A stretch of 63,862 bases of DNA, counting the filler. It is 5 parts of 5 records of this genome, joined end to end, with 100 filler letters (N's around TTAATTAATTAA, not from the genome) between each part and the next. Parts side by side here need not be neighbours in the genome. Positions count along the whole stretch, not along the records: positions 57,718 to 63,862 come from SRR31156797_4299; 4 more parts are not named here. The stretch is one strand, 5' to 3'. Below are positions 1 through 63,862 of this stretch, piece by piece; positions within the stretch are counted from its first letter, which is position 1; each line of letters starts with the position of its first letter. The translations under genes and the position numbers were made by a program. Under the pieces are notes generated by a model that had not been told where the DNA came from, did no database searches, and worked only from the letters and a program-made list of their open reading frames with translations.

Positions 1-35
1 GGCGGCCTGGAATTCCAGGCCGCCATTTTTATTTT
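1..35. terminator. GC-rich perfect hairpin, probable intrinsic terminator
   Basis: GGCGGCCTGG-AATT-CCAGGCCGCC followed by a T-rich tract; directly after the stop of the minus-strand M23 gene. Confidence 0.6.
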
Positions 36-719
36 TTAATTTTTTATGCCCAATAACGGAGCCGGGTCCGGGCAGATTTCATTGAATCGTGGCCAATCAT
101 TTCTCGAAGCAACTCCAGGGAAATCTCCGGAATTACCCAACATATCAGCCATAATCTGGAAATGCAAATGTGGAGGCCATGTACCGTTTTCATGTGCATC
201 GCCGGTTTCGGCGAACTTAACTCCCCGCTTTATTTTCATCCCGATGGTCAAACCATTTAAAGAATCAGCTGATAAATGGCCATATAGCGAAAAAAAAGAC
301 CTTCCTTCCAGCTGATGCTCCAGGATAATTGTCGGGCCATAATCTCCAAAATTGTCATTGACTTTAAAACTATGCACCTGAGCATCAAGTGGTGCTGAAA
401 TTGAAGTATATGCTTTGCTCCAGACATCAATCCCCAAATGAATGGTTCGTGCATCAGGACCACTCCCAAAATGCTTGCTTTTCCTGTAAATCAGGCGGTC
501 TTCACCATATCCGCCTATAGCGCAGTTCTTGTTGTTTTTTTGGATTTTGTTCCGGATATAATTTTGCAGGGCATCCGTACTCTGGATATCGAAATCATAC
601 AACTCGCGGTTGGAAACCGATAAATCCAAAGAAAAGGCATTTTGAGTATCCAGTGAGAAAGGTACAACCGGTGCAAAATATGGCCGGTGTTTGATAAGCA
701 TTTCCCGAAGATTGGACAT
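36..719 (-). CDS. Peptidase M23 family (DD-metalloendopeptidase-like) protein
   Basis: HLGID (HxxxD), LYGHL and PPHLHFQ (HxH) motifs; no obvious signal peptide. Confidence 0.85.
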   Translation of the reverse strand: MSNLREMLIKHRPYFAPVVPFSLDTQNAFSLDLSVSNRELYDFDIQSTDALQNYIRNKIQKNNKNCAIGGYGEDRLIYRKSKHFGSGPDARTIHLGIDVWSKAYTSISAPLDAQVHSFKVNDNFGDYGPTIILEHQLEGRSFFSLYGHLSADSLNGLTIGMKIKRGVKFAETGDAHENGTWPPHLHFQIMADMLGNSGDFPGVASRNDWPRFNEICPDPAPLLGIKN

Positions 720-722
720 AGG

Positions 723-1823
723 TCAGTTTTCGTATTTTCGATCCATAAATTTTGAATTGAGTAGCCTGGCCACAGCAATATAATTGGGATCCAAACAAAT
801 CATATCACCAACTTTGTATTTTTTCTTACCATTGCTATCCCGGTTTTTCCCCAGGTCAACAACAGTCATATCAGAGGTGATACCCACAAATTTAATATCC
901 GGATCATCGGCTGTAAGGCCTTCCTGGTCAACATCCAGCAAGCCGAAATCAAGAATAGCCTTGTAGGTTTTTTTACCAAGATCTGCATCTTCAAAATTTG
1001 CTGAGTGTCCGATATTGGCTTCAGAAATCACACCATCAGGAACGATATCCTTCTCTTCAAGTTCGATAATTTGGGTATAGAAATTAAAGGTATCCGTATT
1101 CAGATCCTGAAACTGCTTGTTATCCAATGGACTGGTACCAAAGAAAGCCGCTTCACCGATCCTGAAGTGGTTTATCCCCTTGGGTATTGTTTTATTCTCG
1201 ACCAATGGCAGGGTAATGGAACTTCCACCGGAAATAAGATTGAGTTTGGTACCATGTTTCAGTTCGATCAATTCACGGTAAAGATTAAGTTGCAATAATT
1301 TGTCGTAGGTGGGTTCGATCCCATACATACATCCCAGGTTACTTCCAATTCCAACCACTTCGATGTTTGCAAGGTTGAACACTTTTTCATAAAAGTTAGC
1401 CAGGCTTTGCCGGTTCACACCTTCACGCAACTCCCCCATCTCTATCATGATAATCACTTTATGGATCTTGCCCTGCTTCTGTGCTGCCACATTGAGTGCC
1501 TTAATGGTATCCAGAGATGAATTCAACGAAATATCGGCATATCTCACCACATCATCCACATAGGCCTTTGCGGGCGGTTTAATGTAAATGGTAATGAGAT
1601 CGCTATTGACTTCCCTGAGGTTTTTCAGGCTCGAAAGCCTTGAATCACCAACCGAATGAATGCCTTCGATAATATCCGGTGTGAGGATTTTTTTCATAAA
1701 CTCTTTATCACCTGAAAATACTTTCGTGATAAGGCTCCATTTAATATCATTTTCGCCAAGAAACTTATTGAGTTTCTTAATATTATTGCGAATTTCAGAT
1801 ACATTTATTTTTAATTCAGCCAT
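723..1823 (-). CDS. Alanine/ornithine racemase family PLP-dependent enzyme
   Basis: N-terminal PLP Lys (ITKV), GELREG, ISGGSS, HFRIGEA, SSD-like TSDM; start taken at MAELK. Confidence 0.85.
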   Translation of the reverse strand: MAELKINVSEIRNNIKKLNKFLGENDIKWSLITKVFSGDKEFMKKILTPDIIEGIHSVGDSRLSSLKNLREVNSDLITIYIKPPAKAYVDDVVRYADISLNSSLDTIKALNVAAQKQGKIHKVIIMIEMGELREGVNRQSLANFYEKVFNLANIEVVGIGSNLGCMYGIEPTYDKLLQLNLYRELIELKHGTKLNLISGGSSITLPLVENKTIPKGINHFRIGEAAFFGTSPLDNKQFQDLNTDTFNFYTQIIELEEKDIVPDGVISEANIGHSANFEDADLGKKTYKAILDFGLLDVDQEGLTADDPDIKFVGITSDMTVVDLGKNRDSNGKKKYKVGDMICLDPNYIAVARLLNSKFMDRKYEN

Positions 1824-2000
1824 TTTTATTCGGTTTTGGCAAGTTTGCAAACCACCATCATAAAGAAATACCGCACAACGACTTTGTAGAACTGTGCCAT
1901 TGCTCTGTATTTCCTATACTGCTATGTGTTGTAACAAACATGGATTACCGGGTTAAATCGGAGATAATCAGGTTGCCCGGCATGCTGTGGATATAATTAA

Positions 2001-2444
2001 TTATTTATTATCGTAACGCATTTCGGCATACTTGGATGTAAATCCGATTCGCTCGTAAAGTCGTTTTGCAGGGTTTTCATATTCAACATGGAGCTTCACA
2101 TTGCCATCAGCGTGCCTAAATGATTCTTCCACGATTTGACGTCCAAATCCTTTTCCACGATATGAGGCATCAACTGCCACATAAACAAGGATGTATTCAG
2201 GGATGTAACCGCTCATACCGGTTTTATTCATGATAAGTGCACCAACAAGTTTACCCTCGTAAAAGGCTGCGAGAGCATAGCCTCCTTCTGATTTTTCATG
2301 AGAAAAGGCATAATCCAAACATCTATCGATATCCTCCTTTGGGTCACCAAACTGATCTAAATGATGAAAAAGGAAATCAATAAATTCCTCCCGGTTTATT
2401 TGTTTAAAATCATTGTCATTTTTAATTAAACCAATTTCTAGCAT
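2001..2444 (-). CDS. GNAT N-acetyltransferase
   Basis: Motif A VAVDASYRGKGFG and motif B NPAKRLYERIGF; start taken at MLEIG. Confidence 0.9.
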   Translation of the reverse strand: MLEIGLIKNDNDFKQINREEFIDFLFHHLDQFGDPKEDIDRCLDYAFSHEKSEGGYALAAFYEGKLVGALIMNKTGMSGYIPEYILVYVAVDASYRGKGFGRQIVEESFRHADGNVKLHVEYENPAKRLYERIGFTSKYAEMRYDNK

Positions 2445-2540
2445 TTCTTTAGGTTTTTGTCGTTTCTGAAGTACGCTCAGCACGTCCAACACCATTTATA
2501 ACGATTAAATCGCTGTGTTGTTTATTGGTAAAAACAAATG

Positions 2541-2548
2541 CAAAGGTA
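2541..2548 (-). promoter_or_regulatory. Bacteroidota housekeeping -7 promoter element (TAnnTTTG)
   Basis: TACCTTTG on minus strand upstream of GNAT; the same motif occurs upstream of crp (3389-3396 -), GT2 (28081-28088 -) and secA (28194-28201 +). Confidence 0.55.
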
Positions 2549-2665
2549 CTAAATTTGAGCGAATCTATAATATTCAAGGGCCTTAGGGAGGCAATCGGAT
2601 GGCAGCAAATCAATTAAATATCAAGCGCTTAGCCACAGGCAAAAAAAGTTTGGGAGAGAGATGTT

Positions 2666-3364
2666 CTATCCAAGGGTACAAATCTTTCTGAGTCCATCCG
2701 GATTGGTGATTATAAAGGATTTCCCGTTAATTTCGATGAGTCCGTCTTTTTGAAAGCTCTTAAGTACCCTAACCACATTTTCGGTGGACATACCTGCCAG
2801 CTCTGCAAGTTCTTTTCGTGTAAGGCCCAAATCAAATTTTACAGCTTTAAAAATATTTCCGGCCAGGCAAAGCAGTAAATCTGCCAGGCGGCCATATGAC
2901 TGACGATGGGTCATAAAGAAAAACCGGTTGTTGATCTGGTTTGCATTCTCGCTCATGATATTGATAATTTTTGAAGCAAAAACACCATTTTCCCTGATGA
3001 GATATTTTAGGGTATTGATGTCGATGAGTCTCGCCATCGAATCCTGATAGGCCGAAACAGTATACCTGAAAGTATCCCCTTCATCAGACAACGCTGATAA
3101 ACCAATTATACTCCCCGGACCGATTATTTTCAGGATCAGGGTATCATTGTTATCTTCAAGGTACACTTTGGCCAGACCTTCACAAACCTGAATAACATGT
3201 GTAGCAAATGAACCATGCTTGGCAATCACCTCTCCTTTTTTATAAAATACTTCCACCTGCTTCTTCTCAACAAGCTCAAGCTGTTCGTCTGTTAAAACGT
3301 CAAAACATTTACAATGAGATGTTCTATCAACAGTACAGGTTTTATTAATGAGGTTGTTTTTCAT
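2666..3364 (-). CDS. Crp/Fnr family transcriptional regulator
   Basis: cNMP-like domain plus C-terminal HTH LTRKELAELAGMSTENVVRVLK; N-terminal Cys cluster (C..C.C). Confidence 0.9.
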   Translation of the reverse strand: MKNNLINKTCTVDRTSHCKCFDVLTDEQLELVEKKQVEVFYKKGEVIAKHGSFATHVIQVCEGLAKVYLEDNNDTLILKIIGPGSIIGLSALSDEGDTFRYTVSAYQDSMARLIDINTLKYLIRENGVFASKIINIMSENANQINNRFFFMTHRQSYGRLADLLLCLAGNIFKAVKFDLGLTRKELAELAGMSTENVVRVLKSFQKDGLIEINGKSFIITNPDGLRKICTLG

Positions 3365-3437
3365 ATTCACCTTTCCATTTTATTCACACAAAGATAAATA
3401 TTTCTGCAACGCAAAATATTAAATATCAAGCCTAATA

Positions 3438-3451
3438 TTGACGCAAATCAA
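3438..3451. promoter_or_regulatory. FNR/Crp-type operator
   Basis: TTGAC-GCAA-ATCAA, one mismatch to TTGAT-N4-ATCAA, between the divergent regulator and cytochrome genes. Confidence 0.65.
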
Positions 3452-3556
3452 TTATCAGCCGAACTAATATCAATAAAACCATAGCATTTGTCACCCATCG
3501 TATTGTTATTTTTGTAACAATGAAACTTAGCATAACAAACAATAAATATTTTATCT

Positions 3557-5176
3557 ATGAATAAGTTTGGAATTTTGTTCGTGGCGCTGTTTCTGCCTGT
3601 TTTTATTATCTCCGTACTGGGGTATGATAATGAAAAACAGGCAGTGACCAATGTTCCAAAAAGCGAACTAAAACTACAGAACTACACCTACAAAGAAAAA
3701 AGACACCCTCGCGAAGTCGTTAATCACAGCAAATTTGAAGAACTACAGCAGGAATTTGAAGATGCCCACAAAGTAACTGAAGCTTGCCTGGGATGTCACA
3801 CCGAACGGCATAAAGAAATTATGGAAACCGCGCACTGGCAATGGTCACGCGATGAAGTGATTGAAGGTAAAGGTGTGGTTTCGCTTGGAAAAAAGAATAT
3901 CCTGAACAACTTTTGCATCGGAATCAGTGGTAGTGAAGCAACATGTACAAGATGCCATATTGGGTATGGTTGGGCCGATAAATCATTTGATTTTAATGAA
4001 CCCACCAATATCGACTGTCTGGTATGTCACGATCAAACTGATACTTACCAAAAGGAGAAGGGGGCGGCAGGATATCCAAAAGCCAACGTGGATCTGAACC
4101 TGGTTGCAAGGAACGTTGGATCCCCAAGAAAAGAAAACTGCGGGGTATGCCACTTTTGGGGTGGTGGCGGAAACAATGTTAAACACGGCGATCTCGATAA
4201 ATCCATGCTTGATTGTTCGCGCGATGTGGATATACACATGACAACTGACGGTGAAGACATGTCGTGCATCGAATGTCACAAAACTGAAAATCACAACATC
4301 ACGGGTAAACTATATGCACTTTCCTCAGAAAACAAAAACCGTGTTTCATGTGAACAATGCCATGGCGAAAAACCTCATGATGACGACATTATTGATGAAC
4401 ACCTTTGTCGTGTGGCCTGCCAAACCTGTCATATCCCTTATTACGCCAAAGCCAATTCTACCAAGATGATCTGGGACTGGTCAACCGCAGGCGAGCTTGG
4501 GGATGATGGCCATGCAAAACACGAAAATGATGAAGATGGTAATCACAAATATTTATCCATCAAAGGTACATTTATCTGGGACGACCATGTTGTTCCTGAA
4601 TATTACTGGTTTAACGGCATTGCCAAACACCAGCAAATTGAAGATAAAATCGAATCTATCCCTGTTCAGATGAACTCACTTGACGGCAAATACATGGACA
4701 AAGGGATTTGTCAAAAATCAAAGAAACCGTCAAAAATCTGGCCGGTAAAGGTTCACCGCGGACGCCAGATTTATGATACCATAAACAAAACACTCATCCA
4801 ACCCAAATTATGGGCAAAAGAAGAAGGACAGGGTGCTTATTGGAAAGATTTTGATTGGGGTGTGGCTGCAAAAAAAGGGATGGATTATGTTGGCCTGCCA
4901 TATAGTGGTGCATACGATTTTGTTGAAACCGAAATGTACTGGCCGCTTAACCACCAGGTTGCTCCAGCCGACCAGTCTCTAACCTGTATCGAATGCCATA
5001 GTCGCGAAAATAGCCGTATTGCTTCGCTTGGCGACTTCTACCTACCCGGCCGCGATTACAACGCCGGCTTGGAAATCCTGGGTATCCTGCTTATCTTTTC
5101 TTCAATCATTGGCGTGCTGGTTCACGCTACCTGCCGCATCATTTCAGGGAAAAAATGTAAATTTAATCAGAACTAA
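3557..5176 (+). CDS. otr: Octaheme c-type cytochrome, tetrathionate reductase (Otr) family
   Basis: Eight CxxCH motifs (CLGCH, CTRCH, CLVCH, CGVCH, CIECH, CEQCH, CQTCH, CIECH), NNFCI and GGGGNNVKHGDL motifs, N- and C-terminal hydrophobic helices. Confidence 0.9.
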   Translation: MNKFGILFVALFLPVFIISVLGYDNEKQAVTNVPKSELKLQNYTYKEKRHPREVVNHSKFEELQQEFEDAHKVTEACLGCHTERHKEIMETAHWQWSRDEVIEGKGVVSLGKKNILNNFCIGISGSEATCTRCHIGYGWADKSFDFNEPTNIDCLVCHDQTDTYQKEKGAAGYPKANVDLNLVARNVGSPRKENCGVCHFWGGGGNNVKHGDLDKSMLDCSRDVDIHMTTDGEDMSCIECHKTENHNITGKLYALSSENKNRVSCEQCHGEKPHDDDIIDEHLCRVACQTCHIPYYAKANSTKMIWDWSTAGELGDDGHAKHENDEDGNHKYLSIKGTFIWDDHVVPEYYWFNGIAKHQQIEDKIESIPVQMNSLDGKYMDKGICQKSKKPSKIWPVKVHRGRQIYDTINKTLIQPKLWAKEEGQGAYWKDFDWGVAAKKGMDYVGLPYSGAYDFVETEMYWPLNHQVAPADQSLTCIECHSRENSRIASLGDFYLPGRDYNAGLEILGILLIFSSIIGVLVHATCRIISGKKCKFNQN

Positions 5177-5190
5177 AACAACCCGAAATC

Positions 5191-5910
5191 ATGAAAAAAG
5201 TATATCTATACAAAGGATTCGAACGCTTCTGGCACTGGTCGCAGGCTATTCTGGTGTTCACACTAATCCTCACCGGATTTGAAATACACAGCTCATACAC
5301 CCTTTTTGGATTTGAAACTTCGGTAGAAATCCATAACATTGCCGCATGGTCGTTTTTGGTATTGACAGTGTTCACCATTTTCTGGGATATTACGACAGGC
5401 GAATGGAAACAGTATTTACCAACCAGCAAAAACCTCAAGGCACAAATTCAGTTTTACCTGTCGGGAATATTTAAAAATGCACCTCACCCTTCCGGGAAAA
5501 GTATTTTGAGTAAGCTAAACCCATTGCAACGTATTGTGTATGGCGGGTTAAAAATCATGGTTTTCCCGGTGATGTTCATTACCGGATTTCTGTATTATTT
5601 TTTCCATTTTCCACTTCAGGGTTTTGAACTTGAGAGTCTTGAGACCATTGCGATTCTGCATACATTAGGCGCATTTACTGTTGTGGCCTTCACAATTATT
5701 CACCTCTATCTGATCACAACAGGACGTACGCTCACGTCGAACCTCAGGGCCATGATTACAGGTTGGGAGGAAGTAGACGATACTGAATCGCGCCATATCG
5801 AAGAGGAAATTCTTGCAGGTTCACGCATCTTATTGAAGCCTGCTGTTGAAAAAAAGAAGAAAAAAACCATCGTAAAAAAACCGGTCGAAGTCATGAACTC
5901 AAAAGCATAA
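5191..5910 (+). CDS. Membrane cytochrome b (PhsC/hydrogenase b-type)
   Basis: ERFWHW motif, four TM segments with His ligands, NPLQR, AMITGW. Confidence 0.85.
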   Translation: MKKVYLYKGFERFWHWSQAILVFTLILTGFEIHSSYTLFGFETSVEIHNIAAWSFLVLTVFTIFWDITTGEWKQYLPTSKNLKAQIQFYLSGIFKNAPHPSGKSILSKLNPLQRIVYGGLKIMVFPVMFITGFLYYFFHFPLQGFELESLETIAILHTLGAFTVVAFTIIHLYLITTGRTLTSNLRAMITGWEEVDDTESRHIEEEILAGSRILLKPAVEKKKKKTIVKKPVEVMNSKA

Positions 5911-5929
5911 ACCAAAAAATAAAATCAAA

Positions 5930-6451
5930 ATGAAAAAAATTGGAAGTTTATTTTTATTCGGAATGATGGCCACATTAATCATGCTGCCATCATGCTCCAA
6001 AGAAAAAATCTATAACTCAGCCGATGAGTGGGTTGCTGAAGTTAAAAGCAACATGAAAGCTGTAGCCGTTGAAGAACTCAAACAGAAAATTGACGATTAT
6101 GAGATGTTCTACTTGATTGACGTTCGTGAACCCATGGAACATTATCCCGGATTTATCCCCGGAGCAATCAATGTGCCCGGCGGTGTATTGATATTTAAAA
6201 TGGCAAACGACGAGTTCTGGGAAGAACAAATGTCTTACACACCAACCAAAGAAGACGAAATTATTGTTTTCTGTAAAAAAGGTAAACGCTCAGTTATGGC
6301 TGCTGATCAACTCCTAAAACTGGGTTTTACAAACGTGAAATTCCTCGATGGCGGTTGGAAAAAATGGGAACTGACCTATCCGTTGGAATACGATAAAGCA
6401 CTGGAGAAAATGGGTGGTCATGAACCTGAAGGTGAAGTTGGCGGATGTTAA
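5930..6451 (+). CDS. Rhodanese-like lipoprotein (sulfurtransferase)
   Basis: Lipobox-like LPSC; LIDVRE, IPGAINVP, active loop CKKGKRS, LDGGW. Confidence 0.85.
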   Translation: MKKIGSLFLFGMMATLIMLPSCSKEKIYNSADEWVAEVKSNMKAVAVEELKQKIDDYEMFYLIDVREPMEHYPGFIPGAINVPGGVLIFKMANDEFWEEQMSYTPTKEDEIIVFCKKGKRSVMAADQLLKLGFTNVKFLDGGWKKWELTYPLEYDKALEKMGGHEPEGEVGGC

Positions 6452-6471
6452 ATATTTAAAACCAAAAAATT

Positions 6472-6696
6472 ATGAAAGCAACAATTATTAAGTATTCGCT
6501 CTTGTTACCGCTGATCTTGTTCTTAATCTGGACAGGCTTATCGGTTTTCGGATGTATTTCCTGCTTTTTTGAAGTGGGAGATGATTTTTACTGTACAAAA
6601 TACTGTATGGTATCAAAGATCACAATTACGCTGATTCTGCTAACATATGTAATCTTTTTTGCTAGGGCGGTTTATGTTGCCAGGCAGCATAGATAA
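6472..6696 (+). CDS. Small two-TM Cys-containing membrane protein
   Basis: 74 aa, two hydrophobic helices, loop with CISC and CTKYC; co-oriented in the operon. Confidence 0.6.
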   Translation: MKATIIKYSLLLPLILFLIWTGLSVFGCISCFFEVGDDFYCTKYCMVSKITITLILLTYVIFFARAVYVARQHR

Positions 6697-6885
6697 GCGG
6701 ATGAAGGCATATTTGAAATGAAAGGAGTGAGCCCGGCAGTTAGTTTGGCCGTTTCTATAATCCCATTCAGATTATAGAACATAATTCTAACACCTGAATT
6801 ATCCTTTTTAAAATCAGAAATGGGATTTAATATCCCGTATTGTATGCCTTTGTATTGTTTAGGTCAGTTGGATGAGGGAGTGTTA

Positions 6886-6926
6886 AACCAAAACCGGGAG
6901 CAACACTTTTATAAGCGTTGCCCCCG
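6886..6926 (-). terminator. Probable minus-strand intrinsic terminator
   Basis: 14-bp stem whose two A-C mismatches on + become G-U pairs on -; followed by TTTTGGTTT on -. Confidence 0.5.
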
Positions 6927-7250
6927 ATAAAAACCTAATGACAGAAGGAATGGGTGTTATTGATGTTTACAGAAGCGAATCAGCCTGGCTGATTGTGCAA
7001 TATTTCAGCTACCGGGGTCCTAGCTTGACCATGTTCAGACAGTAAGCAGAGTATTGAGGAGTTCAAACTAGTAAAAAGTAGTTTGGCTAAGCTATGATAT
7101 AGTCCCCCCGGAATAATAAATCAACTGGTTTCGATTTCTCTTCCAACCACTTAACACAAGCAGTTATATGAAAAAAAAATGTAGCAGTTTGAAAAAGCAT
7201 CAACAAAAGAACGAGGATATAAGAAAGTGGCAACATCCACCCAAAACCTT
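6886..7250 (-). ncRNA. Candidate ECF-sigma-dependent small RNA
   Basis: Region without a long ORF between an ECF-type promoter (7256-7285) and a terminator; several hairpins. Confidence 0.4.
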
Positions 7251-7255
7251 TCTAT

Positions 7256-7285
7256 TAAGACGCAGTTAAATCAATTGGTTGCCTG
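7256..7285 (-). promoter_or_regulatory. ECF sigma promoter motif, copy 1
   Basis: CAGGCAACC-N15-GTCTTA on minus strand; matches the copies upstream of the PKD gene and the sigma gene. Confidence 0.65.
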
Positions 7286-7310
7286 AAAAACAACCATTTC
7301 CCCCCACAAA

Positions 7311-7345
7311 CAAGAAACCGGTTTCTTTCAGCAAGAAACCGGTTC
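7311..7345 (-). terminator. Terminator of the PKD gene
   Basis: AACCGGTTTCTT-tcagc-AAGAAACCGGTT hairpin with T-rich tail on minus strand. Confidence 0.6.
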
Positions 7346-7377
7346 AAATTATACGATCAGGATTTGATATTGAAAAG

Positions 7378-9765
7378 CTATTTAATAATTACCTTCCTTA
7401 CCAATCGATGTTTTTCAGTTTGAATCAGCAGGTTGTAAATTCCGGCCGGATATTTTTGTACCGAAAATTCAAGCCGCTTTCCACCGGCAGGTATATTTTC
7501 CTGTTTTTGATAAATCATTTGTCCGATATGATTTACGAGGCTGAGGCTAATATCTCTGCCCTCATTGATATTGAGGTCGATATAAAAAGTTTCATCAGCC
7601 GGATTCGGGAAGGCCTCACCCACTTCAAGTGCCTGCTGACTTTCTCCAACAGAAACGGATGTTGATGACATTTCGATTTGCTGACAGAATGAATCCGATA
7701 TTCCCTGTCCGTATATTGTCAGGCAAACCTCATAGTTACCGGCACTAACATATTCATGAACAGGATGCTGCTCACTGGACACATAGCCATCGCCAAATTC
7801 CCAGAACCATCCATCAGGATTTCCACTTGAAACATCGTAAAAATGCATCATCATCGGATTGGTGCTGTCCTGTTCCATGGTAAATGAGGCTTGCATGGGC
7901 TGGCCACCATTTCCGGTAACAACCGTCTGGCAACTCACAAACACACAGGTATCTGCAGGATTTTCGAATGAAATTGTTGTGAGGCAAACCGTGTAAAGGC
8001 CTTCCTCATTATAAATATGTGTCACTCCCGGGCCATCACCAAAGTTACCATCACCAAAATCCCATAAAAATTCACCGGGAACTCCATTCAGGATTTCACC
8101 GTCAAACTGGAACTCAAGATCACCGAGTTGGGTAACCGTGAACTGGTTTGCACAATCAAATGGGTTTTCTCCAACAAAAACAGTTTCGCAATATGTGCTG
8201 AAGCAGCTTGAATCAGGCCATGATATGGTGAGACAAACCTCATATTCGCCTTCAACGTCATAGGTGTAAACCGGGTGTTGTTCGTCGGACGTACTGCCGT
8301 CTCCAAACTCCCAGAAGAAATCCACATCGCCCTGGAAAACTGAGAAATCGATGAATGAAACTTCAAACGGATTATCCGGTGAAGGCATCCAGTAGAAGAA
8401 TGCCTGGCAGTAATTGTTATAATCATACACCCAAACATCATAGGTTGTTGTTGATGTACATCCTGTTTCAGGTACCATAATTGTGAGCGTAACCGGATAG
8501 TTCCCTGGTTCCGCATATTCGTGAACCGGGTTTGGTTCCTCAGCAGTTGTTCCGTCTCCAAAATCCCATTGCCATTCGGCAGGGTTTGGCCACGAAAAAT
8601 CCTGGAATTCAACAACCAGCCCCTCATTCTGGTAATACCAGAAATCAGCATAGCATTCAATGTAATTTACCGAATCGACAAAAATCTCAAAACACCGTGT
8701 ATCCTCACAGGTGAGTTCCTCATTGGTGATGGTGAGACAAACCTCGTAATTGCCGGGGGCATCATAGGTGTAAATCGGATTTGGTTCCTGTGATGTAGCG
8801 CCGTCGCCAAACTCCCATAACCAGGTTTCGGCTGGCGTAAGTGAAAAATCCTCGAACTGTACGGTAAAATCCCCAATTTGATAGTACCAGAAATCAGCAT
8901 AGCATTCGGGGTTGTATTCCTCTACAAAAACAATTTCGGTGTAAGATTCCATACAACTCGAATCTGCCGAAATAATGGTAAGCGTAACTTCGTACTCGCC
9001 TTCCTGTACGTATTGATGCAGAGGGCTTTGTTCGCTTGAGGTATCGCCATCACCAAATTCCCAGAACCACGATCCTGGCTCAAAAAATGAAAAATCTTCA
9101 AATTGAACAGCCAGTGGCTCTTCGATTGAAGGATACCAGAAATACCAGGCATAACAATCGTAATTGAAATCATCAACCCATACATCCCAGGTTATTGTTG
9201 ATTCACAGTTTGTTTCTTCCACAAATATGGTAAGTGTTACCGGGTAAATTCCAGATTCAGCATACTGATGAACCGGATTTTGTTCGTTAGAAGTGGTGCC
9301 ATCACCAAAATCCCACGACCATGAGGTAGGATTTGGCCACGAAAAGTCTACAAATTCAACAGCCATGTCTTCCATTTGGTAGTACCAGAAATCCGCATAG
9401 CAGTCTTCGAACTGTGCTTGCGAACAAATCTGGAAATCGGCCATAAGCTCATAATTGCCTGGCCCGTAAGGCAGGTCTTCCTGAAAAATGTCTCCATTGC
9501 AATCGAAGGTAAAGATTGACACAATACCTTCTGGCAGCATGGGATCAACTTCAAACGAATCGCTGTATACTCCCGCTTCATTTGTAACTACCAAATTAAA
9601 ATAGCCAATTGCGTTGGATGAATCAGTAGCAATAAAAATTAACTGGTCAGGAACAGGTTCGCCGGTGTTTATATCGGTAACAATCCCTGATATTGTTACC
9701 ACCTGTGCAATCGAGTAAAACGAGAGTAAAGATAAGAATGAGAAAAGCATGAAAATTTTTTTCAT
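7378..9765 (-). CDS. Secreted PKD-repeat protein (7 PKD domains) with T9SS C-terminal sorting domain
   Basis: Signal peptide, seven W(D/E)FGDG repeats, C-terminal FPNPA...GIY...KVIIK. Confidence 0.9.
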   Translation of the reverse strand: MKKIFMLFSFLSLLSFYSIAQVVTISGIVTDINTGEPVPDQLIFIATDSSNAIGYFNLVVTNEAGVYSDSFEVDPMLPEGIVSIFTFDCNGDIFQEDLPYGPGNYELMADFQICSQAQFEDCYADFWYYQMEDMAVEFVDFSWPNPTSWSWDFGDGTTSNEQNPVHQYAESGIYPVTLTIFVEETNCESTITWDVWVDDFNYDCYAWYFWYPSIEEPLAVQFEDFSFFEPGSWFWEFGDGDTSSEQSPLHQYVQEGEYEVTLTIISADSSCMESYTEIVFVEEYNPECYADFWYYQIGDFTVQFEDFSLTPAETWLWEFGDGATSQEPNPIYTYDAPGNYEVCLTITNEELTCEDTRCFEIFVDSVNYIECYADFWYYQNEGLVVEFQDFSWPNPAEWQWDFGDGTTAEEPNPVHEYAEPGNYPVTLTIMVPETGCTSTTTYDVWVYDYNNYCQAFFYWMPSPDNPFEVSFIDFSVFQGDVDFFWEFGDGSTSDEQHPVYTYDVEGEYEVCLTISWPDSSCFSTYCETVFVGENPFDCANQFTVTQLGDLEFQFDGEILNGVPGEFLWDFGDGNFGDGPGVTHIYNEEGLYTVCLTTISFENPADTCVFVSCQTVVTGNGGQPMQASFTMEQDSTNPMMMHFYDVSSGNPDGWFWEFGDGYVSSEQHPVHEYVSAGNYEVCLTIYGQGISDSFCQQIEMSSTSVSVGESQQALEVGEAFPNPADETFYIDLNINEGRDISLSLVNHIGQMIYQKQENIPAGGKRLEFSVQKYPAGIYNLLIQTEKHRLVRKVIIK

Positions 9766-9837
9766 AGTGGTGTAAAAGTTAAATGAATAAAAAGTGATTT
9801 AATGACAAAGTTGATAGCGCTAATCAGTTCTTTATGG

Positions 9838-9867
9838 TAAGACCTTCAATTTGCCAAAGGTTGCCTG
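9838..9867 (-). promoter_or_regulatory. ECF sigma promoter motif, copy 2
   Basis: CAGGCAACC-N15-GTCTTA about 70 nt upstream of the PKD gene start. Confidence 0.7.
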
Positions 9868-10299
9868 TATTTTAAAAATTTTGATTTCGCTAAGATGAGT
9901 TGCCTATATGTACGGAAAATGGTCTTTAATATCTAAAAATGCCAAACCAGTTTGGGTGCCGAAGTTGTCCAATTTGGGCGTCTTTACAAAAAATTCTGTC
10001 AACGCTAGCTCGAAATAACATACTGTGGTTTGCGATGATATTGAACGAGTTACAATCACCTTAAAATTATGGGAGATTATAAGGATGGAACAATGAAGTT
10101 CATTTTCCTGGTTATCCACCATTTTTCCACAACACCAATACTCCGTTTATTTCGAATTCAGGATATGAAAGTGACCGGAACTTACGAACCAGTTAATCAA
10201 ATTCTACTTCGGATATTTCAAAACTGAGTGTAGTGGGATAAATGAAATAAACATCAGGAAAAGCAGAAAACAGCCAGTATATCAAATTTGAAAAATGGT

Positions 10300-13200
10300 T
10301 TATTCTGATACTTTAACAAACTTAACAGCCTCGTTAAATCCTGTCTTCACTGAAGATACCTGCAGGAAATAAATGCCTTTTGTAAGTGCAGAAATATCAA
10401 TGACCGTTTGTCCATCGACCTGTTGTTGTTTATCAGCACAAATTTCCCTCCCGGTTAAATCCGTTATTGCAATTCGCAAGTCGCCGGACAGGTCTGTATT
10501 CACAATGATTCTATCGCTGGCCGGATTTGGGAAAACTTCAAGTTTTGGCAATTCCACCCCTGTGAAATCATTTATGGATGTGGGATCTGATTCAAACAAC
10601 TCGAGTTGAACATCAAAAGCTGTCGGATTTATTTCATTTAAGGTTACGGTAACGGGATCAGTGAATAATCCGGTGGATTCCGCATAAAGGGTATATGTGT
10701 CGTAAGTCAGGTTTTCAAATGTGAACGCGCCGTTTTCATCCGAATATTTGTATGAAACAGCCTGGTTGTTGCTGTTGAAAATCAATATTTCGGAATCATA
10801 TGCCGGCACTCGTGCATCTGCATTGCTATGATGGACAACAGCTCCATTTATGGCACCAACGCCGCTTTCCAGATCAGGAACTTCAGCCAGGTGAACATTG
10901 ATATTGTAGTGGCTTGAGTCGGCCAGGAAAAGTGTTGGCGAATGTTGCCACCGTTTTTTATCACCAAAATAGGTGGGGAAAAAATAAGGTGCATTGGAAG
11001 ATCCATCCGTAAGCCTGAATTTTATCAGGTAATGATCTTCGAGCAGGAAGAGGGAATGGAAATAGCCATACTCAATTACAACAGTTGTGTCGATATTAAC
11101 AACATGCTGATCGTCATGATACCTGTACAAATAAACCAGTGCAGTATCTCCGGTAGGTTCTGGATTGTTGATCGGAAAATGGCCGGCATAAACAAAACCT
11201 CCAATATGGAAATAATCAGGTGTTTGCATATCTTCGGTCTTGGTATCCACGCAATCATCACCCCATGGATTAAATTTCGTAACTGTGAGTGATACTTCAT
11301 AATCTCCGGGCTCCTCGTATTGATGAACGGGATTTTGATCCGATGATGTGCTTCCGTCACCAAAATCCCAGAGCCATTGGTCGGGTTGGTTTTCGGACAG
11401 ATCGTGAAAATGATAGAGCAAAGGTTTGTTTACCCCGGAATCAGGATGCATGACAAAATCAGCAACACATGCAGGCACTTCTACATAAACCAGCACTTGT
11501 TTTGTAATGCTGTCGCTACAGAAGTTTAATGAGTCTGTATTGTAAACGGATAAACTTACCGTATAAATTCCTGTGTCAGCATAGCTGTGAACCGGATTTC
11601 GTTCCATCGAAATCATTCCGTCACCAAAATCCCATGCCCATGAATCAATTGGCCCTTGTGACAGATCGCTGAATGCGACTGTTAGCAATTCATCCTGCAA
11701 TACTTCAAATTCAAAATCCGCGGTACAATATCCCGGAGCCTCCACCAGCACATCTTCACAAAACAAACTTATGCAATAGCCGGAAATGTCCATCACTTCA
11801 AGACAAACTTCAAATACACCCTCATCCACATAAACGTGAACCGGGCTGGGCTCATCCGAAGTGTTGCCGTCCCCAAAATCCCAGTTCCATGAGGTAATTT
11901 CGCCAACGGATTCATCCATAAAATTTATAATGAACGGATCAACCGGGTCCTGCACATATGAAAAAGCAGCTTCGCAGTCGGCCTGCATGGGAATGGTCAG
12001 CTGCTTACAGGTTGTGTCCCAGCAAGACCTGAAAAGGTCGTAAATAGTCAGACATACCTCATACTCACCTTCAGCCTGGAATTGATGGACAGGATTTTGG
12101 ATGGTAGCTGAATCGCCATCACCAAAATCCCAATTGTACATTTCAACTCCGGGCGTTGAAAGGTCGGTAAACAGGATGGTGAAGGGATCACCCTCTAATG
12201 TTTCGTATTCAAAATCAGCAATACACTCCGTTGAAAATACCTCAACATCCATACAAAACACATCAAAGCATTCCCCTGAATTGTCAGTAATAGTAAGGCA
12301 TACAGGATATATCCCGGGTTCTTCATAGGTATGTGCAGGATGTTGTTCATCGGAGGTAAAGCCATCACCAAAATCCCACAACCATTCATCAACTTCGCCC
12401 TGGGAAAGATCATTAAAAAAGATTGTGGCCGGTTCAGGAGCTACCGAGTATGTAAAGAAAGCCTGACAATCATTTCCCTGTGAAATCATTACGTCTTTGG
12501 TAATCATACTCAGGCACTCTAAATTATTGTTTGATGTAATCAGGGTAACTGTGTATAGTCCGGGTTCATCATATTCATGAGCCGGATTCTGCTCAGGAGA
12601 AATAAATCCATCACCAAAATCCCAGAACCAGGCGTCTACTGCACCACTCGAAAAATCAGTAAACTCTACGAGGTATGGATTTGCCGGATTTGTATTGAAC
12701 TCAAAATCAGCTTCACAGGTTGAACCATCAACAACCACCACGTACTTATAGGCCTGATCCTGACATAAACCGCTGTTTGACAAAATATTCAGGGTAACCT
12801 GATATGGCCCTTCAATAGCAAAGGTATGTGTGGGATTTTGTTCTCCTGTACTTTCGCCATCGCCAAAAGTCCAAAACCATTCATTAATGTCACCAACAGA
12901 CTGATCCTGGAAATGAAATGTCATGTAATCCAGGCTATCCTGCTCAAAAGAGAAGCTTGCGAAACAATCAGGACTTGTTCCGGTAGCATCAACTGGTTCA
13001 CAAAAAATTGAAGTACATTCACCTGAGGCATCAATCACTGTAAGGCAAACGTCGTAATATCCGGGTTCTGCAAAATCATAAACAGGATTTGGATCAAGGC
13101 TTTGTCCGCCATCACCAAAATCCCATTGCCAGCTTTGGATATCGCCGATTGACTGGTCAAAAAACTGAAACGTTCTGGGCTCGTTAACCACCGGTATGTA

Positions 13201-13863
13201 GTAAAAATCTGCCTGGCATGGCTGCACCAAATCAATCAAAACCGTATCGCAATAGGTGTCGAAACAACCTGAAACCGAATTTGAAATCGACAAACAAACC
13301 GTGTATTCACCGGGAGCATTGTAAACATGCTCTACGCTTGGGAAAATCGAAAAATTCCCATCCCCAAAATCCCATAGCCAGGTTTCGGGGAAACCAGCGG
13401 AGATGTCGGAAAAAAATACGGTTCCCGGGCTTACAGGGTCAATTTCATACATGAAATCAGCCTCACAGCTGTAGGGCTCTGCAACAAAAACCGCTTCACA
13501 AAAAACGTCCTCACACTGATTTACCGAATCACTAATGCTCAGACACACATTGTAGCTGCCGGATTCTTCAAAGGCATGCACCGGGCTTTCATCTGTCGAG
13601 GTAGTTCCGTCACCAAAATCCCAGGCATATTCAAGTTGTCCGTTTGGCACCGACAAATTGATGAACATAACAAGTCCCGGGACAATTTCAACCTGCGAAA
13701 ATTCCGCCTCACAATCGCTGTCGATGGTTTCGATATTATCCTGATCAAAATCGATAACATGATAGATATCGGGCAATGGGGTATTTGCGGCGCTCTCAGT
13801 GTTCACCGTCAGCTGAACAAAGCCCGTCAAAACAAAAGCCATCAACCCTATTTTATTCAACAT
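10300..13863 (-). CDS. Secreted PKD-repeat protein (10 PKD domains) with T9SS C-terminal sorting domain
   Basis: Ten WxFGDG repeats, a prealbumin/carboxypeptidase-regulatory-like segment, C-terminal VFPNPA...GIYFL...KFVK. Confidence 0.9.
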   Translation of the reverse strand: MLNKIGLMAFVLTGFVQLTVNTESAANTPLPDIYHVIDFDQDNIETIDSDCEAEFSQVEIVPGLVMFINLSVPNGQLEYAWDFGDGTTSTDESPVHAFEESGSYNVCLSISDSVNQCEDVFCEAVFVAEPYSCEADFMYEIDPVSPGTVFFSDISAGFPETWLWDFGDGNFSIFPSVEHVYNAPGEYTVCLSISNSVSGCFDTYCDTVLIDLVQPCQADFYYIPVVNEPRTFQFFDQSIGDIQSWQWDFGDGGQSLDPNPVYDFAEPGYYDVCLTVIDASGECTSIFCEPVDATGTSPDCFASFSFEQDSLDYMTFHFQDQSVGDINEWFWTFGDGESTGEQNPTHTFAIEGPYQVTLNILSNSGLCQDQAYKYVVVVDGSTCEADFEFNTNPANPYLVEFTDFSSGAVDAWFWDFGDGFISPEQNPAHEYDEPGLYTVTLITSNNNLECLSMITKDVMISQGNDCQAFFTYSVAPEPATIFFNDLSQGEVDEWLWDFGDGFTSDEQHPAHTYEEPGIYPVCLTITDNSGECFDVFCMDVEVFSTECIADFEYETLEGDPFTILFTDLSTPGVEMYNWDFGDGDSATIQNPVHQFQAEGEYEVCLTIYDLFRSCWDTTCKQLTIPMQADCEAAFSYVQDPVDPFIINFMDESVGEITSWNWDFGDGNTSDEPSPVHVYVDEGVFEVCLEVMDISGYCISLFCEDVLVEAPGYCTADFEFEVLQDELLTVAFSDLSQGPIDSWAWDFGDGMISMERNPVHSYADTGIYTVSLSVYNTDSLNFCSDSITKQVLVYVEVPACVADFVMHPDSGVNKPLLYHFHDLSENQPDQWLWDFGDGSTSSDQNPVHQYEEPGDYEVSLTVTKFNPWGDDCVDTKTEDMQTPDYFHIGGFVYAGHFPINNPEPTGDTALVYLYRYHDDQHVVNIDTTVVIEYGYFHSLFLLEDHYLIKFRLTDGSSNAPYFFPTYFGDKKRWQHSPTLFLADSSHYNINVHLAEVPDLESGVGAINGAVVHHSNADARVPAYDSEILIFNSNNQAVSYKYSDENGAFTFENLTYDTYTLYAESTGLFTDPVTVTLNEINPTAFDVQLELFESDPTSINDFTGVELPKLEVFPNPASDRIIVNTDLSGDLRIAITDLTGREICADKQQQVDGQTVIDISALTKGIYFLQVSSVKTGFNEAVKFVKVSE

Positions 13864-13887
13864 TTTTGTTTGGTTTTATCGTTCAAA

Positions 13888-15513
13888 CTACAAGTTTATA
13901 AAAATACCTCCGCGAACACCAATGCCATAAGGATTCTTAAGCGATTGATCATCCAAATCATAAACGGTGTTCAGATAATAGCGGTAGGAAGGTTCAACAA
14001 GTATCCCAACCCGCCCGGCGATTTGCATTCTTAGCGCAACCGACACCAAAACCTGCACATTTGTAGTAATCCTTGAAGCCGTAAAATTATCCACACTGGT
14101 TATGCGTGTTCCCGCACCTGATTGGTAATCCAGGGTTGGTTCATCACGGTTTAGCAGGAATGAAAAATTGGGCCCGGCTTTGATATGCGCAGAAAAAATG
14201 CCACTTTCCATGGCTTTATAGCCAAACATAACAGGGATTTGCAGGTATGAATAATTGTTGGTGGTTTGTTGGTGCGAATGATGCTGAACAGTATCCCATA
14301 CTTCTACCGTATGGGTGTGATAAATAAGTTCATCCGGATTTTCAGGATCGATATCAAATCCACTGATCCCTTCATAAAAACCGATGCTATCGTACGAATT
14401 GATATTTACGAGATAATCCCCCACGTCATCAAACCGGCTGTATTCCAGGCCGGCCTGGAAAGTATATTTTTCGGTATTGTAACTCACCGATACACCGGTG
14501 AGCCAGCTTTTTTCTCGGGATTCAGAAGCCAGGCGATGATACTCCGTAAGCTCAGGAGCAATGTAGGCTGATATACTGAAGTATGGGACATATCCCCTGT
14601 TCAGGAATGCCGGCGGAGTGGCGAAGCTCCTTGCTGCAGGCCTGTGGGAATAGTTGACAGGTTCTGCTGTAGTGAATGAAATGCCTCCAACCTGTTCAAT
14701 TTTTTGAATGTTGCCAAGGGATTCGCTGATCCCGATGAAAGAATCCAGGCTGGGTTCCACAAACTCCACCTGGCCTAAATTACCAGAAGAGTTTATTTCA
14801 TTGTTTTCCCCAGTTTGCTGATCAGGTGTTTGGGATGTGTTCAGCTCATATGAGCCCATTTCAGCACTGTTTTTCTCTGCATTAATTCCTGCCTCAGGCG
14901 CCAAAATATGATCTGCAGCCACGGTTCCAACCGACCCGGTAACCAATACTGAACCATCAGCATCGGCCCCGGTAGTTCCGGTTTCAGAAATCTCAATGGA
15001 TTTTTTATTTGTATTTTCAAACGCCGGATTATTGTTAACCTGAGTTGCAGTCTCTGAAGTCGTAACCACTTCTTGTGTTGTTTTCTGATTCAGTATCTCC
15101 TGTTGTGAGCCATTTTCCAGCATTGGCAATCCGGAAATCCCTGAATTATTTGATTGCTGCGGATTGTTGGCATCACTGATATCATCAATTATTTCAATTT
15201 TTGTAATTTCCTGAACTTCCAAGTCTGTAATGTGTCCCGTTTCTGACGAAACAGTAGGCACGGTACTATCAGTTAAAATTGTAGAATCTGAACCCGGGGT
15301 ATAAAACCAAAGCCCCAATAAAACAGAAATCACCACAATACCGGCAACTGTGCCCAACCCTATTTTGGAAATATTCCCAAACCTCAGGTGAAGAAGGTCA
15401 TGCCAAAACATCTTACCGGAAATGTTTTTCCATACCTTTCCCGAAGGCTGTTCAGCGTAGTCTTCCAGTCCATCTTTAAAAACTTCATCAATATTATTAA
15501 AATCCAATTTCAT
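13888..15513 (-). CDS. Putative anti-sigma protein with C-terminal outer-membrane beta-barrel domain
   Basis: N-terminal PSGKVWKNI segment, one TM helix, long low-complexity linker, amphipathic strands incl. YSYLQIPV; coupled to the sigma gene. Confidence 0.7.
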   Translation of the reverse strand: MKLDFNNIDEVFKDGLEDYAEQPSGKVWKNISGKMFWHDLLHLRFGNISKIGLGTVAGIVVISVLLGLWFYTPGSDSTILTDSTVPTVSSETGHITDLEVQEITKIEIIDDISDANNPQQSNNSGISGLPMLENGSQQEILNQKTTQEVVTTSETATQVNNNPAFENTNKKSIEISETGTTGADADGSVLVTGSVGTVAADHILAPEAGINAEKNSAEMGSYELNTSQTPDQQTGENNEINSSGNLGQVEFVEPSLDSFIGISESLGNIQKIEQVGGISFTTAEPVNYSHRPAARSFATPPAFLNRGYVPYFSISAYIAPELTEYHRLASESREKSWLTGVSVSYNTEKYTFQAGLEYSRFDDVGDYLVNINSYDSIGFYEGISGFDIDPENPDELIYHTHTVEVWDTVQHHSHQQTTNNYSYLQIPVMFGYKAMESGIFSAHIKAGPNFSFLLNRDEPTLDYQSGAGTRITSVDNFTASRITTNVQVLVSVALRMQIAGRVGILVEPSYRYYLNTVYDLDDQSLKNPYGIGVRGGIFINL

Positions 15514-16085
15514 TATGTAATTGCGATTTTTTCGGTCCCGGTCAAACGGGTAATTTTCGAAATAAGCAAACGTCGCGCTTTTGAAAGCTGAGACTTTGAG
15601 GTATTTACTGATACTCCCAACTCCTCGGCAATATCTTTATGTGAATACTGCTCAAAAACATACAGGTTAAAAACCATGCGATAACCCTCAGGCAGGCTCT
15701 GGATCAATTCCATTAGCTTTTCCTTGGGTAGGTTTGCGTTTTCCAGATCATGCTCAGGTTCATCCTCACCAGCAATGGTTTCATCCACCTCATCCATATC
15801 TGTATGAAACTGATGCTTTTGATTCTTTTTAAAATAAGTGATTGCGGTGTTTATCATAATTCGTTTCATCCATCCCTCAAATGATCCTTCTCCTCTGAAC
15901 CCGCCGGCTTTTGTAAATATCTTAATAAACCCTTCCTGCACCATGTCCTCGGCTTCTGCTTTATTATGGGCATACCTCATGCAAATACCCAACATAAGGG
16001 GCGCATACTTTTTAAAAAGCATGTTTTGCGCATGCCGTTTCCCTTTTAAAACGCCCTCAAATATTTTGGTATCCACTTCCGACAT
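15513..16085 (-). CDS. RNA polymerase ECF sigma-70 factor
   Basis: Region 2 AEDMVQEGF/SFEGWMKRI, region 4 LPEGYRMVF...HKDIAEELGVSVNTSKSQLSKAR. Confidence 0.95.
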   Translation of the reverse strand: MSEVDTKIFEGVLKGKRHAQNMLFKKYAPLMLGICMRYAHNKAEAEDMVQEGFIKIFTKAGGFRGEGSFEGWMKRIMINTAITYFKKNQKHQFHTDMDEVDETIAGEDEPEHDLENANLPKEKLMELIQSLPEGYRMVFNLYVFEQYSHKDIAEELGVSVNTSKSQLSKARRLLISKITRLTGTEKIAIT

Positions 16086-16099
16086 TTTTCCACTATAAT

Positions 16100-16130
16100 T
16101 ATGACTTCAACAGCCTTTAAAGGTTGCCTG
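16100..16130 (-). promoter_or_regulatory. ECF sigma promoter motif, copy 3 (probable autoregulatory promoter)
   Basis: CAGGCAACC-N16-GTCATA immediately upstream of the sigma gene. Confidence 0.7.
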
Positions 16131-16378
16131 AAAATAGATTATCGAAGTATTTTTTATTCAATTTTATTCTAAAATATTAGAAAATTGCGATCCTTTTCCG
16201 CCTTGAAAACAGGGCCCAAAAGATGAACAAAAACTGGATTATTAACAATATTTAACGGGGCGGCCTGTCCGGTAGATTTCAAACCAGCCCCCAAAAAATC
16301 AATATTGAAACTTATAAATCCCAATTCCACTGAAACAACTATTTTTGTCACTTAATAGCAACAAAACAGCATTTTACT

Positions 16379-19300
16379 ATGAAAGGTTTACTACTCGCAT
16401 TACTAATCACATTTTCGATAACCACACTCAATTTCGCCCAGGATTACTCAGGAAAAGTTGAAAAAAAAGATGGTAAAGTTTACATTAACGGATTGCCATT
16501 ACTTACCGATGAGGATTTTGAGGCGTTTAAGGATATCCCTCAGCTAAACCTGCCCGAAAGTGCCAAAACACGGAATTTACCTGTACGGGTTGATAATTCG
16601 GAACGGCCATGGTTCAGGCCAATTTTCGACCAGGTGGCGCTGGAATGTGGCCAGGCAAGCGGTGTGGCTTACACTTTTACCTATGAGATCAACCGACTCC
16701 GCGACCTGCCTTCAAATGTCATAGATAATCAATACCCTACCCACTATGTATACAACTGGCCGGGTGGTGGTTCAGGTTATGCCAGCTCCTTTTTCGACAG
16801 TTGGAACATCATAAAATACACAGGAACACCCAATGTTGTTGAATATGGCGGATCCCTGAGCACCGGTGGCAGCACTCGCTGGATCGATGGATACGACTTG
16901 TACTACAGCGCTATGCACAACCGTTTGTGGGATTTTTACTCCATCGACGTTACAAACGAAGAAGGCCTGCTCACACTGAAACACTGGATTGCAAATCACC
17001 TCAACGGAGAAGAATCCGGTGGTGTTGGCAATATTTACACCTCTGCTATTGGCGCAAACTTAACCCTGCCACCAGGAACTCCTGAAGAGGGAAAGCACAT
17101 CGTCCTGGAACTCCCTGCATACTCAAACCACGCACTTTGTATTGCAGGTTATCACGACTCCATAAGATACGACTTAAACAATGACGGACAGTATACCAAC
17201 GACATCGACATCAATAATGATGGAGACATTAACGTGCTTGACTGGGAAATTGGCGGGGTAAAACTGGCCAACAGCTATTATGCCTCTTCTTGGGGTGACG
17301 CGGGATTCGCATATTTACTTTATAGCGGATTGTGCAGGAAAATGCAACCACAGGGCGGTCCATGGAACGGTATGGTACACGTAATAAAGGCCAAAGAAAA
17401 CACCGAGCCCCAGATCACTTTTAAGGTGACCCTCACCCACGATTCACGAAATAAAATCAAGGTGATGGCCGGCGTTGCCACTACACCAGGCGCCACAGAG
17501 CCGGAATACATCATCGATTTTCCAATCCTGTCCTATCAGGGTGGTGACAAATACATGACAGGTGGAGGTCAGGAGGAAGACAAAACCCTTGAATTTGGCC
17601 TTGATGTTACTGCACTGCTCGATCATGTGGATAACGCAGAAAATGCCAGGTATTTCCTGATTGTTGATGAAAACGACCCTTATAACGGAGGAACCGGCCT
17701 TATCGACAGTTTTTCACTGATGGATTATACCTTTGAAACCACTGAGTATCCATGCAGCGAAACCAATGTACCCCTTGTTGAAAATGGCATCACGATGATC
17801 TATGTTGATGCCGGAATTTCATTTGATAAGCCTGAAATTATTAACGAGGAGCTCCCACCGGCCACAGTTTATGAACCCTACAACCAGCAAATGATTGGGG
17901 ATGATGGTACTGAACCTTACCAATGGAAAATCAAAAAACAATACGATGTTCAGCAGGGGTTTTTAACTTTCCCGCTGATCAACGAAGAACAGCTGTATCC
18001 AAATAATCAATCATCGGGATTTGCTGTAAAAGAGCTGGATTTCGAATTCCCATTTTATGGCAAAACCTATAACACAGTTTATATCCACACCGATGGCTAC
18101 CTGATGTTCAACGATGATAATTATCCATGGATTTTTGTAATCGACCAGCAAAATCTCCTGAAAAACATGCGCAACATTTCACCCATGATGAGCAAAACAT
18201 TGCAGGTTCAGGGAGGCGGCAGCATGTGGTACGAAGGAGATGCCAACAAGGCTTCGTTCAGGTGGGATAGCAGGGAATACAGCACTTCTAACGAGCAAAA
18301 CTTTCTGGTAAACCTCTATCCTGACGGAACCATTGAGATGAACTATGGCGAATGCTCAATAGCCAACTACAATCGATGGTTTGCCGGTATTTCTGACGGT
18401 GATGATTTTAACAATCTGATTCTCGACATCTCCAACACACAGGTTGATCCGGGAACATTTATAACCATTGAGCCTGACTACGACCGCACAGAACTCACCA
18501 TAACTGAAAATGGCCTTTTTCACGGCACGCCAACAGTACCATATGAGGGTGTGGATGTTGAATTTTACCTGAAAGATGTCAATGGTATGCAAGCTACCAA
18601 AGCGTTTATCTTTTCAACCGATGGCGCCAACAATGTTGTCATCAGGGAAGTATTTGTAGAAGCAGGTGATAACAGCATCATCGAATATGGCGAAACAGCC
18701 ACTTTGTCGCTGGAGCTGAAAAATATTGGCGACAGTATCGTTGATGCCTCAGAAATGACCATCACAACTTCGGACAATTATACGATACTAATTGACAGCA
18801 CACAGTTAATTGAAGCTTTCGAGCCTGGCGAAACCAAAATTATCGAGGATGCATTTCAGCTTGAGGTTTCAGACGATGTACCGAACGGCCACAACATTGT
18901 TCTGTCAACTGAATTAGATGCTGGTGCAAACGTGTTCAACAGCTTTATCTACCTGGAAGCTTTCACACCCGTGCTCTCAATCGGTAATGTGGAATTTGTT
19001 GATGATAACAATGGTCATCCGGAAGCCGGAGAATCAGGCCAGTTCCTTGTTAATATTAAAAATCTTGGTGGTGGAAAAGCATTCAATGTAATTTCGGAGC
19101 TTACGATCAGCGATCCCTTCCTTAACATTATAAATGGGACATCATCCGTTGAGTATATTAATGCAGGCTCCGCAGAAACCGTGGAATTTGACATTGAGAT
19201 TGATGAAAGCACACCGCTGGGCTATGCTTCAAGTTTTAATATCACAGCCGTAGCAGATAACAACTATTCTGCTTCCGGCACCATCCCGATTTCCGTCGGA

Positions 19301-20746
19301 TTTATTTTTGAGGATTTCGAAACCGGGGATTTCAGCCAGTACGAGTGGGAATTTTCTGGTGATGCCGACTGGGTGATCGACACCTTCGACCCATACGAAG
19401 GCACTTATTGCATGAAATCCGGCGACATTGAGGACGATCAGGAGAGCAGTGTTTCCATTACCATGGATGTTCTACTCGACTCAGAAATAAGTTTTTACAG
19501 GTCTGTCTCCAGTGAAAGCAGTTACGATTACCTTGTATTCTATATCGATGGAACACAAATGGCAAACTGGTCAGGAGAAGAAGGCTGGGGCCTTGCAACC
19601 TTTGACGTTGGAGCAGGGGAACACACCTTTACCTGGGCATTTGAGAAAGACTATTCTGTGTCAAACGGGTTGGATTGCGGATTCGTGGATTACATCGTTT
19701 TCCCGCCAAGCGGTGAACTGAATATGGCAGTTTCTGCCGGGCCTGATATCAGCATTTGTGAGGATGAAACTGTCCTACCCAATGCTTTTGTTGTGAATGC
19801 CGAAAGCATGGAATGGTCCACATTGGGTGATGGAACGTTTGATGATCCATACACTTTGAATGCAGTTTATACCCCCGGCGAACAGGATATCAATACCGGT
19901 ATTGTTGATTTGAGCATTACAGCCTGGGATTACCAGGGTGGCTCACAAACTGATGATCTTACCACATACATCTATCATTTGCCAATTGTTGATGCCGGTG
20001 AAGATGCAGATTTCTGCGAAAACACAAGCTCTATCAGCCTGAGCGGCGTGGCAATCAACGCTGACGATTATTTTTGGTTTACGACCGGTGACGGCACATT
20101 CAGCAATGAAAATGCCCTCGAAACATCCTATTTCCCCGGAGATGATGATATTACCAACGGTGAAGTGGAAATATCCCTGAACGCTAATGCACAAGCCCCT
20201 TGTGAGGGTTTGACAAATGACGATGTACAAATTGGGTTTCTGCCTTTGCCTGAGGTTACTTTTGACGAACTGCCATTGCTGGGATTAAACTCACCACCCT
20301 ATGAGTTAACCGAAGGTGCGCCAACAGGAGGCGAATACACAGGCCCGGGTGTTAGTGACGGATGGCTCTATCCGGATGTTGCAGGCGTTGGCGTACATAC
20401 ACTTACCTATACTTTTGTTGACGGCAATGGCTGTGAAAACTATGCAGAACAGCAAGTCACCATTGATGAATATGTTGGTGTCAGTGAAATTGCAGGTGAA
20501 AATATTCACATTATTCCCAACCCAAGCGAAGGGGTATTTACTGTACACCTCAACTCCAATATTGGGAATACAATTGTTGCGACTGTTTATAACACCTCGG
20601 GAGATGCTGTATTTACTCAGACATTTAATTCGGCGGATTTTAATTTACAACTGGAAATTGATTGCTCCAATCAGCCGGCTGGCATTTATTACCTGCATTT
20701 AAAAGGTTCAGCGAATATTGCAACCCACAAACTGGTGATCAGATAA
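16379..20746 (+). CDS. Large secreted papain-like (C1-type) cysteine peptidase with Ig-like domains and T9SS sorting domain
   Basis: DQVALECGQA (Q..C), SNHALCIAGY (H), KLANSY (N); signal peptide; C-terminal IPNPS...GIYYL...KLVIR. Confidence 0.75.
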   Translation: MKGLLLALLITFSITTLNFAQDYSGKVEKKDGKVYINGLPLLTDEDFEAFKDIPQLNLPESAKTRNLPVRVDNSERPWFRPIFDQVALECGQASGVAYTFTYEINRLRDLPSNVIDNQYPTHYVYNWPGGGSGYASSFFDSWNIIKYTGTPNVVEYGGSLSTGGSTRWIDGYDLYYSAMHNRLWDFYSIDVTNEEGLLTLKHWIANHLNGEESGGVGNIYTSAIGANLTLPPGTPEEGKHIVLELPAYSNHALCIAGYHDSIRYDLNNDGQYTNDIDINNDGDINVLDWEIGGVKLANSYYASSWGDAGFAYLLYSGLCRKMQPQGGPWNGMVHVIKAKENTEPQITFKVTLTHDSRNKIKVMAGVATTPGATEPEYIIDFPILSYQGGDKYMTGGGQEEDKTLEFGLDVTALLDHVDNAENARYFLIVDENDPYNGGTGLIDSFSLMDYTFETTEYPCSETNVPLVENGITMIYVDAGISFDKPEIINEELPPATVYEPYNQQMIGDDGTEPYQWKIKKQYDVQQGFLTFPLINEEQLYPNNQSSGFAVKELDFEFPFYGKTYNTVYIHTDGYLMFNDDNYPWIFVIDQQNLLKNMRNISPMMSKTLQVQGGGSMWYEGDANKASFRWDSREYSTSNEQNFLVNLYPDGTIEMNYGECSIANYNRWFAGISDGDDFNNLILDISNTQVDPGTFITIEPDYDRTELTITENGLFHGTPTVPYEGVDVEFYLKDVNGMQATKAFIFSTDGANNVVIREVFVEAGDNSIIEYGETATLSLELKNIGDSIVDASEMTITTSDNYTILIDSTQLIEAFEPGETKIIEDAFQLEVSDDVPNGHNIVLSTELDAGANVFNSFIYLEAFTPVLSIGNVEFVDDNNGHPEAGESGQFLVNIKNLGGGKAFNVISELTISDPFLNIINGTSSVEYINAGSAETVEFDIEIDESTPLGYASSFNITAVADNNYSASGTIPISVGFIFEDFETGDFSQYEWEFSGDADWVIDTFDPYEGTYCMKSGDIEDDQESSVSITMDVLLDSEISFYRSVSSESSYDYLVFYIDGTQMANWSGEEGWGLATFDVGAGEHTFTWAFEKDYSVSNGLDCGFVDYIVFPPSGELNMAVSAGPDISICEDETVLPNAFVVNAESMEWSTLGDGTFDDPYTLNAVYTPGEQDINTGIVDLSITAWDYQGGSQTDDLTTYIYHLPIVDAGEDADFCENTSSISLSGVAINADDYFWFTTGDGTFSNENALETSYFPGDDDITNGEVEISLNANAQAPCEGLTNDDVQIGFLPLPEVTFDELPLLGLNSPPYELTEGAPTGGEYTGPGVSDGWLYPDVAGVGVHTLTYTFVDGNGCENYAEQQVTIDEYVGVSEIAGENIHIIPNPSEGVFTVHLNSNIGNTIVATVYNTSGDAVFTQTFNSADFNLQLEIDCSNQPAGIYYLHLKGSANIATHKLVIR

Positions 20747-20764
20747 AAAGAGAAGGTAATTAAG

Positions 20765-20808
20765 AAAACGAGGCCTGTTGTTTTTACAAACGCAGGCCTT
20801 TGTTTTTA
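20765..20808 (+). terminator. Intrinsic terminator
   Basis: AGGCCTG...CAGGCCT stem then TTGTTTTT just after the stop codon. Confidence 0.7.
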
Positions 20809-21200
20809 TGAAGAAAGGGAAGGGTCCGCTTGCTGCAAGCTTATTAAGGGGAATATGTAAATCAAGCAGTTAAAAGAATGTGTGTTTACAGCAAACGGCC
20901 CGGGATATATGTAACCTAATTGGCTTTGGTTATTTCATTTTCGTGGCATGCAACCTGACTGTGAAAACTCATTTGATTTCTGAGATAACAGATCAACTTT
21001 GAAATCCATTGGTCCGGGTTTAAATGCAACCCGAAAAAGTCAAAATGTTTTAGATACAAATAAATGCCAATCATTGGATATACAATAAAGTGAGCACCGA
21101 AGGTACTCATTCAGAGGACGTTTTACAACACCAAATAAGTTTATGGGTATGGATCGAAAGAAAGTGGCGGGATAAAATCAGTTTAAGGTTATTGAACGGG

Positions 21201-22997
21201 CTAAATCGTGATGCCCATTTTTTTCATCAGGAAAGTAGCATTGAGATTTTGAGAAATACCATCCTTGAGCAGGTAGTCAAAGATGAGTTCGTCATCTTTT
21301 ATCTCTACCTCAAAGCGTTTATTGGTAATATTCTCAGGGTGGTGATGGATGAGTTCACCAAGGCTAAGGTCATGTGTTGCAATCAATCCGGAAGCATCAA
21401 AACGTATCAACTGTTGCAGCAACGCCCTGGAACCTTCCTGCTTATCTTTTGAGTTGGTTCCCTTTAAAATTTCGTCGAGAATGATAAATAGTTTTGCCCC
21501 GGATTCCAACCTGTCGATAATGGCTTTTAGCCTTTTCAATTCAGCAAAGAAATAGGATTCATTTTCCAGCAGGTTGTCTCTGGTTCGAATGCTGGTAAAA
21601 ATATCAGTAGGCGAGAACCTGAAGCTCACCGAACAAACCGGAGCCCCTGCCATTGCCAGGATAAAGTTTACCGCAACGGTTCGCAAATAAGTACTCTTAC
21701 CTGCCATGTTTGCTCCTGTTACGATGATAAATTTCTTCCAGCTATTCAAGGAAATGGGATTATCCACACGGGTTTCCGATTTCAGCAACGGATGCCCACA
21801 TTGATCAGCTTCAAGAAAAAATGCGCTATCCTGTGGTTCCGGAAGCACAAATTCCGGTCGATTGAACCAAAAACCTGCCAGGCTGTTGAGGGCATCAAAT
21901 TCACCCAGGATCACAAACCATTCTTCCACATCATCCTTGTGAGTTTGGCGCCAGCTTTCGAGCCTCCGGGCCTGCAGTATATCCCAGATCACGAAATAAT
22001 TCAGTATAAACCATGCAAAAATATTGAGCCTGCTGTCGAAAGCCTGGATGATGGATGCCAACTTTCGCAGGGCCTGGCCCGACTGGTGAACGCGTGTTAG
22101 CTCATCTTTTTTATTACGCAGGTAATCAGCATCAAACTTTTCCACCTCAATCATCTGGATTAGCCGTCCGTATTTTTCAAGTAATTCTGCTTTCCGGCTC
22201 AGTATGGCATGTTTCTTCATTACAGACTTTGCACGGCTACCGGCAATTCCCAATGGGATCAGCATATAAAATACAAACAACTGAAGACTGATGTTGCCAT
22301 TGATCAGCATCACCAATACAAAAGTGCTCAGGAAGGGCATAACCCAGATTAGCAATTTATAAATCAAGCCCGAAAATTCAGCCGGAAGCTTAAGCCATGC
22401 CTCAATACCTGCTTTGTCTTCCTCGCTGTCGTGAAGCCACAATCCAATGGACCTGAATTCCTGCCGCCATTTCAGCTTGGATTTTAGCTCGGTGATTGAA
22501 GCATGGCGGTTTTTGATGGTCTCAATTTTTTTATCCGGATTTTTAAACCAGCCTGCCAGGAGGGTTTGTCCCATAAAAGTAGAGGTACGGTTAAGATACT
22601 GAAATATAGAGCCCTTCCCAAAGATATCCAGGTCAGAAACAAAAGGATGATCCGGATCAAGAAATTCATCACCACCCTCAAAAACATCATACTTTCCGGA
22701 TAGTGCATCCAACTCATCGGCATTGATTTTTAATAATCGAGCCAGGTCATCTCGTTTTTTGTGGAGCCTGGAGTGCCAGATAATGATCAAAACAAAAGAA
22801 ACTACAAGTACCACTATAACCATCAATAACAATGAAACAGAATATCCGGTAGAAATGTAAATTCCTAAGATGCCCGCCAGGAAAACGAAAATACGCAACA
22901 CTCCAACCCTGGCGATCAGTTTATTGATCGAAGTATGAGTTATTGCATATTTCTCCTTTAAAGCTGAATAAATTTCCCGGGATGAATGATTGCTCAT
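21201..22997 (-). CDS. Membrane-anchored MutS-related ATPase (domain V only)
   Basis: TGANMAGKST Walker A, SYFFAEL, ILDEILKGTNS, ATHDL; N-terminal TM helices; no mismatch-binding domain seen. Confidence 0.9.
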   Translation of the reverse strand: MSNHSSREIYSALKEKYAITHTSINKLIARVGVLRIFVFLAGILGIYISTGYSVSLLLMVIVVLVVSFVLIIIWHSRLHKKRDDLARLLKINADELDALSGKYDVFEGGDEFLDPDHPFVSDLDIFGKGSIFQYLNRTSTFMGQTLLAGWFKNPDKKIETIKNRHASITELKSKLKWRQEFRSIGLWLHDSEEDKAGIEAWLKLPAEFSGLIYKLLIWVMPFLSTFVLVMLINGNISLQLFVFYMLIPLGIAGSRAKSVMKKHAILSRKAELLEKYGRLIQMIEVEKFDADYLRNKKDELTRVHQSGQALRKLASIIQAFDSRLNIFAWFILNYFVIWDILQARRLESWRQTHKDDVEEWFVILGEFDALNSLAGFWFNRPEFVLPEPQDSAFFLEADQCGHPLLKSETRVDNPISLNSWKKFIIVTGANMAGKSTYLRTVAVNFILAMAGAPVCSVSFRFSPTDIFTSIRTRDNLLENESYFFAELKRLKAIIDRLESGAKLFIILDEILKGTNSKDKQEGSRALLQQLIRFDASGLIATHDLSLGELIHHHPENITNKRFEVEIKDDELIFDYLLKDGISQNLNATFLMKKMGITI

Positions 22998-23947
22998 GGT
23001 TTCGTGTTGATAACAGTTTTTAATGCCTTTGTGATGATTGTAACTTCGAAAGGAGATTCGCCAAGGCTTTCACCGTCAGCCTCCATCATAAACCCTTTTT
23101 TACGGCTGTGAATTCTGATGTTGCTTCCTTTAAAAGTTGCTACTTTGGGGTGCCTTACAAAACTACCTGTGTATAAATTCCGCAGCTGGGCGAACACAGT
23201 TCCCAACCCAATCTTTTTAATGATAGTCATATCCAGTAACCCATCGTCAGGGATGGCATCAGGTAATTGTTTCATCCCTCCGCCATTGTAACGGCAAATC
23301 CCCACACCAATACTAAAAGTGTTAAAGCTGAATTTTTTACCATCAATAAAGAAGTCAGTTACAGCAGGTTTAAATTCAAGCAGGCCTGTAAATAAATTGT
23401 AAAAATATGCCAGCGCATTACCTTTGCCTTCAGCTTTTTGTTTATTCGTTTTTTGGGCAACCAACGCATCAAAGCCCATTCCGGCAATATTTGCAAAATA
23501 TCTTGTGTGCATATCTTCTCCCATAAAATAACTGATCCGGCCCACATCCTGCACAAATGTTTTCCCTTTCGAAATAATGTCGATGGATTTTTTGTAATCA
23601 TTCGGAATGCCAAACATCCTGCCCCAATCGTTACCCGTACCCACAGGTATCAACGCAATCAGCAATTCCTCCACCTCAACATCCTTTTGCAAAAAGAATC
23701 CATTGATCACCTCGTTGAAAGTGCCGTCGCCACCCACGGCAATGAATTTTCTAAAGCCGCTGGAAATGGCATTTTTAGTCAATTCAACTGCATGCATTGC
23801 ACCTTCTGTGGTAGCATGCTCAAAATCAAGTTCAGCCTTTCCCAGGAGGGATTTGATCTTTTTCCAGTCGCGTTTTATTTTGCGGTTTCCTGCATTGGGA
23901 TTTACCACCACAAACCATTTTGAAATCGTATGTTGATTTTTCGTCAT
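22994..23947 (-). CDS. Diacylglycerol kinase family (YegS/DgkB-like) lipid kinase
   Basis: NPNAG, GGDGT, GTGND, ADGE motifs. Confidence 0.9.
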   Translation of the reverse strand: MTKNQHTISKWFVVVNPNAGNRKIKRDWKKIKSLLGKAELDFEHATTEGAMHAVELTKNAISSGFRKFIAVGGDGTFNEVINGFFLQKDVEVEELLIALIPVGTGNDWGRMFGIPNDYKKSIDIISKGKTFVQDVGRISYFMGEDMHTRYFANIAGMGFDALVAQKTNKQKAEGKGNALAYFYNLFTGLLEFKPAVTDFFIDGKKFSFNTFSIGVGICRYNGGGMKQLPDAIPDDGLLDMTIIKKIGLGTVFAQLRNLYTGSFVRHPKVATFKGSNIRIHSRKKGFMMEADGESLGESPFEVTIITKALKTVINTKP

Positions 23948-25536
23948 TCGCGGTAGCTTTTATGTTTGAATAATTTATTTTGTTCGTTTCTGGTAAACAG
24001 GAAAAAGGTCGTGAAAAACGCAAAAAACGTCGCTCCTGCCTGTGTTTCAAGGGTGTCCTCGGTTAACATGGATAGCATCAGAATGGCAAAGAATACCAGG
24101 TAATAATAATCGTTGTACATACCTAAGCGGCGGGCCGGATAGATCATTGCAAACATGAACCACAAAAATCCAAAAACTCCCAGGGATGCAAGTATTGTTA
24201 TATATTGATTGTGTGCCCGCCACCTGAATTGTTGTTCGAGCTGTGAGTCCATCTCATTGTACTCATCCTTAAAGGCCTGATAGATATCGCCGGTGCCGGA
24301 GCCAACCCAGAAATTTTCGTCGATAATTCTGAACGCAGCCCTCCAAAATTCAATCCTTTGTGCCACGGAGTGCCCGCTTAAATATCCTGATTCCCTGTAC
24401 AACATCAATTCCCATACAATCAACCTGATCCTTTTATGGATGCTCGACTCTGCAACCTGATTTACATTGGCAATCCCGATTTCAATATTCCTGATATCCT
24501 CATCCGACAGGGCCATCACACCATCATAATCTTTTCTCAAACCCTTCGAAGTTAAATACCTGATTAATGTGTAGCGCAGATACTGGCCATCGTAGTCAAG
24601 GCCATTATAATCCATTTCACTGCGCTCACTCCAGGCCTCTTCGATTTCACCGTAATGAATATACTGGCCGATCCAATTTCCGTTTTCAGCGCCCTTTAGC
24701 GTGGAGTCGTGGGCATAATAGTTTCCGCTGGATGTTGTAAGATCCATGCCTTCGTAAATAAATGGCCCGTCAGGTTTATAATCATCATATAGCCTGCTTA
24801 GGTAAAAGAATATTAGTATAGGTATGGTGATCAATACAACGAATAAAATATTTTTCAGCCATGTTTTTTCCGAGAGGAAAACGGTTAGCAGGATCAACAT
24901 GGAGGATACCAGCAATACGATGACTACTCCCGTTACTGATTCCATAATTCCCAAAAAAATCAATAACCAGAGCACAGCGAGAAAGATTGCCGTTTTAACG
25001 CTTTTCCTGAAAAACCCGGAGCCAAAAACCAAATACAGCCCTGCGAAAATAGCCACACAAATATTGAGGCTAAAGCGGATGTGCGACATAAAAAGTGATA
25101 TTTTCCGGATCTCATGAATATCTTTTGTTAACAGCTCATGCATGCTGAACATGGATCCTATCACATTGGCTGCGATAAAAACCAGAATTAAATAGTGAAA
25201 CACCCTTCGGCTGATCTTTGGCGAAGTGGCTATAATAACGGGCAATGCCAGCAAAGGAAGTTTTATACGCAGATCTTTGGCGGCATAGTGAAAATCAGTT
25301 GTCCATAAAAGTCCAACAACATGAATCAGATAAATAGAAACCAGTACAATGGCCGCAGGATTTTTAAAAAATACTCGCCACTTTTCCAGGAGACGTTTAT
25401 CAAACAGCCAAATTCCTACCAGATAAAACTGTGAAACACTCATCAGGAATTTCGACAATGGCAATGCAATGAGCATTAGCGCAAGCCCGAAAACGTAAAG
25501 GTTGTACCGGTTTATCCAGGTGGGTATTTTCATCAT
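23944..25536 (-). CDS. O-antigen ligase family membrane protein
   Basis: Many TM helices, large periplasmic loop, GSGTG and AHNQY motifs. Confidence 0.75.
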   Translation of the reverse strand: MMKIPTWINRYNLYVFGLALMLIALPLSKFLMSVSQFYLVGIWLFDKRLLEKWRVFFKNPAAIVLVSIYLIHVVGLLWTTDFHYAAKDLRIKLPLLALPVIIATSPKISRRVFHYLILVFIAANVIGSMFSMHELLTKDIHEIRKISLFMSHIRFSLNICVAIFAGLYLVFGSGFFRKSVKTAIFLAVLWLLIFLGIMESVTGVVIVLLVSSMLILLTVFLSEKTWLKNILFVVLITIPILIFFYLSRLYDDYKPDGPFIYEGMDLTTSSGNYYAHDSTLKGAENGNWIGQYIHYGEIEEAWSERSEMDYNGLDYDGQYLRYTLIRYLTSKGLRKDYDGVMALSDEDIRNIEIGIANVNQVAESSIHKRIRLIVWELMLYRESGYLSGHSVAQRIEFWRAAFRIIDENFWVGSGTGDIYQAFKDEYNEMDSQLEQQFRWRAHNQYITILASLGVFGFLWFMFAMIYPARRLGMYNDYYYLVFFAILMLSMLTEDTLETQAGATFFAFFTTFFLFTRNEQNKLFKHKSYRE

Positions 25537-25661
25537 CAAGTTTAAACGCGTAAAGATAGAATGATTTTACTTTTGCATAAAAAAGTACTTTTGACAACGG
25601 ATTTCATTTCCCCAATTTGATGCAAACGTGAAAAATCTTATCCAAACAACCTGAGCAAGAC

Positions 25662-26378
25662 ATGCTTCGAAAAACCATTCATATCATTTGGAAAAGTATC
25701 AAACTGACGGTTTTCATGTTTGGGATTATTGCTTTAATCATGATCATCCTCAGTTTTACACGACATCCTTACATGCTTATGCATTATATGGGCACGGTTA
25801 ATTCAGAAATTGTGGCTGAACCGGATTACATTGTGGTGATGGGCGCCGAAGGGGTCCCCGGGGCAGGAAGCCTCTTGCGGTGCTACTATGGAGCAACGGC
25901 TGCAAAAGCCTTTCCCAGGACAAAGATCGTAATTGCGATACCGGCACATTCGGATGACTTTCTAAACAGCGATGCCTGGAAAATGGCTGAAATCATTGCC
26001 TTGTATGGGATTAATCCCAACAGGTTTTTATTTGAATTCCACGGAACCAACACCTATACACAGGCCTGCGAAACCAAAAAATTGCTCCCTGATGCACCAA
26101 ATGCAAATGTACTGATCGTTACCGCACCGGATCACATGTACAGGAGCATCCTGACTTTTGAAAAATGTGGCTTTGCCAATGTGGATGGCTGGCCGGCATT
26201 CGGCACAGCAATTGAAAAAGATTTGTTATTAACATCTGAAGAAAACGAACAATTAGTTATTGCTCCTACACGCACCATAAGCCTGCGCTACAAAATGTGG
26301 ACATATCTGAAAATCGAGATCAATCTTATTCGGGAATGCCTGGCCATCGGCTATTATAAATTTAAAGGATACATTTAA
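25662..26378 (+). CDS. YdcF/ElyC/SanA (DUF218) family protein
   Basis: N-terminal TM, IVVMG, GTNTY, IVTAPDHMYRS, RECLAIGYY. Confidence 0.8.
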   Translation: MLRKTIHIIWKSIKLTVFMFGIIALIMIILSFTRHPYMLMHYMGTVNSEIVAEPDYIVVMGAEGVPGAGSLLRCYYGATAAKAFPRTKIVIAIPAHSDDFLNSDAWKMAEIIALYGINPNRFLFEFHGTNTYTQACETKKLLPDAPNANVLIVTAPDHMYRSILTFEKCGFANVDGWPAFGTAIEKDLLLTSEENEQLVIAPTRTISLRYKMWTYLKIEINLIRECLAIGYYKFKGYI

Positions 26379-27277
26379 TGGGGCAGCAGGAAAATCAAAT
26401 AGAATTTCATCGAGTTGAAACCAAACAGGAAGTTAAATTTTCAATCCTTATCCCAACATGGAATAACCTGGACCATTTGAAACTATTGGTTCGCAGCATC
26501 GAAAAAAACAGCCGTTACAATCATCAGATTTGCGTTCATGTAAACGAAGGTTCAGATGGCACTCTCGAATGGGTTAAAAAACACAAGTTTAGCTTTTCTC
26601 ATTCAGCAAGTAATGTGGGTGTATGTTATGCTTTTAACTCCGCTGCAGCACTGGCAAAAAGCGGCTACCTGCTGCTCATCGATGATGACAATTACGTGCT
26701 CCCCGACTGGGATTTTTATTTGCGGGAAGAAGCCAAAAAAATCGGGCATCTGTATTTTGCACTTTCGGGAACCAAAATTGAGCCGCGTAAAACTTTCAAC
26801 CCCTGCGTGATTGCACCCCATGATTTTGGGCAAACCCCTGAAAACTTTGATGAAGAAAAGCTACTAAAAAAACACACTTCAATTCCACACAGGGATTGGA
26901 ACGGAAGCAGCTGGTACCCACTGTTGGTGCACCAGAAAATGTGGGATATGGTTGGCGGGCTTAGTGTGGAATTTACTCCCGGCATGTATTCCGATCCCGA
27001 TTTTATGATGAAACTCTGGCAGGCCGGTGTTAGGATTTTTAAGGGTGTTGAAAAAAGCAGAAGTTATCATTTCATTTCCAAAAGTGTGCAGCGTGTAAAG
27101 AAGAATAATGGAAGAAAACAATTCCTGAAAAAATGGGGTACTAGTAATTCAACTTTCCGGACCGAATATTTGCGAATGGGTGAAGCATGGAATGGCCCGC
27201 TGAAAGAACCTGAACCCTCATTTAGCTTACAATTAAAATTGATGAAAGACAGACTGAAACTACTTTTTTCGGTTTGA
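26378..27277 (+). CDS. Glycosyltransferase family 2
   Basis: SILIPTWN, EGSDGT, IDDD motifs. Confidence 0.85.
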   Translation: MGQQENQIEFHRVETKQEVKFSILIPTWNNLDHLKLLVRSIEKNSRYNHQICVHVNEGSDGTLEWVKKHKFSFSHSASNVGVCYAFNSAAALAKSGYLLLIDDDNYVLPDWDFYLREEAKKIGHLYFALSGTKIEPRKTFNPCVIAPHDFGQTPENFDEEKLLKKHTSIPHRDWNGSSWYPLLVHQKMWDMVGGLSVEFTPGMYSDPDFMMKLWQAGVRIFKGVEKSRSYHFISKSVQRVKKNNGRKQFLKKWGTSNSTFRTEYLRMGEAWNGPLKEPEPSFSLQLKLMKDRLKLLFSV

Positions 27278-28024
27278 TCTTTTGATGTGCCAGGCTTTCA
27301 CATACTTTAAAAAAGTCTCATGGGCCGCACCCTGGCAGATGATAAACCCATAAAACCCGTCAAGAAAACCAAGCCTGAGAAAATAATTACGAATGAATTT
27401 GGCGATCGGATGGATAAACAGTTGCACGAAAAACAATGGTTTCCCTCTTCTGATAATTTCGCCGGCAGCGATGCTACTGAATTTATCCGACTGTATCACA
27501 TGCTCTTCGATGGTATAATAGGTGTAGTGCAGCAGATCGCCCTTCAGTTGGCCGATTTTCGAGCCCGGTTTCATTTCAAATCTATCATGCGGATTTTCAC
27601 CACCCCATACACCCTTGCGCGAATCAAACAGTCGCAGTTTGGTATCAGGATACCATCCGCTGTGCCTGATCCATTTCCCGCAGTAGTTGGCCAGACGGTT
27701 CATGCGGTAGCCGTCGCATTCCCAGTTATCTTTCACTTTCAGGATTTCCTGTTTGAGATCGTCGGTAAGGGCTTCGTCAGCATCCAGCGAAAGCTGGCAA
27801 GGATTTGAAGCCTGGGAAATCGCGAAATTCTTCTGCCGTATATGCCCCTCAAAAGGATGAGAAATTACTTTGGCTCCGAATGATTCGCAAATTTCAACTG
27901 TACGATCTTCGGAAAGTGAATCCACCACCACAACTTCATCAGCCACATCCTTAACCGATTCTAGACACCGGCCTATATTCCGCTCCTCATTGTATGTGAT
28001 AATGACTACTGAGAGTTTTGGCAT
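27260..28024 (-). CDS. Glycosyltransferase family 2 (KdtX/WaaE-like)
   Basis: SVVIITYNEE, VVDSLSEDRT, LDADE, WYPD, LLHYTY. Confidence 0.9.
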   Translation of the reverse strand: MPKLSVVIITYNEERNIGRCLESVKDVADEVVVVDSLSEDRTVEICESFGAKVISHPFEGHIRQKNFAISQASNPCQLSLDADEALTDDLKQEILKVKDNWECDGYRMNRLANYCGKWIRHSGWYPDTKLRLFDSRKGVWGGENPHDRFEMKPGSKIGQLKGDLLHYTYYTIEEHVIQSDKFSSIAAGEIIRRGKPLFFVQLFIHPIAKFIRNYFLRLGFLDGFYGFIICQGAAHETFLKYVKAWHIKRSNRKK

Positions 28025-28302
28025 TTTGAAATGTGGCGTTAAATATATGAAGCTACCCTATGATCAATCATTCAACCGGACAAAGATAAACGATATGCTG
28101 AAACATCCTTCAAAGGCGTATACAAGCAGCTGGCAGAACCAGAAATTGGTTTCTTGACAATTTAATTCAACACATGTTTTCCATTTAATCAACTACCTTT
28201 GTACGCAAGTGACAAAATGACAAAGTCACCAAATTAATACGATTTTTGACGTAAGGCATGTTTGTTGATCATCGGCAAAGCTTTACATAAAAGATAGCAC
28301 CT

Positions 28303-28836
28303 ATGTTTAAGAAAATGATGAAAAACATCCTGGGTTCAAAGGCCGACAGAGACCTGAAGTCTCTCAACCCTGTCCTGGATGAAACCCTTGCGGCATATGA
28401 AAAAATCAAAGGATTAACCAACGATGAATTGCGTGGTAAAACCCTTGAATTCCGCAAACAGATCAAAGAGCAGGTCACTGAAGAAGAAGACCGGATAAAA
28501 GAGATAAAAGCTCAAATTGAGTCGGATCCTGAGATGGATATCGACCAAAAGGAAAAACTATACGATGAGATTGATAAACTCCAAAAGCAGAGCTACGATA
28601 AAACGCAAAGCCTGCTGGATGAAATCTTACCAGAGGCATTTTCGGTTGTTAAGGAAACAGCCAAGCGTTTCACCGAAAACGAAACTGTGGAAGTTACTGC
28701 AAGCCAGATGGACCGTGACCTGGCTGCCCGTTACGATCACGTAAACATTGTCGGCGACAAAGCATATTACGACAATCAATGGATGGCCGGTGGCAATATG
28801 ATAAAATGGAACATGGTGCATTACGATGTTCAGCTT
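28303..28836 (+). CDS. secA: Preprotein translocase SecA, 5' fragment truncated by the contig end
   Basis: LTNDELRGKT, LPEAFSVVKETAKRF, WNMVHYDVQL (Bacteroidota-type N-terminus). Confidence 0.92.
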
Positions 28837-28936
28837 NNNNNNNNNNNNNNNNNNNNNNNNNNNNNNNNNNNNNNNNNNNNTTAATTAATTAANNNNNNNN
28901 NNNNNNNNNNNNNNNNNNNNNNNNNNNNNNNNNNNN
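28837..28936. other. Artificial contig spacer
   Basis: N44-TTAATTAATTAA-N44. Confidence 0.99.
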
Positions 28937-28937
28937 T

Positions 28938-30278
28938 ACATGGAGAAAACTTTGGGTAGCACTTGCAGAATGTGAAAAAGAGTTAGGACTTGATATCACA
29001 GACGAGCAAATAGCAGAACTAAAAAAGTATGTTGATGATATCAACTACGATGTAGCAAAAAAGAGAGAAAAAGAAGTAAGACATGATGTTATGGCACATG
29101 TATTTGCTTATGGTGAACAAGCAGAGTTAGCAAAACCTATTATTCACTTAGGAGCGACTAGTGCTTTCGTTGGGGATAACACAGATCTTATTCAAATTAA
29201 AGATGGTCTTGACATTATCAAAGGAAAAATGGTAAATGTTATGGAAAATCTTAAGAAGTTTGCATTAGAATATAAAGATATGCCGACTCTTGGATTTACT
29301 CATTTTCAACCAGCTCAATTAACTACAGTTGGTAAAAGAGCAACTTTATGGCTTCAAAGTTTAGTTCTTGATTTTGAAGAAATTGAATTTAGACAAAAAA
29401 CACTTAGATTTAGAGGAGTAAAAGGAACAACTGGAACTCAGGCTAGTTATGCTGAACTTTTTGCTCATGACTTTGATAAAGTAAAAGAGTTAGATGAAAA
29501 AGTAGCTTCTAAACTGGGATTTGACAAAAGATTTATGGTAACAGGACAAACTTATGATAGAAAAGTTGATTCTGAGATGTTAAATCTTTTATCTAATATT
29601 GCCCAATCAGCTCACAAATTTACAAATGATCTTAGATTACTTCAAAACTTAAAAGAAATCGAAGAACCATTTGGTAAAAAACAGATTGGTTCATCTGCAA
29701 TGGCATATAAAAGAAATCCAATGAGAAGTGAAAGAATTTCAGCACTTGCTAAATTTGTAATATCTTTAACTACAAGTCCGGCAATGGTTGCCTCGACTCA
29801 ATGGTTTGAAAGAACTTTAGATGATTCAGCTAATAAAAGACTTGCTGTACAGGCTTTCTTAGCAATTGACTCAATTTTGACAATTTGGCAAAATATAATG
29901 GATGGATTAGTAGTATATCCAAAAATCATCGAAAAAAGAATTATGTCTGAATTACCTTTCATGGCAACAGAATATATTATCATGGAAGGTGTTAAAAATG
30001 GTGGAGATAGACAAGAACTTCATGAAAAAATCAGAGTTCATTCTATGGAAGCTGGTAAAATGGTTAAAGTTGAAGGAAAAGAAAATGATCTAATCGAAAG
30101 AATTTTAGCTGATGATTATTTCAATATCGATAAAGAAAGATTAGTAGAAATTCTTGATCCTAAGAACTTTATCGGTTTCTCATCTCAGCAAACAGAAGAT
30201 TTTATCAATGTTGAGGTTAATCCTATAATTGAAGCGAATAAAGAACTACTTGGAATGGATGCAGAACTTAACGTATAG
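28938..30278 (+). CDS. purB: Adenylosuccinate lyase, 5' truncated
   Basis: Frame open from the contig edge (TWRKLWVALAE); RHDVMAH, HLGATS, THFQPAQ, GSSAMAYKRNP signature. Confidence 0.95.
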   Translation, partial: TWRKLWVALAECEKELGLDITDEQIAELKKYVDDINYDVAKKREKEVRHDVMAHVFAYGEQAELAKPIIHLGATSAFVGDNTDLIQIKDGLDIIKGKMVNVMENLKKFALEYKDMPTLGFTHFQPAQLTTVGKRATLWLQSLVLDFEEIEFRQKTLRFRGVKGTTGTQASYAELFAHDFDKVKELDEKVASKLGFDKRFMVTGQTYDRKVDSEMLNLLSNIAQSAHKFTNDLRLLQNLKEIEEPFGKKQIGSSAMAYKRNPMRSERISALAKFVISLTTSPAMVASTQWFERTLDDSANKRLAVQAFLAIDSILTIWQNIMDGLVVYPKIIEKRIMSELPFMATEYIIMEGVKNGGDRQELHEKIRVHSMEAGKMVKVEGKENDLIERILADDYFNIDKERLVEILDPKNFIGFSSQQTEDFINVEVNPIIEANKELLGMDAELNV

Positions 30279-30355
30279 AATAAATAATAATCAAAATAGA
30301 TATTTTTATTTTATATAAAAACATAGATGTTTAAAATAATTGAGGAGAATAAAGT

Positions 30356-30925
30356 ATGACAAAAGAAGAGAAAAAACGGACAGCACATCTCATTACTTTA
30401 GTTCTTTTGGCGCTTTATTTCTCCTTAATGGAAGCTATAATCCCTAAGCCTTTTCCGTGGATGAAATTAGGTTTAGCTAATTTATCTACTTTAATAGCTC
30501 TGGAAAAATTCGATGGGAAAATGGGAATAGAGGTTTTTCTGCTGAGAGTATTTTCGGCAGGAATAGTTTTAGGCACACTTTTTACACCGGGTTTTTTAAT
30601 AAGTTTAGTCTCAGGAAGTTTTAGTACTTCCTTAATGTATTTTTTGTTTAAGAAAAGAAAATATTTTTCAATAGTTAGTATAAGCGCTTTCTCAGCAGTT
30701 TTTCATAATATGATTCAGCTGATAGTTGTTTATTTTCTTTTTTTCTCAGGAATTGAAATTATGACAAAACCAGTATTATATTTTGTATTTTTCTTTATGT
30801 TAATGGGACTTACATCCGGAATAATAATTGGACTTATAGCTTATAAAGCAACACAAGATAAGGGAGGAGAAATACTTGAAAAGAAAATATTTTGGAACAG
30901 ATGGAATAAGAGGGGAAGCAAATAA
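30356..30925 (+). CDS. Gx transporter / heptaprenyl diphosphate synthase component I family membrane protein
   Basis: PFPWMKLGLAN and HNMIQL motifs, multiple TM helices. Confidence 0.8.
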   Translation: MTKEEKKRTAHLITLVLLALYFSLMEAIIPKPFPWMKLGLANLSTLIALEKFDGKMGIEVFLLRVFSAGIVLGTLFTPGFLISLVSGSFSTSLMYFLFKKRKYFSIVSISAFSAVFHNMIQLIVVYFLFFSGIEIMTKPVLYFVFFFMLMGLTSGIIIGLIAYKATQDKGGEILEKKIFWNRWNKRGSK

Positions 30926-32237
30926 AGAACTTACAGTAGATATTGCTCTTAACCTAGGATACGCATTAGGATATTATTTAAAGAAAAAGAACCCTGATAA
31001 AAAGAAAATCAAATTAATTATGGGAACCGATACAAGGATCTCAGGATATATGCTTAGATCAGCTTTATTTGCAGGTTTAACTGCACTTGGAATACATATT
31101 GAGTTTATTGGAGTACTTCCAACACCGGGAGTGGCATATTTAATAAAAAGAAAAAATGCTGATGGTGGAATCATGATCTCAGCATCGCACAATCCGGCTC
31201 AAGATAATGGAATCAAAATTTTTGCTGCAAATGGATATAAATTACCTGATGAAGTAGAATTAGAGCTTGAAAACTTAATGGATAATGTAGATGATATCAA
31301 AAAAGAAGTAGTAGCTGGAGATGAAGTTGGTAAATTCAGATATTCAGAAGATGATTTTTATTTATATAGAGACTTCATGGTATCAACTGTAAATACTGAT
31401 TTTTCAGGAATGAAAATTATTTTAGATGTTGCTAATGGTGCTGCATATAGAATAGCACAAACAGTATTTAATAAATTAGGTGCGGAAATTGTAGTTATCA
31501 ATAATATACCAAATGGAACAAATATAAATGTAAAATGCGGATCAACTCATCCTGAAATACTTCAGAAAGTTGTATGTGGTTATGAAGCTGATTTAGGGCT
31601 TGCATATGATGGAGATGCTGACAGATTAATAGCTGTTGATAATAAAGGGAAAATTATTGATGGAGATAAAATTATTGCGATTCTTGCAACACAAATGAAA
31701 AAATCTAATATGCTTAATAACAATAAAGTAGTTACAACTGTTATGAGTAACATGGGATTTGAAGCATATTTAGCTGATAATGGTATTGAATTAGTTAGAG
31801 CTAACGTAGGAGATAGATATGTTCTTGAAAAAATGAAAGCACAAGGTTTAAACCTTGGTGGAGAACAATCAGGACATATAATTATGCTTGACCATAATAC
31901 AACAGGAGATGGTGTTTTAACATCACTTCATTTAGTTCAGGCAATTAAAGAATCAGGAAAAACACTAAATGAATTAGTAGCAGATATTAAAGACTGGCCA
32001 CAAAAACTAATCAATGTAAGAGTTCATAAAGATAAAAAAGCTATTTGGAACCAATTTGAAGTTATAACATCTTTCATTAGAGAAAAAGAATTAGAGATGC
32101 AGGGTGAAGGGAGAATATTAGTTAGAACTTCCGGAACAGAGCCTATTGTTAGAGTAATGGTAGAAGGAAAAAACGCTGAAAAAGTAGAAACTGTTTGTAA
32201 TGAAATTGCAGCATTGGTTGAAAAAGAATTAGTATAA
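30876..32237 (+). CDS. glmM: Phosphoglucosamine mutase
   Basis: YFGTDGIRG, ISASHNP, DGDADR, GGEQSGH, RTSGTEP; TTG start with GGAGG RBS. Confidence 0.95.
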   Translation: MKRKYFGTDGIRGEANKELTVDIALNLGYALGYYLKKKNPDKKKIKLIMGTDTRISGYMLRSALFAGLTALGIHIEFIGVLPTPGVAYLIKRKNADGGIMISASHNPAQDNGIKIFAANGYKLPDEVELELENLMDNVDDIKKEVVAGDEVGKFRYSEDDFYLYRDFMVSTVNTDFSGMKIILDVANGAAYRIAQTVFNKLGAEIVVINNIPNGTNINVKCGSTHPEILQKVVCGYEADLGLAYDGDADRLIAVDNKGKIIDGDKIIAILATQMKKSNMLNNNKVVTTVMSNMGFEAYLADNGIELVRANVGDRYVLEKMKAQGLNLGGEQSGHIIMLDHNTTGDGVLTSLHLVQAIKESGKTLNELVADIKDWPQKLINVRVHKDKKAIWNQFEVITSFIREKELEMQGEGRILVRTSGTEPIVRVMVEGKNAEKVETVCNEIAALVEKELV

Positions 32238-32253
32238 TAATAAATAAATTACG

Positions 32254-32290
32254 GAAGTAGAGGTAAAATTTTTTACCTCTTCTTACTTTC
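32254..32290 (+). terminator. Intrinsic terminator-like hairpin after glmM
   Basis: AGAGGTAAAA/TTTTACCTCT inverted repeat. Confidence 0.55.
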
Positions 32291-32353
32291 AAGTTAAAAA
32301 TAAAATATAGAAAATAAGCAAAACTTATATTGATTTATTTTGAATCAATATAG

Positions 32354-34283
<1,930 letters not shown>

Positions 34284-34330
34284 TGAATCAAAAATATTTA
34301 TAGAAAATTAGAAATTGTGAGGAGATAGTT

Positions 34331-35494
34331 ATGAAACTATTATTTGATTTATCAGCAACTCAATCATCTGCAAAGATAAAAAATCATGGAGGGGCAGAAT
34401 ATTCAATAAGAGTATATAAAAAATTATTGGAATCTAAAGGTAAATTAGTTGATATAGAATCAATCTATGATAATTCCAGAGAGCTTCCTAAGGAAATAGA
34501 AACTTTGAACTTAGAACACAATGTTAAACTAGTTAACTTTGATTCATTTGAAGAACTTGAAGTGATAATTGAAAAAGGTCATTATGATGTGTTTTTTTCT
34601 GGTTTAGGAGATCATTATAGAGAGTTAAAAGTTCCAAAAAAGTGTAAATTAATTATAACAGTGCATGGTCTAAGGTATTTAGAAACTTTTGATGATGAAT
34701 ATAAAAAATATTATTCAAAAAATATGTTTAAATATCAAATTCGTGAATTTAGAGATAAAATATCAAAAAAGAATGAAAAAAAATATAAAGAAAGCTTTAT
34801 AAAACATAAAAAACTTCTAACAAATTTAAACAACAATGGTAAAATCATTGTTGATTCAAAACATTCTTTAAATTCGGTTTTAGCATATTTTGACGATATT
34901 GAAAGAGAAAATATAAAAGTTTTCTATCCGCCGGAAAAATTATCAACTAAGTTTAGTGATAGGATTGAGAAAAAAAACTATTTTTTACTTATTAGTGCGA
35001 ATAGATGGATAAAGAATCCAATTAGAGGAATTTTTGCCTTAGATGAATTTTTTAATAGAGATGAAAATAAAGATTTTAAGGCTATTATTTTAGGAAGTGC
35101 TCCAGATTCAGTTAAGAGTAAATTAAAAAATTTAGAAAATTTTGATTTCAGAGATTATGTTAGCACTGAAGAGCTTGAAAAATTATATGCTGAAGCCTAT
35201 GCTTTATTTTATCCAAGTTTAAATGAAGGATTTGGGTATCCTCCTCTTGAAGCGATGAAGTATGGAACACCGATTTTGGCTGCAGCAATTACCTCAATAC
35301 CTGAAGTTTGTGGAGATGCAGCGTTGTATTTTAATCCATATTCAATAAAGGAAATGGTAGGACGATTATTAGAAATCAAAGATGCAGATTATGGTATTCT
35401 TAGAAATAAAGCACTACAGCGATATAATCTTGTTAAGGAAAAACAGGAAAAAGATTTAGAAGATTTGATAGAGTTTTTATGTAAAAGAAATTAG
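34331..35494 (+). CDS. Glycosyltransferase family 4
   Basis: PSLNEGFGYPPLEAM motif. Confidence 0.9.
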   Translation: MKLLFDLSATQSSAKIKNHGGAEYSIRVYKKLLESKGKLVDIESIYDNSRELPKEIETLNLEHNVKLVNFDSFEELEVIIEKGHYDVFFSGLGDHYRELKVPKKCKLIITVHGLRYLETFDDEYKKYYSKNMFKYQIREFRDKISKKNEKKYKESFIKHKKLLTNLNNNGKIIVDSKHSLNSVLAYFDDIERENIKVFYPPEKLSTKFSDRIEKKNYFLLISANRWIKNPIRGIFALDEFFNRDENKDFKAIILGSAPDSVKSKLKNLENFDFRDYVSTEELEKLYAEAYALFYPSLNEGFGYPPLEAMKYGTPILAAAITSIPEVCGDAALYFNPYSIKEMVGRLLEIKDADYGILRNKALQRYNLVKEKQEKDLEDLIEFLCKRN

Positions 35495-35507
35495 AATTAT
35501 TTTAAGC

Positions 35508-35540
35508 AAACAGACTAGAGATCTATTTAGTCTGTTTTTT
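35508..35540 (+). terminator. Intrinsic terminator
   Basis: AAACAGACTA...TAGTCTGTTTTTT. Confidence 0.7.
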
Positions 35541-35580
35541 AAAGGAGAATAATTTTTGGAGCTTAATTCGGAGGATATAA

Positions 35581-36297
35581 ATGTATATAGAGTTTAGTAA
35601 GTTTTATGATGAAATAATGGGTCATATGGAGTATGACAAATGGATGGAGATTCTGGAAAAAGAATTTAGAGTAGAAGTTAAAAAAATCCTAGATTTAGGA
35701 TGTGGAACAGGAGAATTAAGTTATAGATTAGCGGAAAAAGATTATGATGTAACCGGTCTTGATTATTCAGAGGATATGTTATCTATAGCAGAACAAAAGC
35801 TCTATGAGAAAAATATAAAGATACCATTATTTTCTGGAGATATGAGAAATTTTGAAATAGGTGAAAAATATGATGCTGTAATATCTATGTTTGATACAGT
35901 AAATCATCTATTATCTTTACAGGAGTTTGAACAGGCTTTAATTCAAGTATCAAAACATCTTGAAAAAGGCGGACAGTTTATATTTGATTTGGCAACGAGA
36001 GAACTTATGGATGGGATGTTCAAAGATGAAATATTCGCTGATGACAGAGAAGGTTTAACTATTTTATGGCAGCACTGGATAGATGAAGAAACTGAACTAG
36101 ACAATGTAGTGATAAGCTTTTTTGTAGAAACAGAAGAGAATATTTATAGAAGAATAGATGAACATTATGAGAAGAAAATATTTAACGAAATAGATATAGA
36201 GTTGTTAATCAAGAAAAATGGCTTTGAAATTGTTAATAAGTTCACCTCTGATGAAATAGCAGGAAACAGAGTGGTTTATTCATTAAAAAAGCTTTAA
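35581..36297 (+). CDS. Class I SAM-dependent methyltransferase
   Basis: ILDLGCGTG, GLDYSEDML, GDMR, HLEKGGQFIFD. Confidence 0.9.
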   Translation: MYIEFSKFYDEIMGHMEYDKWMEILEKEFRVEVKKILDLGCGTGELSYRLAEKDYDVTGLDYSEDMLSIAEQKLYEKNIKIPLFSGDMRNFEIGEKYDAVISMFDTVNHLLSLQEFEQALIQVSKHLEKGGQFIFDLATRELMDGMFKDEIFADDREGLTILWQHWIDEETELDNVVISFFVETEENIYRRIDEHYEKKIFNEIDIELLIKKNGFEIVNKFTSDEIAGNRVVYSLKKL

Positions 36298-36381
36298 AAA
36301 TGAAGGAAATTGTTAAAGAATGTAGTATATAATTCTGTGAGTATTTATGTCATAATATTAATTTTGAATATAGGTGATATC

Positions 36382-36594
36382 TTGAGAGAGAATAAATATG
36401 GAGATGTATTTTATTATTTAGGTTTGTTAGGTCAGTTAGGCTTTAGCATAGTTGGAACAATATTATTATTTTTATTAGTATATAAACTGATAGAAAAATT
36501 TATTGGTGAGAATACATTACTATTTTTTGTATTTGTATTTGGTGGTGTTTTTTCCGGTTTTTATAATGCATATAGGTTAATAATGAAGAAATAA
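36382..36594 (+). CDS. AtpZ/AtpI-like small membrane protein
   Basis: Two TM helices (LGQLGFSI...GVFSGFYNAY) upstream of atpI; TTG start after AGGTG. Confidence 0.65.
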   Translation: MRENKYGDVFYYLGLLGQLGFSIVGTILLFLLVYKLIEKFIGENTLLFFVFVFGGVFSGFYNAYRLIMKK

Positions 36595-36724
36595 TGAATT
36601 TAGTGAAAAAAGCTTTTAAGCTTAATTAGGCAACTAAAAAAAATGACTTTAAAGTCAAAATATAAAAACTCTTATTTTACAAGGTTTAGAGAGTGAGTGT
36701 ATGTATAAAAAACTCCATATTTGA

Positions 36725-36753
36725 TTGACAAACATATTGATTTAAGATATACT
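36725..36753 (+). promoter_or_regulatory. Sigma-70 promoter of the atp operon
   Basis: TTGACA-N17-TATACT. Confidence 0.75.
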
Positions 36754-36874
36754 AAATTAGTATAATTGTGACAGAATGTTCATTGTACAGAACCTATAGT
36801 TACTTAGAAAAAATTAGTAAACTAATAAAGAAATTTTATTAGAGAAACAAACTGAATTGGAAATAGGTGAAAAA

Positions 36875-37113
36875 GTGGATAAAGATTTAAAATTAATTAT
36901 AAAAAAATCATTGATAACAAGCCTGATAATTTTAATTTACGGACTTGTAGTAATGGAAAAAGCTGTTTATGTAGCCATGTTCTCAGGAAGTTTGGTATCA
37001 ATTGCAGCTTTTTATTTGATCATCAAAGATACGGAATATATTGTTCGTAGCGGTAGAGGTTCGTATCAAACAGCTATCCTGAGCTATATAAAGCGATATG
37101 CTTTATATGGCAT
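36875..37113 (+). CDS. atpI: ATP synthase protein I, 3' truncated
   Basis: Hydrophobic helices with SYIKRYALY motif; GTG start after AGGTG; follows the AtpZ-like gene. Confidence 0.65.
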
Positions 37114-37213
37114 NNNNNNNNNNNNNNNNNNNNNNNNNNNNNNNNNNNNNNNNNNNNTTAATTAATTAANNNNNNNNNNNNNNNNNNNNNNNNNNNNNNN
37201 NNNNNNNNNNNNN
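37114..37213. other. Artificial contig spacer
   Basis: N44-TTAATTAATTAA-N44. Confidence 0.99.
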
Positions 37214-37229
37214 TCCCTATGGGATAGTT
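37214..37229 (+). repeat. Intergenic hairpin element A (3' half, cut by contig start)
   Basis: TCCCTATGGGATAGTT matches the 3' arm of element C (TCCCTATATGGGATAACT). Confidence 0.6.
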
Positions 37230-37262
37230 CTATCTCTTTAATAGAAATATGAGAGAAAAAAA

Positions 37263-37568
37263 ATGATTACAAAATTATTAGAAAATAAATACTATAAAGA
37301 GTATGAAGTTCTTGAAGGAACAGAAACATTTGTTTGGTTTGTAAAACCAGAACATACTTTAACTAACAAAGATATTGTATTAACAAAAGACATACTTGTT
37401 GATAGTGCGATAAAAGAAATTAAAGAATGGTGGCAAGTATTTGAAGAAGATGATAATGATTCAACAGATGATAACTTAGGAAGAGAAATAGAAAACTTTC
37501 TTTTAGAAGATGGTTTTCCAATAGAAATCATTGAAGAATCAATGAATCTTTATGCAAGTACTCACTAG
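37263..37568 (+). CDS. Hypothetical acidic protein
   Basis: 101-aa ORF, co-oriented, AT-rich codon use consistent with neighbours. Confidence 0.7.
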   Translation: MITKLLENKYYKEYEVLEGTETFVWFVKPEHTLTNKDIVLTKDILVDSAIKEIKEWWQVFEEDDNDSTDDNLGREIENFLLEDGFPIEIIEESMNLYASTH

Positions 37569-37584
37569 ATAAAAAACTTAACTT

Positions 37585-37627
37585 AACCCAACAGGGGAAA
37601 CTAATTCCCTTTCGTTGGGTTTTTTTG
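37585..37627 (+). repeat. Intergenic hairpin element B (also terminator-like)
   Basis: AACCCAACAGGGGAA-actaa-TTCCCTTTCGTTGGGTT plus T tract. Confidence 0.6.
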
Positions 37628-37665
37628 TTTCCTCTGAAAATTAAAACAATCATAAGGAAATAAAA

Positions 37666-39888
37666 ATGTCAAAAACACCAATTTCAAAAATTATTAATGA
37701 AAATATCAACAATGGAACTGATTTTGAGTTCTATCCTACAACTAATGAAATATTAGATGCTATGTATTGGGATATAAAAGAAAATAAAAAAGATTATCGT
37801 AATAGATATGAATATCAATCAATTGATATCTTAGATATTGGAGCAGGTAATTGTAAGCTATATGATAGATTTAGAGAAATTTCTAATGAAAATAAAGAGT
37901 ATGACTCTTACAATAATTTAGAAAGAGAAAAAATGCTTGGTATTTCTAAGTATATGGTTATTGAAAAATCTCAAACTCTTTTAAATCATATGCCTTCAGA
38001 AGTATTTGTTGTTGGAACAGATTTTCATGAAAACTTTTTAGTTGATAAAAAAACTGATATTGTTTTTTGTAATCCTCCATACTCAGAGTATGCACATTGG
38101 ACACAAAGAATAATAAGAGAAGCTAATGCTGAATTCATTTATCTTGTTATTCCAAAAAGATGGGGTAAATCGCAAGGTATTAGAAAAGCATTAAAAGATA
38201 GAAAAGCTAGAGTTAAAATCGTTGGAGATTTTAGTTTTGAGGATGCTGAAGATAGAAAAGCAAGAGCTAAAGTATCTTTAGTAAAAGTTCTACTTAAGCC
38301 AAAAATCAAACATAATATATCAGGTGAATTTTTTGAAGGTAGTCAAATAGATCCATTTGAAATGTGGATAAATGAAACATTCAACTTTACAAATGCTCAA
38401 CCTAAAAAGAAAGATGATTCTTTCTATGAAAAACAAAAAGCAAGAGAAGAGTTAAAAAACCAATTAGTTAATGCTACTGATTTAGTTGGAACACTTATAG
38501 AGCTTTATAATAAAGAAATGGAAAAACTTGTAACTAATTATAAAAAAGTAGCTGATTTAGATTCTGAAATTTTAGAAGAACTTAATGTGGACATTAAAAG
38601 TCTTAAACAAGGTCTTATGACAAAGATAGAAGGATTAAAGTATAAATATTGGCAAGAAGTATTTGATAACTTAGGAGATATTAAAAAAAGACTTACTAAA
38701 AGAAGTAGAAATACTTTAGTAAATATTTTAAATTCTCAAACAAATATAGACTTTACTAGTAGTAATATTAGGGCTGTTGTTATTTGGGTTATTAAAAATG
38801 CTAATAAATACTATGATAATCAAATGCTAGAAGTTTATGATGATTTTACAACTGAAGAAGGTATCACACTTTATAAATCAAATCAACGATTTAATAAAGA
38901 TGATTTTAGATATCTAAAAAGAGATAAAAAATTAGAAAAATATTCACTGGATTATAGACTTGTAAAGCATGGATTTTTAGATGATTATGACAAAAAATAT
39001 AGAAGTAATCTTTCTCAAGCTCAAATTGATGCTATTGAAGATATCGTAACTATTGGTAAAAACTTAGGTTTTAAAATCAATACTTTTGACTTTAGCACTA
39101 TTCAAAGAGGTAATAAAATCAACTTATGCTTTACAAGAGAAGGTGAAAATAAATTCCTTAAAGTAGGAACAAAAACTGCTAAAGGAAAAATTGAAGAAGT
39201 ATATTTTCATACAAATACACCTAATGAAGATGGTGAAAGAGTAATGGAAAAAGATGGAGTCTTCTATGTTTATTCAGAAGATAGCAATAATGAATACCAA
39301 TACTTAATAAATGGTGTTTACTATCATCCTGATGCAGTTTATACACAAGATGAAGTATTTACTACTATAAAAGGTTTCCAAAACGGTAATGTACATTATC
39401 AATTCAATAAAAAATTCATTAAGAAACTAAACTTAGAAGTAGGAAGATTAAGAGGATGGATTAAATCACCTTCTGAAGCTGCTGAAGAGTTTGATATCAC
39501 AATGGAAGAAGCTGCTGAATATTGGAAATCTACTTATCAAGTATTGCCTTCAACACTATCTCATTTATTACCTCAACCTAAAAAAGAACCTGTTTTTAAT
39601 ATTGAAACAATAGAGAATAATGAAGTTGGACTATTTCAAGATGATAAATTAATTTATAAATCTGAAAAAGGTGCAATTTTAGCTCTTAGTGAAATTTCTT
39701 TAGAAGATATTCCTGAAGAAACAAGTAAGCAGTTTATGGAGAAAGTGTATATTAATTCAATTACAGAAGAAGAGAATGTAATTGTAGTAGATAATGTTAT
39801 TGAAGTAAAAGTTGAAGATACAGAATTAAGCAAAAATATATATGAAAAAGAACAACTAGAGGCATTTAACTCTGGTTCATTGTTTTAA
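37666..39888 (+). CDS. Orphan N6-adenine DNA methyltransferase with long C-terminal (DUF4942-like) region
   Basis: EFYPT, ILDIGAG (motif I), CNPPY (motif IV); C-terminal KGFQNGNVHYQF. Confidence 0.8.
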   Translation: MSKTPISKIINENINNGTDFEFYPTTNEILDAMYWDIKENKKDYRNRYEYQSIDILDIGAGNCKLYDRFREISNENKEYDSYNNLEREKMLGISKYMVIEKSQTLLNHMPSEVFVVGTDFHENFLVDKKTDIVFCNPPYSEYAHWTQRIIREANAEFIYLVIPKRWGKSQGIRKALKDRKARVKIVGDFSFEDAEDRKARAKVSLVKVLLKPKIKHNISGEFFEGSQIDPFEMWINETFNFTNAQPKKKDDSFYEKQKAREELKNQLVNATDLVGTLIELYNKEMEKLVTNYKKVADLDSEILEELNVDIKSLKQGLMTKIEGLKYKYWQEVFDNLGDIKKRLTKRSRNTLVNILNSQTNIDFTSSNIRAVVIWVIKNANKYYDNQMLEVYDDFTTEEGITLYKSNQRFNKDDFRYLKRDKKLEKYSLDYRLVKHGFLDDYDKKYRSNLSQAQIDAIEDIVTIGKNLGFKINTFDFSTIQRGNKINLCFTREGENKFLKVGTKTAKGKIEEVYFHTNTPNEDGERVMEKDGVFYVYSEDSNNEYQYLINGVYYHPDAVYTQDEVFTTIKGFQNGNVHYQFNKKFIKKLNLEVGRLRGWIKSPSEAAEEFDITMEEAAEYWKSTYQVLPSTLSHLLPQPKKEPVFNIETIENNEVGLFQDDKLIYKSEKGAILALSEISLEDIPEETSKQFMEKVYINSITEEENVIVVDNVIEVKVEDTELSKNIYEKEQLEAFNSGSLF

Positions 39889-39898
39889 GGATAATAAT

Positions 39899-40141
39899 AT
39901 GACTGTTAATAATGGAATAGATTTTGAAATAGAATCAAAACATTTGTTTGAGGCTTTAAGTATTGAAGGATTAAACAGACACCATATTATTTATGATGAA
40001 TATGAAGAAAAGATTATCATTGATATTGATGAAATAACAAATGATAATGAGGAAGAAGACTACTCATTTCTTACTGATATTGATAAAGGAATATTTACTT
40101 ATGGAACTTGTTCTGTAGTAAAACCTTATGAGAATATGTAG
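39899..40141 (+). CDS. Hypothetical small acidic protein
   Basis: 80 aa, AAGGA RBS, strongly D/E-rich. Confidence 0.7.
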   Translation: MTVNNGIDFEIESKHLFEALSIEGLNRHHIIYDEYEEKIIIDIDEITNDNEEEDYSFLTDIDKGIFTYGTCSVVKPYENM

Positions 40142-40148
40142 AAGAAAT

Positions 40149-40203
40149 GCTTTAGGCTAACTAACCCAATAGGGATATTTGATTATCCCTATATGGGATA
40201 ACT
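40149..40203 (+). repeat. Intergenic hairpin element C
   Basis: GCTTTAGGCT then CCCAATAGGGAT-loop-ATCCCTATATGGG-ATAACT. Confidence 0.7.
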
Positions 40204-40229
40204 ATATTCCTTTTATTAAAAGGAAAATT

Positions 40230-41489
40230 ATGGAAAAGATATCAGAAGCTGCATTAAATGTACTTAAAAATGTAACAATTGATGAAAAAGCTTTCAAGGT
40301 AAAATTAAATAGTGGTGAATTAGATAGAAAACTATATAAAGAAGTAGATGAGGTTTTTAATAGATTAAGAGGAAAGTGGAATAAGAAATCAAATTCTCAT
40401 ATATTTGAAGAAAATCCAAAGTCACTTATAGAAGCAATTCTTCAAACTGAAGAAATGCCTCCAAAAAATCCAACTGCATTTTTCCCAACACCTAAATCTT
40501 TAGTAGAAGATATGTTTAGAATTGCAGAGTTTACTGATTTATCAACTTGTGAATATATAGAAGATTTTCGTATCTTAGAACCAAGTGCAGGTAATGGAAA
40601 TATTGCAAAATATATAAGAGAGATTGCTCCAAATGCAACTTTAGATTTAGTTGAATATTTACCATTAAATCAAAAATTATTAGAGAAAGAAGGTTTCAAT
40701 CCTATTTGTGGTGATTTCTTAGAATATAACAAAGATTATTCTACTAAATATAACTACATATTTATGAATCCTCCTTTTTCTTTAGAACACGATAAGAAAG
40801 CATATATTACTCATATAAATCATGCTTTAAAAATGCTAAAGCCTTCAGGTACATTAATTGCGATTGCTCCTTGTGGCTTTCTACATAATAGTACTAAAAA
40901 AGACAAAGACTTCTTTAATCTAGTTGCAGAACATGGACGTATTTATAATAATGAGAAGGACTCATTTAAAGGTTCAGGAACAAATGTAGATACAGTAACT
41001 ATAGAGTTAAGTACTTCTGATTGGAGGTCTAAACCTTATAGTGGATATAAAAACTATTTTGTATTTTCATTAATACTTTATCTACTAAATAACGATATTA
41101 AATATGCACAAAAAGCTGAAAAACTTTTTAATTCTAAAGAATTTCCAAAAGATAAACAATTTGAAAATTTGATTGAAGACTTAATTAAAAGTCTTATTAA
41201 AACTGAAGAATTGATTTCTTGGAAATATATGGATTTATATATAGAAAGATTAAAAGAAGTGTGCGTAGAACATAGAGTAGAAAATGAATTATATATTCCA
41301 GATGAATTAAATAATTATGTTTATGATAATGAAATTGAAGAAGAGAAATCAAAAGAAGAATTTACAATATTTATTCCAGAAAGTAAGAAAACTAAAGATG
41401 AAGTTTCAGGAAAAAATATTGTAGTAGATGAAAATAAGTTAAATGAAATAATAAAAGAGACTGGTTATTTTCAACCTGTACTTTTTTAA
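40230..41489 (+). CDS. Orphan N6-adenine DNA methyltransferase
   Basis: FFPTP, ILEPSAGNG, CGDFL, FMNPPF; start at MEKIS after AAGGA. Confidence 0.85.
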   Translation: MEKISEAALNVLKNVTIDEKAFKVKLNSGELDRKLYKEVDEVFNRLRGKWNKKSNSHIFEENPKSLIEAILQTEEMPPKNPTAFFPTPKSLVEDMFRIAEFTDLSTCEYIEDFRILEPSAGNGNIAKYIREIAPNATLDLVEYLPLNQKLLEKEGFNPICGDFLEYNKDYSTKYNYIFMNPPFSLEHDKKAYITHINHALKMLKPSGTLIAIAPCGFLHNSTKKDKDFFNLVAEHGRIYNNEKDSFKGSGTNVDTVTIELSTSDWRSKPYSGYKNYFVFSLILYLLNNDIKYAQKAEKLFNSKEFPKDKQFENLIEDLIKSLIKTEELISWKYMDLYIERLKEVCVEHRVENELYIPDELNNYVYDNEIEEEKSKEEFTIFIPESKKTKDEVSGKNIVVDENKLNEIIKETGYFQPVLF

Positions 41490-41505
41490 TACCAAAAGGA
41501 AAAAA

Positions 41506-41877
41506 ATGAACAACAAAACATTAAAATTTGAAATACTTGAAGAAGAAATTTTAAAAGATATTTTAAATAAATCAAAAATTGGTCCAATAGAAACTGATGT
41601 TTTTTTAAAAACATTTCCACTTGTAGAATCAGAAAATGAAGAAGAAAAGCATTTTGATACTGCAAAACAAGTAATAGAATTTCTAAATAATCACAACATT
41701 AATAGTGAAGAACATTATAAATATGTATTTACTTGTGTTGATGGAGATTCAGGAGATTTAATCTTAATAAATGGATGGCATTTTTGTAATCGGTTATTTT
41801 ATGTAGTATCAACAAAAAGTTGGAGTACAGGAGATAAGGATAAAGATTCAGAAGTTTATATTGAAACAATGTATTAA
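41506..41877 (+). CDS. Hypothetical protein
   Basis: 123 aa, AAGGA RBS; NGWHFCNRLFY segment. Confidence 0.7.
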   Translation: MNNKTLKFEILEEEILKDILNKSKIGPIETDVFLKTFPLVESENEEEKHFDTAKQVIEFLNNHNINSEEHYKYVFTCVDGDSGDLILINGWHFCNRLFYVVSTKSWSTGDKDKDSEVYIETMY

Positions 41878-41885
41878 TAAATAGT

Positions 41886-41955
41886 GTTGCCTAAAAGGCT
41901 AGTATTTCCCATTAAGGGAGTTTAGGATTTTCTAACTCCCATTTGGGGATTAGTC
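41886..41955 (+). repeat. Intergenic hairpin element D
   Basis: GTTGCCT-aaa-AGGCT then CCCATTAAGGGAGTT-loop-AACTCCCATTTGGGG-ATTAGT. Confidence 0.7.
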
Positions 41956-41975
41956 TGTCCTTTTAAGGAAACAAA

Positions 41976-43868
41976 ATGGTTATGAAAAATGATTTAGTAA
42001 ATAATACTATTGATTTAGAAAATAAAGCAATAGGAATTATTCAAGAAAACTATTTAAACTCAAAAGAAACAAAAGTTTGTTTAGGTTTTTCAGGAGGAAA
42101 AGATTCAACTGTAACCCTAGATTTAACCCTTAAAGCAATTATGGATTTACCTATTTCTAAAAGAACGAAACCTATATATGTTATTTACAGTTGTACAGGT
42201 GTTGAGCTTGACCCTGTTGATGTGGTAGTAAATTATCATATTGAAAGGTTTGAGAAATTTGTAGAAGAAAACAATCTACCTTTTTATTTTAAAAAAGTTA
42301 AACCTGCATTAAAACATACCTATTGGTCAATTGTTATAGCAGCAGGTGGTATGCTTTTTAGAAGTGACAAAAGAGATTGTACTACAAAGATGAAACTTAT
42401 ACCTCAACAAAAAATGATGATTGAAACATTTACTAAAAAGATTGTTGAAGAGTCTTTATTTGAAGATGATATAGCAGTTGAAAAGGTAGTTGGTAAAATC
42501 AAATATTTAGGAATTATGGGTGTTAGAAAAGAAGAGTCAGATGATAGAAAAAAAAGAATAGAAAAACATTCAGTGCAAGGTGCAGAAAATCTTATGGATT
42601 TTGATAATCGTACTACTATTATACCTATTTCGGATTGGAGTACTTCAGATGTATGGAATTATTTATATCTAAGAACTTTAGATTGGGTTGATGGATATGC
42701 ATTATCAAAAATTTATGCAGAGTCTTCTGGGCAAGGAAGTAATGAGTGCAACACTATTGTAAATGGTAGCGAAGAGGCTAAAAAACCAGGCTGCTCCATG
42801 TCAGGAAGACACGGATGTTGGGTTTGTAGCTTAGTATTAAATGAAGACAAAGCTTTGCAAAGCTTAGTGCAATATTATCCTTATATGAAACCTTTAAAAG
42901 AGTTTCGTGATTGGCTTGTAAATACATACACTTATGCAGATTGGAAGTATAGAGATTTATATAACCATAAGGAGCATAAAAGATTAATGTATAGACTTGA
43001 TACTAATCATAGAAGTGGCATGGTTATTCCTGGTGGATACACTTTGGAAGTTAGAAAACTTATGCTTACAAAACTTCTTGAAACAGAACAAGCAGTGCAG
43101 CAATATGAGGGTAAAGAGAATATGCAGCTAATAAGTGATGAAGAGCTTAATTATATACAAGAAAGATGGTTTAAAGAAGGTGACTATAGATTTACAGCAA
43201 AAGAAATTGCAAATAGATTTAATAGGAATGTTTCGATAAAAAAAGATTTAGAGGATATGGCAAGAACAATTAGTTATTTTGCAAAAACTTTTAAATATTC
43301 AACTTCATCATTTGCTAATGATTATGCTCCTGATAGTAGATTTAGAAAAGATGATTTGTTTAATTGGATTCCAATTGGACTATTTTCTTCCAAACACTAT
43401 GATAGGTTTGTAACTCAATTAGCTATTCAGATGAAAGAAGTATATAAAGATAAATGGATTAGTAAGTACTTGTTATTGCTTTTCCCTAAAAAAGAAAAAG
43501 AATACAAAGTTGTTCTACAAGTAGTGAAAAAATTAAAAATCTCTGTGATGTATTTTCCTTCAATAAGAGAAGAAGAATGTTTAAGGTTTGAACATAGTGA
43601 AGATAAAGTAGATTATCTTAATTTTGTGGATCAAATGGAAAGAGATATGAAAGCAGATGAAGAGGAATTTGGATTATTTAATTTTGAATTTAGTGAAAGA
43701 ACCACTCCCAAAGGATGGTTTGAAAGTAAAGCTAAAAAGTTTCAAGAATTGTATAAAGATTTTTTTGAAGCATATATGTATGGTATAGAAAATCAAATTA
43801 CTGATTTTTTAGATAATCCATTAATCCCATATAAAGAGAAAGATAAAATTATTAGCACATGGTACTAA
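41976..43868 (+). CDS. DndC-like PAPS-reductase family protein
   Basis: PP-loop FSGGKDS, RDCTTKMK, GVRKEES, PISDWSTSDVW, RHGCWVC, EDKAL, GGYTLEVRK. Confidence 0.8.
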   Translation: MVMKNDLVNNTIDLENKAIGIIQENYLNSKETKVCLGFSGGKDSTVTLDLTLKAIMDLPISKRTKPIYVIYSCTGVELDPVDVVVNYHIERFEKFVEENNLPFYFKKVKPALKHTYWSIVIAAGGMLFRSDKRDCTTKMKLIPQQKMMIETFTKKIVEESLFEDDIAVEKVVGKIKYLGIMGVRKEESDDRKKRIEKHSVQGAENLMDFDNRTTIIPISDWSTSDVWNYLYLRTLDWVDGYALSKIYAESSGQGSNECNTIVNGSEEAKKPGCSMSGRHGCWVCSLVLNEDKALQSLVQYYPYMKPLKEFRDWLVNTYTYADWKYRDLYNHKEHKRLMYRLDTNHRSGMVIPGGYTLEVRKLMLTKLLETEQAVQQYEGKENMQLISDEELNYIQERWFKEGDYRFTAKEIANRFNRNVSIKKDLEDMARTISYFAKTFKYSTSSFANDYAPDSRFRKDDLFNWIPIGLFSSKHYDRFVTQLAIQMKEVYKDKWISKYLLLLFPKKEKEYKVVLQVVKKLKISVMYFPSIREEECLRFEHSEDKVDYLNFVDQMERDMKADEEEFGLFNFEFSERTTPKGWFESKAKKFQELYKDFFEAYMYGIENQITDFLDNPLIPYKEKDKIISTWY

Positions 43869-43875
43869 TTTTATA

Positions 43876-43938
43876 GTTGCCTTAATAGGCTTATCATACC
43901 CAAAGAGGGTTTTATATTAATCCTCTTTGAGGATTGAT
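43876..43938 (+). repeat. Intergenic hairpin element E
   Basis: GTTGCCT-taat-AGGCT then CCCAAAGAGGGTT-loop-AATCCTCTTTGAGG-ATTGAT. Confidence 0.7.
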
Positions 43939-43957
43939 TTGTTTAAAAGGAAAAATT

Positions 43958-44296
43958 ATGAAAAAATGTATTATTTGCGGTGGAGAACTTATAAAAGAAG
44001 AAACAGGACTTGCTGAATTTACTTGTAAAGATTGTGATTGTTTACAAACATTTTATAGTAGAGAAGTAGAGATTAACTCAAATATCAGTTTTTATTTAGC
44101 CAACTATGGAACAGAAAAAAATATTGAAATTTTTCAAGACTATGAAAAGGCAAAAAAAGAGAGTATAGATAATTTAGTTTATCAAGCAATTCTTAACCAT
44201 TCTCATGTTTATTTTGATATTAATCTAAATGGTTGGAACTATGAAGATAAATTTGATTTATTTTTAACAACTCCATTGTTAGTAGGAGATAAATAA
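43958..44296 (+). CDS. Hypothetical protein with N-terminal zinc-ribbon motif
   Basis: CIICGG...CKDC; start at MKKCI after AAGGA. Confidence 0.7.
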   Translation: MKKCIICGGELIKEETGLAEFTCKDCDCLQTFYSREVEINSNISFYLANYGTEKNIEIFQDYEKAKKESIDNLVYQAILNHSHVYFDINLNGWNYEDKFDLFLTTPLLVGDK

Positions 44297-45522
44297 TGTG
44301 TTGTTTGATAGACGAACCAAAAACAAATAAAAAGAAACAAGTATCAGCTCTTGAAACAATTAAAAAACATTTTGATGTTGTTAAAGTAATTGAATACGAA
44401 GATTATGATGTATTGGAATGTAAGAATGTAGTAAAGAAACTAAATGCAGGATGTATTCAATTTGAGACTTGGTTAAATTTAAAAATCAAGAAAAACAATA
44501 TTGAAGACTTTTGTAAAGAAGTTCTTAAATATAAAGATAAACTTTTTAATAATACTACATCAAAAACACTTGTACAAACTTCACTCTTTGAAGATGATGT
44601 ACTTACAACTAATAAATTAACAATCAAAGACTTATCATTTTGGCAATCATTGAATGATTATTACATATATGATTACGATAATTATATTGATGATATCCCC
44701 CAAACAAATGAAGAAATGATTGAAATTGTAAAAGAATGTCTAACTAAGTATGTTAAAAATCCAGAAATGAAATTTGAAAAGTTTTGTTTTAATGATGACT
44801 ATAGCTATTTTAGGACAAATGAACCTATAAGTGATAGAGAAATGTTATCAAGACTTTACAGCTCTATTAGAATTTATTTTGGGATATCTACATATGTAGA
44901 AGAGACGTACACTATTGATTTATCTAATGAGGTAAGACAATTACACTCAATAGGTGATAAAAATAAAAGATTTTATGCAGATTATTATGGAACTGATTAT
45001 GTAATTAGTTTTGATGATGAAAAATCAAAAGTTTATGACTTGTACGATAAAGATTTTTGTACTTGGCTTAGAGAACTTTTTAATATTCCATATAGAAAAC
45101 CTTTAGAAGATATTGAAGTAATAAAAGAGGGGCTAGTTAATTTCTCAAAAAGATTTTTTGATGAGGATAACTCTTTAGAATCATTTATTGCTATCTCAAA
45201 AGATGCTAAAGATTTTAGAAAAAATATCTTCTCTTATTTAAGAAAAGATTCTTCTAAATTTTCAGGTCATAGTGGAGGTGGTTGTGGACCACTTGATGAT
45301 TGTTATAGTGTAAATTATACATATGACATTAATGATCTAGCTATTGTAATTACTCAGTTAAATACTTATAGAAAACAGTTAGGTAGAGAAACTGAAGAAA
45401 ACAATGATATCTGGAAAAAAGATTCAACTTGCATTTTAAATTTAAAAGGAAATGAAGTGTTTGAAGGTATGTATACATACTTATCAAATAAACTAACATA
45501 TAAACAAGCCACATTGTTTTAA
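44296..45522 (+). CDS. Hypothetical protein with putative beta-clamp-binding motifs
   Basis: 408-aa ORF with AGGAG RBS; internal QTSLF and C-terminal QATLF. Confidence 0.75.
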   Translation: MCCLIDEPKTNKKKQVSALETIKKHFDVVKVIEYEDYDVLECKNVVKKLNAGCIQFETWLNLKIKKNNIEDFCKEVLKYKDKLFNNTTSKTLVQTSLFEDDVLTTNKLTIKDLSFWQSLNDYYIYDYDNYIDDIPQTNEEMIEIVKECLTKYVKNPEMKFEKFCFNDDYSYFRTNEPISDREMLSRLYSSIRIYFGISTYVEETYTIDLSNEVRQLHSIGDKNKRFYADYYGTDYVISFDDEKSKVYDLYDKDFCTWLRELFNIPYRKPLEDIEVIKEGLVNFSKRFFDEDNSLESFIAISKDAKDFRKNIFSYLRKDSSKFSGHSGGGCGPLDDCYSVNYTYDINDLAIVITQLNTYRKQLGRETEENNDIWKKDSTCILNLKGNEVFEGMYTYLSNKLTYKQATLF

Positions 45523-45538
45523 AAAAGGATAAAGAATT

Positions 45539-45730
45539 ATGGATTATATCAAAGAATATAATGAAGTTTATACTCCTAAAGCACAAATTGCAAAGAGAAT
45601 GATTAAAGATGGTTTTGACACAAGTGCAATAGTAGCTGAAATAAAAAAGATTAGAGAAGAATTAAATATCAAGAGAGATATTACTCCTTCAGAAATTGTC
45701 TCAGCTCTTGCTCGACAATTAAAAAAATAA
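45539..45730 (+). CDS. Hypothetical small protein
   Basis: 63 aa, AAGGA RBS. Confidence 0.65.
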   Translation: MDYIKEYNEVYTPKAQIAKRMIKDGFDTSAIVAEIKKIREELNIKRDITPSEIVSALARQLKK

Positions 45731-45741
45731 AAAATAAATAA

Positions 45742-45769
45742 GTTGCTCATTTTGAGCTAACCCACTAGG
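45742..45769 (+). repeat. Intergenic hairpin element F (5' half, cut by contig end)
   Basis: GTTGCTC-atttt-GAGCT-aa-CCCACTAGG. Confidence 0.65.
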
Positions 45770-45869
45770 NNNNNNNNNNNNNNNNNNNNNNNNNNNNNNN
45801 NNNNNNNNNNNNNTTAATTAATTAANNNNNNNNNNNNNNNNNNNNNNNNNNNNNNNNNNNNNNNNNNNN
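45770..45869. other. Artificial contig spacer
   Basis: N44-TTAATTAATTAA-N44. Confidence 0.99.
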
Positions 45870-45870
45870 G

Positions 45871-46545
45871 GATAAAAAGAAAGTTGAAGAGTATTTTGAA
45901 ATTATGAGAAGAAGTATGGGGTTTTTGCAAGGTTCAACTGATACTTCAGAAGCTCAAGAAGAATCCTTGTCAGATTTTCATGCAGATAAAAGTGATTCTG
46001 GTAGTGGAGATGATAATGGACAAAATACAGAAGCTGCTGATATTTCACAAAAAGTTGAAGAGGTAACTCAGGAGTTTAATGATATTAGTGAAGATCCCAA
46101 TCAACAAGTAGAATTAACTATGAAAGGAAATAATGAATTTACCCTTGATATCCCTTCTAGTTTAATGTTTGAAGAGGGTGACTATCAACTTGATAATCCA
46201 AATGCAAAAAGATTTATTACAAAACTAGCAAATGTATTAAGAACGATGACTAATCGATTTGATATAGAAGTAAGTGGTCATACAGCAACAAATTATTTGC
46301 GTACAGGTGGGATTCCTAGAGATTCATGGGATCTTTCGGCATTACGATCAATTGCCGTAATAAAAGAGTTGATAAAAAACAGAATTGATCCTGCTATTTT
46401 AAAAGTAAGTGCTTTTGGGTCATATAGACCTAAGAGTGATAATGCTTTTGAAAATCGAAGAGTAGAGATTCGTTTTGTCTCTTCTAGTGAAAATAATAGT
46501 AGAATGGCGCAAGAAGAAAATTTTTTTGATAGAATAGAAAACTAA
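45871..46545 (+). CDS. motB: Flagellar stator MotB-like protein (OmpA domain), 5' truncated
   Basis: VSGHT, WDLSALRS, AFGSYRP, NRRVEI; flagellar context. Confidence 0.8.
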   Translation, partial: DKKKVEEYFEIMRRSMGFLQGSTDTSEAQEESLSDFHADKSDSGSGDDNGQNTEAADISQKVEEVTQEFNDISEDPNQQVELTMKGNNEFTLDIPSSLMFEEGDYQLDNPNAKRFITKLANVLRTMTNRFDIEVSGHTATNYLRTGGIPRDSWDLSALRSIAVIKELIKNRIDPAILKVSAFGSYRPKSDNAFENRRVEIRFVSSSENNSRMAQEENFFDRIEN

Positions 46546-46560
46546 AAGTGGAGGTTTCAC

Positions 46561-46863
46561 ATGGAGATAACGAATCAATTTGTTGATATAAACACACTTA
46601 GACCAAATAAACTACAAAATTTAAAAAGTGAAAATCTAAAATTAACAGAAGATAACGCTTTAAGAGATGTATGTAATGATTTTGAAGCATTTTTTATGAA
46701 CCAAATATTAGAAACTTCACTAAAGTCATCTAACATTGCAGGTGAGGGAACAGGATCAGATATTATTAAAAGTATGTATACCGATGCATTATCAAGAAAT
46801 TCTGCTGGTACCTTAGGAGTAAGTGATATGTTATATAAGTTTTTAAGTGAGAATAAAAAATGA
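46561..46863 (+). CDS. flgJ: Rod-binding protein (short FlgJ)
   Basis: LRDVCNDFEAFFMNQIL...LGVSDMLY. Confidence 0.75.
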   Translation: MEITNQFVDINTLRPNKLQNLKSENLKLTEDNALRDVCNDFEAFFMNQILETSLKSSNIAGEGTGSDIIKSMYTDALSRNSAGTLGVSDMLYKFLSENKK

Positions 46864-47237
46864 TAGAAGAGATAATACAACAGTTAAAAGAAACAACTAA
46901 TACTTTATATAGTGCTATAGTTGATGATATTGAAGATGTTAAAAAAGCAAATCATGAAAGTTTAGTTTCACGAAATAGTGTAAAGTTAGAGCTTATGGAT
47001 GCACTAAAAAACTTAAAAGAGGAGCTCAATGTTCAATTGGCTGCTGAATATAAAGATGGTAAAGATATCTCAGTATATAAAGAAGCAATAGATGAGTTAG
47101 AATTAGATCTAAGACAATTATATGAAACAAATGGAAAGTTAGCTTCAATAGTTCTTCCAGTAAAAGAGATGTATAAAGAGATCATTGATGAGATCACAGA
47201 GAAAAATGGTGGTAGATTGATAGATCTAAAGGCATAG
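46860..47237 (+). CDS. FlgN-like helical flagellar chaperone
   Basis: All-helical 125 aa, DIEDVKKANHE motif, coupled to flgJ. Confidence 0.5.
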   Translation: MIEEIIQQLKETTNTLYSAIVDDIEDVKKANHESLVSRNSVKLELMDALKNLKEELNVQLAAEYKDGKDISVYKEAIDELELDLRQLYETNGKLASIVLPVKEMYKEIIDEITEKNGGRLIDLKA

Positions 47238-47245
47238 TTGTATTA

Positions 47246-47650
47246 ATGAAATTATTAATGAAATCTTTTTTTTTACTTTTGTTGTTTTCTTCTAGTTTAT
47301 TTTCAGTACAATTAGTACCCATGTCAAAAAAAGCTATTAAATACAAAGAAAAAATATATTCTCATGATGTATATTTTATAGAGGCATCTGAAAAATATTC
47401 TTGCAAAGAGTATTTGGTTCCAAGTTTATTAAAGCAAAATCTCTATTATGCTAGAAGATATATTCAAAAGAATAGAGCAATTTGTGACAAAGATGCCATA
47501 TACAAACAAAAAAATACAATACAATTTAAATTTGGTAATGTGATTATTGAAAAAGAGGGTGAACTTTTAAAAGAAACTGATGAATATATCAAGATTAAGA
47601 ATAGTGATGGTAAAATAATTAAGATTTATAAAGATGGAAAAACTAGATGA
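47246..47650 (+). CDS. Secreted flagellar protein, possibly a truncated FlgA-like chaperone
   Basis: Signal peptide; C-terminal IKIKNSDGKII resembles the FlgA C-terminus. Confidence 0.45.
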   Translation: MKLLMKSFFLLLLFSSSLFSVQLVPMSKKAIKYKEKIYSHDVYFIEASEKYSCKEYLVPSLLKQNLYYARRYIQKNRAICDKDAIYKQKNTIQFKFGNVIIEKEGELLKETDEYIKIKNSDGKIIKIYKDGKTR

Positions 47651-48786
47651 AAATGCTCTCATTTTTGGGTGAGACCCCTACAATAGCACTGCAAAAGGCA
47701 CAAAAAGAGTGCGGCCCAGACGCAGTAGTTATCTCAACAAAAAAAATCTCTAATAAAGGGAAAAATAGTGAAAATATGTATGAGATCACTGTTGCTTTGG
47801 AAGAAGAGTACGATAAAAGTATAGAGGCACCATCAAAAAAAGTGATTCAAACATCAAGTAGTGATGGAAGTTATAGCGCACAATTTTATGACTTTAAAGA
47901 GCAGATAGAAACTATGCAAAGATCTTTAGCAGAAGTACAAAGAACTTTGTGGGAGCCTAAAAGTCAATTATACGATCTTACAATACCACCTGAATTTAGT
48001 ACTATATACAATCTTTTTGAGGATAATGAGTTTGATCCAGAGATGACTTATAGTATTATGAAAAAAACTATAGAACAGCTTCCTGTCACAATGAAATCAA
48101 ATCCTAAAAAAATAGAGAATTTTTTTAAGCTGATCTTACGTAGGATTATTGCTATCAAACATGAAGTTCCAATCCGAATACATCAAAGAAAGATTATGAT
48201 GTTTGTAGGACCAACTGGAGTTGGGAAAACTACAACTATCTCAAAATTAGCTGCTAGATATGCATATAAACTAGGAGTAAATTATAAAGTAGGTATTATC
48301 ACTTTAGATTCTTTTAGAGTAGGAGCTGTTGAACAGTTACGAGCTTATACTAATATTATGAGACTTCCACTTGAAGTTGTAAAAAAACCTGAAGAGTTAA
48401 GTGAAGCAATTTTACGGTTAAAAGATTGTAACTATATTCTAATAGATACTGCTGGTGGAAGTCAGTATGATATGGATAAGATTGAACTTATTAATCAGTA
48501 TCAAGAAAATGCAAAAGATATTCCAATTGAGAAGATGCTTGTTTTGCCAGCAAATGTGAAGACAACAGATCTCTATGAGATTTATAATAGTTACTCAACT
48601 TTACATATCCATAACTTGATCTTTACAAAGCTTGATGAAACAATTAGTTATGGAAACCTTATCTCTTTTGCGCATAAAACTAAAAAGTCAATCTGTTATC
48701 TCTCAGTTGGACAAAATGTTCCAGATGATTTACATGTTGCATCTAGTGATTATATTATTGATCGTTTTATGAATAAAAATAAATAA
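47647..48786 (+). CDS. flhF: Flagellar biosynthesis GTPase FlhF
   Basis: GPTGVGKTTT, DSFRVGA, IDTAG, TKLDET, GQNVPDD. Confidence 0.95.
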   Translation: MKMLSFLGETPTIALQKAQKECGPDAVVISTKKISNKGKNSENMYEITVALEEEYDKSIEAPSKKVIQTSSSDGSYSAQFYDFKEQIETMQRSLAEVQRTLWEPKSQLYDLTIPPEFSTIYNLFEDNEFDPEMTYSIMKKTIEQLPVTMKSNPKKIENFFKLILRRIIAIKHEVPIRIHQRKIMMFVGPTGVGKTTTISKLAARYAYKLGVNYKVGIITLDSFRVGAVEQLRAYTNIMRLPLEVVKKPEELSEAILRLKDCNYILIDTAGGSQYDMDKIELINQYQENAKDIPIEKMLVLPANVKTTDLYEIYNSYSTLHIHNLIFTKLDETISYGNLISFAHKTKKSICYLSVGQNVPDDLHVASSDYIIDRFMNKNK

Positions 48787-48803
48787 TAAAAGGCAGAATT
48801 ATA

Positions 48804-49622
48804 TTGTTTAATGGTATATCAGAACAGGCCAATAAACTTGTTGCTCTTACTCAAAAACAGCATTTAAAAAACTCTAGAACAAAAATCATAACAATAAGTT
48901 CAGGAAAAGGTGGAGTGGGAAAGTCTACGCTCACATCAAATATAGCCTATTTGTTGTCTCAACGTGGAAAAAAAGTTGCGATTTTTGATGCTGATATGGG
49001 ATTAGCAAATTTACAAGTTATGTTTGATGTAAAACCTGAATATACGATATATGATTACCTTGATGGAAAGTGTAACTTAAAAAATATTTTTACGGTTACA
49101 GATATTCCAAATGTGACACTTATTGCTGGAAAAAGTGGATACCAATATACAAACTCACATCAAAATATGCTTTTCTCTTCCCTTATTCATCAAATAGTTA
49201 GTTTAGAACAATTTGATATATTACTAATTGATACAGGAGCTGGGCTTCATGGAAATGTACAAGAGTTTCTTTCTCTATCAAATAATATTGTAGCAGTCAC
49301 AACTACTGACCCTAGTGCATTAACTGATGTTTATGCCCTTTTAAAGATGATAAGTTTGAAAAAAGAGAGACTATTTTTATGCTTCAATTATACTTCAAAA
49401 TATGAAACAGGTGAAACAATTACTAAATCTTTGAAAAATTTAGCACTAAAAAATAAACTTAATAGAAAATTTATGGTACAATATATAGGAAACGTGAGTG
49501 AAGAAAAAGGTATTACAATAAGCGGAAGACTCAGAAAGCTTTTTTCTAAAGAGTTAAAGAATGAAAAAGCAACACATGAGCTTCGAATTATTGTAAATAA
49601 CTTACTTGAACTGATCGATTAA
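48804..49622 (+). CDS. flhG: MinD-like ATPase FlhG/FleN
   Basis: SGKGGVGKS, DADMGLAN, IDTGAG; follows flhF. Confidence 0.92.
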   Translation: MFNGISEQANKLVALTQKQHLKNSRTKIITISSGKGGVGKSTLTSNIAYLLSQRGKKVAIFDADMGLANLQVMFDVKPEYTIYDYLDGKCNLKNIFTVTDIPNVTLIAGKSGYQYTNSHQNMLFSSLIHQIVSLEQFDILLIDTGAGLHGNVQEFLSLSNNIVAVTTTDPSALTDVYALLKMISLKKERLFLCFNYTSKYETGETITKSLKNLALKNKLNRKFMVQYIGNVSEEKGITISGRLRKLFSKELKNEKATHELRIIVNNLLELID

Positions 49623-49630
49623 GGGGAATA

Positions 49631-49963
49631 ATGAAAACAGAAGAGTTTTCTAAAAAACTATTACAAAGTAAAATATTTGATACATATGTTGCGACAGTTT
49701 TTTTTGGAACAACAATCTATTTTGTTCTAAACGCTTCTTATTATGCACCAGTAGAGATGATATTCTGGATCGTATTTGTGACAATACTTTTTAAAGGTCT
49801 TGCAAATATGATGTTAGCAATGCTTATCTCTTTATTTAATCTTTCAAATGAACAAGATAGAGCAGATTTTGAAAAGTCTGCCGATGAGTTAGATGCTTTG
49901 GTCAATGACTTGTCAATACGTGAAGCTGCAGTTCAAAGTGCAAAAACAAATGAAAATAAATAA
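49631..49963 (+). CDS. Hypothetical two-TM membrane protein
   Basis: 110 aa, two hydrophobic helices and a coiled C-terminus, within the flagellar operon. Confidence 0.7.
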   Translation: MKTEEFSKKLLQSKIFDTYVATVFFGTTIYFVLNASYYAPVEMIFWIVFVTILFKGLANMMLAMLISLFNLSNEQDRADFEKSADELDALVNDLSIREAAVQSAKTNENK

Positions 49964-49972
49964 GGATAGATT

Positions 49973-50296
49973 ATGAGATTAGCAGAAGTAGCAAACCCTT
50001 TTAATAATACAACAAAAGGTATTCTCCCTGGAAATCTTGAAGCTAATATATCTCAAGATATGAATAGACAAAAAGGTGACTCTTTTTCAGAAGTTTTAGA
50101 AAAATCACTTTTAGAAGTAAACAATGACCAAGTAGATGCATACAACGCAATGAATGATATAGCGACAGGAAAAGTTGAAAATCTTCAAGAAGCTGTACAA
50201 AAGATAGAAGAAGCAGAACTTAGTTTAAAACTTGGACTTGAAGTGAAAAACAAAGCGTTAGGTGCATACAAACAAGTTATGTCAATGCAAATATAA
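49973..50296 (+). CDS. fliE: Flagellar hook-basal body protein FliE
   Basis: SFSEVL...EVKNKALGAYKQVMSMQI. Confidence 0.92.
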   Translation: MRLAEVANPFNNTTKGILPGNLEANISQDMNRQKGDSFSEVLEKSLLEVNNDQVDAYNAMNDIATGKVENLQEAVQKIEEAELSLKLGLEVKNKALGAYKQVMSMQI

Positions 50297-50317
50297 AACT
50301 GTTAAGAGGATAAAAAG

Positions 50318-50767
50318 ATGGGTTTTTTTGATGGATATGATATAGCAACCTCTGGGATGAGTGCCCAAAGAGAACGGATCAATGTTGTGAGTTCAAATAT
50401 AGCTAATGCTCAAACTACCCATTCAAAAGATGGTGGTCCTTATAGAAAACAAAATGTTGTATTTGAAGAGGTCTTATTAGAAGCATCTCAAAAGCTTGAT
50501 AAAGATGGGCAGTATAAAGAAGATCCTTTAGCTATTAAAGGGGTTAATGTTCGAGAGATAACAGAATCGAATAAAGAGCCAATTTTAAAATATGATCCTA
50601 CCCATCCAGATGCAAATGAAAATGGTTATGTGGCATATCCTGATATCAACCCAGTTATTGAAATGGTTGATCTAATTGAGGCGATGAGATCGTACGAAGC
50701 AAATGTTTCAGCTTTTAAAACTCAAAAAAATATGGATACACAAACACTAGATATTATTAAAATGTAA
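50318..50767 (+). CDS. flgC: Flagellar basal-body rod protein FlgC
   Basis: SGMSAQR, NIANAQTT, GPYRKQ, YDPTHPDA, EMVDLI. Confidence 0.96.
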   Translation: MGFFDGYDIATSGMSAQRERINVVSSNIANAQTTHSKDGGPYRKQNVVFEEVLLEASQKLDKDGQYKEDPLAIKGVNVREITESNKEPILKYDPTHPDANENGYVAYPDINPVIEMVDLIEAMRSYEANVSAFKTQKNMDTQTLDIIKM

Positions 50768-50777
50768 GGGGTGACCC

Positions 50778-52985
50778 ATGTCTATTGAATTATTACCAAA
50801 TGTAGAAAAACAAGATGGAGCAAAGAAAAAAAGTGCATCATCGTCTTCAACACAAACTACAAAAAAAGAAGGAATGTCTCTTTTTGATTCTCTTTTAAAA
50901 GATGCAAAAAGTGATGTGCCTAGTCCTACAAGTAAGACTAATAGTGTAAAAAAAACTGTAAATACTGAAAAAACAGAAGGTGTAAAAGCTCAAGTAACTA
51001 AAACCACACAATCAAGTGAAATAAAAAATGCAACTATTGATAAAAATGAAGTGAAACAGCTTGCAGATGAATTAGTTGAGATAGTTGTAGAAAAAGCAAA
51101 AACACTTAAAGACAAATCAAAGCTTTTAGAAGATGAATCTAAAGTGAAAGAAAAAGTTGTTGCTTTAAAGCAGAATGTAGAAGAGAATGTAAAAACAAAA
51201 ACAGGCGAGATTAAAGATTCGTTAGAAGAGATTAAAAAAAGTCTTCAAAATATTAAAAACAAAACAAATTCTACTGAAAAAGATGAAGTAGTAGAAAAAA
51301 AAGAAGCTTCTAAAACTTCTGAGTCAATAGAAAAAAAAGAAATAATAAATAAACAAAATGAACCTGTTGAAGAAAAGTCAAAAACATTAAAAACTGATAC
51401 ACTAAAAGAAGTTCAGCAAAATGATGAAAATAACTCAATAGAAAATGTTAAGAAAAACATCACTCAAAAAACTACGCAGATAAAAGAATCGGTTGAAAAT
51501 ATCAAAAAAAATATGTCTACAATAGAAACAGCTGGAGATGAAAAAACAACTGCAGAAAAAACAACTTTAAAAACATCTGAAAAAATTACTGAAGAAAAAA
51601 ATGTACAAACAATCAAAATAAAAGTAAATGAAAAAGCAAATGAAATAAATAAAGCAGCGCAAGAGATAGAAACAAAAGTTGCAAAGCTTCAACCTGAAGA
51701 TGGAAAAACTACAGTAGGAAAAACACAAGCTGGTGAAGAAGAGATAAAAGAATCAAAAGCAGTTGCAAGTGAAATAAAAACTCAAACAGATAAAAAAGAG
51801 ATCGATGGAGAAAAAACAGAAGTATTAGTAGATAAAACTATACAAAAAAACACTCATCAACTAATAGAAAATAATGATGTTATAGAAGATAATGAAACAT
51901 TAAAAACACAAATAGAACAAAAAGCAGATCAGATAAAAGGTGCTGTTGAAGAGATAGAAAAAACAGTATCAAAAGTAAATTTTGTTTCTACTGAAGAGAT
52001 AGTAAAGAGCATTCAAGAGTTGAAAAAAGAGTTACAAACACCAAAAATTCAGGTTAATACTCCAACAGATAATAGAAATGATAAGAGCCTTTCTTCAAAA
52101 GATGCTAAAAACACTCTTATGGCAAATGGATTTTTAAATGATCAAGAAACTATCAAAGAACAAACCTCTTTACATCAAGTATCAAATGCAAAGAAAAATA
52201 TAGAAGATAAAAAAAGTGTAGTTTCTATAAAACAAAGTGCTGAGATGCTTGATTTAAATCCAGATGAAATTTCTATTGAAAATATGGGATCAAAAGGGGA
52301 AACAAAAGCAGAATTGTTTGCAAAAAACAATACTGAATTTAACCAAAGTTTTTTCCAACAAAAATCTTTAAATAAAATGATCATTGATAATGAAACATAT
52401 GCAAAAGAGAGTGTTTCTAAAGAAGTGGTTTCTAAAGCGCAAACAGAATCTATGAGTAACTCTCCTGTTAGTGATGCAGCTAAAGCTACTGCAAAAGAAG
52501 CTACAGTTACTTTAAATGTTCCTCAAAATGTGGTTGAAACAATACAAAGTAAGATTATCGGTGCACAACAAAAGATGGGAAGTTTTATGAGTGATGTAGC
52601 TAGAAATATGTATCTTAATTATAAACCACCTTTTACAGCATTTAGAATGAGTTTAAATCCAGCAAATCTTGGATCTATTTCCGTTATGATGAGAGCAAGT
52701 AAAGCAGATAATAGTATAACAGTAAGTATGAATATGAATAATAGTAATACTATGGAGGCTTTTGCTGACAATAAGGTTGCGTTACAAAATGCATTGCAAA
52801 AACAATTGGGTGAGGGATCAAATGTTTCACTGAACTTTGGTATGCAAAATGACAATACAAATAGTTCTGATAATTTTTCAGAAAACAATTCTGAAAATTC
52901 AAAACAAAATAGTTCAAAGAATGAAAATATTGTAACACATATAGAAGAGGTAGAAAACGAGACTGAAGACTCAAACTATATGTAA
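50778..52985 (+). CDS. fliK: Flagellar hook-length control protein FliK
   Basis: Long low-complexity N-terminus, C-terminal LNPANLGSISV domain. Confidence 0.8.
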   Translation: MSIELLPNVEKQDGAKKKSASSSSTQTTKKEGMSLFDSLLKDAKSDVPSPTSKTNSVKKTVNTEKTEGVKAQVTKTTQSSEIKNATIDKNEVKQLADELVEIVVEKAKTLKDKSKLLEDESKVKEKVVALKQNVEENVKTKTGEIKDSLEEIKKSLQNIKNKTNSTEKDEVVEKKEASKTSESIEKKEIINKQNEPVEEKSKTLKTDTLKEVQQNDENNSIENVKKNITQKTTQIKESVENIKKNMSTIETAGDEKTTAEKTTLKTSEKITEEKNVQTIKIKVNEKANEINKAAQEIETKVAKLQPEDGKTTVGKTQAGEEEIKESKAVASEIKTQTDKKEIDGEKTEVLVDKTIQKNTHQLIENNDVIEDNETLKTQIEQKADQIKGAVEEIEKTVSKVNFVSTEEIVKSIQELKKELQTPKIQVNTPTDNRNDKSLSSKDAKNTLMANGFLNDQETIKEQTSLHQVSNAKKNIEDKKSVVSIKQSAEMLDLNPDEISIENMGSKGETKAELFAKNNTEFNQSFFQQKSLNKMIIDNETYAKESVSKEVVSKAQTESMSNSPVSDAAKATAKEATVTLNVPQNVVETIQSKIIGAQQKMGSFMSDVARNMYLNYKPPFTAFRMSLNPANLGSISVMMRASKADNSITVSMNMNNSNTMEAFADNKVALQNALQKQLGEGSNVSLNFGMQNDNTNSSDNFSENNSENSKQNSSKNENIVTHIEEVENETEDSNYM

Positions 52986-52994
52986 GGATAATAT

Positions 52995-53750
52995 TTGCAA
53001 GAACTTATATCATTAATTGATCAGCCAACAGTTCTTGCCTTTTTACTCCTTTTAGCAAGAATTCTAAGTTTTATGGCTTTTATGCCTATTATTGGTGAAA
53101 AAACGGTTAATCCAACTATTAGAATTGCAGCATCTTTTTATATTACTATTTTTTTATACCCTTTAATAAATTATGATACTAGTGTTGTTAATACAGAAAA
53201 CTTTTTATTGGCACTTATTAGTGAAATTACTCTAGGGTTAGTTGCTTCATTTTTAGTTCAAATTGTCTTTTCAGCAGTTCAAATTATTGGAGATCTTGTA
53301 GAGTATGCAACTGCTTTATCAATGGCAACTATGTTTGATCCTGCAACTGGTACACAGCAAGGTTTAATTAGTAGATTACTGTATTTAATAGTACTGGTAG
53401 TGTATTTTGAAACAGGAATGTATGAGATCACATTTTATATTTTATCTCAAAGTTTTAGTTCCATATCTTTAGGAACTTTTGACCTTTTTAGTTATAATGG
53501 AATTTTATATGCAATAAAAGAGATTAATCGAATGTTCGAATTTGCTTTTGCTTTTGCTTTTCCTCTTTTTTTTATAGGGTTTATTCTTGACCTTTATTAT
53601 GGATATGGAACAAAATCAATGCCAGCATTTTCACCTTTTATTATAACATTTCAAATGAAGTTTGCTTTGGTATTTATTTTTATGATGCTAGGAATGGAAG
53701 TTTTTATTAGTGGATTTACAAATTATTTTATTGGAAAACTTGAAGGATAA
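52995..53750 (+). CDS. fliR: Flagellar export protein FliR
   Basis: Polytopic membrane protein with FDPATG motif, precedes flhB. Confidence 0.9.
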   Translation: MQELISLIDQPTVLAFLLLLARILSFMAFMPIIGEKTVNPTIRIAASFYITIFLYPLINYDTSVVNTENFLLALISEITLGLVASFLVQIVFSAVQIIGDLVEYATALSMATMFDPATGTQQGLISRLLYLIVLVVYFETGMYEITFYILSQSFSSISLGTFDLFSYNGILYAIKEINRMFEFAFAFAFPLFFIGFILDLYYGYGTKSMPAFSPFIITFQMKFALVFIFMMLGMEVFISGFTNYFIGKLEG

Positions 53751-53755
53751 GTTTT

Positions 53756-54799
53756 ATGGCTGATGAACAAGAAAAAACAGAAGAACCCACCTCCAAAAAG
53801 ATAGACGATGCCAAGAAAGAGGGAAATGTCCCTAAATCTGCTGAAGTATCAGGTGCTGCTATTTTATTTTTTGCCTCTATATATCTTTTATTTTTTGCAG
53901 ATATGATGTATGAATCTATTGAAGCAATGATGTCTTATAGCTATTCATATATAGGACAAGAGATGAGTCCTAAACTGTTTTTTACAATAGCATCAACAAT
54001 CTTTTGGTCAATACTTTATAATCTTCTTCCTTTATTTTTTGTGATCTTTCTTTTAGCAATTATATTCAATGTAATGCAGTTTGGTTTTGTTTTAACACCT
54101 TTAAAACTTGAATTAACAAAGATAGACCCCATAAGTGGATTTAAAAATGTTTTTAGTATGAAAAAAGCATTAGAAGCATTAAAGCTTATGGCAAAGTTAA
54201 CAATCATTTTTATAGTGATGGTAATTTTATTAGCTATAGTATGGGATGCCATATTAGCTATGATGGATAAAGAAGTAAAAGCTTCTTTAGAATCAATGAT
54301 TCAGCTTATAATTTATTTTTTACTAACGATTCTTTTAATAGTAATAATATTTGCACTGATAGATTTTTTCTTTGTAAGATTTTATTACTTTAAACAATTA
54401 CGTATGTCCAAACAAGAGATTAAAGATGAACATAAACAAATGGAAGGAGATCCTATAGTCAAAAGTAGAATTCGACAAATCCAGATGAAAATGTCACGAG
54501 AGCGGATGATGGCAGATGTTCCAGATGCAGATGTGGTTATTACAAACCCTACTCATTATGCCGTTGCACTTACGTATGATAAAGAAAAAAGCGATGCTCC
54601 TCTTGTAGTAGCAAAAGGGATTAATTTTTTAGCTCTAAAAATCAAAGAGATTGCTATGGAAAGTAAAGTTCCAATTATTGAAGATCCTGCACTTGCAAGA
54701 GCTTTATATGAACAAGTTGAAGTGGAACAGCAAATTCCACAAAGTATGTATAAAGCTATTGCAGAAATCTTTACTTTTGTGTATAATCTCAATAAATAG
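53756..54799 (+). CDS. flhB: Flagellar export protein FlhB
   Basis: EKTEEPT and NPTH autocleavage motif. Confidence 0.96.
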   Translation: MADEQEKTEEPTSKKIDDAKKEGNVPKSAEVSGAAILFFASIYLLFFADMMYESIEAMMSYSYSYIGQEMSPKLFFTIASTIFWSILYNLLPLFFVIFLLAIIFNVMQFGFVLTPLKLELTKIDPISGFKNVFSMKKALEALKLMAKLTIIFIVMVILLAIVWDAILAMMDKEVKASLESMIQLIIYFLLTILLIVIIFALIDFFFVRFYYFKQLRMSKQEIKDEHKQMEGDPIVKSRIRQIQMKMSRERMMADVPDADVVITNPTHYAVALTYDKEKSDAPLVVAKGINFLALKIKEIAMESKVPIIEDPALARALYEQVEVEQQIPQSMYKAIAEIFTFVYNLNK

Positions 54800-54818
54800 T
54801 TTGGAGTAAGTTTTAAAT

Positions 54819-56837
54819 ATGAAGTATTTTTTAGTTTTTTTTATTATCTTAAGTAGTCTTTATGGGAAAAAAGATTTTTATTATAATTTTGTTAATCCTG
54901 ATATGTCACAAATTACTCAAGTTGAAAAAAGAAAGATAGTTGGAGCATCAGATAAACTAAAAGAGATTAGAAGATATGTGCAAGAGGGACAGCTTGATGT
55001 GGCTCTTAAACATATTAAGATGTTTGAAAATAGTAATGATGTAGATCTTTTAAATTCAGCTGCTACATTGCTTCATAGTGAAATTTTATATAAGTTAAAT
55101 ACAGTACCAAGAGCGAGTGAAGCAAATATACTTTTAGAAAAAGCAATAAATACATCAGTTATAGATCAAGAAGATCTTTTAGAAGCATATAGATTATTGG
55201 TTTTAATAAAAATCAAGATTAATAAAATGGATGAAGCATTGTATTATGCCAATGCAATTAGTGAGAGTTTTGATGATCCTCTTTCCAAAGTTTATGGGAA
55301 AGTTGCTTTATCTCAAATATATATGAAAACAAGGGATTATAATAAAGCGATCAAGATCTTACGTCAAGAGCTTGTCAATACTACAAGTTTAGAGGTTGCT
55401 ACCATTATAGCTGATGAATTATATGATGCCTATATTTTAAATAAAGAGGATCAAAAGGCATATGATCTTGTAGAAAAAGTACTTAATAGAAATATAGATT
55501 ATTATGCCAATGATAGTTATAAAGCACTAAATAAAGTTGATAAACTAGTCGATGCTGGGATGCCAGAATTTGCCATTGATATTTTAAATAAACTTATAGA
55601 AAATTCAAGTGAATCAAAAAGTATTGATAATTTTAAATTTAAACTTGCAAATACATATATGGAGATTGCAGGATATGATAAAAAATATTTAGAAGAAGCA
55701 AAAAAAATTTATGAAGAGCTTATCCAATTAAAATATAATAATCCTTTTAAGAAAAATGCAAAAATGTATCTTGATGAGATCATTATGAGAGAAGGAAAAT
55801 TTGATCCTGCAATGATGGCATCGAAATATAGTGATTCTGATACTATGCAGTATAAAGCAATGATGCAAGAGTTGATTAATTCAATAGAAGATGAAAAATA
55901 TGAACAGATCCTTCGTATGAAAAAAATTTATTATGGGATCCCAGAATCTATTATCAAAAGATTTGGTCACGAGAGTATGGATAAGATCTATAATATGGTT
56001 AATTCAAAAATGGTTGAGTACTATTTAAATACGAATCAATGTAAACAACTTACTATGGTAATAAAAGATATATCAGATGAAGCTTTACTCCTTTTATTAA
56101 AAGATGATCCAGCAATAAACAAACTTTTTGGATGTTTAATGGAAGTACCTCAAGAGCAAGCTTTTAGGACTATAAAAAATGTATATTCAAAAGTACAAGA
56201 TGCAAAAGTAAATTTTTTATTAGAAAAAGTTGCTATTGTTTTAAGAAAATATGATGAAGCTTTTAATTATTCACAAAAACTAGATCTATTTAGTGAACCA
56301 GATATCCTTTCGCAAGAGTTCTTATACCGTTTTTTAATTTATAGAAACCTTGATAATTCTCAGGCAATGCAGCGATTTTTTGCATATGCAAGAGCAAATC
56401 CTGAATTTATAATCAACAATCAGAATAATCCACTTATTATTGATTTTTATCATACTTATTATCTGTATCTATTAAAAGAGAAAGAGGAAGAAGAAGCTGC
56501 TCAGATACTAAAAAAACTCTACGAAACACAAAATAAAATGAGAGCAAGAGTCTATTCCCCATTTGTAGAGATAGAATTAGCACGATATGCAAAATTGAAT
56601 GATAACTATGATCTTGCGCTTGATTATTTAAAGCATGGATTGCAGATCAAAAGATATAAAGATGGAAGAAGTATAGATAGAAAAATATCAGATGATGATA
56701 AATCAAGGATATATTATGAGATGGCAAAAATCTATGAATTTCAAAAAAGAGATAACAGGTATAAAGATGCTGTGAGACGATGTAATCGATTAAAAGATAC
56801 AACAAGTTATTATAAAAAAATGTGTGAAAAGATGTAG
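54819..56837 (+). CDS. Secreted TPR-repeat protein (possible PflA/PflB-like motor scaffold)
   Basis: Signal peptide, repeated helical TPR-like segments, flagellar context. Confidence 0.65.
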   Translation: MKYFLVFFIILSSLYGKKDFYYNFVNPDMSQITQVEKRKIVGASDKLKEIRRYVQEGQLDVALKHIKMFENSNDVDLLNSAATLLHSEILYKLNTVPRASEANILLEKAINTSVIDQEDLLEAYRLLVLIKIKINKMDEALYYANAISESFDDPLSKVYGKVALSQIYMKTRDYNKAIKILRQELVNTTSLEVATIIADELYDAYILNKEDQKAYDLVEKVLNRNIDYYANDSYKALNKVDKLVDAGMPEFAIDILNKLIENSSESKSIDNFKFKLANTYMEIAGYDKKYLEEAKKIYEELIQLKYNNPFKKNAKMYLDEIIMREGKFDPAMMASKYSDSDTMQYKAMMQELINSIEDEKYEQILRMKKIYYGIPESIIKRFGHESMDKIYNMVNSKMVEYYLNTNQCKQLTMVIKDISDEALLLLLKDDPAINKLFGCLMEVPQEQAFRTIKNVYSKVQDAKVNFLLEKVAIVLRKYDEAFNYSQKLDLFSEPDILSQEFLYRFLIYRNLDNSQAMQRFFAYARANPEFIINNQNNPLIIDFYHTYYLYLLKEKEEEEAAQILKKLYETQNKMRARVYSPFVEIELARYAKLNDNYDLALDYLKHGLQIKRYKDGRSIDRKISDDDKSRIYYEMAKIYEFQKRDNRYKDAVRRCNRLKDTTSYYKKMCEKM

Positions 56838-56840
56838 AGT

Positions 56841-57617
56841 ATGAATCATATAGACATAGATTCTTTATTGAATAATATAAATTCTAATAATCTTTTTATT
56901 CCTTTTGGAAGAATTACTAATATTAGTAGTTCTAGTATTATTGCTTCAGGACTAGAAGTGGCTATTGGTGATATTATTAGAATTGAAGCAGAAGAGGCAA
57001 ATTTAAAAGTATTAGGGATGGTAGCATCTGTTGAAAGGACACAATTTACGGTTGTCCCATTTTCATTTATTGATGGATTTAAAGTTGGTGATAAAGTTTA
57101 TTTACAAAAAGAGGGATTAAGCATAGCATGTGGTTATGGCCTTTTAGGTCGTGTAGTCAATGCTTTAGGTGAACCGATTGATAAAGGTGGAAAGATCACT
57201 AATATTGAAGGATACTCTTCAATCAATAAAGAGACAATCCCACCACTTGATCGTGGAATTATAAATCAAAGATTTTCTACTGGAGTGAAAGCCATAGATT
57301 CTATGCTTACATGTGGAAAAGGACAAAAAGTAGGGATCTTTGCAGGGTCTGGGGTTGGTAAATCAACTTTAATGGGAATGATCGTAAAAGGGTGTGAGGC
57401 TCAGATCAAAGTGATTGCGTTAGTTGGAGAGCGGGGAAGAGAGATTCCAGAATTTATTCATTATAATCTAGGAGATAATTTAGAAAATACAGTTATTGTA
57501 ACTGCAACAAGTGATGAGTCTTCATTAATGAGAAAATATGCTGCGTTTAGTGCAATGGCAATAGCTGAGTTTTTTAGAGATAAAGGGCATGATGTTCTTT
57601 TAATGATGGATTCTGTA
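56841..57617 (+). CDS. fliI: Flagellar export ATPase FliI, 3' truncated
   Basis: AGSGVGKSTL, GERGRE, LLMMDSV. Confidence 0.93.
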
Positions 57618-57717
57618 NNNNNNNNNNNNNNNNNNNNNNNNNNNNNNNNNNNNNNNNNNNNTTAATTAATTAANNNNNNNNNNNNNNNNNNNNNNNNNNN
57701 NNNNNNNNNNNNNNNNN
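57618..57717. other. Artificial contig spacer
   Basis: N44-TTAATTAATTAA-N44. Confidence 0.99.
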
Positions 57718-57718
57718 T

Positions 57719-59866
57719 ATCACGAAAACTGGCGGCAAACTAGATCAGACAAAAAATGCAGCCGTAAGTGAAGCGAAAACAGAATTAGAACCCCAAATTT
57801 TACTAGCTAAAGCAGAAATTTTTGGTGATGAAACTTTGGGAACAGTTGGGTTAAAGAAAACTGTATTTGGAGAAGATGGTAAAGGTGGAATTAATGCTTC
57901 TGTTGAAAGTTTAGTAGCAACTGTAACAGATGATGATAAAGGTCTTACTGCCAAATTAGACACTGTTGAATTTGCGATTGGTTTAGATGAAGGTGTTTCA
58001 ACTAAAATCAAGTCTCTTGAATATGATATGAATAATGATAAAGGTCAATTAAGAACAGCTTCGCAAGCAATAACTAAAGATTATATTCGAAATACTGTTG
58101 GTGTTGTGGCAATGGACTTTAATTTGGAAGAAGCAGAAATGAATGATTATGAATTCTGGGACAGTAAGTCATTTGAAATTGATGAAACAACGAAAAAATC
58201 TTGGTTTGATGGGGTATCACTTACTACAAGTTATACGATGCAGGAGTTAACAAATGAGCGTTTTCTTAGTGAAGTAAAGAGAATAGATAAGGATGCAAGT
58301 GTTACACGAAGTGCTATTGAACAAAAGGCAGATGGAATCCTAATGACTGTTTCCGAAGAAGTTAATAGAATAAACGCTGATATTAACGGAGTAAGAGGAG
58401 AAATAACAACTAGCTATAATAGTTTAATCAATCAAACTTCAAGTTCAATAGAATTATCTGTTAATGAATCAAAAGAATATGCTAAAACCTATACTGATGG
58501 TGTAAAAACTACACTTGATGGAGAGATAGGTAACAAAACAACTTTAACTGAAGCAGTAGACGAAGTAAAAAGTAAAATTTCTATAGATCAAGATGGAATA
58601 GATTTACTTGGAAAAAAGATAACGCTTGGAGATGAAATAACTATTGTTGACAATGTTATGAAAGTGGTGAACTTGACTGCAGATCATATCGCATCTAATT
58701 CAATAACGGTAGAAAAATTATCTATCCCAAGTGAATCAGGGGATATTTCACTTGAAAACAATGAATTAAGAGTTAAGAAAATTTCATCGGATACTGAATT
58801 AAGTATTCAAGCAAAGAATTTTAGTTTGGATGGAGAAAATGTTGTTAAGAGTTTATTTTCAATGTGTATAGATAACTCCGATGGTACTTTTACTAATGTA
58901 GTAGAACTTTCAGATGGTTCTTTTGTTTATTCATATTATTATCGAGGAAAAGGAACAGGTCTCTATATTTATAAAGTTGATAGTGACTTTCAAGAAAAAG
59001 AAATACTTGGTAAAATTGAAGTTAATAATTCTGCTGAAGAATTGTTTTGCCATCATTTAGCTATTTTTAATGGCAAAATATATATATTTACGAGCAAAAG
59101 AAATGTAGATAAGAGCAGAGAAGCAAATATTTATTCAATTTCTGAATCAGCACCAAATAATACACAAGCAACTTTTGTTTTTCAGTGTGAAAATAAAATA
59201 TATAATGGTAATATAACTTTTGGACATGGAAAGATGAATTCAGTAGTTAAAAATAACACGTTATTCTTTACTAGACAAAGTGATACTTTAGGAAAGCATG
59301 TTTTACAAAGTTTAAATACAACAAATCAAGTTTCTGGGAATCTTTTTACTACAACTGATGGTGGATTAATAACTAGTATTAATAGTTTAATTCCTTACAG
59401 TCCTTCTGAGAATAAAATTGCTTTTACCACAGATGAAATAATGTATAATCGTATATATACTTATGATATTTTAAATAATGTAATAAAATTATTAATTAGA
59501 ACTGACGAGAACAAATTGTGTCTAACAGAATTTAAAGGTGAGGTTTATCTTATCCAAGGTACGTCAATTTTAAAAGGATCATTTGAAGGAGGAAGTTGGG
59601 AGATAGTAGAAGAAGAAATTCCAACTTATGGAAAAGTAAAATTTTCTTGTAGTGGTAATGAGATGATATACTATACAGGAAAGCTCTATTTTTTAAGAAG
59701 TTTTGACGGAAAGAACTTTGAAAAAGTGTACACGAGTGAATACGAAATAGAGAATATAGATGTTTTAAATAGTCGAACAATTTATTCAGCCAAAAACCAA
59801 TTGTTTGAAGATTATGATTTAAAAGTTGCAACAGCACTAACTTTATCAATATCTTATAAATCATAA
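57719..59866 (+). CDS. Phage tail/host-specificity protein (gp58-like segment), 5' truncated
   Basis: Frame open from the contig edge; SAIEQKADGI / SLINQTSSSI / SIDQDGIDLLGKKITL repeats; beta-rich C-terminal domain. Confidence 0.7.
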   Translation: MTKTGGKLDQTKNAAVSEAKTELEPQILLAKAEIFGDETLGTVGLKKTVFGEDGKGGINASVESLVATVTDDDKGLTAKLDTVEFAIGLDEGVSTKIKSLEYDMNNDKGQLRTASQAITKDYIRNTVGVVAMDFNLEEAEMNDYEFWDSKSFEIDETTKKSWFDGVSLTTSYTMQELTNERFLSEVKRIDKDASVTRSAIEQKADGILMTVSEEVNRINADINGVRGEITTSYNSLINQTSSSIELSVNESKEYAKTYTDGVKTTLDGEIGNKTTLTEAVDEVKSKISIDQDGIDLLGKKITLGDEITIVDNVMKVVNLTADHIASNSITVEKLSIPSESGDISLENNELRVKKISSDTELSIQAKNFSLDGENVVKSLFSMCIDNSDGTFTNVVELSDGSFVYSYYYRGKGTGLYIYKVDSDFQEKEILGKIEVNNSAEELFCHHLAIFNGKIYIFTSKRNVDKSREANIYSISESAPNNTQATFVFQCENKIYNGNITFGHGKMNSVVKNNTLFFTRQSDTLGKHVLQSLNTTNQVSGNLFTTTDGGLITSINSLIPYSPSENKIAFTTDEIMYNRIYTYDILNNVIKLLIRTDENKLCLTEFKGEVYLIQGTSILKGSFEGGSWEIVEEEIPTYGKVKFSCSGNEMIYYTGKLYFLRSFDGKNFEKVYTSEYEIENIDVLNSRTIYSAKNQLFEDYDLKVATALTLSISYKS

Positions 59867-59915
59867 ATATAATAGAATGCACTTAACAACTAAATAACCA
59901 AACAAATGACGGGAC

Positions 59916-59954
59916 AAAAAAATACCCTGTTCTCCTATACAAGAGAAAGGGTAT
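59916..59954 (-). terminator. Minus-strand intrinsic terminator
   Basis: ATACCCTTTCTC...GAGAACAGGGTAT followed by T tract on the minus strand. Confidence 0.7.
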
Positions 59955-60006
59955 ACAAATAGTTAACATTTTCAATATAAACTTGAAGATTTAATCAATC
60001 TAACTC

Positions 60007-60035
60007 TTGCTTTTACAGCACCTATATGCTAAAAT
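60007..60035 (+). promoter_or_regulatory. Sigma-70 promoter (extended -10)
   Basis: TTGCTT-N17-TAAAAT with TG at -15/-14. Confidence 0.5.
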
Positions 60036-60208
60036 TTAATTAGGAAGTTTATTCCAAAACGATGTCAATTAGACAGAAACGGAAGCAATTCCTACACAAT
60101 TGCTTATGCATATATATCGTAGTTGTAAAAGCGAGAGAACAAGTTTGACAGAACAAGTCCTCTCTAATCATCCTGATAGGTGCGCCAACACCTCGCATGA
60201 CTGATACA

Positions 60209-60237
60209 ATTATATCACATAGAAAATGTTTTGAAAA
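60209..60237 (-). promoter_or_regulatory. Antisense sigma-70 promoter (extended -10)
   Basis: TTTTCA-N17-TATAAT with TGa before the -10, on the minus strand. Confidence 0.55.
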
Positions 60238-60441
60238 GTATTAAACTACTAGTCAAAACTCAGCTTTTGTAATACAAAATTTCATGTGATAATTCTCGAA
60301 ACGAATGATATTATATCATTCTGGTTTTGTGATACGCGAAAGCTGTCATGAAAACTAGAGAATAGAAATGTAAACTGATGATCTAATCACAATTTTGTGT
60401 GTAGATTTATTCAGTTAACTTTTGATTGTAAATAACGTTGT

Positions 60442-60487
60442 ACGGGTTCGTCATCTATAGGAGATGGTGAACCCGTTGTTTTTTTTG
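60442..60487 (+). terminator. Intrinsic terminator
   Basis: 15-bp stem ACGGGTTCGTCATCT/AGATGGTGAACCCGT (2 G-U) plus T tract. Confidence 0.85.
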
Positions 60488-60511
60488 GCAAAATTTAGGA
60501 TAAACTTCCGC

Positions 60512-60644
60512 AACCTCATCCGCCCTAACGGGCACCTTCTCCCTTGTTGGTATTTTCTTTCGAAAAGATCCTGCGGGTAAACCTAATCTTAGGAGAAGGA
60601 AAATTCAAAAGATTCCCTCTACTAATTTAGGAGAGGGTGAGGTT
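60512..60644. repeat. REP/MITE-like palindromic element
   Basis: CCTCATCCGCCCTAACGGGCACCTTCTCC...GGAGAAGG and CCCTCT...AGAGGG hairpins enclosed by AACCTCA/TGAGGTT. Confidence 0.55.
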
Positions 60645-60681
60645 AGTTGTAATTCGAAAATTATTCACAAGGAGGGGTCAA

Positions 60682-61032
60682 ATGCTTAGATTTACACTTG
60701 AGAAAGAACAAGCGAAAAAATTAGGAAAAAGAATATCTGAAAGGAGAATGAGGTTTCAGTTATCTCTGGAGGATTTAGAGGAGAGAACAGGTCTTGAGAA
60801 ATATTTTATCGATCAGCTCGAACAGGGGAGAGCAGCAATAGTTGATCCAAAAGCACTGATATTACTGGGGAAGAGTCTGAGAATAAACTATATAGAGCTA
60901 TACACAATAGTTGGATTTATCGATAACCATTCAATGATCAGATATATGATAGGGGATAATGATTTTTACGAGGAGATGTGTGAAGAATTGAAAAGTGAAA
61001 ATTATGTGAGCAGTATGAACTTGGAAGATTAG
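60682..61032 (+). CDS. XRE-family HTH transcriptional regulator
   Basis: LGKRISERR...LSLEDLEERTGLEKYFIDQLEQG; GGAGG RBS before MLRFT. Confidence 0.85.
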   Translation: MLRFTLEKEQAKKLGKRISERRMRFQLSLEDLEERTGLEKYFIDQLEQGRAAIVDPKALILLGKSLRINYIELYTIVGFIDNHSMIRYMIGDNDFYEEMCEELKSENYVSSMNLED

Positions 61033-61094
61033 AAAAATTTATATAGCTGCTGATAAAAACAAAAATCGTGTCTATCTGTGTGAATTCGTAGTTT

Positions 61095-61290
61095 TAGAGG
61101 TTTCAAAATATAACTTTAACATGATGTATGTCAATAGACAGGTGAATACCGTCTTGATAGTAAATCATCTGTAAACTCTAGCAGAATAAAATGCTAAGAG
61201 AATGAAAAATTAAATAGAGATAAGCGAAAGAGCTTGCATTAAGCGTCCTTATCCATGTCAAAAAATTGGCTGGATATGGGCGTTTTTTTT
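61095..61290 (+). ncRNA. Second candidate structured RNA
   Basis: Three hairpins followed by a strong terminator, no ORF. Confidence 0.4.
61242..61290 (+). terminator. Intrinsic terminator
   Basis: GCGTCCTTATCCA...TGGATATGGGCGT plus T tract. Confidence 0.8.
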
Positions 61291-61294
61291 ATTA

Positions 61295-61433
61295 CCCCCC
61301 CTCCTAACCCTAATTAATATTTTATAATTCAAAAATATTATGCGGGTGCTACCATCCCCCTGCTAAAGGGAGGGACAAAATCTTTTTAAAACAAAAAAAG
61401 TCTCCCCCTATCAGGTTGGAGGTTGGAGGGGGG
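61295..61433. repeat. REP/MITE-like element with C/G-rich terminal inverted repeats
   Basis: CCCCCCTCCTAACC ... GGTTGGAGGGGGG with internal hairpins. Confidence 0.55.
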
Positions 61434-61459
61434 CTAAAACTTAAGGAGGAATAAAAAAT

Positions 61460-63217
61460 ATGGGTACAATAGCAGATAATTTTAATGCAAATTTTGAATT
61501 TAAAAGAGTGGATGGGAAAAAATATCCTGATCCATTTATTGAGAAATATGAAACTACAAAATTTGGTGGAGGGGCACTTCATGAGTTAATTGATGAAACT
61601 AAGTTAAGAACGCATGAAGCGTTGGAGCAAATAGAAAATGGAGAACAAACAAGCATTAATGCAGATAAGGTAGATGGTTATGAAGGGTTAGAGTTAATGG
61701 ATGGAATCCACTCAAGATATGTTGATTTTATTGTTGAAGGGGATGCAGATACTTATTATCCAGTAGGAATAAGTGGAGGAGCTCATTATGGATTTCATAG
61801 GTATTCAATTAGTAGACCTTATAGTTGGCAGGCTCCAGAAACATGGAATAATTCTACTACTCATAAAGGTGGATTAACATTTACTTGGGAATGGTCAGCG
61901 GATAGTGGTTGGGGAGGTAATGATAAAAGTATTAGAATTATAGAGTTTAGTCAAACCTATAGTAGTATGGTTGCAGGTTTACAGTTGGCAGTATCGCATG
62001 GACCTTTAGTTATTTGGCTGAGAGGTGGAGGAGCTCAATATAGATTACACTCGACAAGAGGAAAAAATGCAATAGTTAATATTTATTTAGATGGCTTTAC
62101 AGCTGCTGATAAAACTACATTTTTACCAAGAACAACTCTTGATAGTGTTGATGGCGAAATTAACGCAAGATATCCAGTTAGAGGAAATGGTGGTCTTTAT
62201 GACAGTAACAATAAAGTTTGGACTGAAGGTAACGATGGTGCAGGAAGTGGGTTGGATGCTGATAAGCTAGATGGATTTCATGAAACTTCATTTAGTAGAA
62301 ATAATCGAGGTTCAATTCAGGGAGCAGATATTTCTAATGTTAATATCATGAAAAATTTAAAATCTGGAAACTATTGTGTGATTTATTCAGGTTATACAAA
62401 AATGCTTGTAGTTCAAGATTTGGGAGCGGGTTCATGTAGAAAACACTTTACATTATATCACTATGATTCAGGAAGTATTGAAGTTAACACGCTTGTTGAT
62501 GGAATATCTCTAAATGATTGGGTTCCATTAGCAACAGGGGGAAGGAATATAGATTTTATTGTAGATAATCTTTATGCAGTAGGAACGGCAGCAAGAAAAG
62601 CTTCTGTAGTTTATGCAGGAACTGGAACAATTAATACGTCTGATGCTAGAGAAAAAACAGAAATATCTAAATTAACAGAAAATGAATTAAGTGCATCAAA
62701 ACAACTTCTTGATGAGATTGGAACATATAAATGGCTATATTCTGTAGGAAATAAAGGAGAAGAAGCTAGAATTCACATTGGATTAACAGTTCAAAGAGCA
62801 ATAGAAATATTTGAAGAAAATGACTTAGATGCATTTAAATATGGCTTGATTTGTCACGATAAATGGAATGAAGAAGTAATTGAACATCCTGCTGAGCTTG
62901 AAAGAGTAGAAAAAGTTCCTGTGATGATTGAAGAAGAATACGAGGAAATAGACTTAGTCTTTGAAGATGGTAAATATTTTGAGGAAAAAGTAATAAAAAT
63001 TAGAGAAGTGCAGAAAATGGAGTCAATTGATATTTACGATAGAGGAAACAACGTGATTAGAAGCAAAAATATACCTGTTTATGAGGAAAAAATAATTCCT
63101 GCTAAAGAAGCATGGACAGAAGTGATTCAAGAAGCTGGTGATAGATATGGGTTTAGGTATGATCAATTAAATCAATTCCTTATTGCAGGTTTAAACGCAA
63201 AACTTAATGAAGAATAA
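61460..63217 (+). CDS. Phage tail fibre with C-terminal intramolecular chaperone (peptidase S74) domain
   Basis: NADKVDG and GSGLDADKLDG fibre repeats; TSDAREKT cleavage motif, HIGLTVQ, RYDQL. Confidence 0.85.
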   Translation: MGTIADNFNANFEFKRVDGKKYPDPFIEKYETTKFGGGALHELIDETKLRTHEALEQIENGEQTSINADKVDGYEGLELMDGIHSRYVDFIVEGDADTYYPVGISGGAHYGFHRYSISRPYSWQAPETWNNSTTHKGGLTFTWEWSADSGWGGNDKSIRIIEFSQTYSSMVAGLQLAVSHGPLVIWLRGGGAQYRLHSTRGKNAIVNIYLDGFTAADKTTFLPRTTLDSVDGEINARYPVRGNGGLYDSNNKVWTEGNDGAGSGLDADKLDGFHETSFSRNNRGSIQGADISNVNIMKNLKSGNYCVIYSGYTKMLVVQDLGAGSCRKHFTLYHYDSGSIEVNTLVDGISLNDWVPLATGGRNIDFIVDNLYAVGTAARKASVVYAGTGTINTSDAREKTEISKLTENELSASKQLLDEIGTYKWLYSVGNKGEEARIHIGLTVQRAIEIFEENDLDAFKYGLICHDKWNEEVIEHPAELERVEKVPVMIEEEYEEIDLVFEDGKYFEEKVIKIREVQKMESIDIYDRGNNVIRSKNIPVYEEKIIPAKEAWTEVIQEAGDRYGFRYDQLNQFLIAGLNAKLNEE

Positions 63218-63230
63218 GGGAGGTCCTAAC

Positions 63231-63746
63231 ATGTCTAATTACTACTATGGTTTAACAAGTGAGTTAAGCGGAATTGAAGCAATTCAAACTGCTTGCTCCC
63301 TGCTTCCCAGTCCTGAAGCACGATACATATTAATGCTTGCAACAGCTAAGGCGGAATCTGATTTCGGCAGATTCCGTGATACCACTCATAAATCTGCCGG
63401 AGAGGGATGGTTTCAGTTTGATCCGGGCAATGTGAGAGATGTAAGGGATAGGATGAACAGGAAATATAGGGATATAGTTGCAGATACATATGATAAATTT
63501 GATCTGGATATAGAGGATGTAGATTATACGGTGCTTAGACAAGCACCTCTTGCATCTGCTGTTATGGCAGCTTTCAAATACTGGCTTGTACCTTATGAAC
63601 TGCCAAATCCAACTCATTTTGAGGGGCTGTGGTTATATTATAAAGTCTGGTACAACAGTCGGTATGGCAAGACAACAGAGGTAAAATTCAAAAAGGCATA
63701 TAATTGGGCAATTGAAACGGCTCAGAAATATCCTTTGCGTGTTTAG
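63231..63746 (+). CDS. Lysozyme/transglycosylase-like protein, probable endolysin
   Basis: AKAESDFG (catalytic Glu-Ser) and GWFQF motifs; follows the tail fibre; GGAGG RBS. Confidence 0.6.
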   Translation: MSNYYYGLTSELSGIEAIQTACSLLPSPEARYILMLATAKAESDFGRFRDTTHKSAGEGWFQFDPGNVRDVRDRMNRKYRDIVADTYDKFDLDIEDVDYTVLRQAPLASAVMAAFKYWLVPYELPNPTHFEGLWLYYKVWYNSRYGKTTEVKFKKAYNWAIETAQKYPLRV

Positions 63747-63862
63747 AGTCAAGATCGCAACCTACGCGGTTGCATTGCGCAAACCTTACGTTTGATCGAA
63801 TTGAATTAGTTGTAAGGGTATCCCTTGTGGGTATTACTGTAAACTTAAGAAATTAATTCGTT

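Follow-up and report, generated by a model that had tools for sequence, protein, structure and literature searches.

A structure-conserved three-hairpin element heading gene units in co-directional arrays on conjugative plasmids and islands of Campylobacterota

The establishment (leading) region of an incoming plasmid decides its survival of the host defences and, to our knowledge, almost nothing is known about leading-region gene expression outside Enterobacterales and Bacillus. Repeated signals associated with mobile genes have nevertheless been described in several systems. The leading region of the IncN plasmid pKM101 contains CUP (conserved upstream) repeats, and in 1997 Masai and Arai reportedly described single-strand promoters (Frpo/ssi) in the leading regions of plasmids. 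Integron attC sites lie at the 3′ end of their cassettes, need IntI and have the cores RYYYAAC (5′) and GTTRRRY (3′). In the RNase III hairpins of the T7 early genes and in the lambda N leader, processing could leave protective ends and change the access to the ribosome-binding site (RBS), while the SAS/ESAS sequences of Cluster K mycobacteriophages are based on a 13-bp motif (SAS). Finally, the promoter-early stem-loop (PeSL) cassettes of T4-type phages combine a consensus sigma-70 promoter with a stem-loop acting as terminator (PMC2839356), and Frpo hairpins have long stems with −35, −10 and UP boxes, transcription using the T-strand (PMC11541004).

The element presented here is a previously undescribed sequence of ~100 nt, conserved in structure and composed of three hairpins, that heads each unit of one to three genes. 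It resembles the PeSL (PMC2839356) in several respects: both are short composite intergenic stem-loop motifs, repeated upstream of small cargo genes where the mobile element is variable; in both, exchanges between copies delete, insert or replace units, the crossovers lying within or beside the stem-loop; and both lack a dedicated integrase, the element's own recombination genes being suspected. Unlike the PeSL, whose hosts are phages, it is present on conjugative plasmids and islands, no promoter consensus was found in it, one of its three hairpins sequesters the Shine-Dalgarno (SD) sequence, and it shows covariation with a sense-strand bias. Similarly to SAS/ESAS, a conserved motif with an adjacent inverted repeat appears just upstream of many start codons of one mobile genome; however, the conserved feature here is the three-hairpin fold rather than a 13-bp sequence motif.

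The DNA that was analysed (the window, 63,862 nucleotides in total) consists of five contigs with linkers (N/TTAATTAATTAA) between them. Positions 37,214–45,769 correspond to one whole contig of 8,556 bases, both ends of which fall inside an element, and its nine genes are all on the + strand (Table 1). Homologs of the 408-aa protein (g8) were found in all five replicons compared, and only two protein families, the primase among them, were common to all five. The Atlas search with g8 returned no usable match, the contig had no match by megablast against plasmids and phages, single-protein locus scans with its proteins found no relatives, and an alignment scan of viral contigs revealed no relative of it. 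Moreover, ARAGORN found no tRNA-like genes, and the domain search of the contig genes found no integrase. The preliminary description of this DNA had proposed an anti-defence cargo, which was not supported, its basis being only two DNA methyltransferases and one DndC/PAPS-reductase-like gene.

Table 1. Gene units and copies of the element on the contig (window positions).
Feature	Positions	Strand	Description
Element A	37214..37262	+	3′ half: right arm of the large hairpin TCCCTATGGG, tail ATAGTTCTAT, SD-pairing hairpin TCTCT..GAGAGA; ATG at 37263
g1	37263..37568	+	101 aa, no family
Element B	37585..37665	+	Bulged CCCA..TGGG-type hairpin AACCCAACAGGGG..CCCTTTCGTTGGGTT, then T7 (37585-37626); no small hairpin; second hairpin in which TTTCCT pairs with the SD AAGGAAA; ATG at 37666
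g2 + g3 unit	37666..40141	+	g2, 740-aa DUF4942-type DNA methyltransferase with NPPY motif; g3, 80 aa
Element C	40145..40229	+	Complete; degenerate small hairpin 40149-40164, large hairpin 40165-40197, tail ATAACTATAT; anti-SD:SD hairpin 40207-40225; ATG at 40230
g4 + g5 unit	40230..41877	+	g4, 419-aa N6-adenine-type methyltransferase (NPPF); g5, 123 aa
Element D	41885..41975	+	Complete; small hairpin GCCT-AAA-AGGC 41889-41899, large hairpin 41908-41947 (long-loop subtype), tail ATTAGTCTGT; SD AAGGA 41966-41970; ATG at 41976
g6 unit	41976..43868	+	630-aa PAPS-reductase/DndC-like protein
Element E	43875..43957	+	Complete; small hairpin GCCT-TAAT-AGGC 43879-43890, large hairpin 43899-43931, tail ATTGATTTGT; SD AAAGGA; ATG at 43958
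g7 + g8 + g9 unit	43958..45730	+	112 aa, 408 aa, 63 aa
Element F	45741..45769	+	5′ part: AGTT, small hairpin GCTCA-TTT-TGAGC, TAA, CCCACTAGG = first 9 nt of the large hairpin

All six sites claimed in the preliminary description exist. The same architecture had been ascribed to every larger intergenic gap, and all gaps of at least 39 nt do carry it, but it is complete only in elements C, D and E; just half of A and half of F are present, and there is no small hairpin in B. Element A is partial because the contig start cuts inside its large hairpin, and element F because the contig end cuts it. Positions 37,214–37,243 were common to three other Logan contigs of the source run, so the contig broke at a repeated element; one of those contigs has a C-like left arm and AAATTA directly before 37,214. 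The region around element F (45,716–45,769) was marked as repeated. A circular contig was rejected, as the back-joint from 40,178 to 37,214 appears at the end of a 5.5-kb neighbouring contig of equal depth, and element A thus has a C-like left arm.

The order of the parts in the element is AGUU, P1 (a hairpin of 4–5 bp with the stem GCNN/NNGC), UAA, P2, P3 and the start codon. P2 is a bulged hairpin (CCCA..GGG-loop-CCC..UGGG) lengthened by the pairing of GCUAA before it with UUGGU, UUAGU or UAGGU after it, an extension overlooked by the preliminary description, in which the sequence 'ATWRYT' following the large hairpin was not paired with the GCTAA preceding it. The rod formed by P2 and its extension has a median of 17 bp (IQR 16–19). 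P3, also overlooked, is a hairpin in which a pyrimidine stretch pairs with the SD sequence; this pairing is local in elements A, B and C, while the partner of the SD in D and E is the 5′ arm of the small hairpin. The start codon follows ~37 nt after P2, the median distance from the end of the model to the start codon being 24 nt (IQR 22–25). In plasmid pAMYT, the SD core was fully paired upstream in 80% of the 15 element-headed genes, compared to 12% of the 42 other array genes and 6% of the 104 other genes. A layout in which the SD of each unit is paired was not reported for leading regions in the literature searched.

The four full gaps of the contig were folded, with z-scores on the + strand of −4.74 (B), −4.06 (C), −4.01 (D) and −4.84 (E), and none of 200 shuffles was as stable. 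In all four, the fold of the + strand was more stable than that of the − strand (for element E, −27.8 vs. −20.9 kcal/mol). The likeness in sequence among the copies was low, the direct-repeat finder linking just parts of A/C and C/E, so their resemblance is structural. In agreement with the earlier claim that the sequence varies while the pairing is kept, the arms AGGGAT/ATCCCT, GGGAGTT/AACTCCC and GAGGGTT/AATCCTC were found on this one contig. Furthermore, the large hairpin of element D had its closest relative in pAMYT (L001:16985-17028), and that of element E was near-identical to one at L002:11668.

An alignment of 23 whole gaps by MAFFT, analysed with RNAalifold, gave only 4 pairs (−0.5 kcal/mol) and no useful consensus, this alignment not being structure-aware, and the covariance model was therefore started from a hand-given structure on a subset of 12 sequences. 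In alignment A6, which has 60 distinct rows aligned to the model's own structure, so that pair counts lean towards it, 87.7% of the cells were paired compared to 79.3% in shuffles, and double-sided changes affected 70 cells vs. 22.9 expected, a number reached by none of 500 shuffles. This is a significant covariation, and all four P1 pairs covary. Since the copies are related, the P-values that follow overstate their independence: the + strand fold was more stable in 38 of 59 copies and the − strand fold in 20, with one tie (P = 0.006); the mean for the P2-extension duplex was −2.69 kcal/mol on the + strand vs. −1.08 kcal/mol on the − strand (P = 2e−8); and the P3 region was more stable on the + strand in 40 of 57 copies and on the − strand in 13 (P = 6e−5). 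Taken over the whole element, the strand bias is moderate (38 vs. 20). For the P2 extension, matched partners beat swapped ones in 5000 of 5000 permutations. Moreover, G:U pairs outnumbered A:C pairs (27 vs. 9) in helices 1–3 of the family, which bears out the earlier observation that wobble pairs favour the + strand. G:T pairs form in single-stranded DNA too, so folding of the sense-strand DNA also fits.

When the whole window was searched with model R2 (filters off), E-values of 4e−10, 0.002 and 0.14 were obtained for elements C, E and D (+ strand), respectively, and 0.33 for the cut element F, while only the large hairpin of element B could be aligned. The best match in the other four contigs had an E-value of 0.96, the element being found only on this contig. 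In pAMYT, models R1 and R2 matched 19 copies, only on the gene strand and between 170.3 kb and 52.5 kb, all of them within one co-directional array of 57 kb (SSB, RecT, primase, methyltransferases); the remaining 100 kb (L010 + L011) gave one match with an E-value of 0.86. Matches were present in four of the five whole genomes searched, confined to few plasmid-like contigs and to one strand each, and nine of 151 Arcobacteraceae genomes had matches. Building a covariance model, as had been proposed, thus gave matches only in mobile cargo arrays, on conjugative plasmids and islands of Campylobacterota, and ordinary chromosomal terminators were not picked up. The comparison with Rfam 15 yielded two chance-level matches on the contig (E-values of 0.77 and 4.8) and none at E-values up to 0.5 on 57.7 kb of the pAMYT array, in support of the suggestion that the element was undescribed. 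An exact-pattern scan matched 6 genome stretches (4 of them outside Campylobacterota) and 21 viral ones, which were discarded as chance, none of the 25 loci tested matching R2.

The arrays bearing the element belong to Campylobacterota/Arcobacter-like bacteria, where they are part of the establishment (leading-like) region of conjugative plasmids with an F-type T4SS and of integrated elements; for such regions the covariance model provides a searchable marker. They begin with SSB, RecT, primase and beta clamp genes and contain many methyltransferases. RecT was present in both arrays examined, and a PD-(D/E)XK nuclease is annotated in pAMYT. A relaxase and an oriT were not found in pAMYT (Pfam, 18 ORFs scanned).

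Regarding transcription signals, no conserved −10 box was found before AGTTGC, where there is just an A-rich run at −5 to −2 with no fixed T/A columns, and a candidate −10 box in the tail was discarded, its second position lacking a conserved A. None of the fixed columns of the element holds a conserved −35 or −10 box, and sigma-70-like sites were not enriched in the contig (46 found vs. 53.8 expected). Judging from their sequence, the elements do not appear to be promoters themselves. In pAMYT, five identical repeats of 310–360 nt each have a TATAAT ~35 nt upstream of an element; these long repeats divide the array, so the other copies of the element lie inside operons, an argument for separate promoters that is drawn from this one plasmid. 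Like CUP repeats, the long repeats of pAMYT carry a likely promoter and an RBS and run into the first codons of unrelated genes; unlike in the CUP case, the sequences are unrelated, and the ~100-nt element forms the 3′ part of the long repeats but mostly occurs without them. The contig itself has no long repeats of the pAMYT type.

Unit boundaries coincide with elements and, as the preliminary description had suggested by speaking of shuffling, element-bounded units are gained, lost and reordered. In particular, element D and g6 (41,886–43,875, exactly 1,990 nt) are missing from run X3, which comes from a related strain; its record joins 41,885 to 43,876, the seven letters GTTGCCT being compatible with either side and the shorter side comprising 255 letters. 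Between G036 and G113:C8, a replacement (1.1 kb vs. 5.8 kb) had both of its boundaries at P1 or immediately after it. Both of these well-resolved breakpoints are in P1, which fits a dedicated DNA recombination site as well. Furthermore, flank homology ended at the 5′ edge of the element in three pairs and began at the ATG in two pairs. The order of the gene units differed among the window, L002, L003, L009 and pAMYT, homologs of g2 occupied other positions in L003 and G001:C7, and g5 was headed by its own element in L002. One motif therefore bounds units that are exchanged between replicons. The other joints, with 21–30 letters on the shorter side, are weak, and only those of runs X2 and X4 with inserted letters were used, as hints: in both runs another element replaces g5 after g4, and in X2 g8 is joined directly to the 3′ part of a C-like element.

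As for the enzymes that might be involved, a search of the 48 ORFs of at least 110 aa on the 66-kb contig G001:C7 revealed neither a tyrosine nor a serine recombinase. The integrases of pAMYT (at 66.5 kb and 151–156 kb) are outside the array and at least 11 kb away from it, and no integron-type integrase was found with the arrays.

The best explanation, to which about an even chance is given, is that of an RNA module, intercistronic or in the 5′ UTR, that governs the processing, stability and translation of the mRNA and whose conserved DNA is also a recombination hotspot. The element would act mainly in the transcript, heading each unit of one to three genes inside long co-directional operons. 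The P1–P2 rod may be a processing and/or stabilising signal, possibly a target of RNase III or RNase Y/J type or a protective end, by which one long early transcript would yield unit mRNAs that are each stable on their own, while P3 would keep the translation of each unit gated. An interrupted rod of 17 bp is compatible with RNase III, which at sites of the T7 early type cleaves an interrupted duplex of about two helical turns, but is short for it. By analogy, the arrangement may be likened to the T7 early RNase III sites and the lambda N leader, where the co-directional early genes of an invader are likewise separated by bulged hairpins, a relation in sequence being neither expected nor seen. 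As for the exchanges, whose pattern is apparent from the comparisons above, the element DNA, and above all P1, would be the preferred crossover point at which units are added, deleted and reordered, and the RecT/nuclease pair at the head of the arrays may assist. If the RNA role is true, the element would represent a new class of cis-regulatory RNA.

Two readings that give more weight to the DNA are both considered unlikely. According to the first, each junction has a dual use: the small hairpin would be a structure-specific single-stranded recombination site during transfer, acting through the RecT/nuclease of the array or an unrecognised recombinase and allowing promoterless anti-restriction cassettes to be captured and shuffled, and the same sequence, once transcribed, would give every captured gene a processing signal and a gated RBS; such a junction would be the functional counterpart, in the establishment regions of conjugative plasmids, of integron attC or phage PeSL. 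The second, likewise doubtful, takes the element primarily as a DNA recombination site, with the folded small hairpin (GTT..AAC, variable stem, bulged T) recognized as single-stranded DNA or a cruciform in an attC-like insertion and excision of cassettes; were the DNA role primary, this would be a new cassette system for anti-defence cargo. The clean presence/absence of element D plus g6 with its joint inside GTTGCCT and the replacement bounded at P1 speak for such a site, as do the edges of flank homology, the differing unit orders, the structure kept despite a varying sequence, the RecT of both arrays examined and the nuclease annotated in pAMYT. However, GTTGCCT is the longest identity run between D and E, so recombination by short homology explains the joint equally well, and just two breakpoints are resolved. 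Neither the fixed distance to the start codon nor the SD-pairing hairpin is needed by a pure recombination site, and the recombinase searches in G001:C7 and pAMYT also argue against it. As in attC sites, imperfect hairpins conserved in structure above sequence bound co-directional cassettes that are precisely gained or lost at the site, with a joint in a GTT-containing core. Unlike attC, the order is 5′-GTTGC ... GCTAAC-3′, the element is locked to the SD and the start codon of the next gene, and no IntI-like gene was seen.

Rather improbable is a double-stranded operator, in which GGGATA..TATCCC inside CCCA..TGGG would be bound by a plasmid repressor that shuts the unit promoters after establishment, as Reg576 does on p576. 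The palindrome does lie at a fixed distance upstream of each unit start, and the establishment genes of p576 are under repeated operators at four promoters with the heptamer TTATCCC (PMC6294495). Nevertheless, this heptamer was not enriched in the pAMYT array (5 in 57 kb vs. 5 in 113 kb of pAMYT), the arms differ within one replicon yet stay complementary, no −10 box is conserved at a fixed column, and neither the wobble asymmetry nor the covariation of the extension is expected for double-stranded DNA.

A single-strand initiation signal on the transferred strand, either an Frpo-type promoter or a hairpin signal for a DnaG-like plasmid primase, is improbable. The leading-like start of the arrays (SSB, RecT, primase, beta clamp and many methyltransferases) would suit it, since published leading regions carry such genes together with Frpo hairpins (PMC11541004), and the primase is one of the two families shared by all five replicons. 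As with Frpo/ssi, hairpin-forming repeats precede SSB, methyltransferase and anti-restriction-type genes of a region that establishes a plasmid. However, Frpo is a long stem mimicking a duplex promoter on the template strand, while the present stems are short (4–17 bp) and lack −35, −10 and UP boxes, and the better pairing is on the sense strand, from which the downstream genes cannot be transcribed. The Frpo/ssi analogy of the preliminary description is not supported on these grounds, and with 19 copies in an array and an SD linked to every one of them, the element is unlike ssi sites.

Very improbable, finally, are terminators or insulators between units, although the PeSL stem-loops act as terminators (PMC2839356) and T-runs directly follow the hairpin in element B (T7) and its L002 orthologue (T9), because C, D, E and most family members have no such U-tract, the 59 aligned ones having ATAGGT/ATTGGT-like tails that pair back, the terminator scan of the contig listed just part of element E, and the model skips ordinary chromosomal terminators, its matches being confined to plasmid-like contigs in the whole genomes searched and to 9 of 151 Arcobacteraceae genomes. 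Element B, with its hairpin and T7, looks like an intrinsic terminator; in L002, the orthologous B-like copy is placed behind a homolog of g1 (49% identity), and g8 follows a B-like hairpin there.

The contig at 37214-45769 carried nine genes, all on the + strand, of which two methyltransferases and a DndC/PAPS-reductase-like protein could be assigned (table), the remaining six proteins having no family. The preliminary description had placed one hairpin architecture in every large intergenic gap, and it was present in all gaps of at least 39 nt. Elements C, D and E were complete, while A and F were halves, because the contig starts and stops within an element. In the source run, its first 30 bases were common to three other contigs, a C-like left arm and AAATTA directly preceded base 37214, and its final 54 bases were flagged as repeated, so the assembly broke at repeat copies and a circular contig was ruled out. 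The four complete gaps folded with z-scores from -4.0 to -4.8 (0 of 200 shuffles equally stable), more stably on the + strand in all four. A direct-repeat finder barely connected the copies, so their likeness is structural. Element B had no small hairpin and a T7 run directly after the large one, thus looking like an intrinsic terminator by its sequence, and its orthologue in the related locus L002, with T9, stood behind the homologous gene. In the minimum-energy folds of D and E, the large hairpin was enclosed by pairing of the small-hairpin 5′ arm, GCCU, with the Shine-Dalgarno (SD) region, AAGG; where no local anti-SD exists, this role may fall to the small hairpin.

Coordinates and sizes of the features considered
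Feature	Position	Strand	Size	Remarks
Finding contig	37214-45769		8,556 bases	27% G+C
DUF4942-type methyltransferase		+	740 aa	finding contig
Second adenine-type methyltransferase (g4)		+	419 aa	finding contig
DndC/PAPS-reductase-like protein (g6)		+	630 aa	finding contig
g8	44296-45522	+	408 aa	no family in Pfam or PHROGs
Element D	41885-41975
Element E	43875-43957
Contig 1	1-28836			42% G+C; T9SS Por_Secre_tail and PKD proteins, ECF sigma
Contigs 2-4	including 28937-37113, 45870-57617			27-30% G+C; LPS sugar genes, flagellar export genes
Contig 5	57718-63862			33% G+C; Peptidase_S74 tail-fibre-type protein
pAMYT repeat	15247 (L012:15247)
pAMYT repeat	22146 (L001:6035)
pAMYT repeat	35843 (L001:19732)
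pAMYT repeat	45995 (L001:29884)
pAMYT repeat	170342 (L013:12662)
HipA/HTH pair	143.8-145.4 kb			pAMYT, outside the array
PemK/MazF-type toxin gene	L066:16832-17266			G001:C7, within the Sulfurimonas array
TTC(A/T)GAGGGTnTTTnnTTGT..AAAA motif	L005:9390-9420			also in L019, L047, L048, L056, L057

No near-identical DNA to this contig was found in plasmid or phage collections. Homologs of the PAPS-reductase-like protein (32-36% identical) appeared on plasmid-like contigs of Arcobacter, Sulfurimonas, Sulfurospirillum and Poseidonibacter, and a 33% homolog on the complete 170-kb plasmid pAMYT of Malaciobacter mytili, which has F-type transfer genes (TraU, TraH, TraG-N, TraE/K, VirB10 and a coupling protein). 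A single long co-directional array ran on pAMYT from ~170.3 kb through the origin to ~55 kb, headed by a PD-(D/E)XK nuclease, RecT, SSB, a DnaG-like primase, a beta clamp and a helicase; behind these came several genes for DNA methyltransferases and many others of unknown function. The same layout was found on a 66-kb contig of Sulfurimonas indica (G001:C7), in the order TraN-like, SSB, RecT and primase, followed by a DUF4942 methyltransferase, PemK, a beta clamp and the PAPS-reductase-like gene. Comparable gene content is described for establishment or leading-type regions of other plasmids (excerpts of PMC11541004), and both arrays would by gene content be such regions; 'leading' is a putative label, as neither a relaxase nor an oriT was found on pAMYT in a Pfam scan of 18 ORFs. 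Homologs of g8 occurred in all five element-bearing replicons compared, only the primase family being equally widespread, and an Atlas search with g8 gave no usable match. The protein may serve a core role in establishment or act as a partner to the element.

Three hairpins conserved in structure make up the element, a new module recognisable by eye between the genes of related loci. A covariance model was seeded with 12 copies of hand-given structure, re-aligned and rebuilt (R2; 28 sequences, 13 pairs). Its 81 matches gave 60 distinct rows, in which the 13 modelled pairs were 87.7% paired (79.3% in shuffles), with 70 cells of two-sided change versus 22.9 expected, spread over 10 of the 13 pairs; none of 500 shuffles reached any of these measures, and sliding the structure along the alignment lowered pairing to 26-63%. 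These figures, supportive rather than exact given an alignment fitted to the model and copies that share ancestry, agree with the earlier claim that pairing is kept while sequence varies. In the small hairpin, each of the four pairs covaried (GCTC/GAGC, GCCT/AGGC, GATC/GATC, AGTC/GACT, GGTC/GACC). Moreover, GCTAA (or GCTTA, GCCTA, GCCAA) 5′ of the large hairpin paired TTAGT/TTGGT, TAAGT/TAGGT and the like 3′ of it, the 'ATWRYT' first noted there being this 3′ partner; in these columns, which lay outside the model's structure, matched partners averaged -2.69 and swapped ones -1.58 kcal/mol (0 of 5000 permutations as low). The extension overlaps the small-hairpin 3′ arm, so the two are alternatives, and the whole rod had a median of 17 pairs (IQR 16-19). 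In the third hairpin a pyrimidine stretch paired the SD sequence, the model end lying a median of 24 nt (IQR 22-25) before the start codon in the 57 copies, out of 61, whose start could be assigned. On pAMYT, counting predicted genes with ATG and an SD-like motif only, the SD core was fully paired upstream in 80% of the genes headed by an element (n = 15), 12% of the remaining array genes (n = 42) and 6% of the other genes counted (n = 104), with mean folding energies of -7.8, -4.1 and -2.9 kcal/mol, respectively.

The units headed by the element were exchanged between related sequences. In run X3, from a related strain, a 691-nt contig joined 41885 to 43876, skipping exactly 1,990 nt (element D from GTTGCCT and the PAPS-reductase-like gene), with seven letters fitting both sides and a shorter side of 255 letters. 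By weaker, short-sided joints, runs X2 and X4 had g4 followed by 34 other letters with a new small hairpin and then a C-like large hairpin in place of g5, and X2 joined a C-like 3′ part to g8. Across loci, the same genes stood in differing orders behind differing elements. A chromosomal island (G036) and a 185-kb contig (G113:C8), collinear at 70-88% identity, differed by a 1.1-kb versus 5.8-kb replacement, whose left edge lay just after a small hairpin and whose right edge at the start of the next one; two blocks were also transposed. Among 61 copies (59 distinct family rows plus D and E), flank homology stopped at the element 5′ edge in three pairs and started at the ATG, with unrelated sequence upstream, in two. 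As a pattern, the proposed shuffling of cassettes is supported by the X3 joint, the replacement and the varied gene orders, and it follows that of the PeSL cassettes of T4-type phages (excerpts of PMC2839356). Short-homology exchange is tentatively favoured over a dedicated site-specific recombination system at the element, two resolved breakpoints being too few to decide. The reasons are that D and E share no longer identical run than GTTGCCT, that both arrays examined contain RecT (the PD-(D/E)XK nuclease being annotated in pAMYT) and that no integrase was found accompanying the arrays of pAMYT and G001:C7.

One duplicate row from the reverse strand was left out when the strand preference was evaluated. 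The whole element was more stable on the + strand in 38 copies and on the - strand in 20 (59 copies, one tie; P = 0.006), the P2-extension duplex averaged -2.69 versus -1.08 kcal/mol (P = 2e-8), the P3 region was more stable on + in 40 of 57 copies and on - in 13 (P = 6e-5), and helices 1-3 held 27 G:U versus 9 A:C, in line with the wobble bias noticed initially. Therefore, the fold appears, from sequence comparison, to be selected on the sense strand. The SD-pairing hairpin makes sense only in mRNA, and the remainder of the module, standing at a fixed distance from it, is thereby linked to it. An Frpo-type promoter needs a fold on the transferred strand, which serves as template, and a long stem with -35, -10 and UP boxes (excerpts of PMC11541004), and neither feature holds for the element; of the preliminary description, the architecture stood and the cassette pattern was supported, but the ssDNA promoter was not supported. 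No conserved -10 was found before AGTTGC (only an A-rich run) or at fixed tail columns, and sigma-70-like sites showed no excess. The likeliest mechanism, in which our confidence is evenly balanced, is an RNA-level intercistronic module: within the transcript, the element would set processing, stability and translational gating of each unit, and its conserved DNA would double as a recombination hotspot.

Five identical repeats of ~310-360 nt on pAMYT each comprised an upstream part of 195-247 nt, with the palindrome TATCTATAATAATAATAGATA and a TATAAT ~35 nt upstream of the element, then the element and RBS, and extended to the end of codon four (ATG AGT GCA AAT) in five different genes. They probably mark operon starts, in which case the other pAMYT copies would lie inside operons. 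The CUP-type arrangement is known from other plasmids, and these repeats are similarly arranged. In several replicons, the motif TTC(A/T)GAGGGTnTTTnnTTGT..AAAA stood just upstream of AGTTGC, in the 30 nt before several elements; the related TTTCAGAGT occurred in the long pAMYT repeats, and the motif was absent from the window copies.

With filters off, R2 found C (E = 4e-10), E (0.002), D (0.14; a long-loop subtype poorly covered by R2) and F (0.33; cut by the contig end), and nothing better than E = 0.96 on the other four window contigs. On pAMYT, 19 element places, all on the gene strand, lay between 170,342 and 52,513, and the remaining 100 kb gave a single match (E = 0.86). Four of five whole genomes scanned (at most 150 candidates scored per genome) had matches, on one or a few plasmid-like contigs and one strand each. 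Under strict filters (34 candidates scored per genome), matches were found in at least 9 of 151 Arcobacteraceae genomes, two of them on megabase contigs and hence in integrated elements. Matches were thus confined to plasmid-like or integrated elements of few genomes, and the refuting condition named in the preliminary description, a model that also picks up ordinary chromosomal terminators, did not come about. No Rfam 15 family matched the element, and no description of it was found in the literature searched on leading regions and ssDNA promoters, Arcobacter plasmid stem-loop repeats or pAMYT. Exact-pattern matches in IMG/VR and non-Campylobacterota genomes were chance, 0 of 25 loci matching the model.

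The window's five contigs were separated by linkers of 44 N, TTAATTAATTAA and 44 N, with stops in all frames. The other four contigs (29-42% G+C) held unrelated chromosomal, flagellar or phage-tail-like genes and carry no information on the context of the finding contig. The PAPS-reductase-like protein was also listed on an 18,849-base contig, so a longer assembly of the locus may exist. Finally, contig 1 looks like a different organism from contigs 2-4, and the bin is probably mixed.

What the first reader, a model, noticed from the sequence alone, without database searches (positions are those of the whole stretch)
59916..60487. Large, ornate non-coding RNA candidate inserted between phage tail genes
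Seen in about 570 nt with no long ORF: a 16-bp stem (60004-60019 with 60122-60137, 2 G-U) and inner stem (60023-29/60108-14) closing a multiloop of three hairpins (60043-55, 60063-75, 60083-105); hairpins at 60178-93 and 60303-21; a long G-U-rich stem capped by GC-GAAA-GC (60321-58); a nested stem 60373-416; possible end pairing (59955-67 with 60414-30); and a terminator. Known: (pro)phages and plasmids of Bacillota/Fusobacteriota carry large structured RNAs of unknown function (ROOL, GOLLD, ARRPOF). CCAAAACGAUG...CAGAAACGG recalls ROOL from memory only, unverified. Inference: a divergent member or a new class, carried as a moron with an XRE regulator.
Basis: partly seen in the sequence, partly recalled or inferred. 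Interest (0 to 1): 0.78.

Follow-up and report, generated by a model that had tools for sequence, protein, structure and literature searches.

The report
Large unclassified structured RNA in phage
A roughly 600-base stretch next to a phage tail-fibre gene folds into an unusually elaborate RNA ending in a transcription terminator. It matches no described RNA family and recurs with few changes in a few sediment and wetland samples, so it is probably a new large phage RNA of unknown role.

Summary
Window 59885-60486 (+) has no conserved ORF and folds far better than shuffles: z -9.1 overall; two halves z -7.6 and -6.0, 0 of 200 shuffles each; minus strand about -3.6. It ends in the only intrinsic terminator of its 6.1-kb contig piece.

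Rfam 15 gives no hit at gathering scores and only terminator-driven noise at E up to 10, so it is not ROOL, GOLLD, ARRPOF, OLE or an intron.

The window is several contigs joined by N spacers. The RNA's true neighbours are an orphan ORF upstream, an XRE-like gene and a tail-fibre gene downstream; the flagellar genes lie on another contig.

Relatives 91-99% alike occur in three other studies. One is an RNA library whose contig stops at the terminator. Their changes fall mostly in unpaired positions, and indels rule out coding. No double compensatory change was seen.

No homologue could be fetched from any collection, so covariation is untested.

Best reading: a real plus-strand structured RNA of an undescribed class, carried with the XRE gene. 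Whether it acts by itself or as the XRE gene's leader stays open.

The parts
59885..60486 (+). Predicted structured RNA, about 602 nt: 5' domain, 3' domain and terminator
   Evidence: Fold -169.3 kcal/mol with 36 helices. z -9.13. No Rfam family. Relatives in runs X2-X5 lie on 59885-59924 and 59984-60546.
59908..60164 (+). 5' domain. It is closed by the long-range helix 59911-15/60157-61. It holds hairpins 59922-54 and 59962-95 and the 16-bp stem 60004-19/60122-37 with its inner multi-helix part.
   Evidence: z -7.55, 0 of 200 shuffles. In X2 and X4 the changes 60159 C>U and 60161 U>C both keep the closing helix paired. Its 5' strand is unchanged in X4.
60056..60082 (+). Variable patch: linker and hairpin loop inside the 5' domain.
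   Evidence: X2 and X5 share 6 substitutions here, and there are indels of +1, -4 and -1. All but one of these changes are unpaired in the fold.
60166..60205 (+). Conserved hairpin with apical stem 60178-82/60189-93
   Evidence: Pair probability 0.99. No change is listed in X2 or X4 between 60178 and 60225/60240.
60206..60429 (+). 3' domain, closed by 60206-12/60423-29. It has three arms: 60213-91, 60292-363 (with the GAAA-capped stem) and 60370-419.
   Evidence: 60166-60441 has z -6.00, 0 of 200 shuffles. Helices are listed.
60272..60412 (+). Middle segment that is replaced in one relative
   Evidence: The X4 contig carries 138 unlike letters in place of these 141, and both sides stay about 94% alike (table 5).
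60442..60486 (+). Intrinsic terminator: 15-bp stem, 7 G-C pairs, 5-nt loop, then a T run
   Evidence: It is the only terminator-like site in 57718-63862. The RNA-library contig of X4 ends at 60484, while DNA contigs of X2 and X3 run on to 60541 and 60546.
60487..60681 (+). Spacer or leader between the terminator and the XRE start. It holds a 16-nt complement (60494-509) to 60043-58 of the RNA.
   Evidence: Conserved at 98-99% as far as 60541/60546 in X2 and X3. It folds no better than shuffles, z -1.30. Complementarity.
60682..61032 (+). XRE-like helix-turn-helix gene, 116 aa, with an AAGGAGG ribosome-binding site upstream
   Evidence: Pfam HTH_19 is below cut-off (20.6 against 30.2 bits). Atlas look-alikes are XRE-family at 0.94. 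PHROG regulator families match at E about 1e-3. It has no relative but itself among 5.8 billion proteins. X4 holds a 90% relative, with 7 of 10 changed codons synonymous.
57718..59866 (+). Upstream ORF, cut by the contig start (715 aa seen). An orphan, possibly a structural protein.
   Evidence: No Pfam, PHROG or PADLOC family. No tblastn hit in phages. Atlas leads are only 0.76, to viral hypothetical proteins.
61460..63217 (+). Tail-fibre gene with a Peptidase_S74 chaperone domain
   Evidence: 18 PHROG families matched, 11 labelled tail and 7 of unknown function. Pfam PF13884. 581 phage records by tblastn.

Best explanation
Window 59885-60486 (+) is a gene for a discrete, highly structured non-coding RNA of about 600 nt. 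It belongs to no described family.

**Shown**
- An exceptional, strand-asymmetric fold made of two multi-helix domains.
- A strong intrinsic terminator at its 3' end.
- No conserved reading frame.
- Near-identical to 91%-alike copies in three other studies, one of them an RNA library.

**Inferred**
- Transcription starts shortly after the upstream ORF. A perfect TATAAT lies at 59868-73, and homology in X4 begins at 59885.
- Most transcripts end at the terminator, giving a stable RNA that acts as an RNA product in its own right. It would be a scaffold, decoy or assembly in the manner of other large phage-borne RNAs.
- A minority of transcripts read through and supply the XRE-like regulator gene, which has no convincing promoter of its own.
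- The RNA and the XRE gene travel together as one cassette beside a phage tail-fibre gene.

**My odds**
- Real plus-strand structured RNA: about 0.75.
- Stand-alone product rather than only a leader: about 0.45.
For: **Fold**
- z -9.13; -7.95 without the terminator, 60 shuffles.
- Domains z -7.55 and -6.00, 0 of 200 shuffles each.
- Minus strand -3.53 and -3.71.
- Among 28 background windows, the coding ones lie between z -2.3 and +2.8.

**Terminator**
- The only terminator of the 6.1-kb piece sits at 60442-86.

**Relatives**
- X2 covers 59984-60225 with 21 changes and 60388-60541 with 2.
- X3 covers 60356-60546 with 4 changes.
- X4, an RNA library contig of 415 nt at depth 16.1, covers 60083-60271 and 60413-60484 and ends at 60484.
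- X5 covers 60011-60146 and 60431-60485.

**Where the changes fall**
- 15 of the 26 substituted positions lie in the 96 unpaired positions and 11 in the 192 paired ones (one-sided Fisher p 0.0066).
- 6 of 11 changes at paired sites keep the pair on the plus strand. Only 2 of 11 would on the minus strand.
- Indels of +1, +1, -4, -1 and +1 exclude coding.

**No known family**
- No Rfam family; no tRNA or tmRNA.
Against: - No changes on both sides of a pair were seen. The relatives are too close, so the structure rests on thermodynamics and one-sided changes.
- 5 of 11 changes at paired sites break the predicted pair.
- The substitutions cluster in two patches, so the Fisher test overstates independence.
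- Several contigs have depth under 5, where single differences may be errors.
- The minus strand also folds better than shuffles (z about -3.6), as a DNA palindrome cluster would.
- No promoter passed the scan upstream of the RNA.
- Contigs cannot show strand, ends or level of an RNA. The stop of the X4 contig at the terminator comes from one study and is only a weak hint.
- Conservation runs on past the terminator to 60546, which fits a longer functional unit.
- No homologue was found in the viral, metagenome, genome, phage or plasmid collections.
Confidence: 0.5

Rival explanations
1. The RNA is mainly a very long cis-acting leader of the XRE gene. Its terminator is a conditional attenuator, and the structured domains sense a signal or a factor. 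Alternative pairings decide whether RNA polymerase reads through and whether the XRE start site is open. Two candidate pairings are 59931-39 with the 3' half of the terminator, and 60043-58 with 60494-509.
For: - Same strand, directly upstream, and no promoter-like site between the terminator and the XRE start except one overlapping the start codon.
- Conservation of 98-99% continues across the terminator to 60541/60546 in X2 and X3.
- X4 holds patches of both the RNA and the XRE gene.
- The 60043-58 x 60494-509 duplex is -16.2 kcal/mol, the best of all 21-nt windows of the RNA (mean -4.6, sd 2.9).
- The 59931-44 x 60451-64 inverted repeat gives a duplex of -14.4 kcal/mol.
Against: - At about 600 nt it is, from my recollection, several times larger than known attenuators and riboswitches.
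- The would-be antiterminator lies 500 nt upstream of the terminator.
- Neither alternative pairing appears in the fold or ensemble of the read-through transcript (probabilities 0.0).
- 60487-60681 folds no better than shuffles (z -1.30).
- 22 inverted-repeat pairs were found in 1.8 kb, so such complementarities are common here.
- No Rfam riboswitch or leader family matches.
Confidence: 0.25
2. The conserved unit works at the DNA level, or is a small mobile or recombining cassette. Examples are a cluster of palindromic protein-binding sites, a recombination hot spot in a mosaic tail-fibre region, or a MITE-like element. On this reading the RNA fold is a by-product of DNA palindromes.
For: - Both strands fold better than shuffles.
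- Only 11 of 183 predicted pairs are G-U.
- In X4 the sequence before 59885 is unlike the window (table 7).
- The loose ends on the two sides of the X4 cassette share a 12-mer (table 7).
Against: - The plus strand is clearly favoured in both domains, by 2.3 to 4 z units.
- One-sided changes keep pairs on the plus strand only (6 of 11 against 2 of 11).
- There are no terminal inverted repeats spanning the unit, no second copy in the window, and no transposase, integrase or invertase in the linked 6.1 kb.
- A correctly oriented terminator ends the structure.
- Relatives are present in an RNA library.
Confidence: 0.12
3. The region is non-functional spacer or decayed gene remnant in a recently diverged phage lineage. 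The fold is chance and the similarity among runs reflects only recent common descent.
For: - Only five runs in four studies share its words, one of which may be the source.
- Relatives are 91-99% alike, so conservation could simply reflect a short divergence time.
- No distant homologue was found anywhere.
Against: - 0 of 200 shuffles reach the fold energy of either domain.
- In the same runs the neighbouring tail genes attracted only 40-62-nt patches with 3 to 10 differences each.
- In X4 the middle segment has diverged beyond 80% likeness while the two flanking parts of the RNA stay about 94% alike.
- Changes avoid paired positions.
Confidence: 0.08

Closest known systems
ROOL RNA (Rumen-Originating, Ornate, Large)
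   Same: - Similar size. ROOL averages 581 nt (PMC5737381, passages read); this RNA is about 602 nt.
- Many multi-stem junctions.
- Encoded in phages and prophages, with function unknown (PMC12286853, passages read).
   Different: - No match to the Rfam model even at E up to 10.
- No tRNA genes nearby.
- The host is unknown.
- ROOL's three pseudoknots and its nanocage assembly could not be tested.
GOLLD RNA
   Same: - A large phage- or prophage-borne RNA of unknown function.
- It is built of a well-conserved part and a less conserved part (PMC12286853). Here there are conserved 5' and 3' parts and a replaceable middle.
   Different: - No Rfam match.
- GOLLD often exceeds 800 nt and sits near tRNA islands. 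This RNA is about 600 nt, and no tRNA was found in the window.
Long structured leaders and attenuators that end in an intrinsic terminator upstream of a regulator gene (riboswitch-type or RNA-RNA immunity leaders such as those of phages P4 and P1; recalled, no call)
   Same: - The structured RNA is followed by a terminator and then a co-oriented regulator gene without an evident promoter of its own.
- There is internal complementarity between an upstream segment and a segment just after the terminator.
   Different: - It is several times larger than those leaders as I recall them.
- No alternative fold is predicted.
- No Rfam leader or riboswitch matches.
Candidate structured RNAs of phages from large-scale screens (Fremin et al. 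2023, PMC10690425, passages read)
   Same: Unnamed structured RNA candidates in phage intergenic regions, some with transcript evidence.
   Different: - Those candidates are 29-151 nt long. This one is about four times longer than the longest.
- None of my 5 patterns found a true copy in IMG/VR contigs.
- The paper's supplementary tables could not be read.

Membership tests
ROOL | Match to the Rfam covariance model | tested here: not met
   0 hits at gathering score on the whole window. No ROOL row at E up to 10 on 59800-60700.
ROOL | [quoted passage not shown] | tested here: inconclusive
   The length fits (602 nt) and several junctions are predicted. Pseudoknots are not predicted by the tools used, and there is no alignment to test them.
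ROOL / GOLLD | In phages or prophages, often beside tRNA genes | tested here: inconclusive
   A tail-fibre gene lies downstream. ARAGORN finds 0 tRNA genes in the window. Only 6.1 kb is physically linked.
GOLLD | Match to the Rfam covariance model | tested here: not met
   no hit.
ARRPOF, OLE, raiA, HEARO and other large Rfam RNA families | Match to the Rfam covariance model | tested here: not met
   The only rows are Yfr11 (E 0.52), L20_leader (E 0.48) and BTnc049 (E 5.3). All lie far below gathering scores and rest on the terminator hairpin.
Group I / group II introns | Match to Rfam intron models; interruption of a gene | tested here: not met
   No hit. The upstream ORF ends with its own stop at 59866, and the next gene has its own ribosome-binding site.
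tRNA / tmRNA | ARAGORN detection | tested here: not met
   0 genes.
Intrinsic (Rho-independent) terminator | G+C-rich stem-loop followed by a U run, on the strand of the transcript | tested here: met
   60442-76: 15 pairs, 7 G-C, loop of 5, then a T run on the plus strand.
Terminator/antiterminator attenuator | Mutually exclusive alternative pairing with the terminator | tested here: inconclusive
   The 59931-44 x 60451-64 inverted repeat exists and gives a duplex of -14.4 kcal/mol, but it is not predicted in the read-through fold.
XRE-family HTH regulator (neighbouring gene) | Helix-turn-helix domain of the HTH_3/HTH_19 clan | tested here: inconclusive
   Pfam HTH_19 scores 20.6 bits, below the 30.2 cut-off. 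Atlas look-alikes are XRE-family at 0.94. PHROG regulator families match at E about 1e-3.

The most novel reading that the evidence does not exclude
This is the founding member of a new class of large 'ornate' phage RNA. It has two conserved structured parts and an exchangeable middle domain, and it is inherited as a two-part cassette with an orphan XRE-like protein. The RNA and the protein would form a switch placed inside a phage tail-fibre module: the RNA gating, titrating or being bound by the regulator. Alternatively the RNA self-assembles, as ROOL and GOLLD do.
Probability: 0.3. Interest if true: 0.8.

Novelty: new variant of a known kind. Interest (0 to 1): 0.62.

Why it matters
Bacterial and phage RNAs of this size and complexity are few; OLE, GOLLD, ROOL and a handful more are known. 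Their functions remain open even after cryo-EM showed that some form RNA-only cages (PMC12286853).

A further, unrelated class sitting in a phage tail-fibre region would be useful in two ways:
- **A new test case.** It comes with a dedicated terminator, a partner regulator gene and a replaceable middle domain. That offers a fresh way to ask what such RNAs do for phages.
- **Scans still find them.** It would show that single-sequence scans can still turn up such RNAs in rare environmental lineages that comparative pipelines miss for lack of homologues.

Tried and rejected
**Homologue hunt, all negative or chance**
- blastn against phages and plasmids: no match.
- Five DNA patterns from conserved blocks against viral contigs:
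  - 0 hits.
  - 1 locus, L001. Only 24 nt match, inside a coding frame.
  - 4 loci, L002-L005. They are one G+C-rich coding sequence sharing only the 18-mer.
- Two scans of metagenome contigs: 0 hits.
- Two scans of genome contigs: 0 hits.
- Protein-anchored searches in viral contigs with the upstream ORF, the XRE gene and the tail fibre: no relatives.
- XRE protein against 5.8 billion proteins: only itself.

**Closed or unavailable**
- No whole genome is held for the window.

**Uncovered parts of the laid stretch**
- The tail genes attracted only 40-62-nt patches (3 to 10 differences each).
- Contig depth (16.1 for the RNA contig against 3 for the XRE contig in X4) is not a measure of expression.

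**Hypotheses rejected**
- Small ORFs: 49 aa on the minus strand at 60049-60198, 34 aa on the plus strand at 60100-60204, and a 28-aa frame from the ATG at 60062. Relatives carry frame-breaking indels and lose that ATG.
- Retron, DGR, omega or bridge RNA: there is no reverse transcriptase, TnpB/IscB or recombinase in the linked 6.1 kb, and no repeat between the region and the neighbouring genes.
- Sequestering of the XRE ribosome-binding site by 60505-09: seen when 60487-60700 is folded but not in the longer transcript, so dropped.

**Technical**
- A first background script gave no answer. A lighter one covered 28 windows only.

Full report
**What the window is**

The 63,862-base window is not one molecule. 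Four spacers of the form N44-TTAATTAATTAA-N44 lie at 28837-28936, 37114-37213, 45770-45869 and 57618-57717. They join at least five contigs of differing G+C content: about 42% in the first, 27-35% in the others.

The finding lies on the last piece, 57718-63862. The flagellar export genes just upstream in the window belong to another contig and are not neighbours of the RNA. These are FliE, rod protein, FliK-like, FliR, FlhB and a FliI fragment.

The true neighbours are:
- **An ORF cut by the contig start (57718-59866, 715 aa).** It has no Pfam, PHROG or PADLOC family and no tblastn hit in phages.
- **A 116-aa XRE-like gene (60682-61032).**
- **A tail-fibre gene (61460-63217).** It matches 18 PHROG families (11 labelled tail, 7 of unknown function), has a Peptidase_S74 domain, and hits 581 phage records.
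- **A phrog_3108 protein (63207-63746).**

So 'next to a phage tail-fibre gene' holds. 'Between two tail genes' is unproven.

**The observation**

No ORF above 49 aa lies between 59867 and 60681. The plus strand of 59885-60486 folds to -169.3 kcal/mol in 36 helices, most with pair probability above 0.8.

- the 16-bp stem 60004-19/60122-37 with two G-U pairs
- the inner stem 60023-29/60108-14
- hairpins 60178-93 and 60303-21
- the GAAA-capped arm 60322-57
- the nested stem 60373-416
- the terminator 60442-76 with its U run

The terminator is the only terminator-like site in the whole 6.1-kb piece.

The fold is far beyond chance:

| Stretch | Plus strand z | Minus strand z | Shuffles |
|---|---|---|---|
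| 59867-60490 | -9.13 | -6.18 | 20 |
| 59885-60441 (no terminator) | -7.95 | -5.65 | 60 |
| 59885-60165 (5' half) | -7.55 | -3.53 | 200 |
| 60166-60441 (3' half) | -6.00 | -3.71 | 200 |

No shuffle folded as well as the native sequence in any of these tests. Of the 28 background 300-nt windows, the coding ones lie between z -2.3 and +2.8.

- The three-hairpin multiloop is 12 kcal/mol less stable than a nested arrangement.
- The suggested end pairing is replaced by 59886-90/60437-41 and by a long-range helix 59911-15/60157-61 that closes the 5' domain.

**Known families**

Rfam 15 finds nothing at gathering scores on either strand of the whole window. At E up to 10 on 59800-60700 it lists only Yfr11, L20_leader and BTnc049. 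Their E-values are 0.5-5 and all are carried by the terminator hairpin.

ROOL, GOLLD, ARRPOF, OLE, raiA, HEARO and the intron models therefore fail the one membership test available. ARAGORN finds no tRNA or tmRNA.

**Relatives**

No homologue could be fetched. blastn against phages and plasmids gave nothing. Nine pattern scans gave only chance matches, which were checked and discarded. Three protein-anchored scans found no relatives. The XRE-like protein has no relative but itself among 5.8 billion proteins.

The index of sequencing runs found five holders in four studies:
- X1, which holds all the words and may be the source
- X2 and X3, sediment DNA runs from one study
- X4, a wetland metatranscriptome
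- X5, a further sediment run

Laying the contigs of X2-X5 on the 6.1-kb piece at 80% likeness or more gave:

| Run | Stretch covered | Differences |
|---|---|---|
| X2 | 59984-60225 | 21 changes, 2 gaps |
| X2 | 60388-60541 | 2 changes |
| X3 | 60356-60546 | 4 changes |
| X5 | 60011-60146 | 12 changes, 5 gaps |
| X5 | 60431-60485 | 2 changes |
| X4 (RNA) | 59885-59924 | none; preceded by 111 unlike letters |
| X4 (RNA) | 60083-60271 | 12 changes (415-nt contig, depth 16.1) |
| X4 (RNA) | 60272-60412 | replaced by 138 unlike letters (same contig) |
| X4 (RNA) | 60413-60484 | 4 changes; the contig ends at 60484 (same contig) |
| X4 (RNA) | 60648-60798 (XRE gene) | 15 changes |
| X4 (RNA) | 61118-61183 | 7 changes |

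The DNA contigs of X2 and X3 run through the point where the RNA contig stops. Contigs cannot show strand or level.

**What the variants say**

Of 26 substituted positions in 59984-60271, 15 fall in the 96 unpaired positions of the fold and 11 in the 192 paired ones (one-sided Fisher p 0.0066). They cluster in two patches, so this overstates independence.

Of the 11 changes at paired sites:
- Six keep the pair, all through one-sided wobble changes: 60019, 60045, 60128, 60130, 60159 and 60161.
- Five break it: 60018, 60052, 60082 (part of a one-base register slip), and 60146 and 60151 (both in a weak hairpin).

Read on the minus strand, only 2 of 11 would keep a pair.

The best single case is the closing helix 59911-15/60157-61. 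Both X2 and X4 carry 60159 C>U and 60161 U>C, which turn G-C into G-U and G-U into G-C. In X4 the 5' strand is seen unchanged.

No change on both sides of a pair was observed, so true covariation is untested.

Indels of +1, +1, -4, -1 and +1 inside 60057-60149 rule out every small ORF there. They also remove the ATG of a 28-aa frame.

By contrast the XRE gene behaves as a coding gene. Seven of the 10 changed codons in X4 are synonymous and the other three are conservative.

**How it most likely works**

*Shown:*
- a strand-asymmetric, two-domain fold
- a strong terminator
- no coding capacity
- recurrence in three other studies, one of them an RNA library

*Inferred:*
- Transcription starts a few bases after a perfect TATAAT at 59868-73. 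It has a poor -35 and did not pass the promoter scan.
- Most transcripts end at 60484-86, giving a stable RNA of about 600 nt that acts as a product in its own right.
- Leak-through supplies the XRE gene, for which no separate promoter is evident.

I put about 0.75 on a real plus-strand structured RNA. I put about 0.45 on a stand-alone product, against 0.25 for a pure cis leader or attenuator.

The leader reading has support:
- Conservation continues past the terminator to 60546.
- There is a 16-nt complement between 60043-58 and 60494-509 (-16.2 kcal/mol, the best of all windows).
- There is complementarity between 59931-44 and the 3' half of the terminator.

Against the leader reading:
- These pairings have zero probability in the read-through fold.
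- The spacer 60487-60681 is not unusually structured (z -1.30).
- A 600-nt attenuator would, as far as I recall, be without precedent.

A DNA-level or mobile-element reading (0.12) fits the minus strand's residual structure and the low share of G-U pairs (11 of 183). It does not fit the strand asymmetry, the oriented terminator, or the lack of terminal repeats and of any recombinase. Chance or a decayed remnant (0.08) is hard to square with 0 of 200 shuffles for each domain.

**Comparison with what is known**

It works most like the large phage-borne RNAs ROOL and GOLLD:
- similar size
- many junctions
- a phage setting
- conserved parts alongside less conserved parts
- unknown function (passages of PMC5737381 and PMC12286853)

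It is not a member of either family by the covariance-model test, and it lacks their tRNA neighbourhood.

The large screen of phage structured RNAs reports candidates of 29-151 nt only (PMC10690425, passages). Its supplements could not be read.

Three literature searches turned up no description of a large RNA next to tail-fibre and XRE genes. This is not proof of absence.

**Verdict**

This is a real and unusual feature, most likely a new class within the known kind 'large structured phage RNA'. It is rare in public data and lacks covariation support. Interest 0.62.

Noticed in passing
window 28837-28936, 37114-37213, 45770-45869, 57618-57717: The window is a chain of at least five contigs joined by N44-TTAATTAATTAA-N44 spacers. 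The first piece has about 42% G+C and T9SS-sorted PKD proteins; the others have 27-35%. Gene neighbourhood across a spacer means nothing, and the bin may be mixed.
   Followed up: yes
window 45870-57617: A separate contig carries a flagellar gene cluster: MotB/OmpA-like, a rod-binding protein, FlhF-like and FlhG/MinD-like NTPases, FliE, rod protein, FliK-like, FliR, FlhB, a 672-aa protein with only a sub-threshold repeat match, and a FliI fragment cut by the contig end.
   Followed up: partly
window 37214-45769: Another contig holds a 740-aa DUF4942 protein, a methyltransferase-like protein (40179-41489) and a 630-aa PAPS-reductase-domain protein (41976-43868). This may be a DNA-modification or defence island.
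   Followed up: no
window 61285-61459: The leader of the tail-fibre gene has C-rich and G-rich arms (61292-61313 with 61416-61437, 22 nt) enclosing smaller hairpins. Its fold has z -2.44, with 3 of 200 shuffles as good. The XRE gene is followed by a hairpin and a T run at about 61243-61290 that the terminator scan did not list.
   Followed up: partly
window 61107-61134 (minus strand): The best sigma-70-like match of the whole 6.1-kb piece (TTGACA-16-TATATT, 11 of 12) points leftwards into the 3' end of the XRE gene. It lies inside the 61118-61183 patch that run X4 also conserves, so it may drive an antisense transcript. Promoter-like hits overall are not above shuffles (23 against 27).
   Followed up: no
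window 59885 and 61183 (loose ends of X4 contigs, table 7): In run X4 the unlike letters before 59885 and those behind 61183 share a 12-mer. This is either a direct repeat flanking the RNA+XRE cassette or an A/G-rich coincidence.
   Followed up: no
window 60133-60160, 60702-60712, 60781-60792: An 11-12-nt word (GAGAGAACAAG-like) occurs twice in tandem inside the RNA and twice inside the XRE gene. The RNA copies lie in a patch that varies among relatives, so a conserved operator is unlikely.
   Followed up: partly
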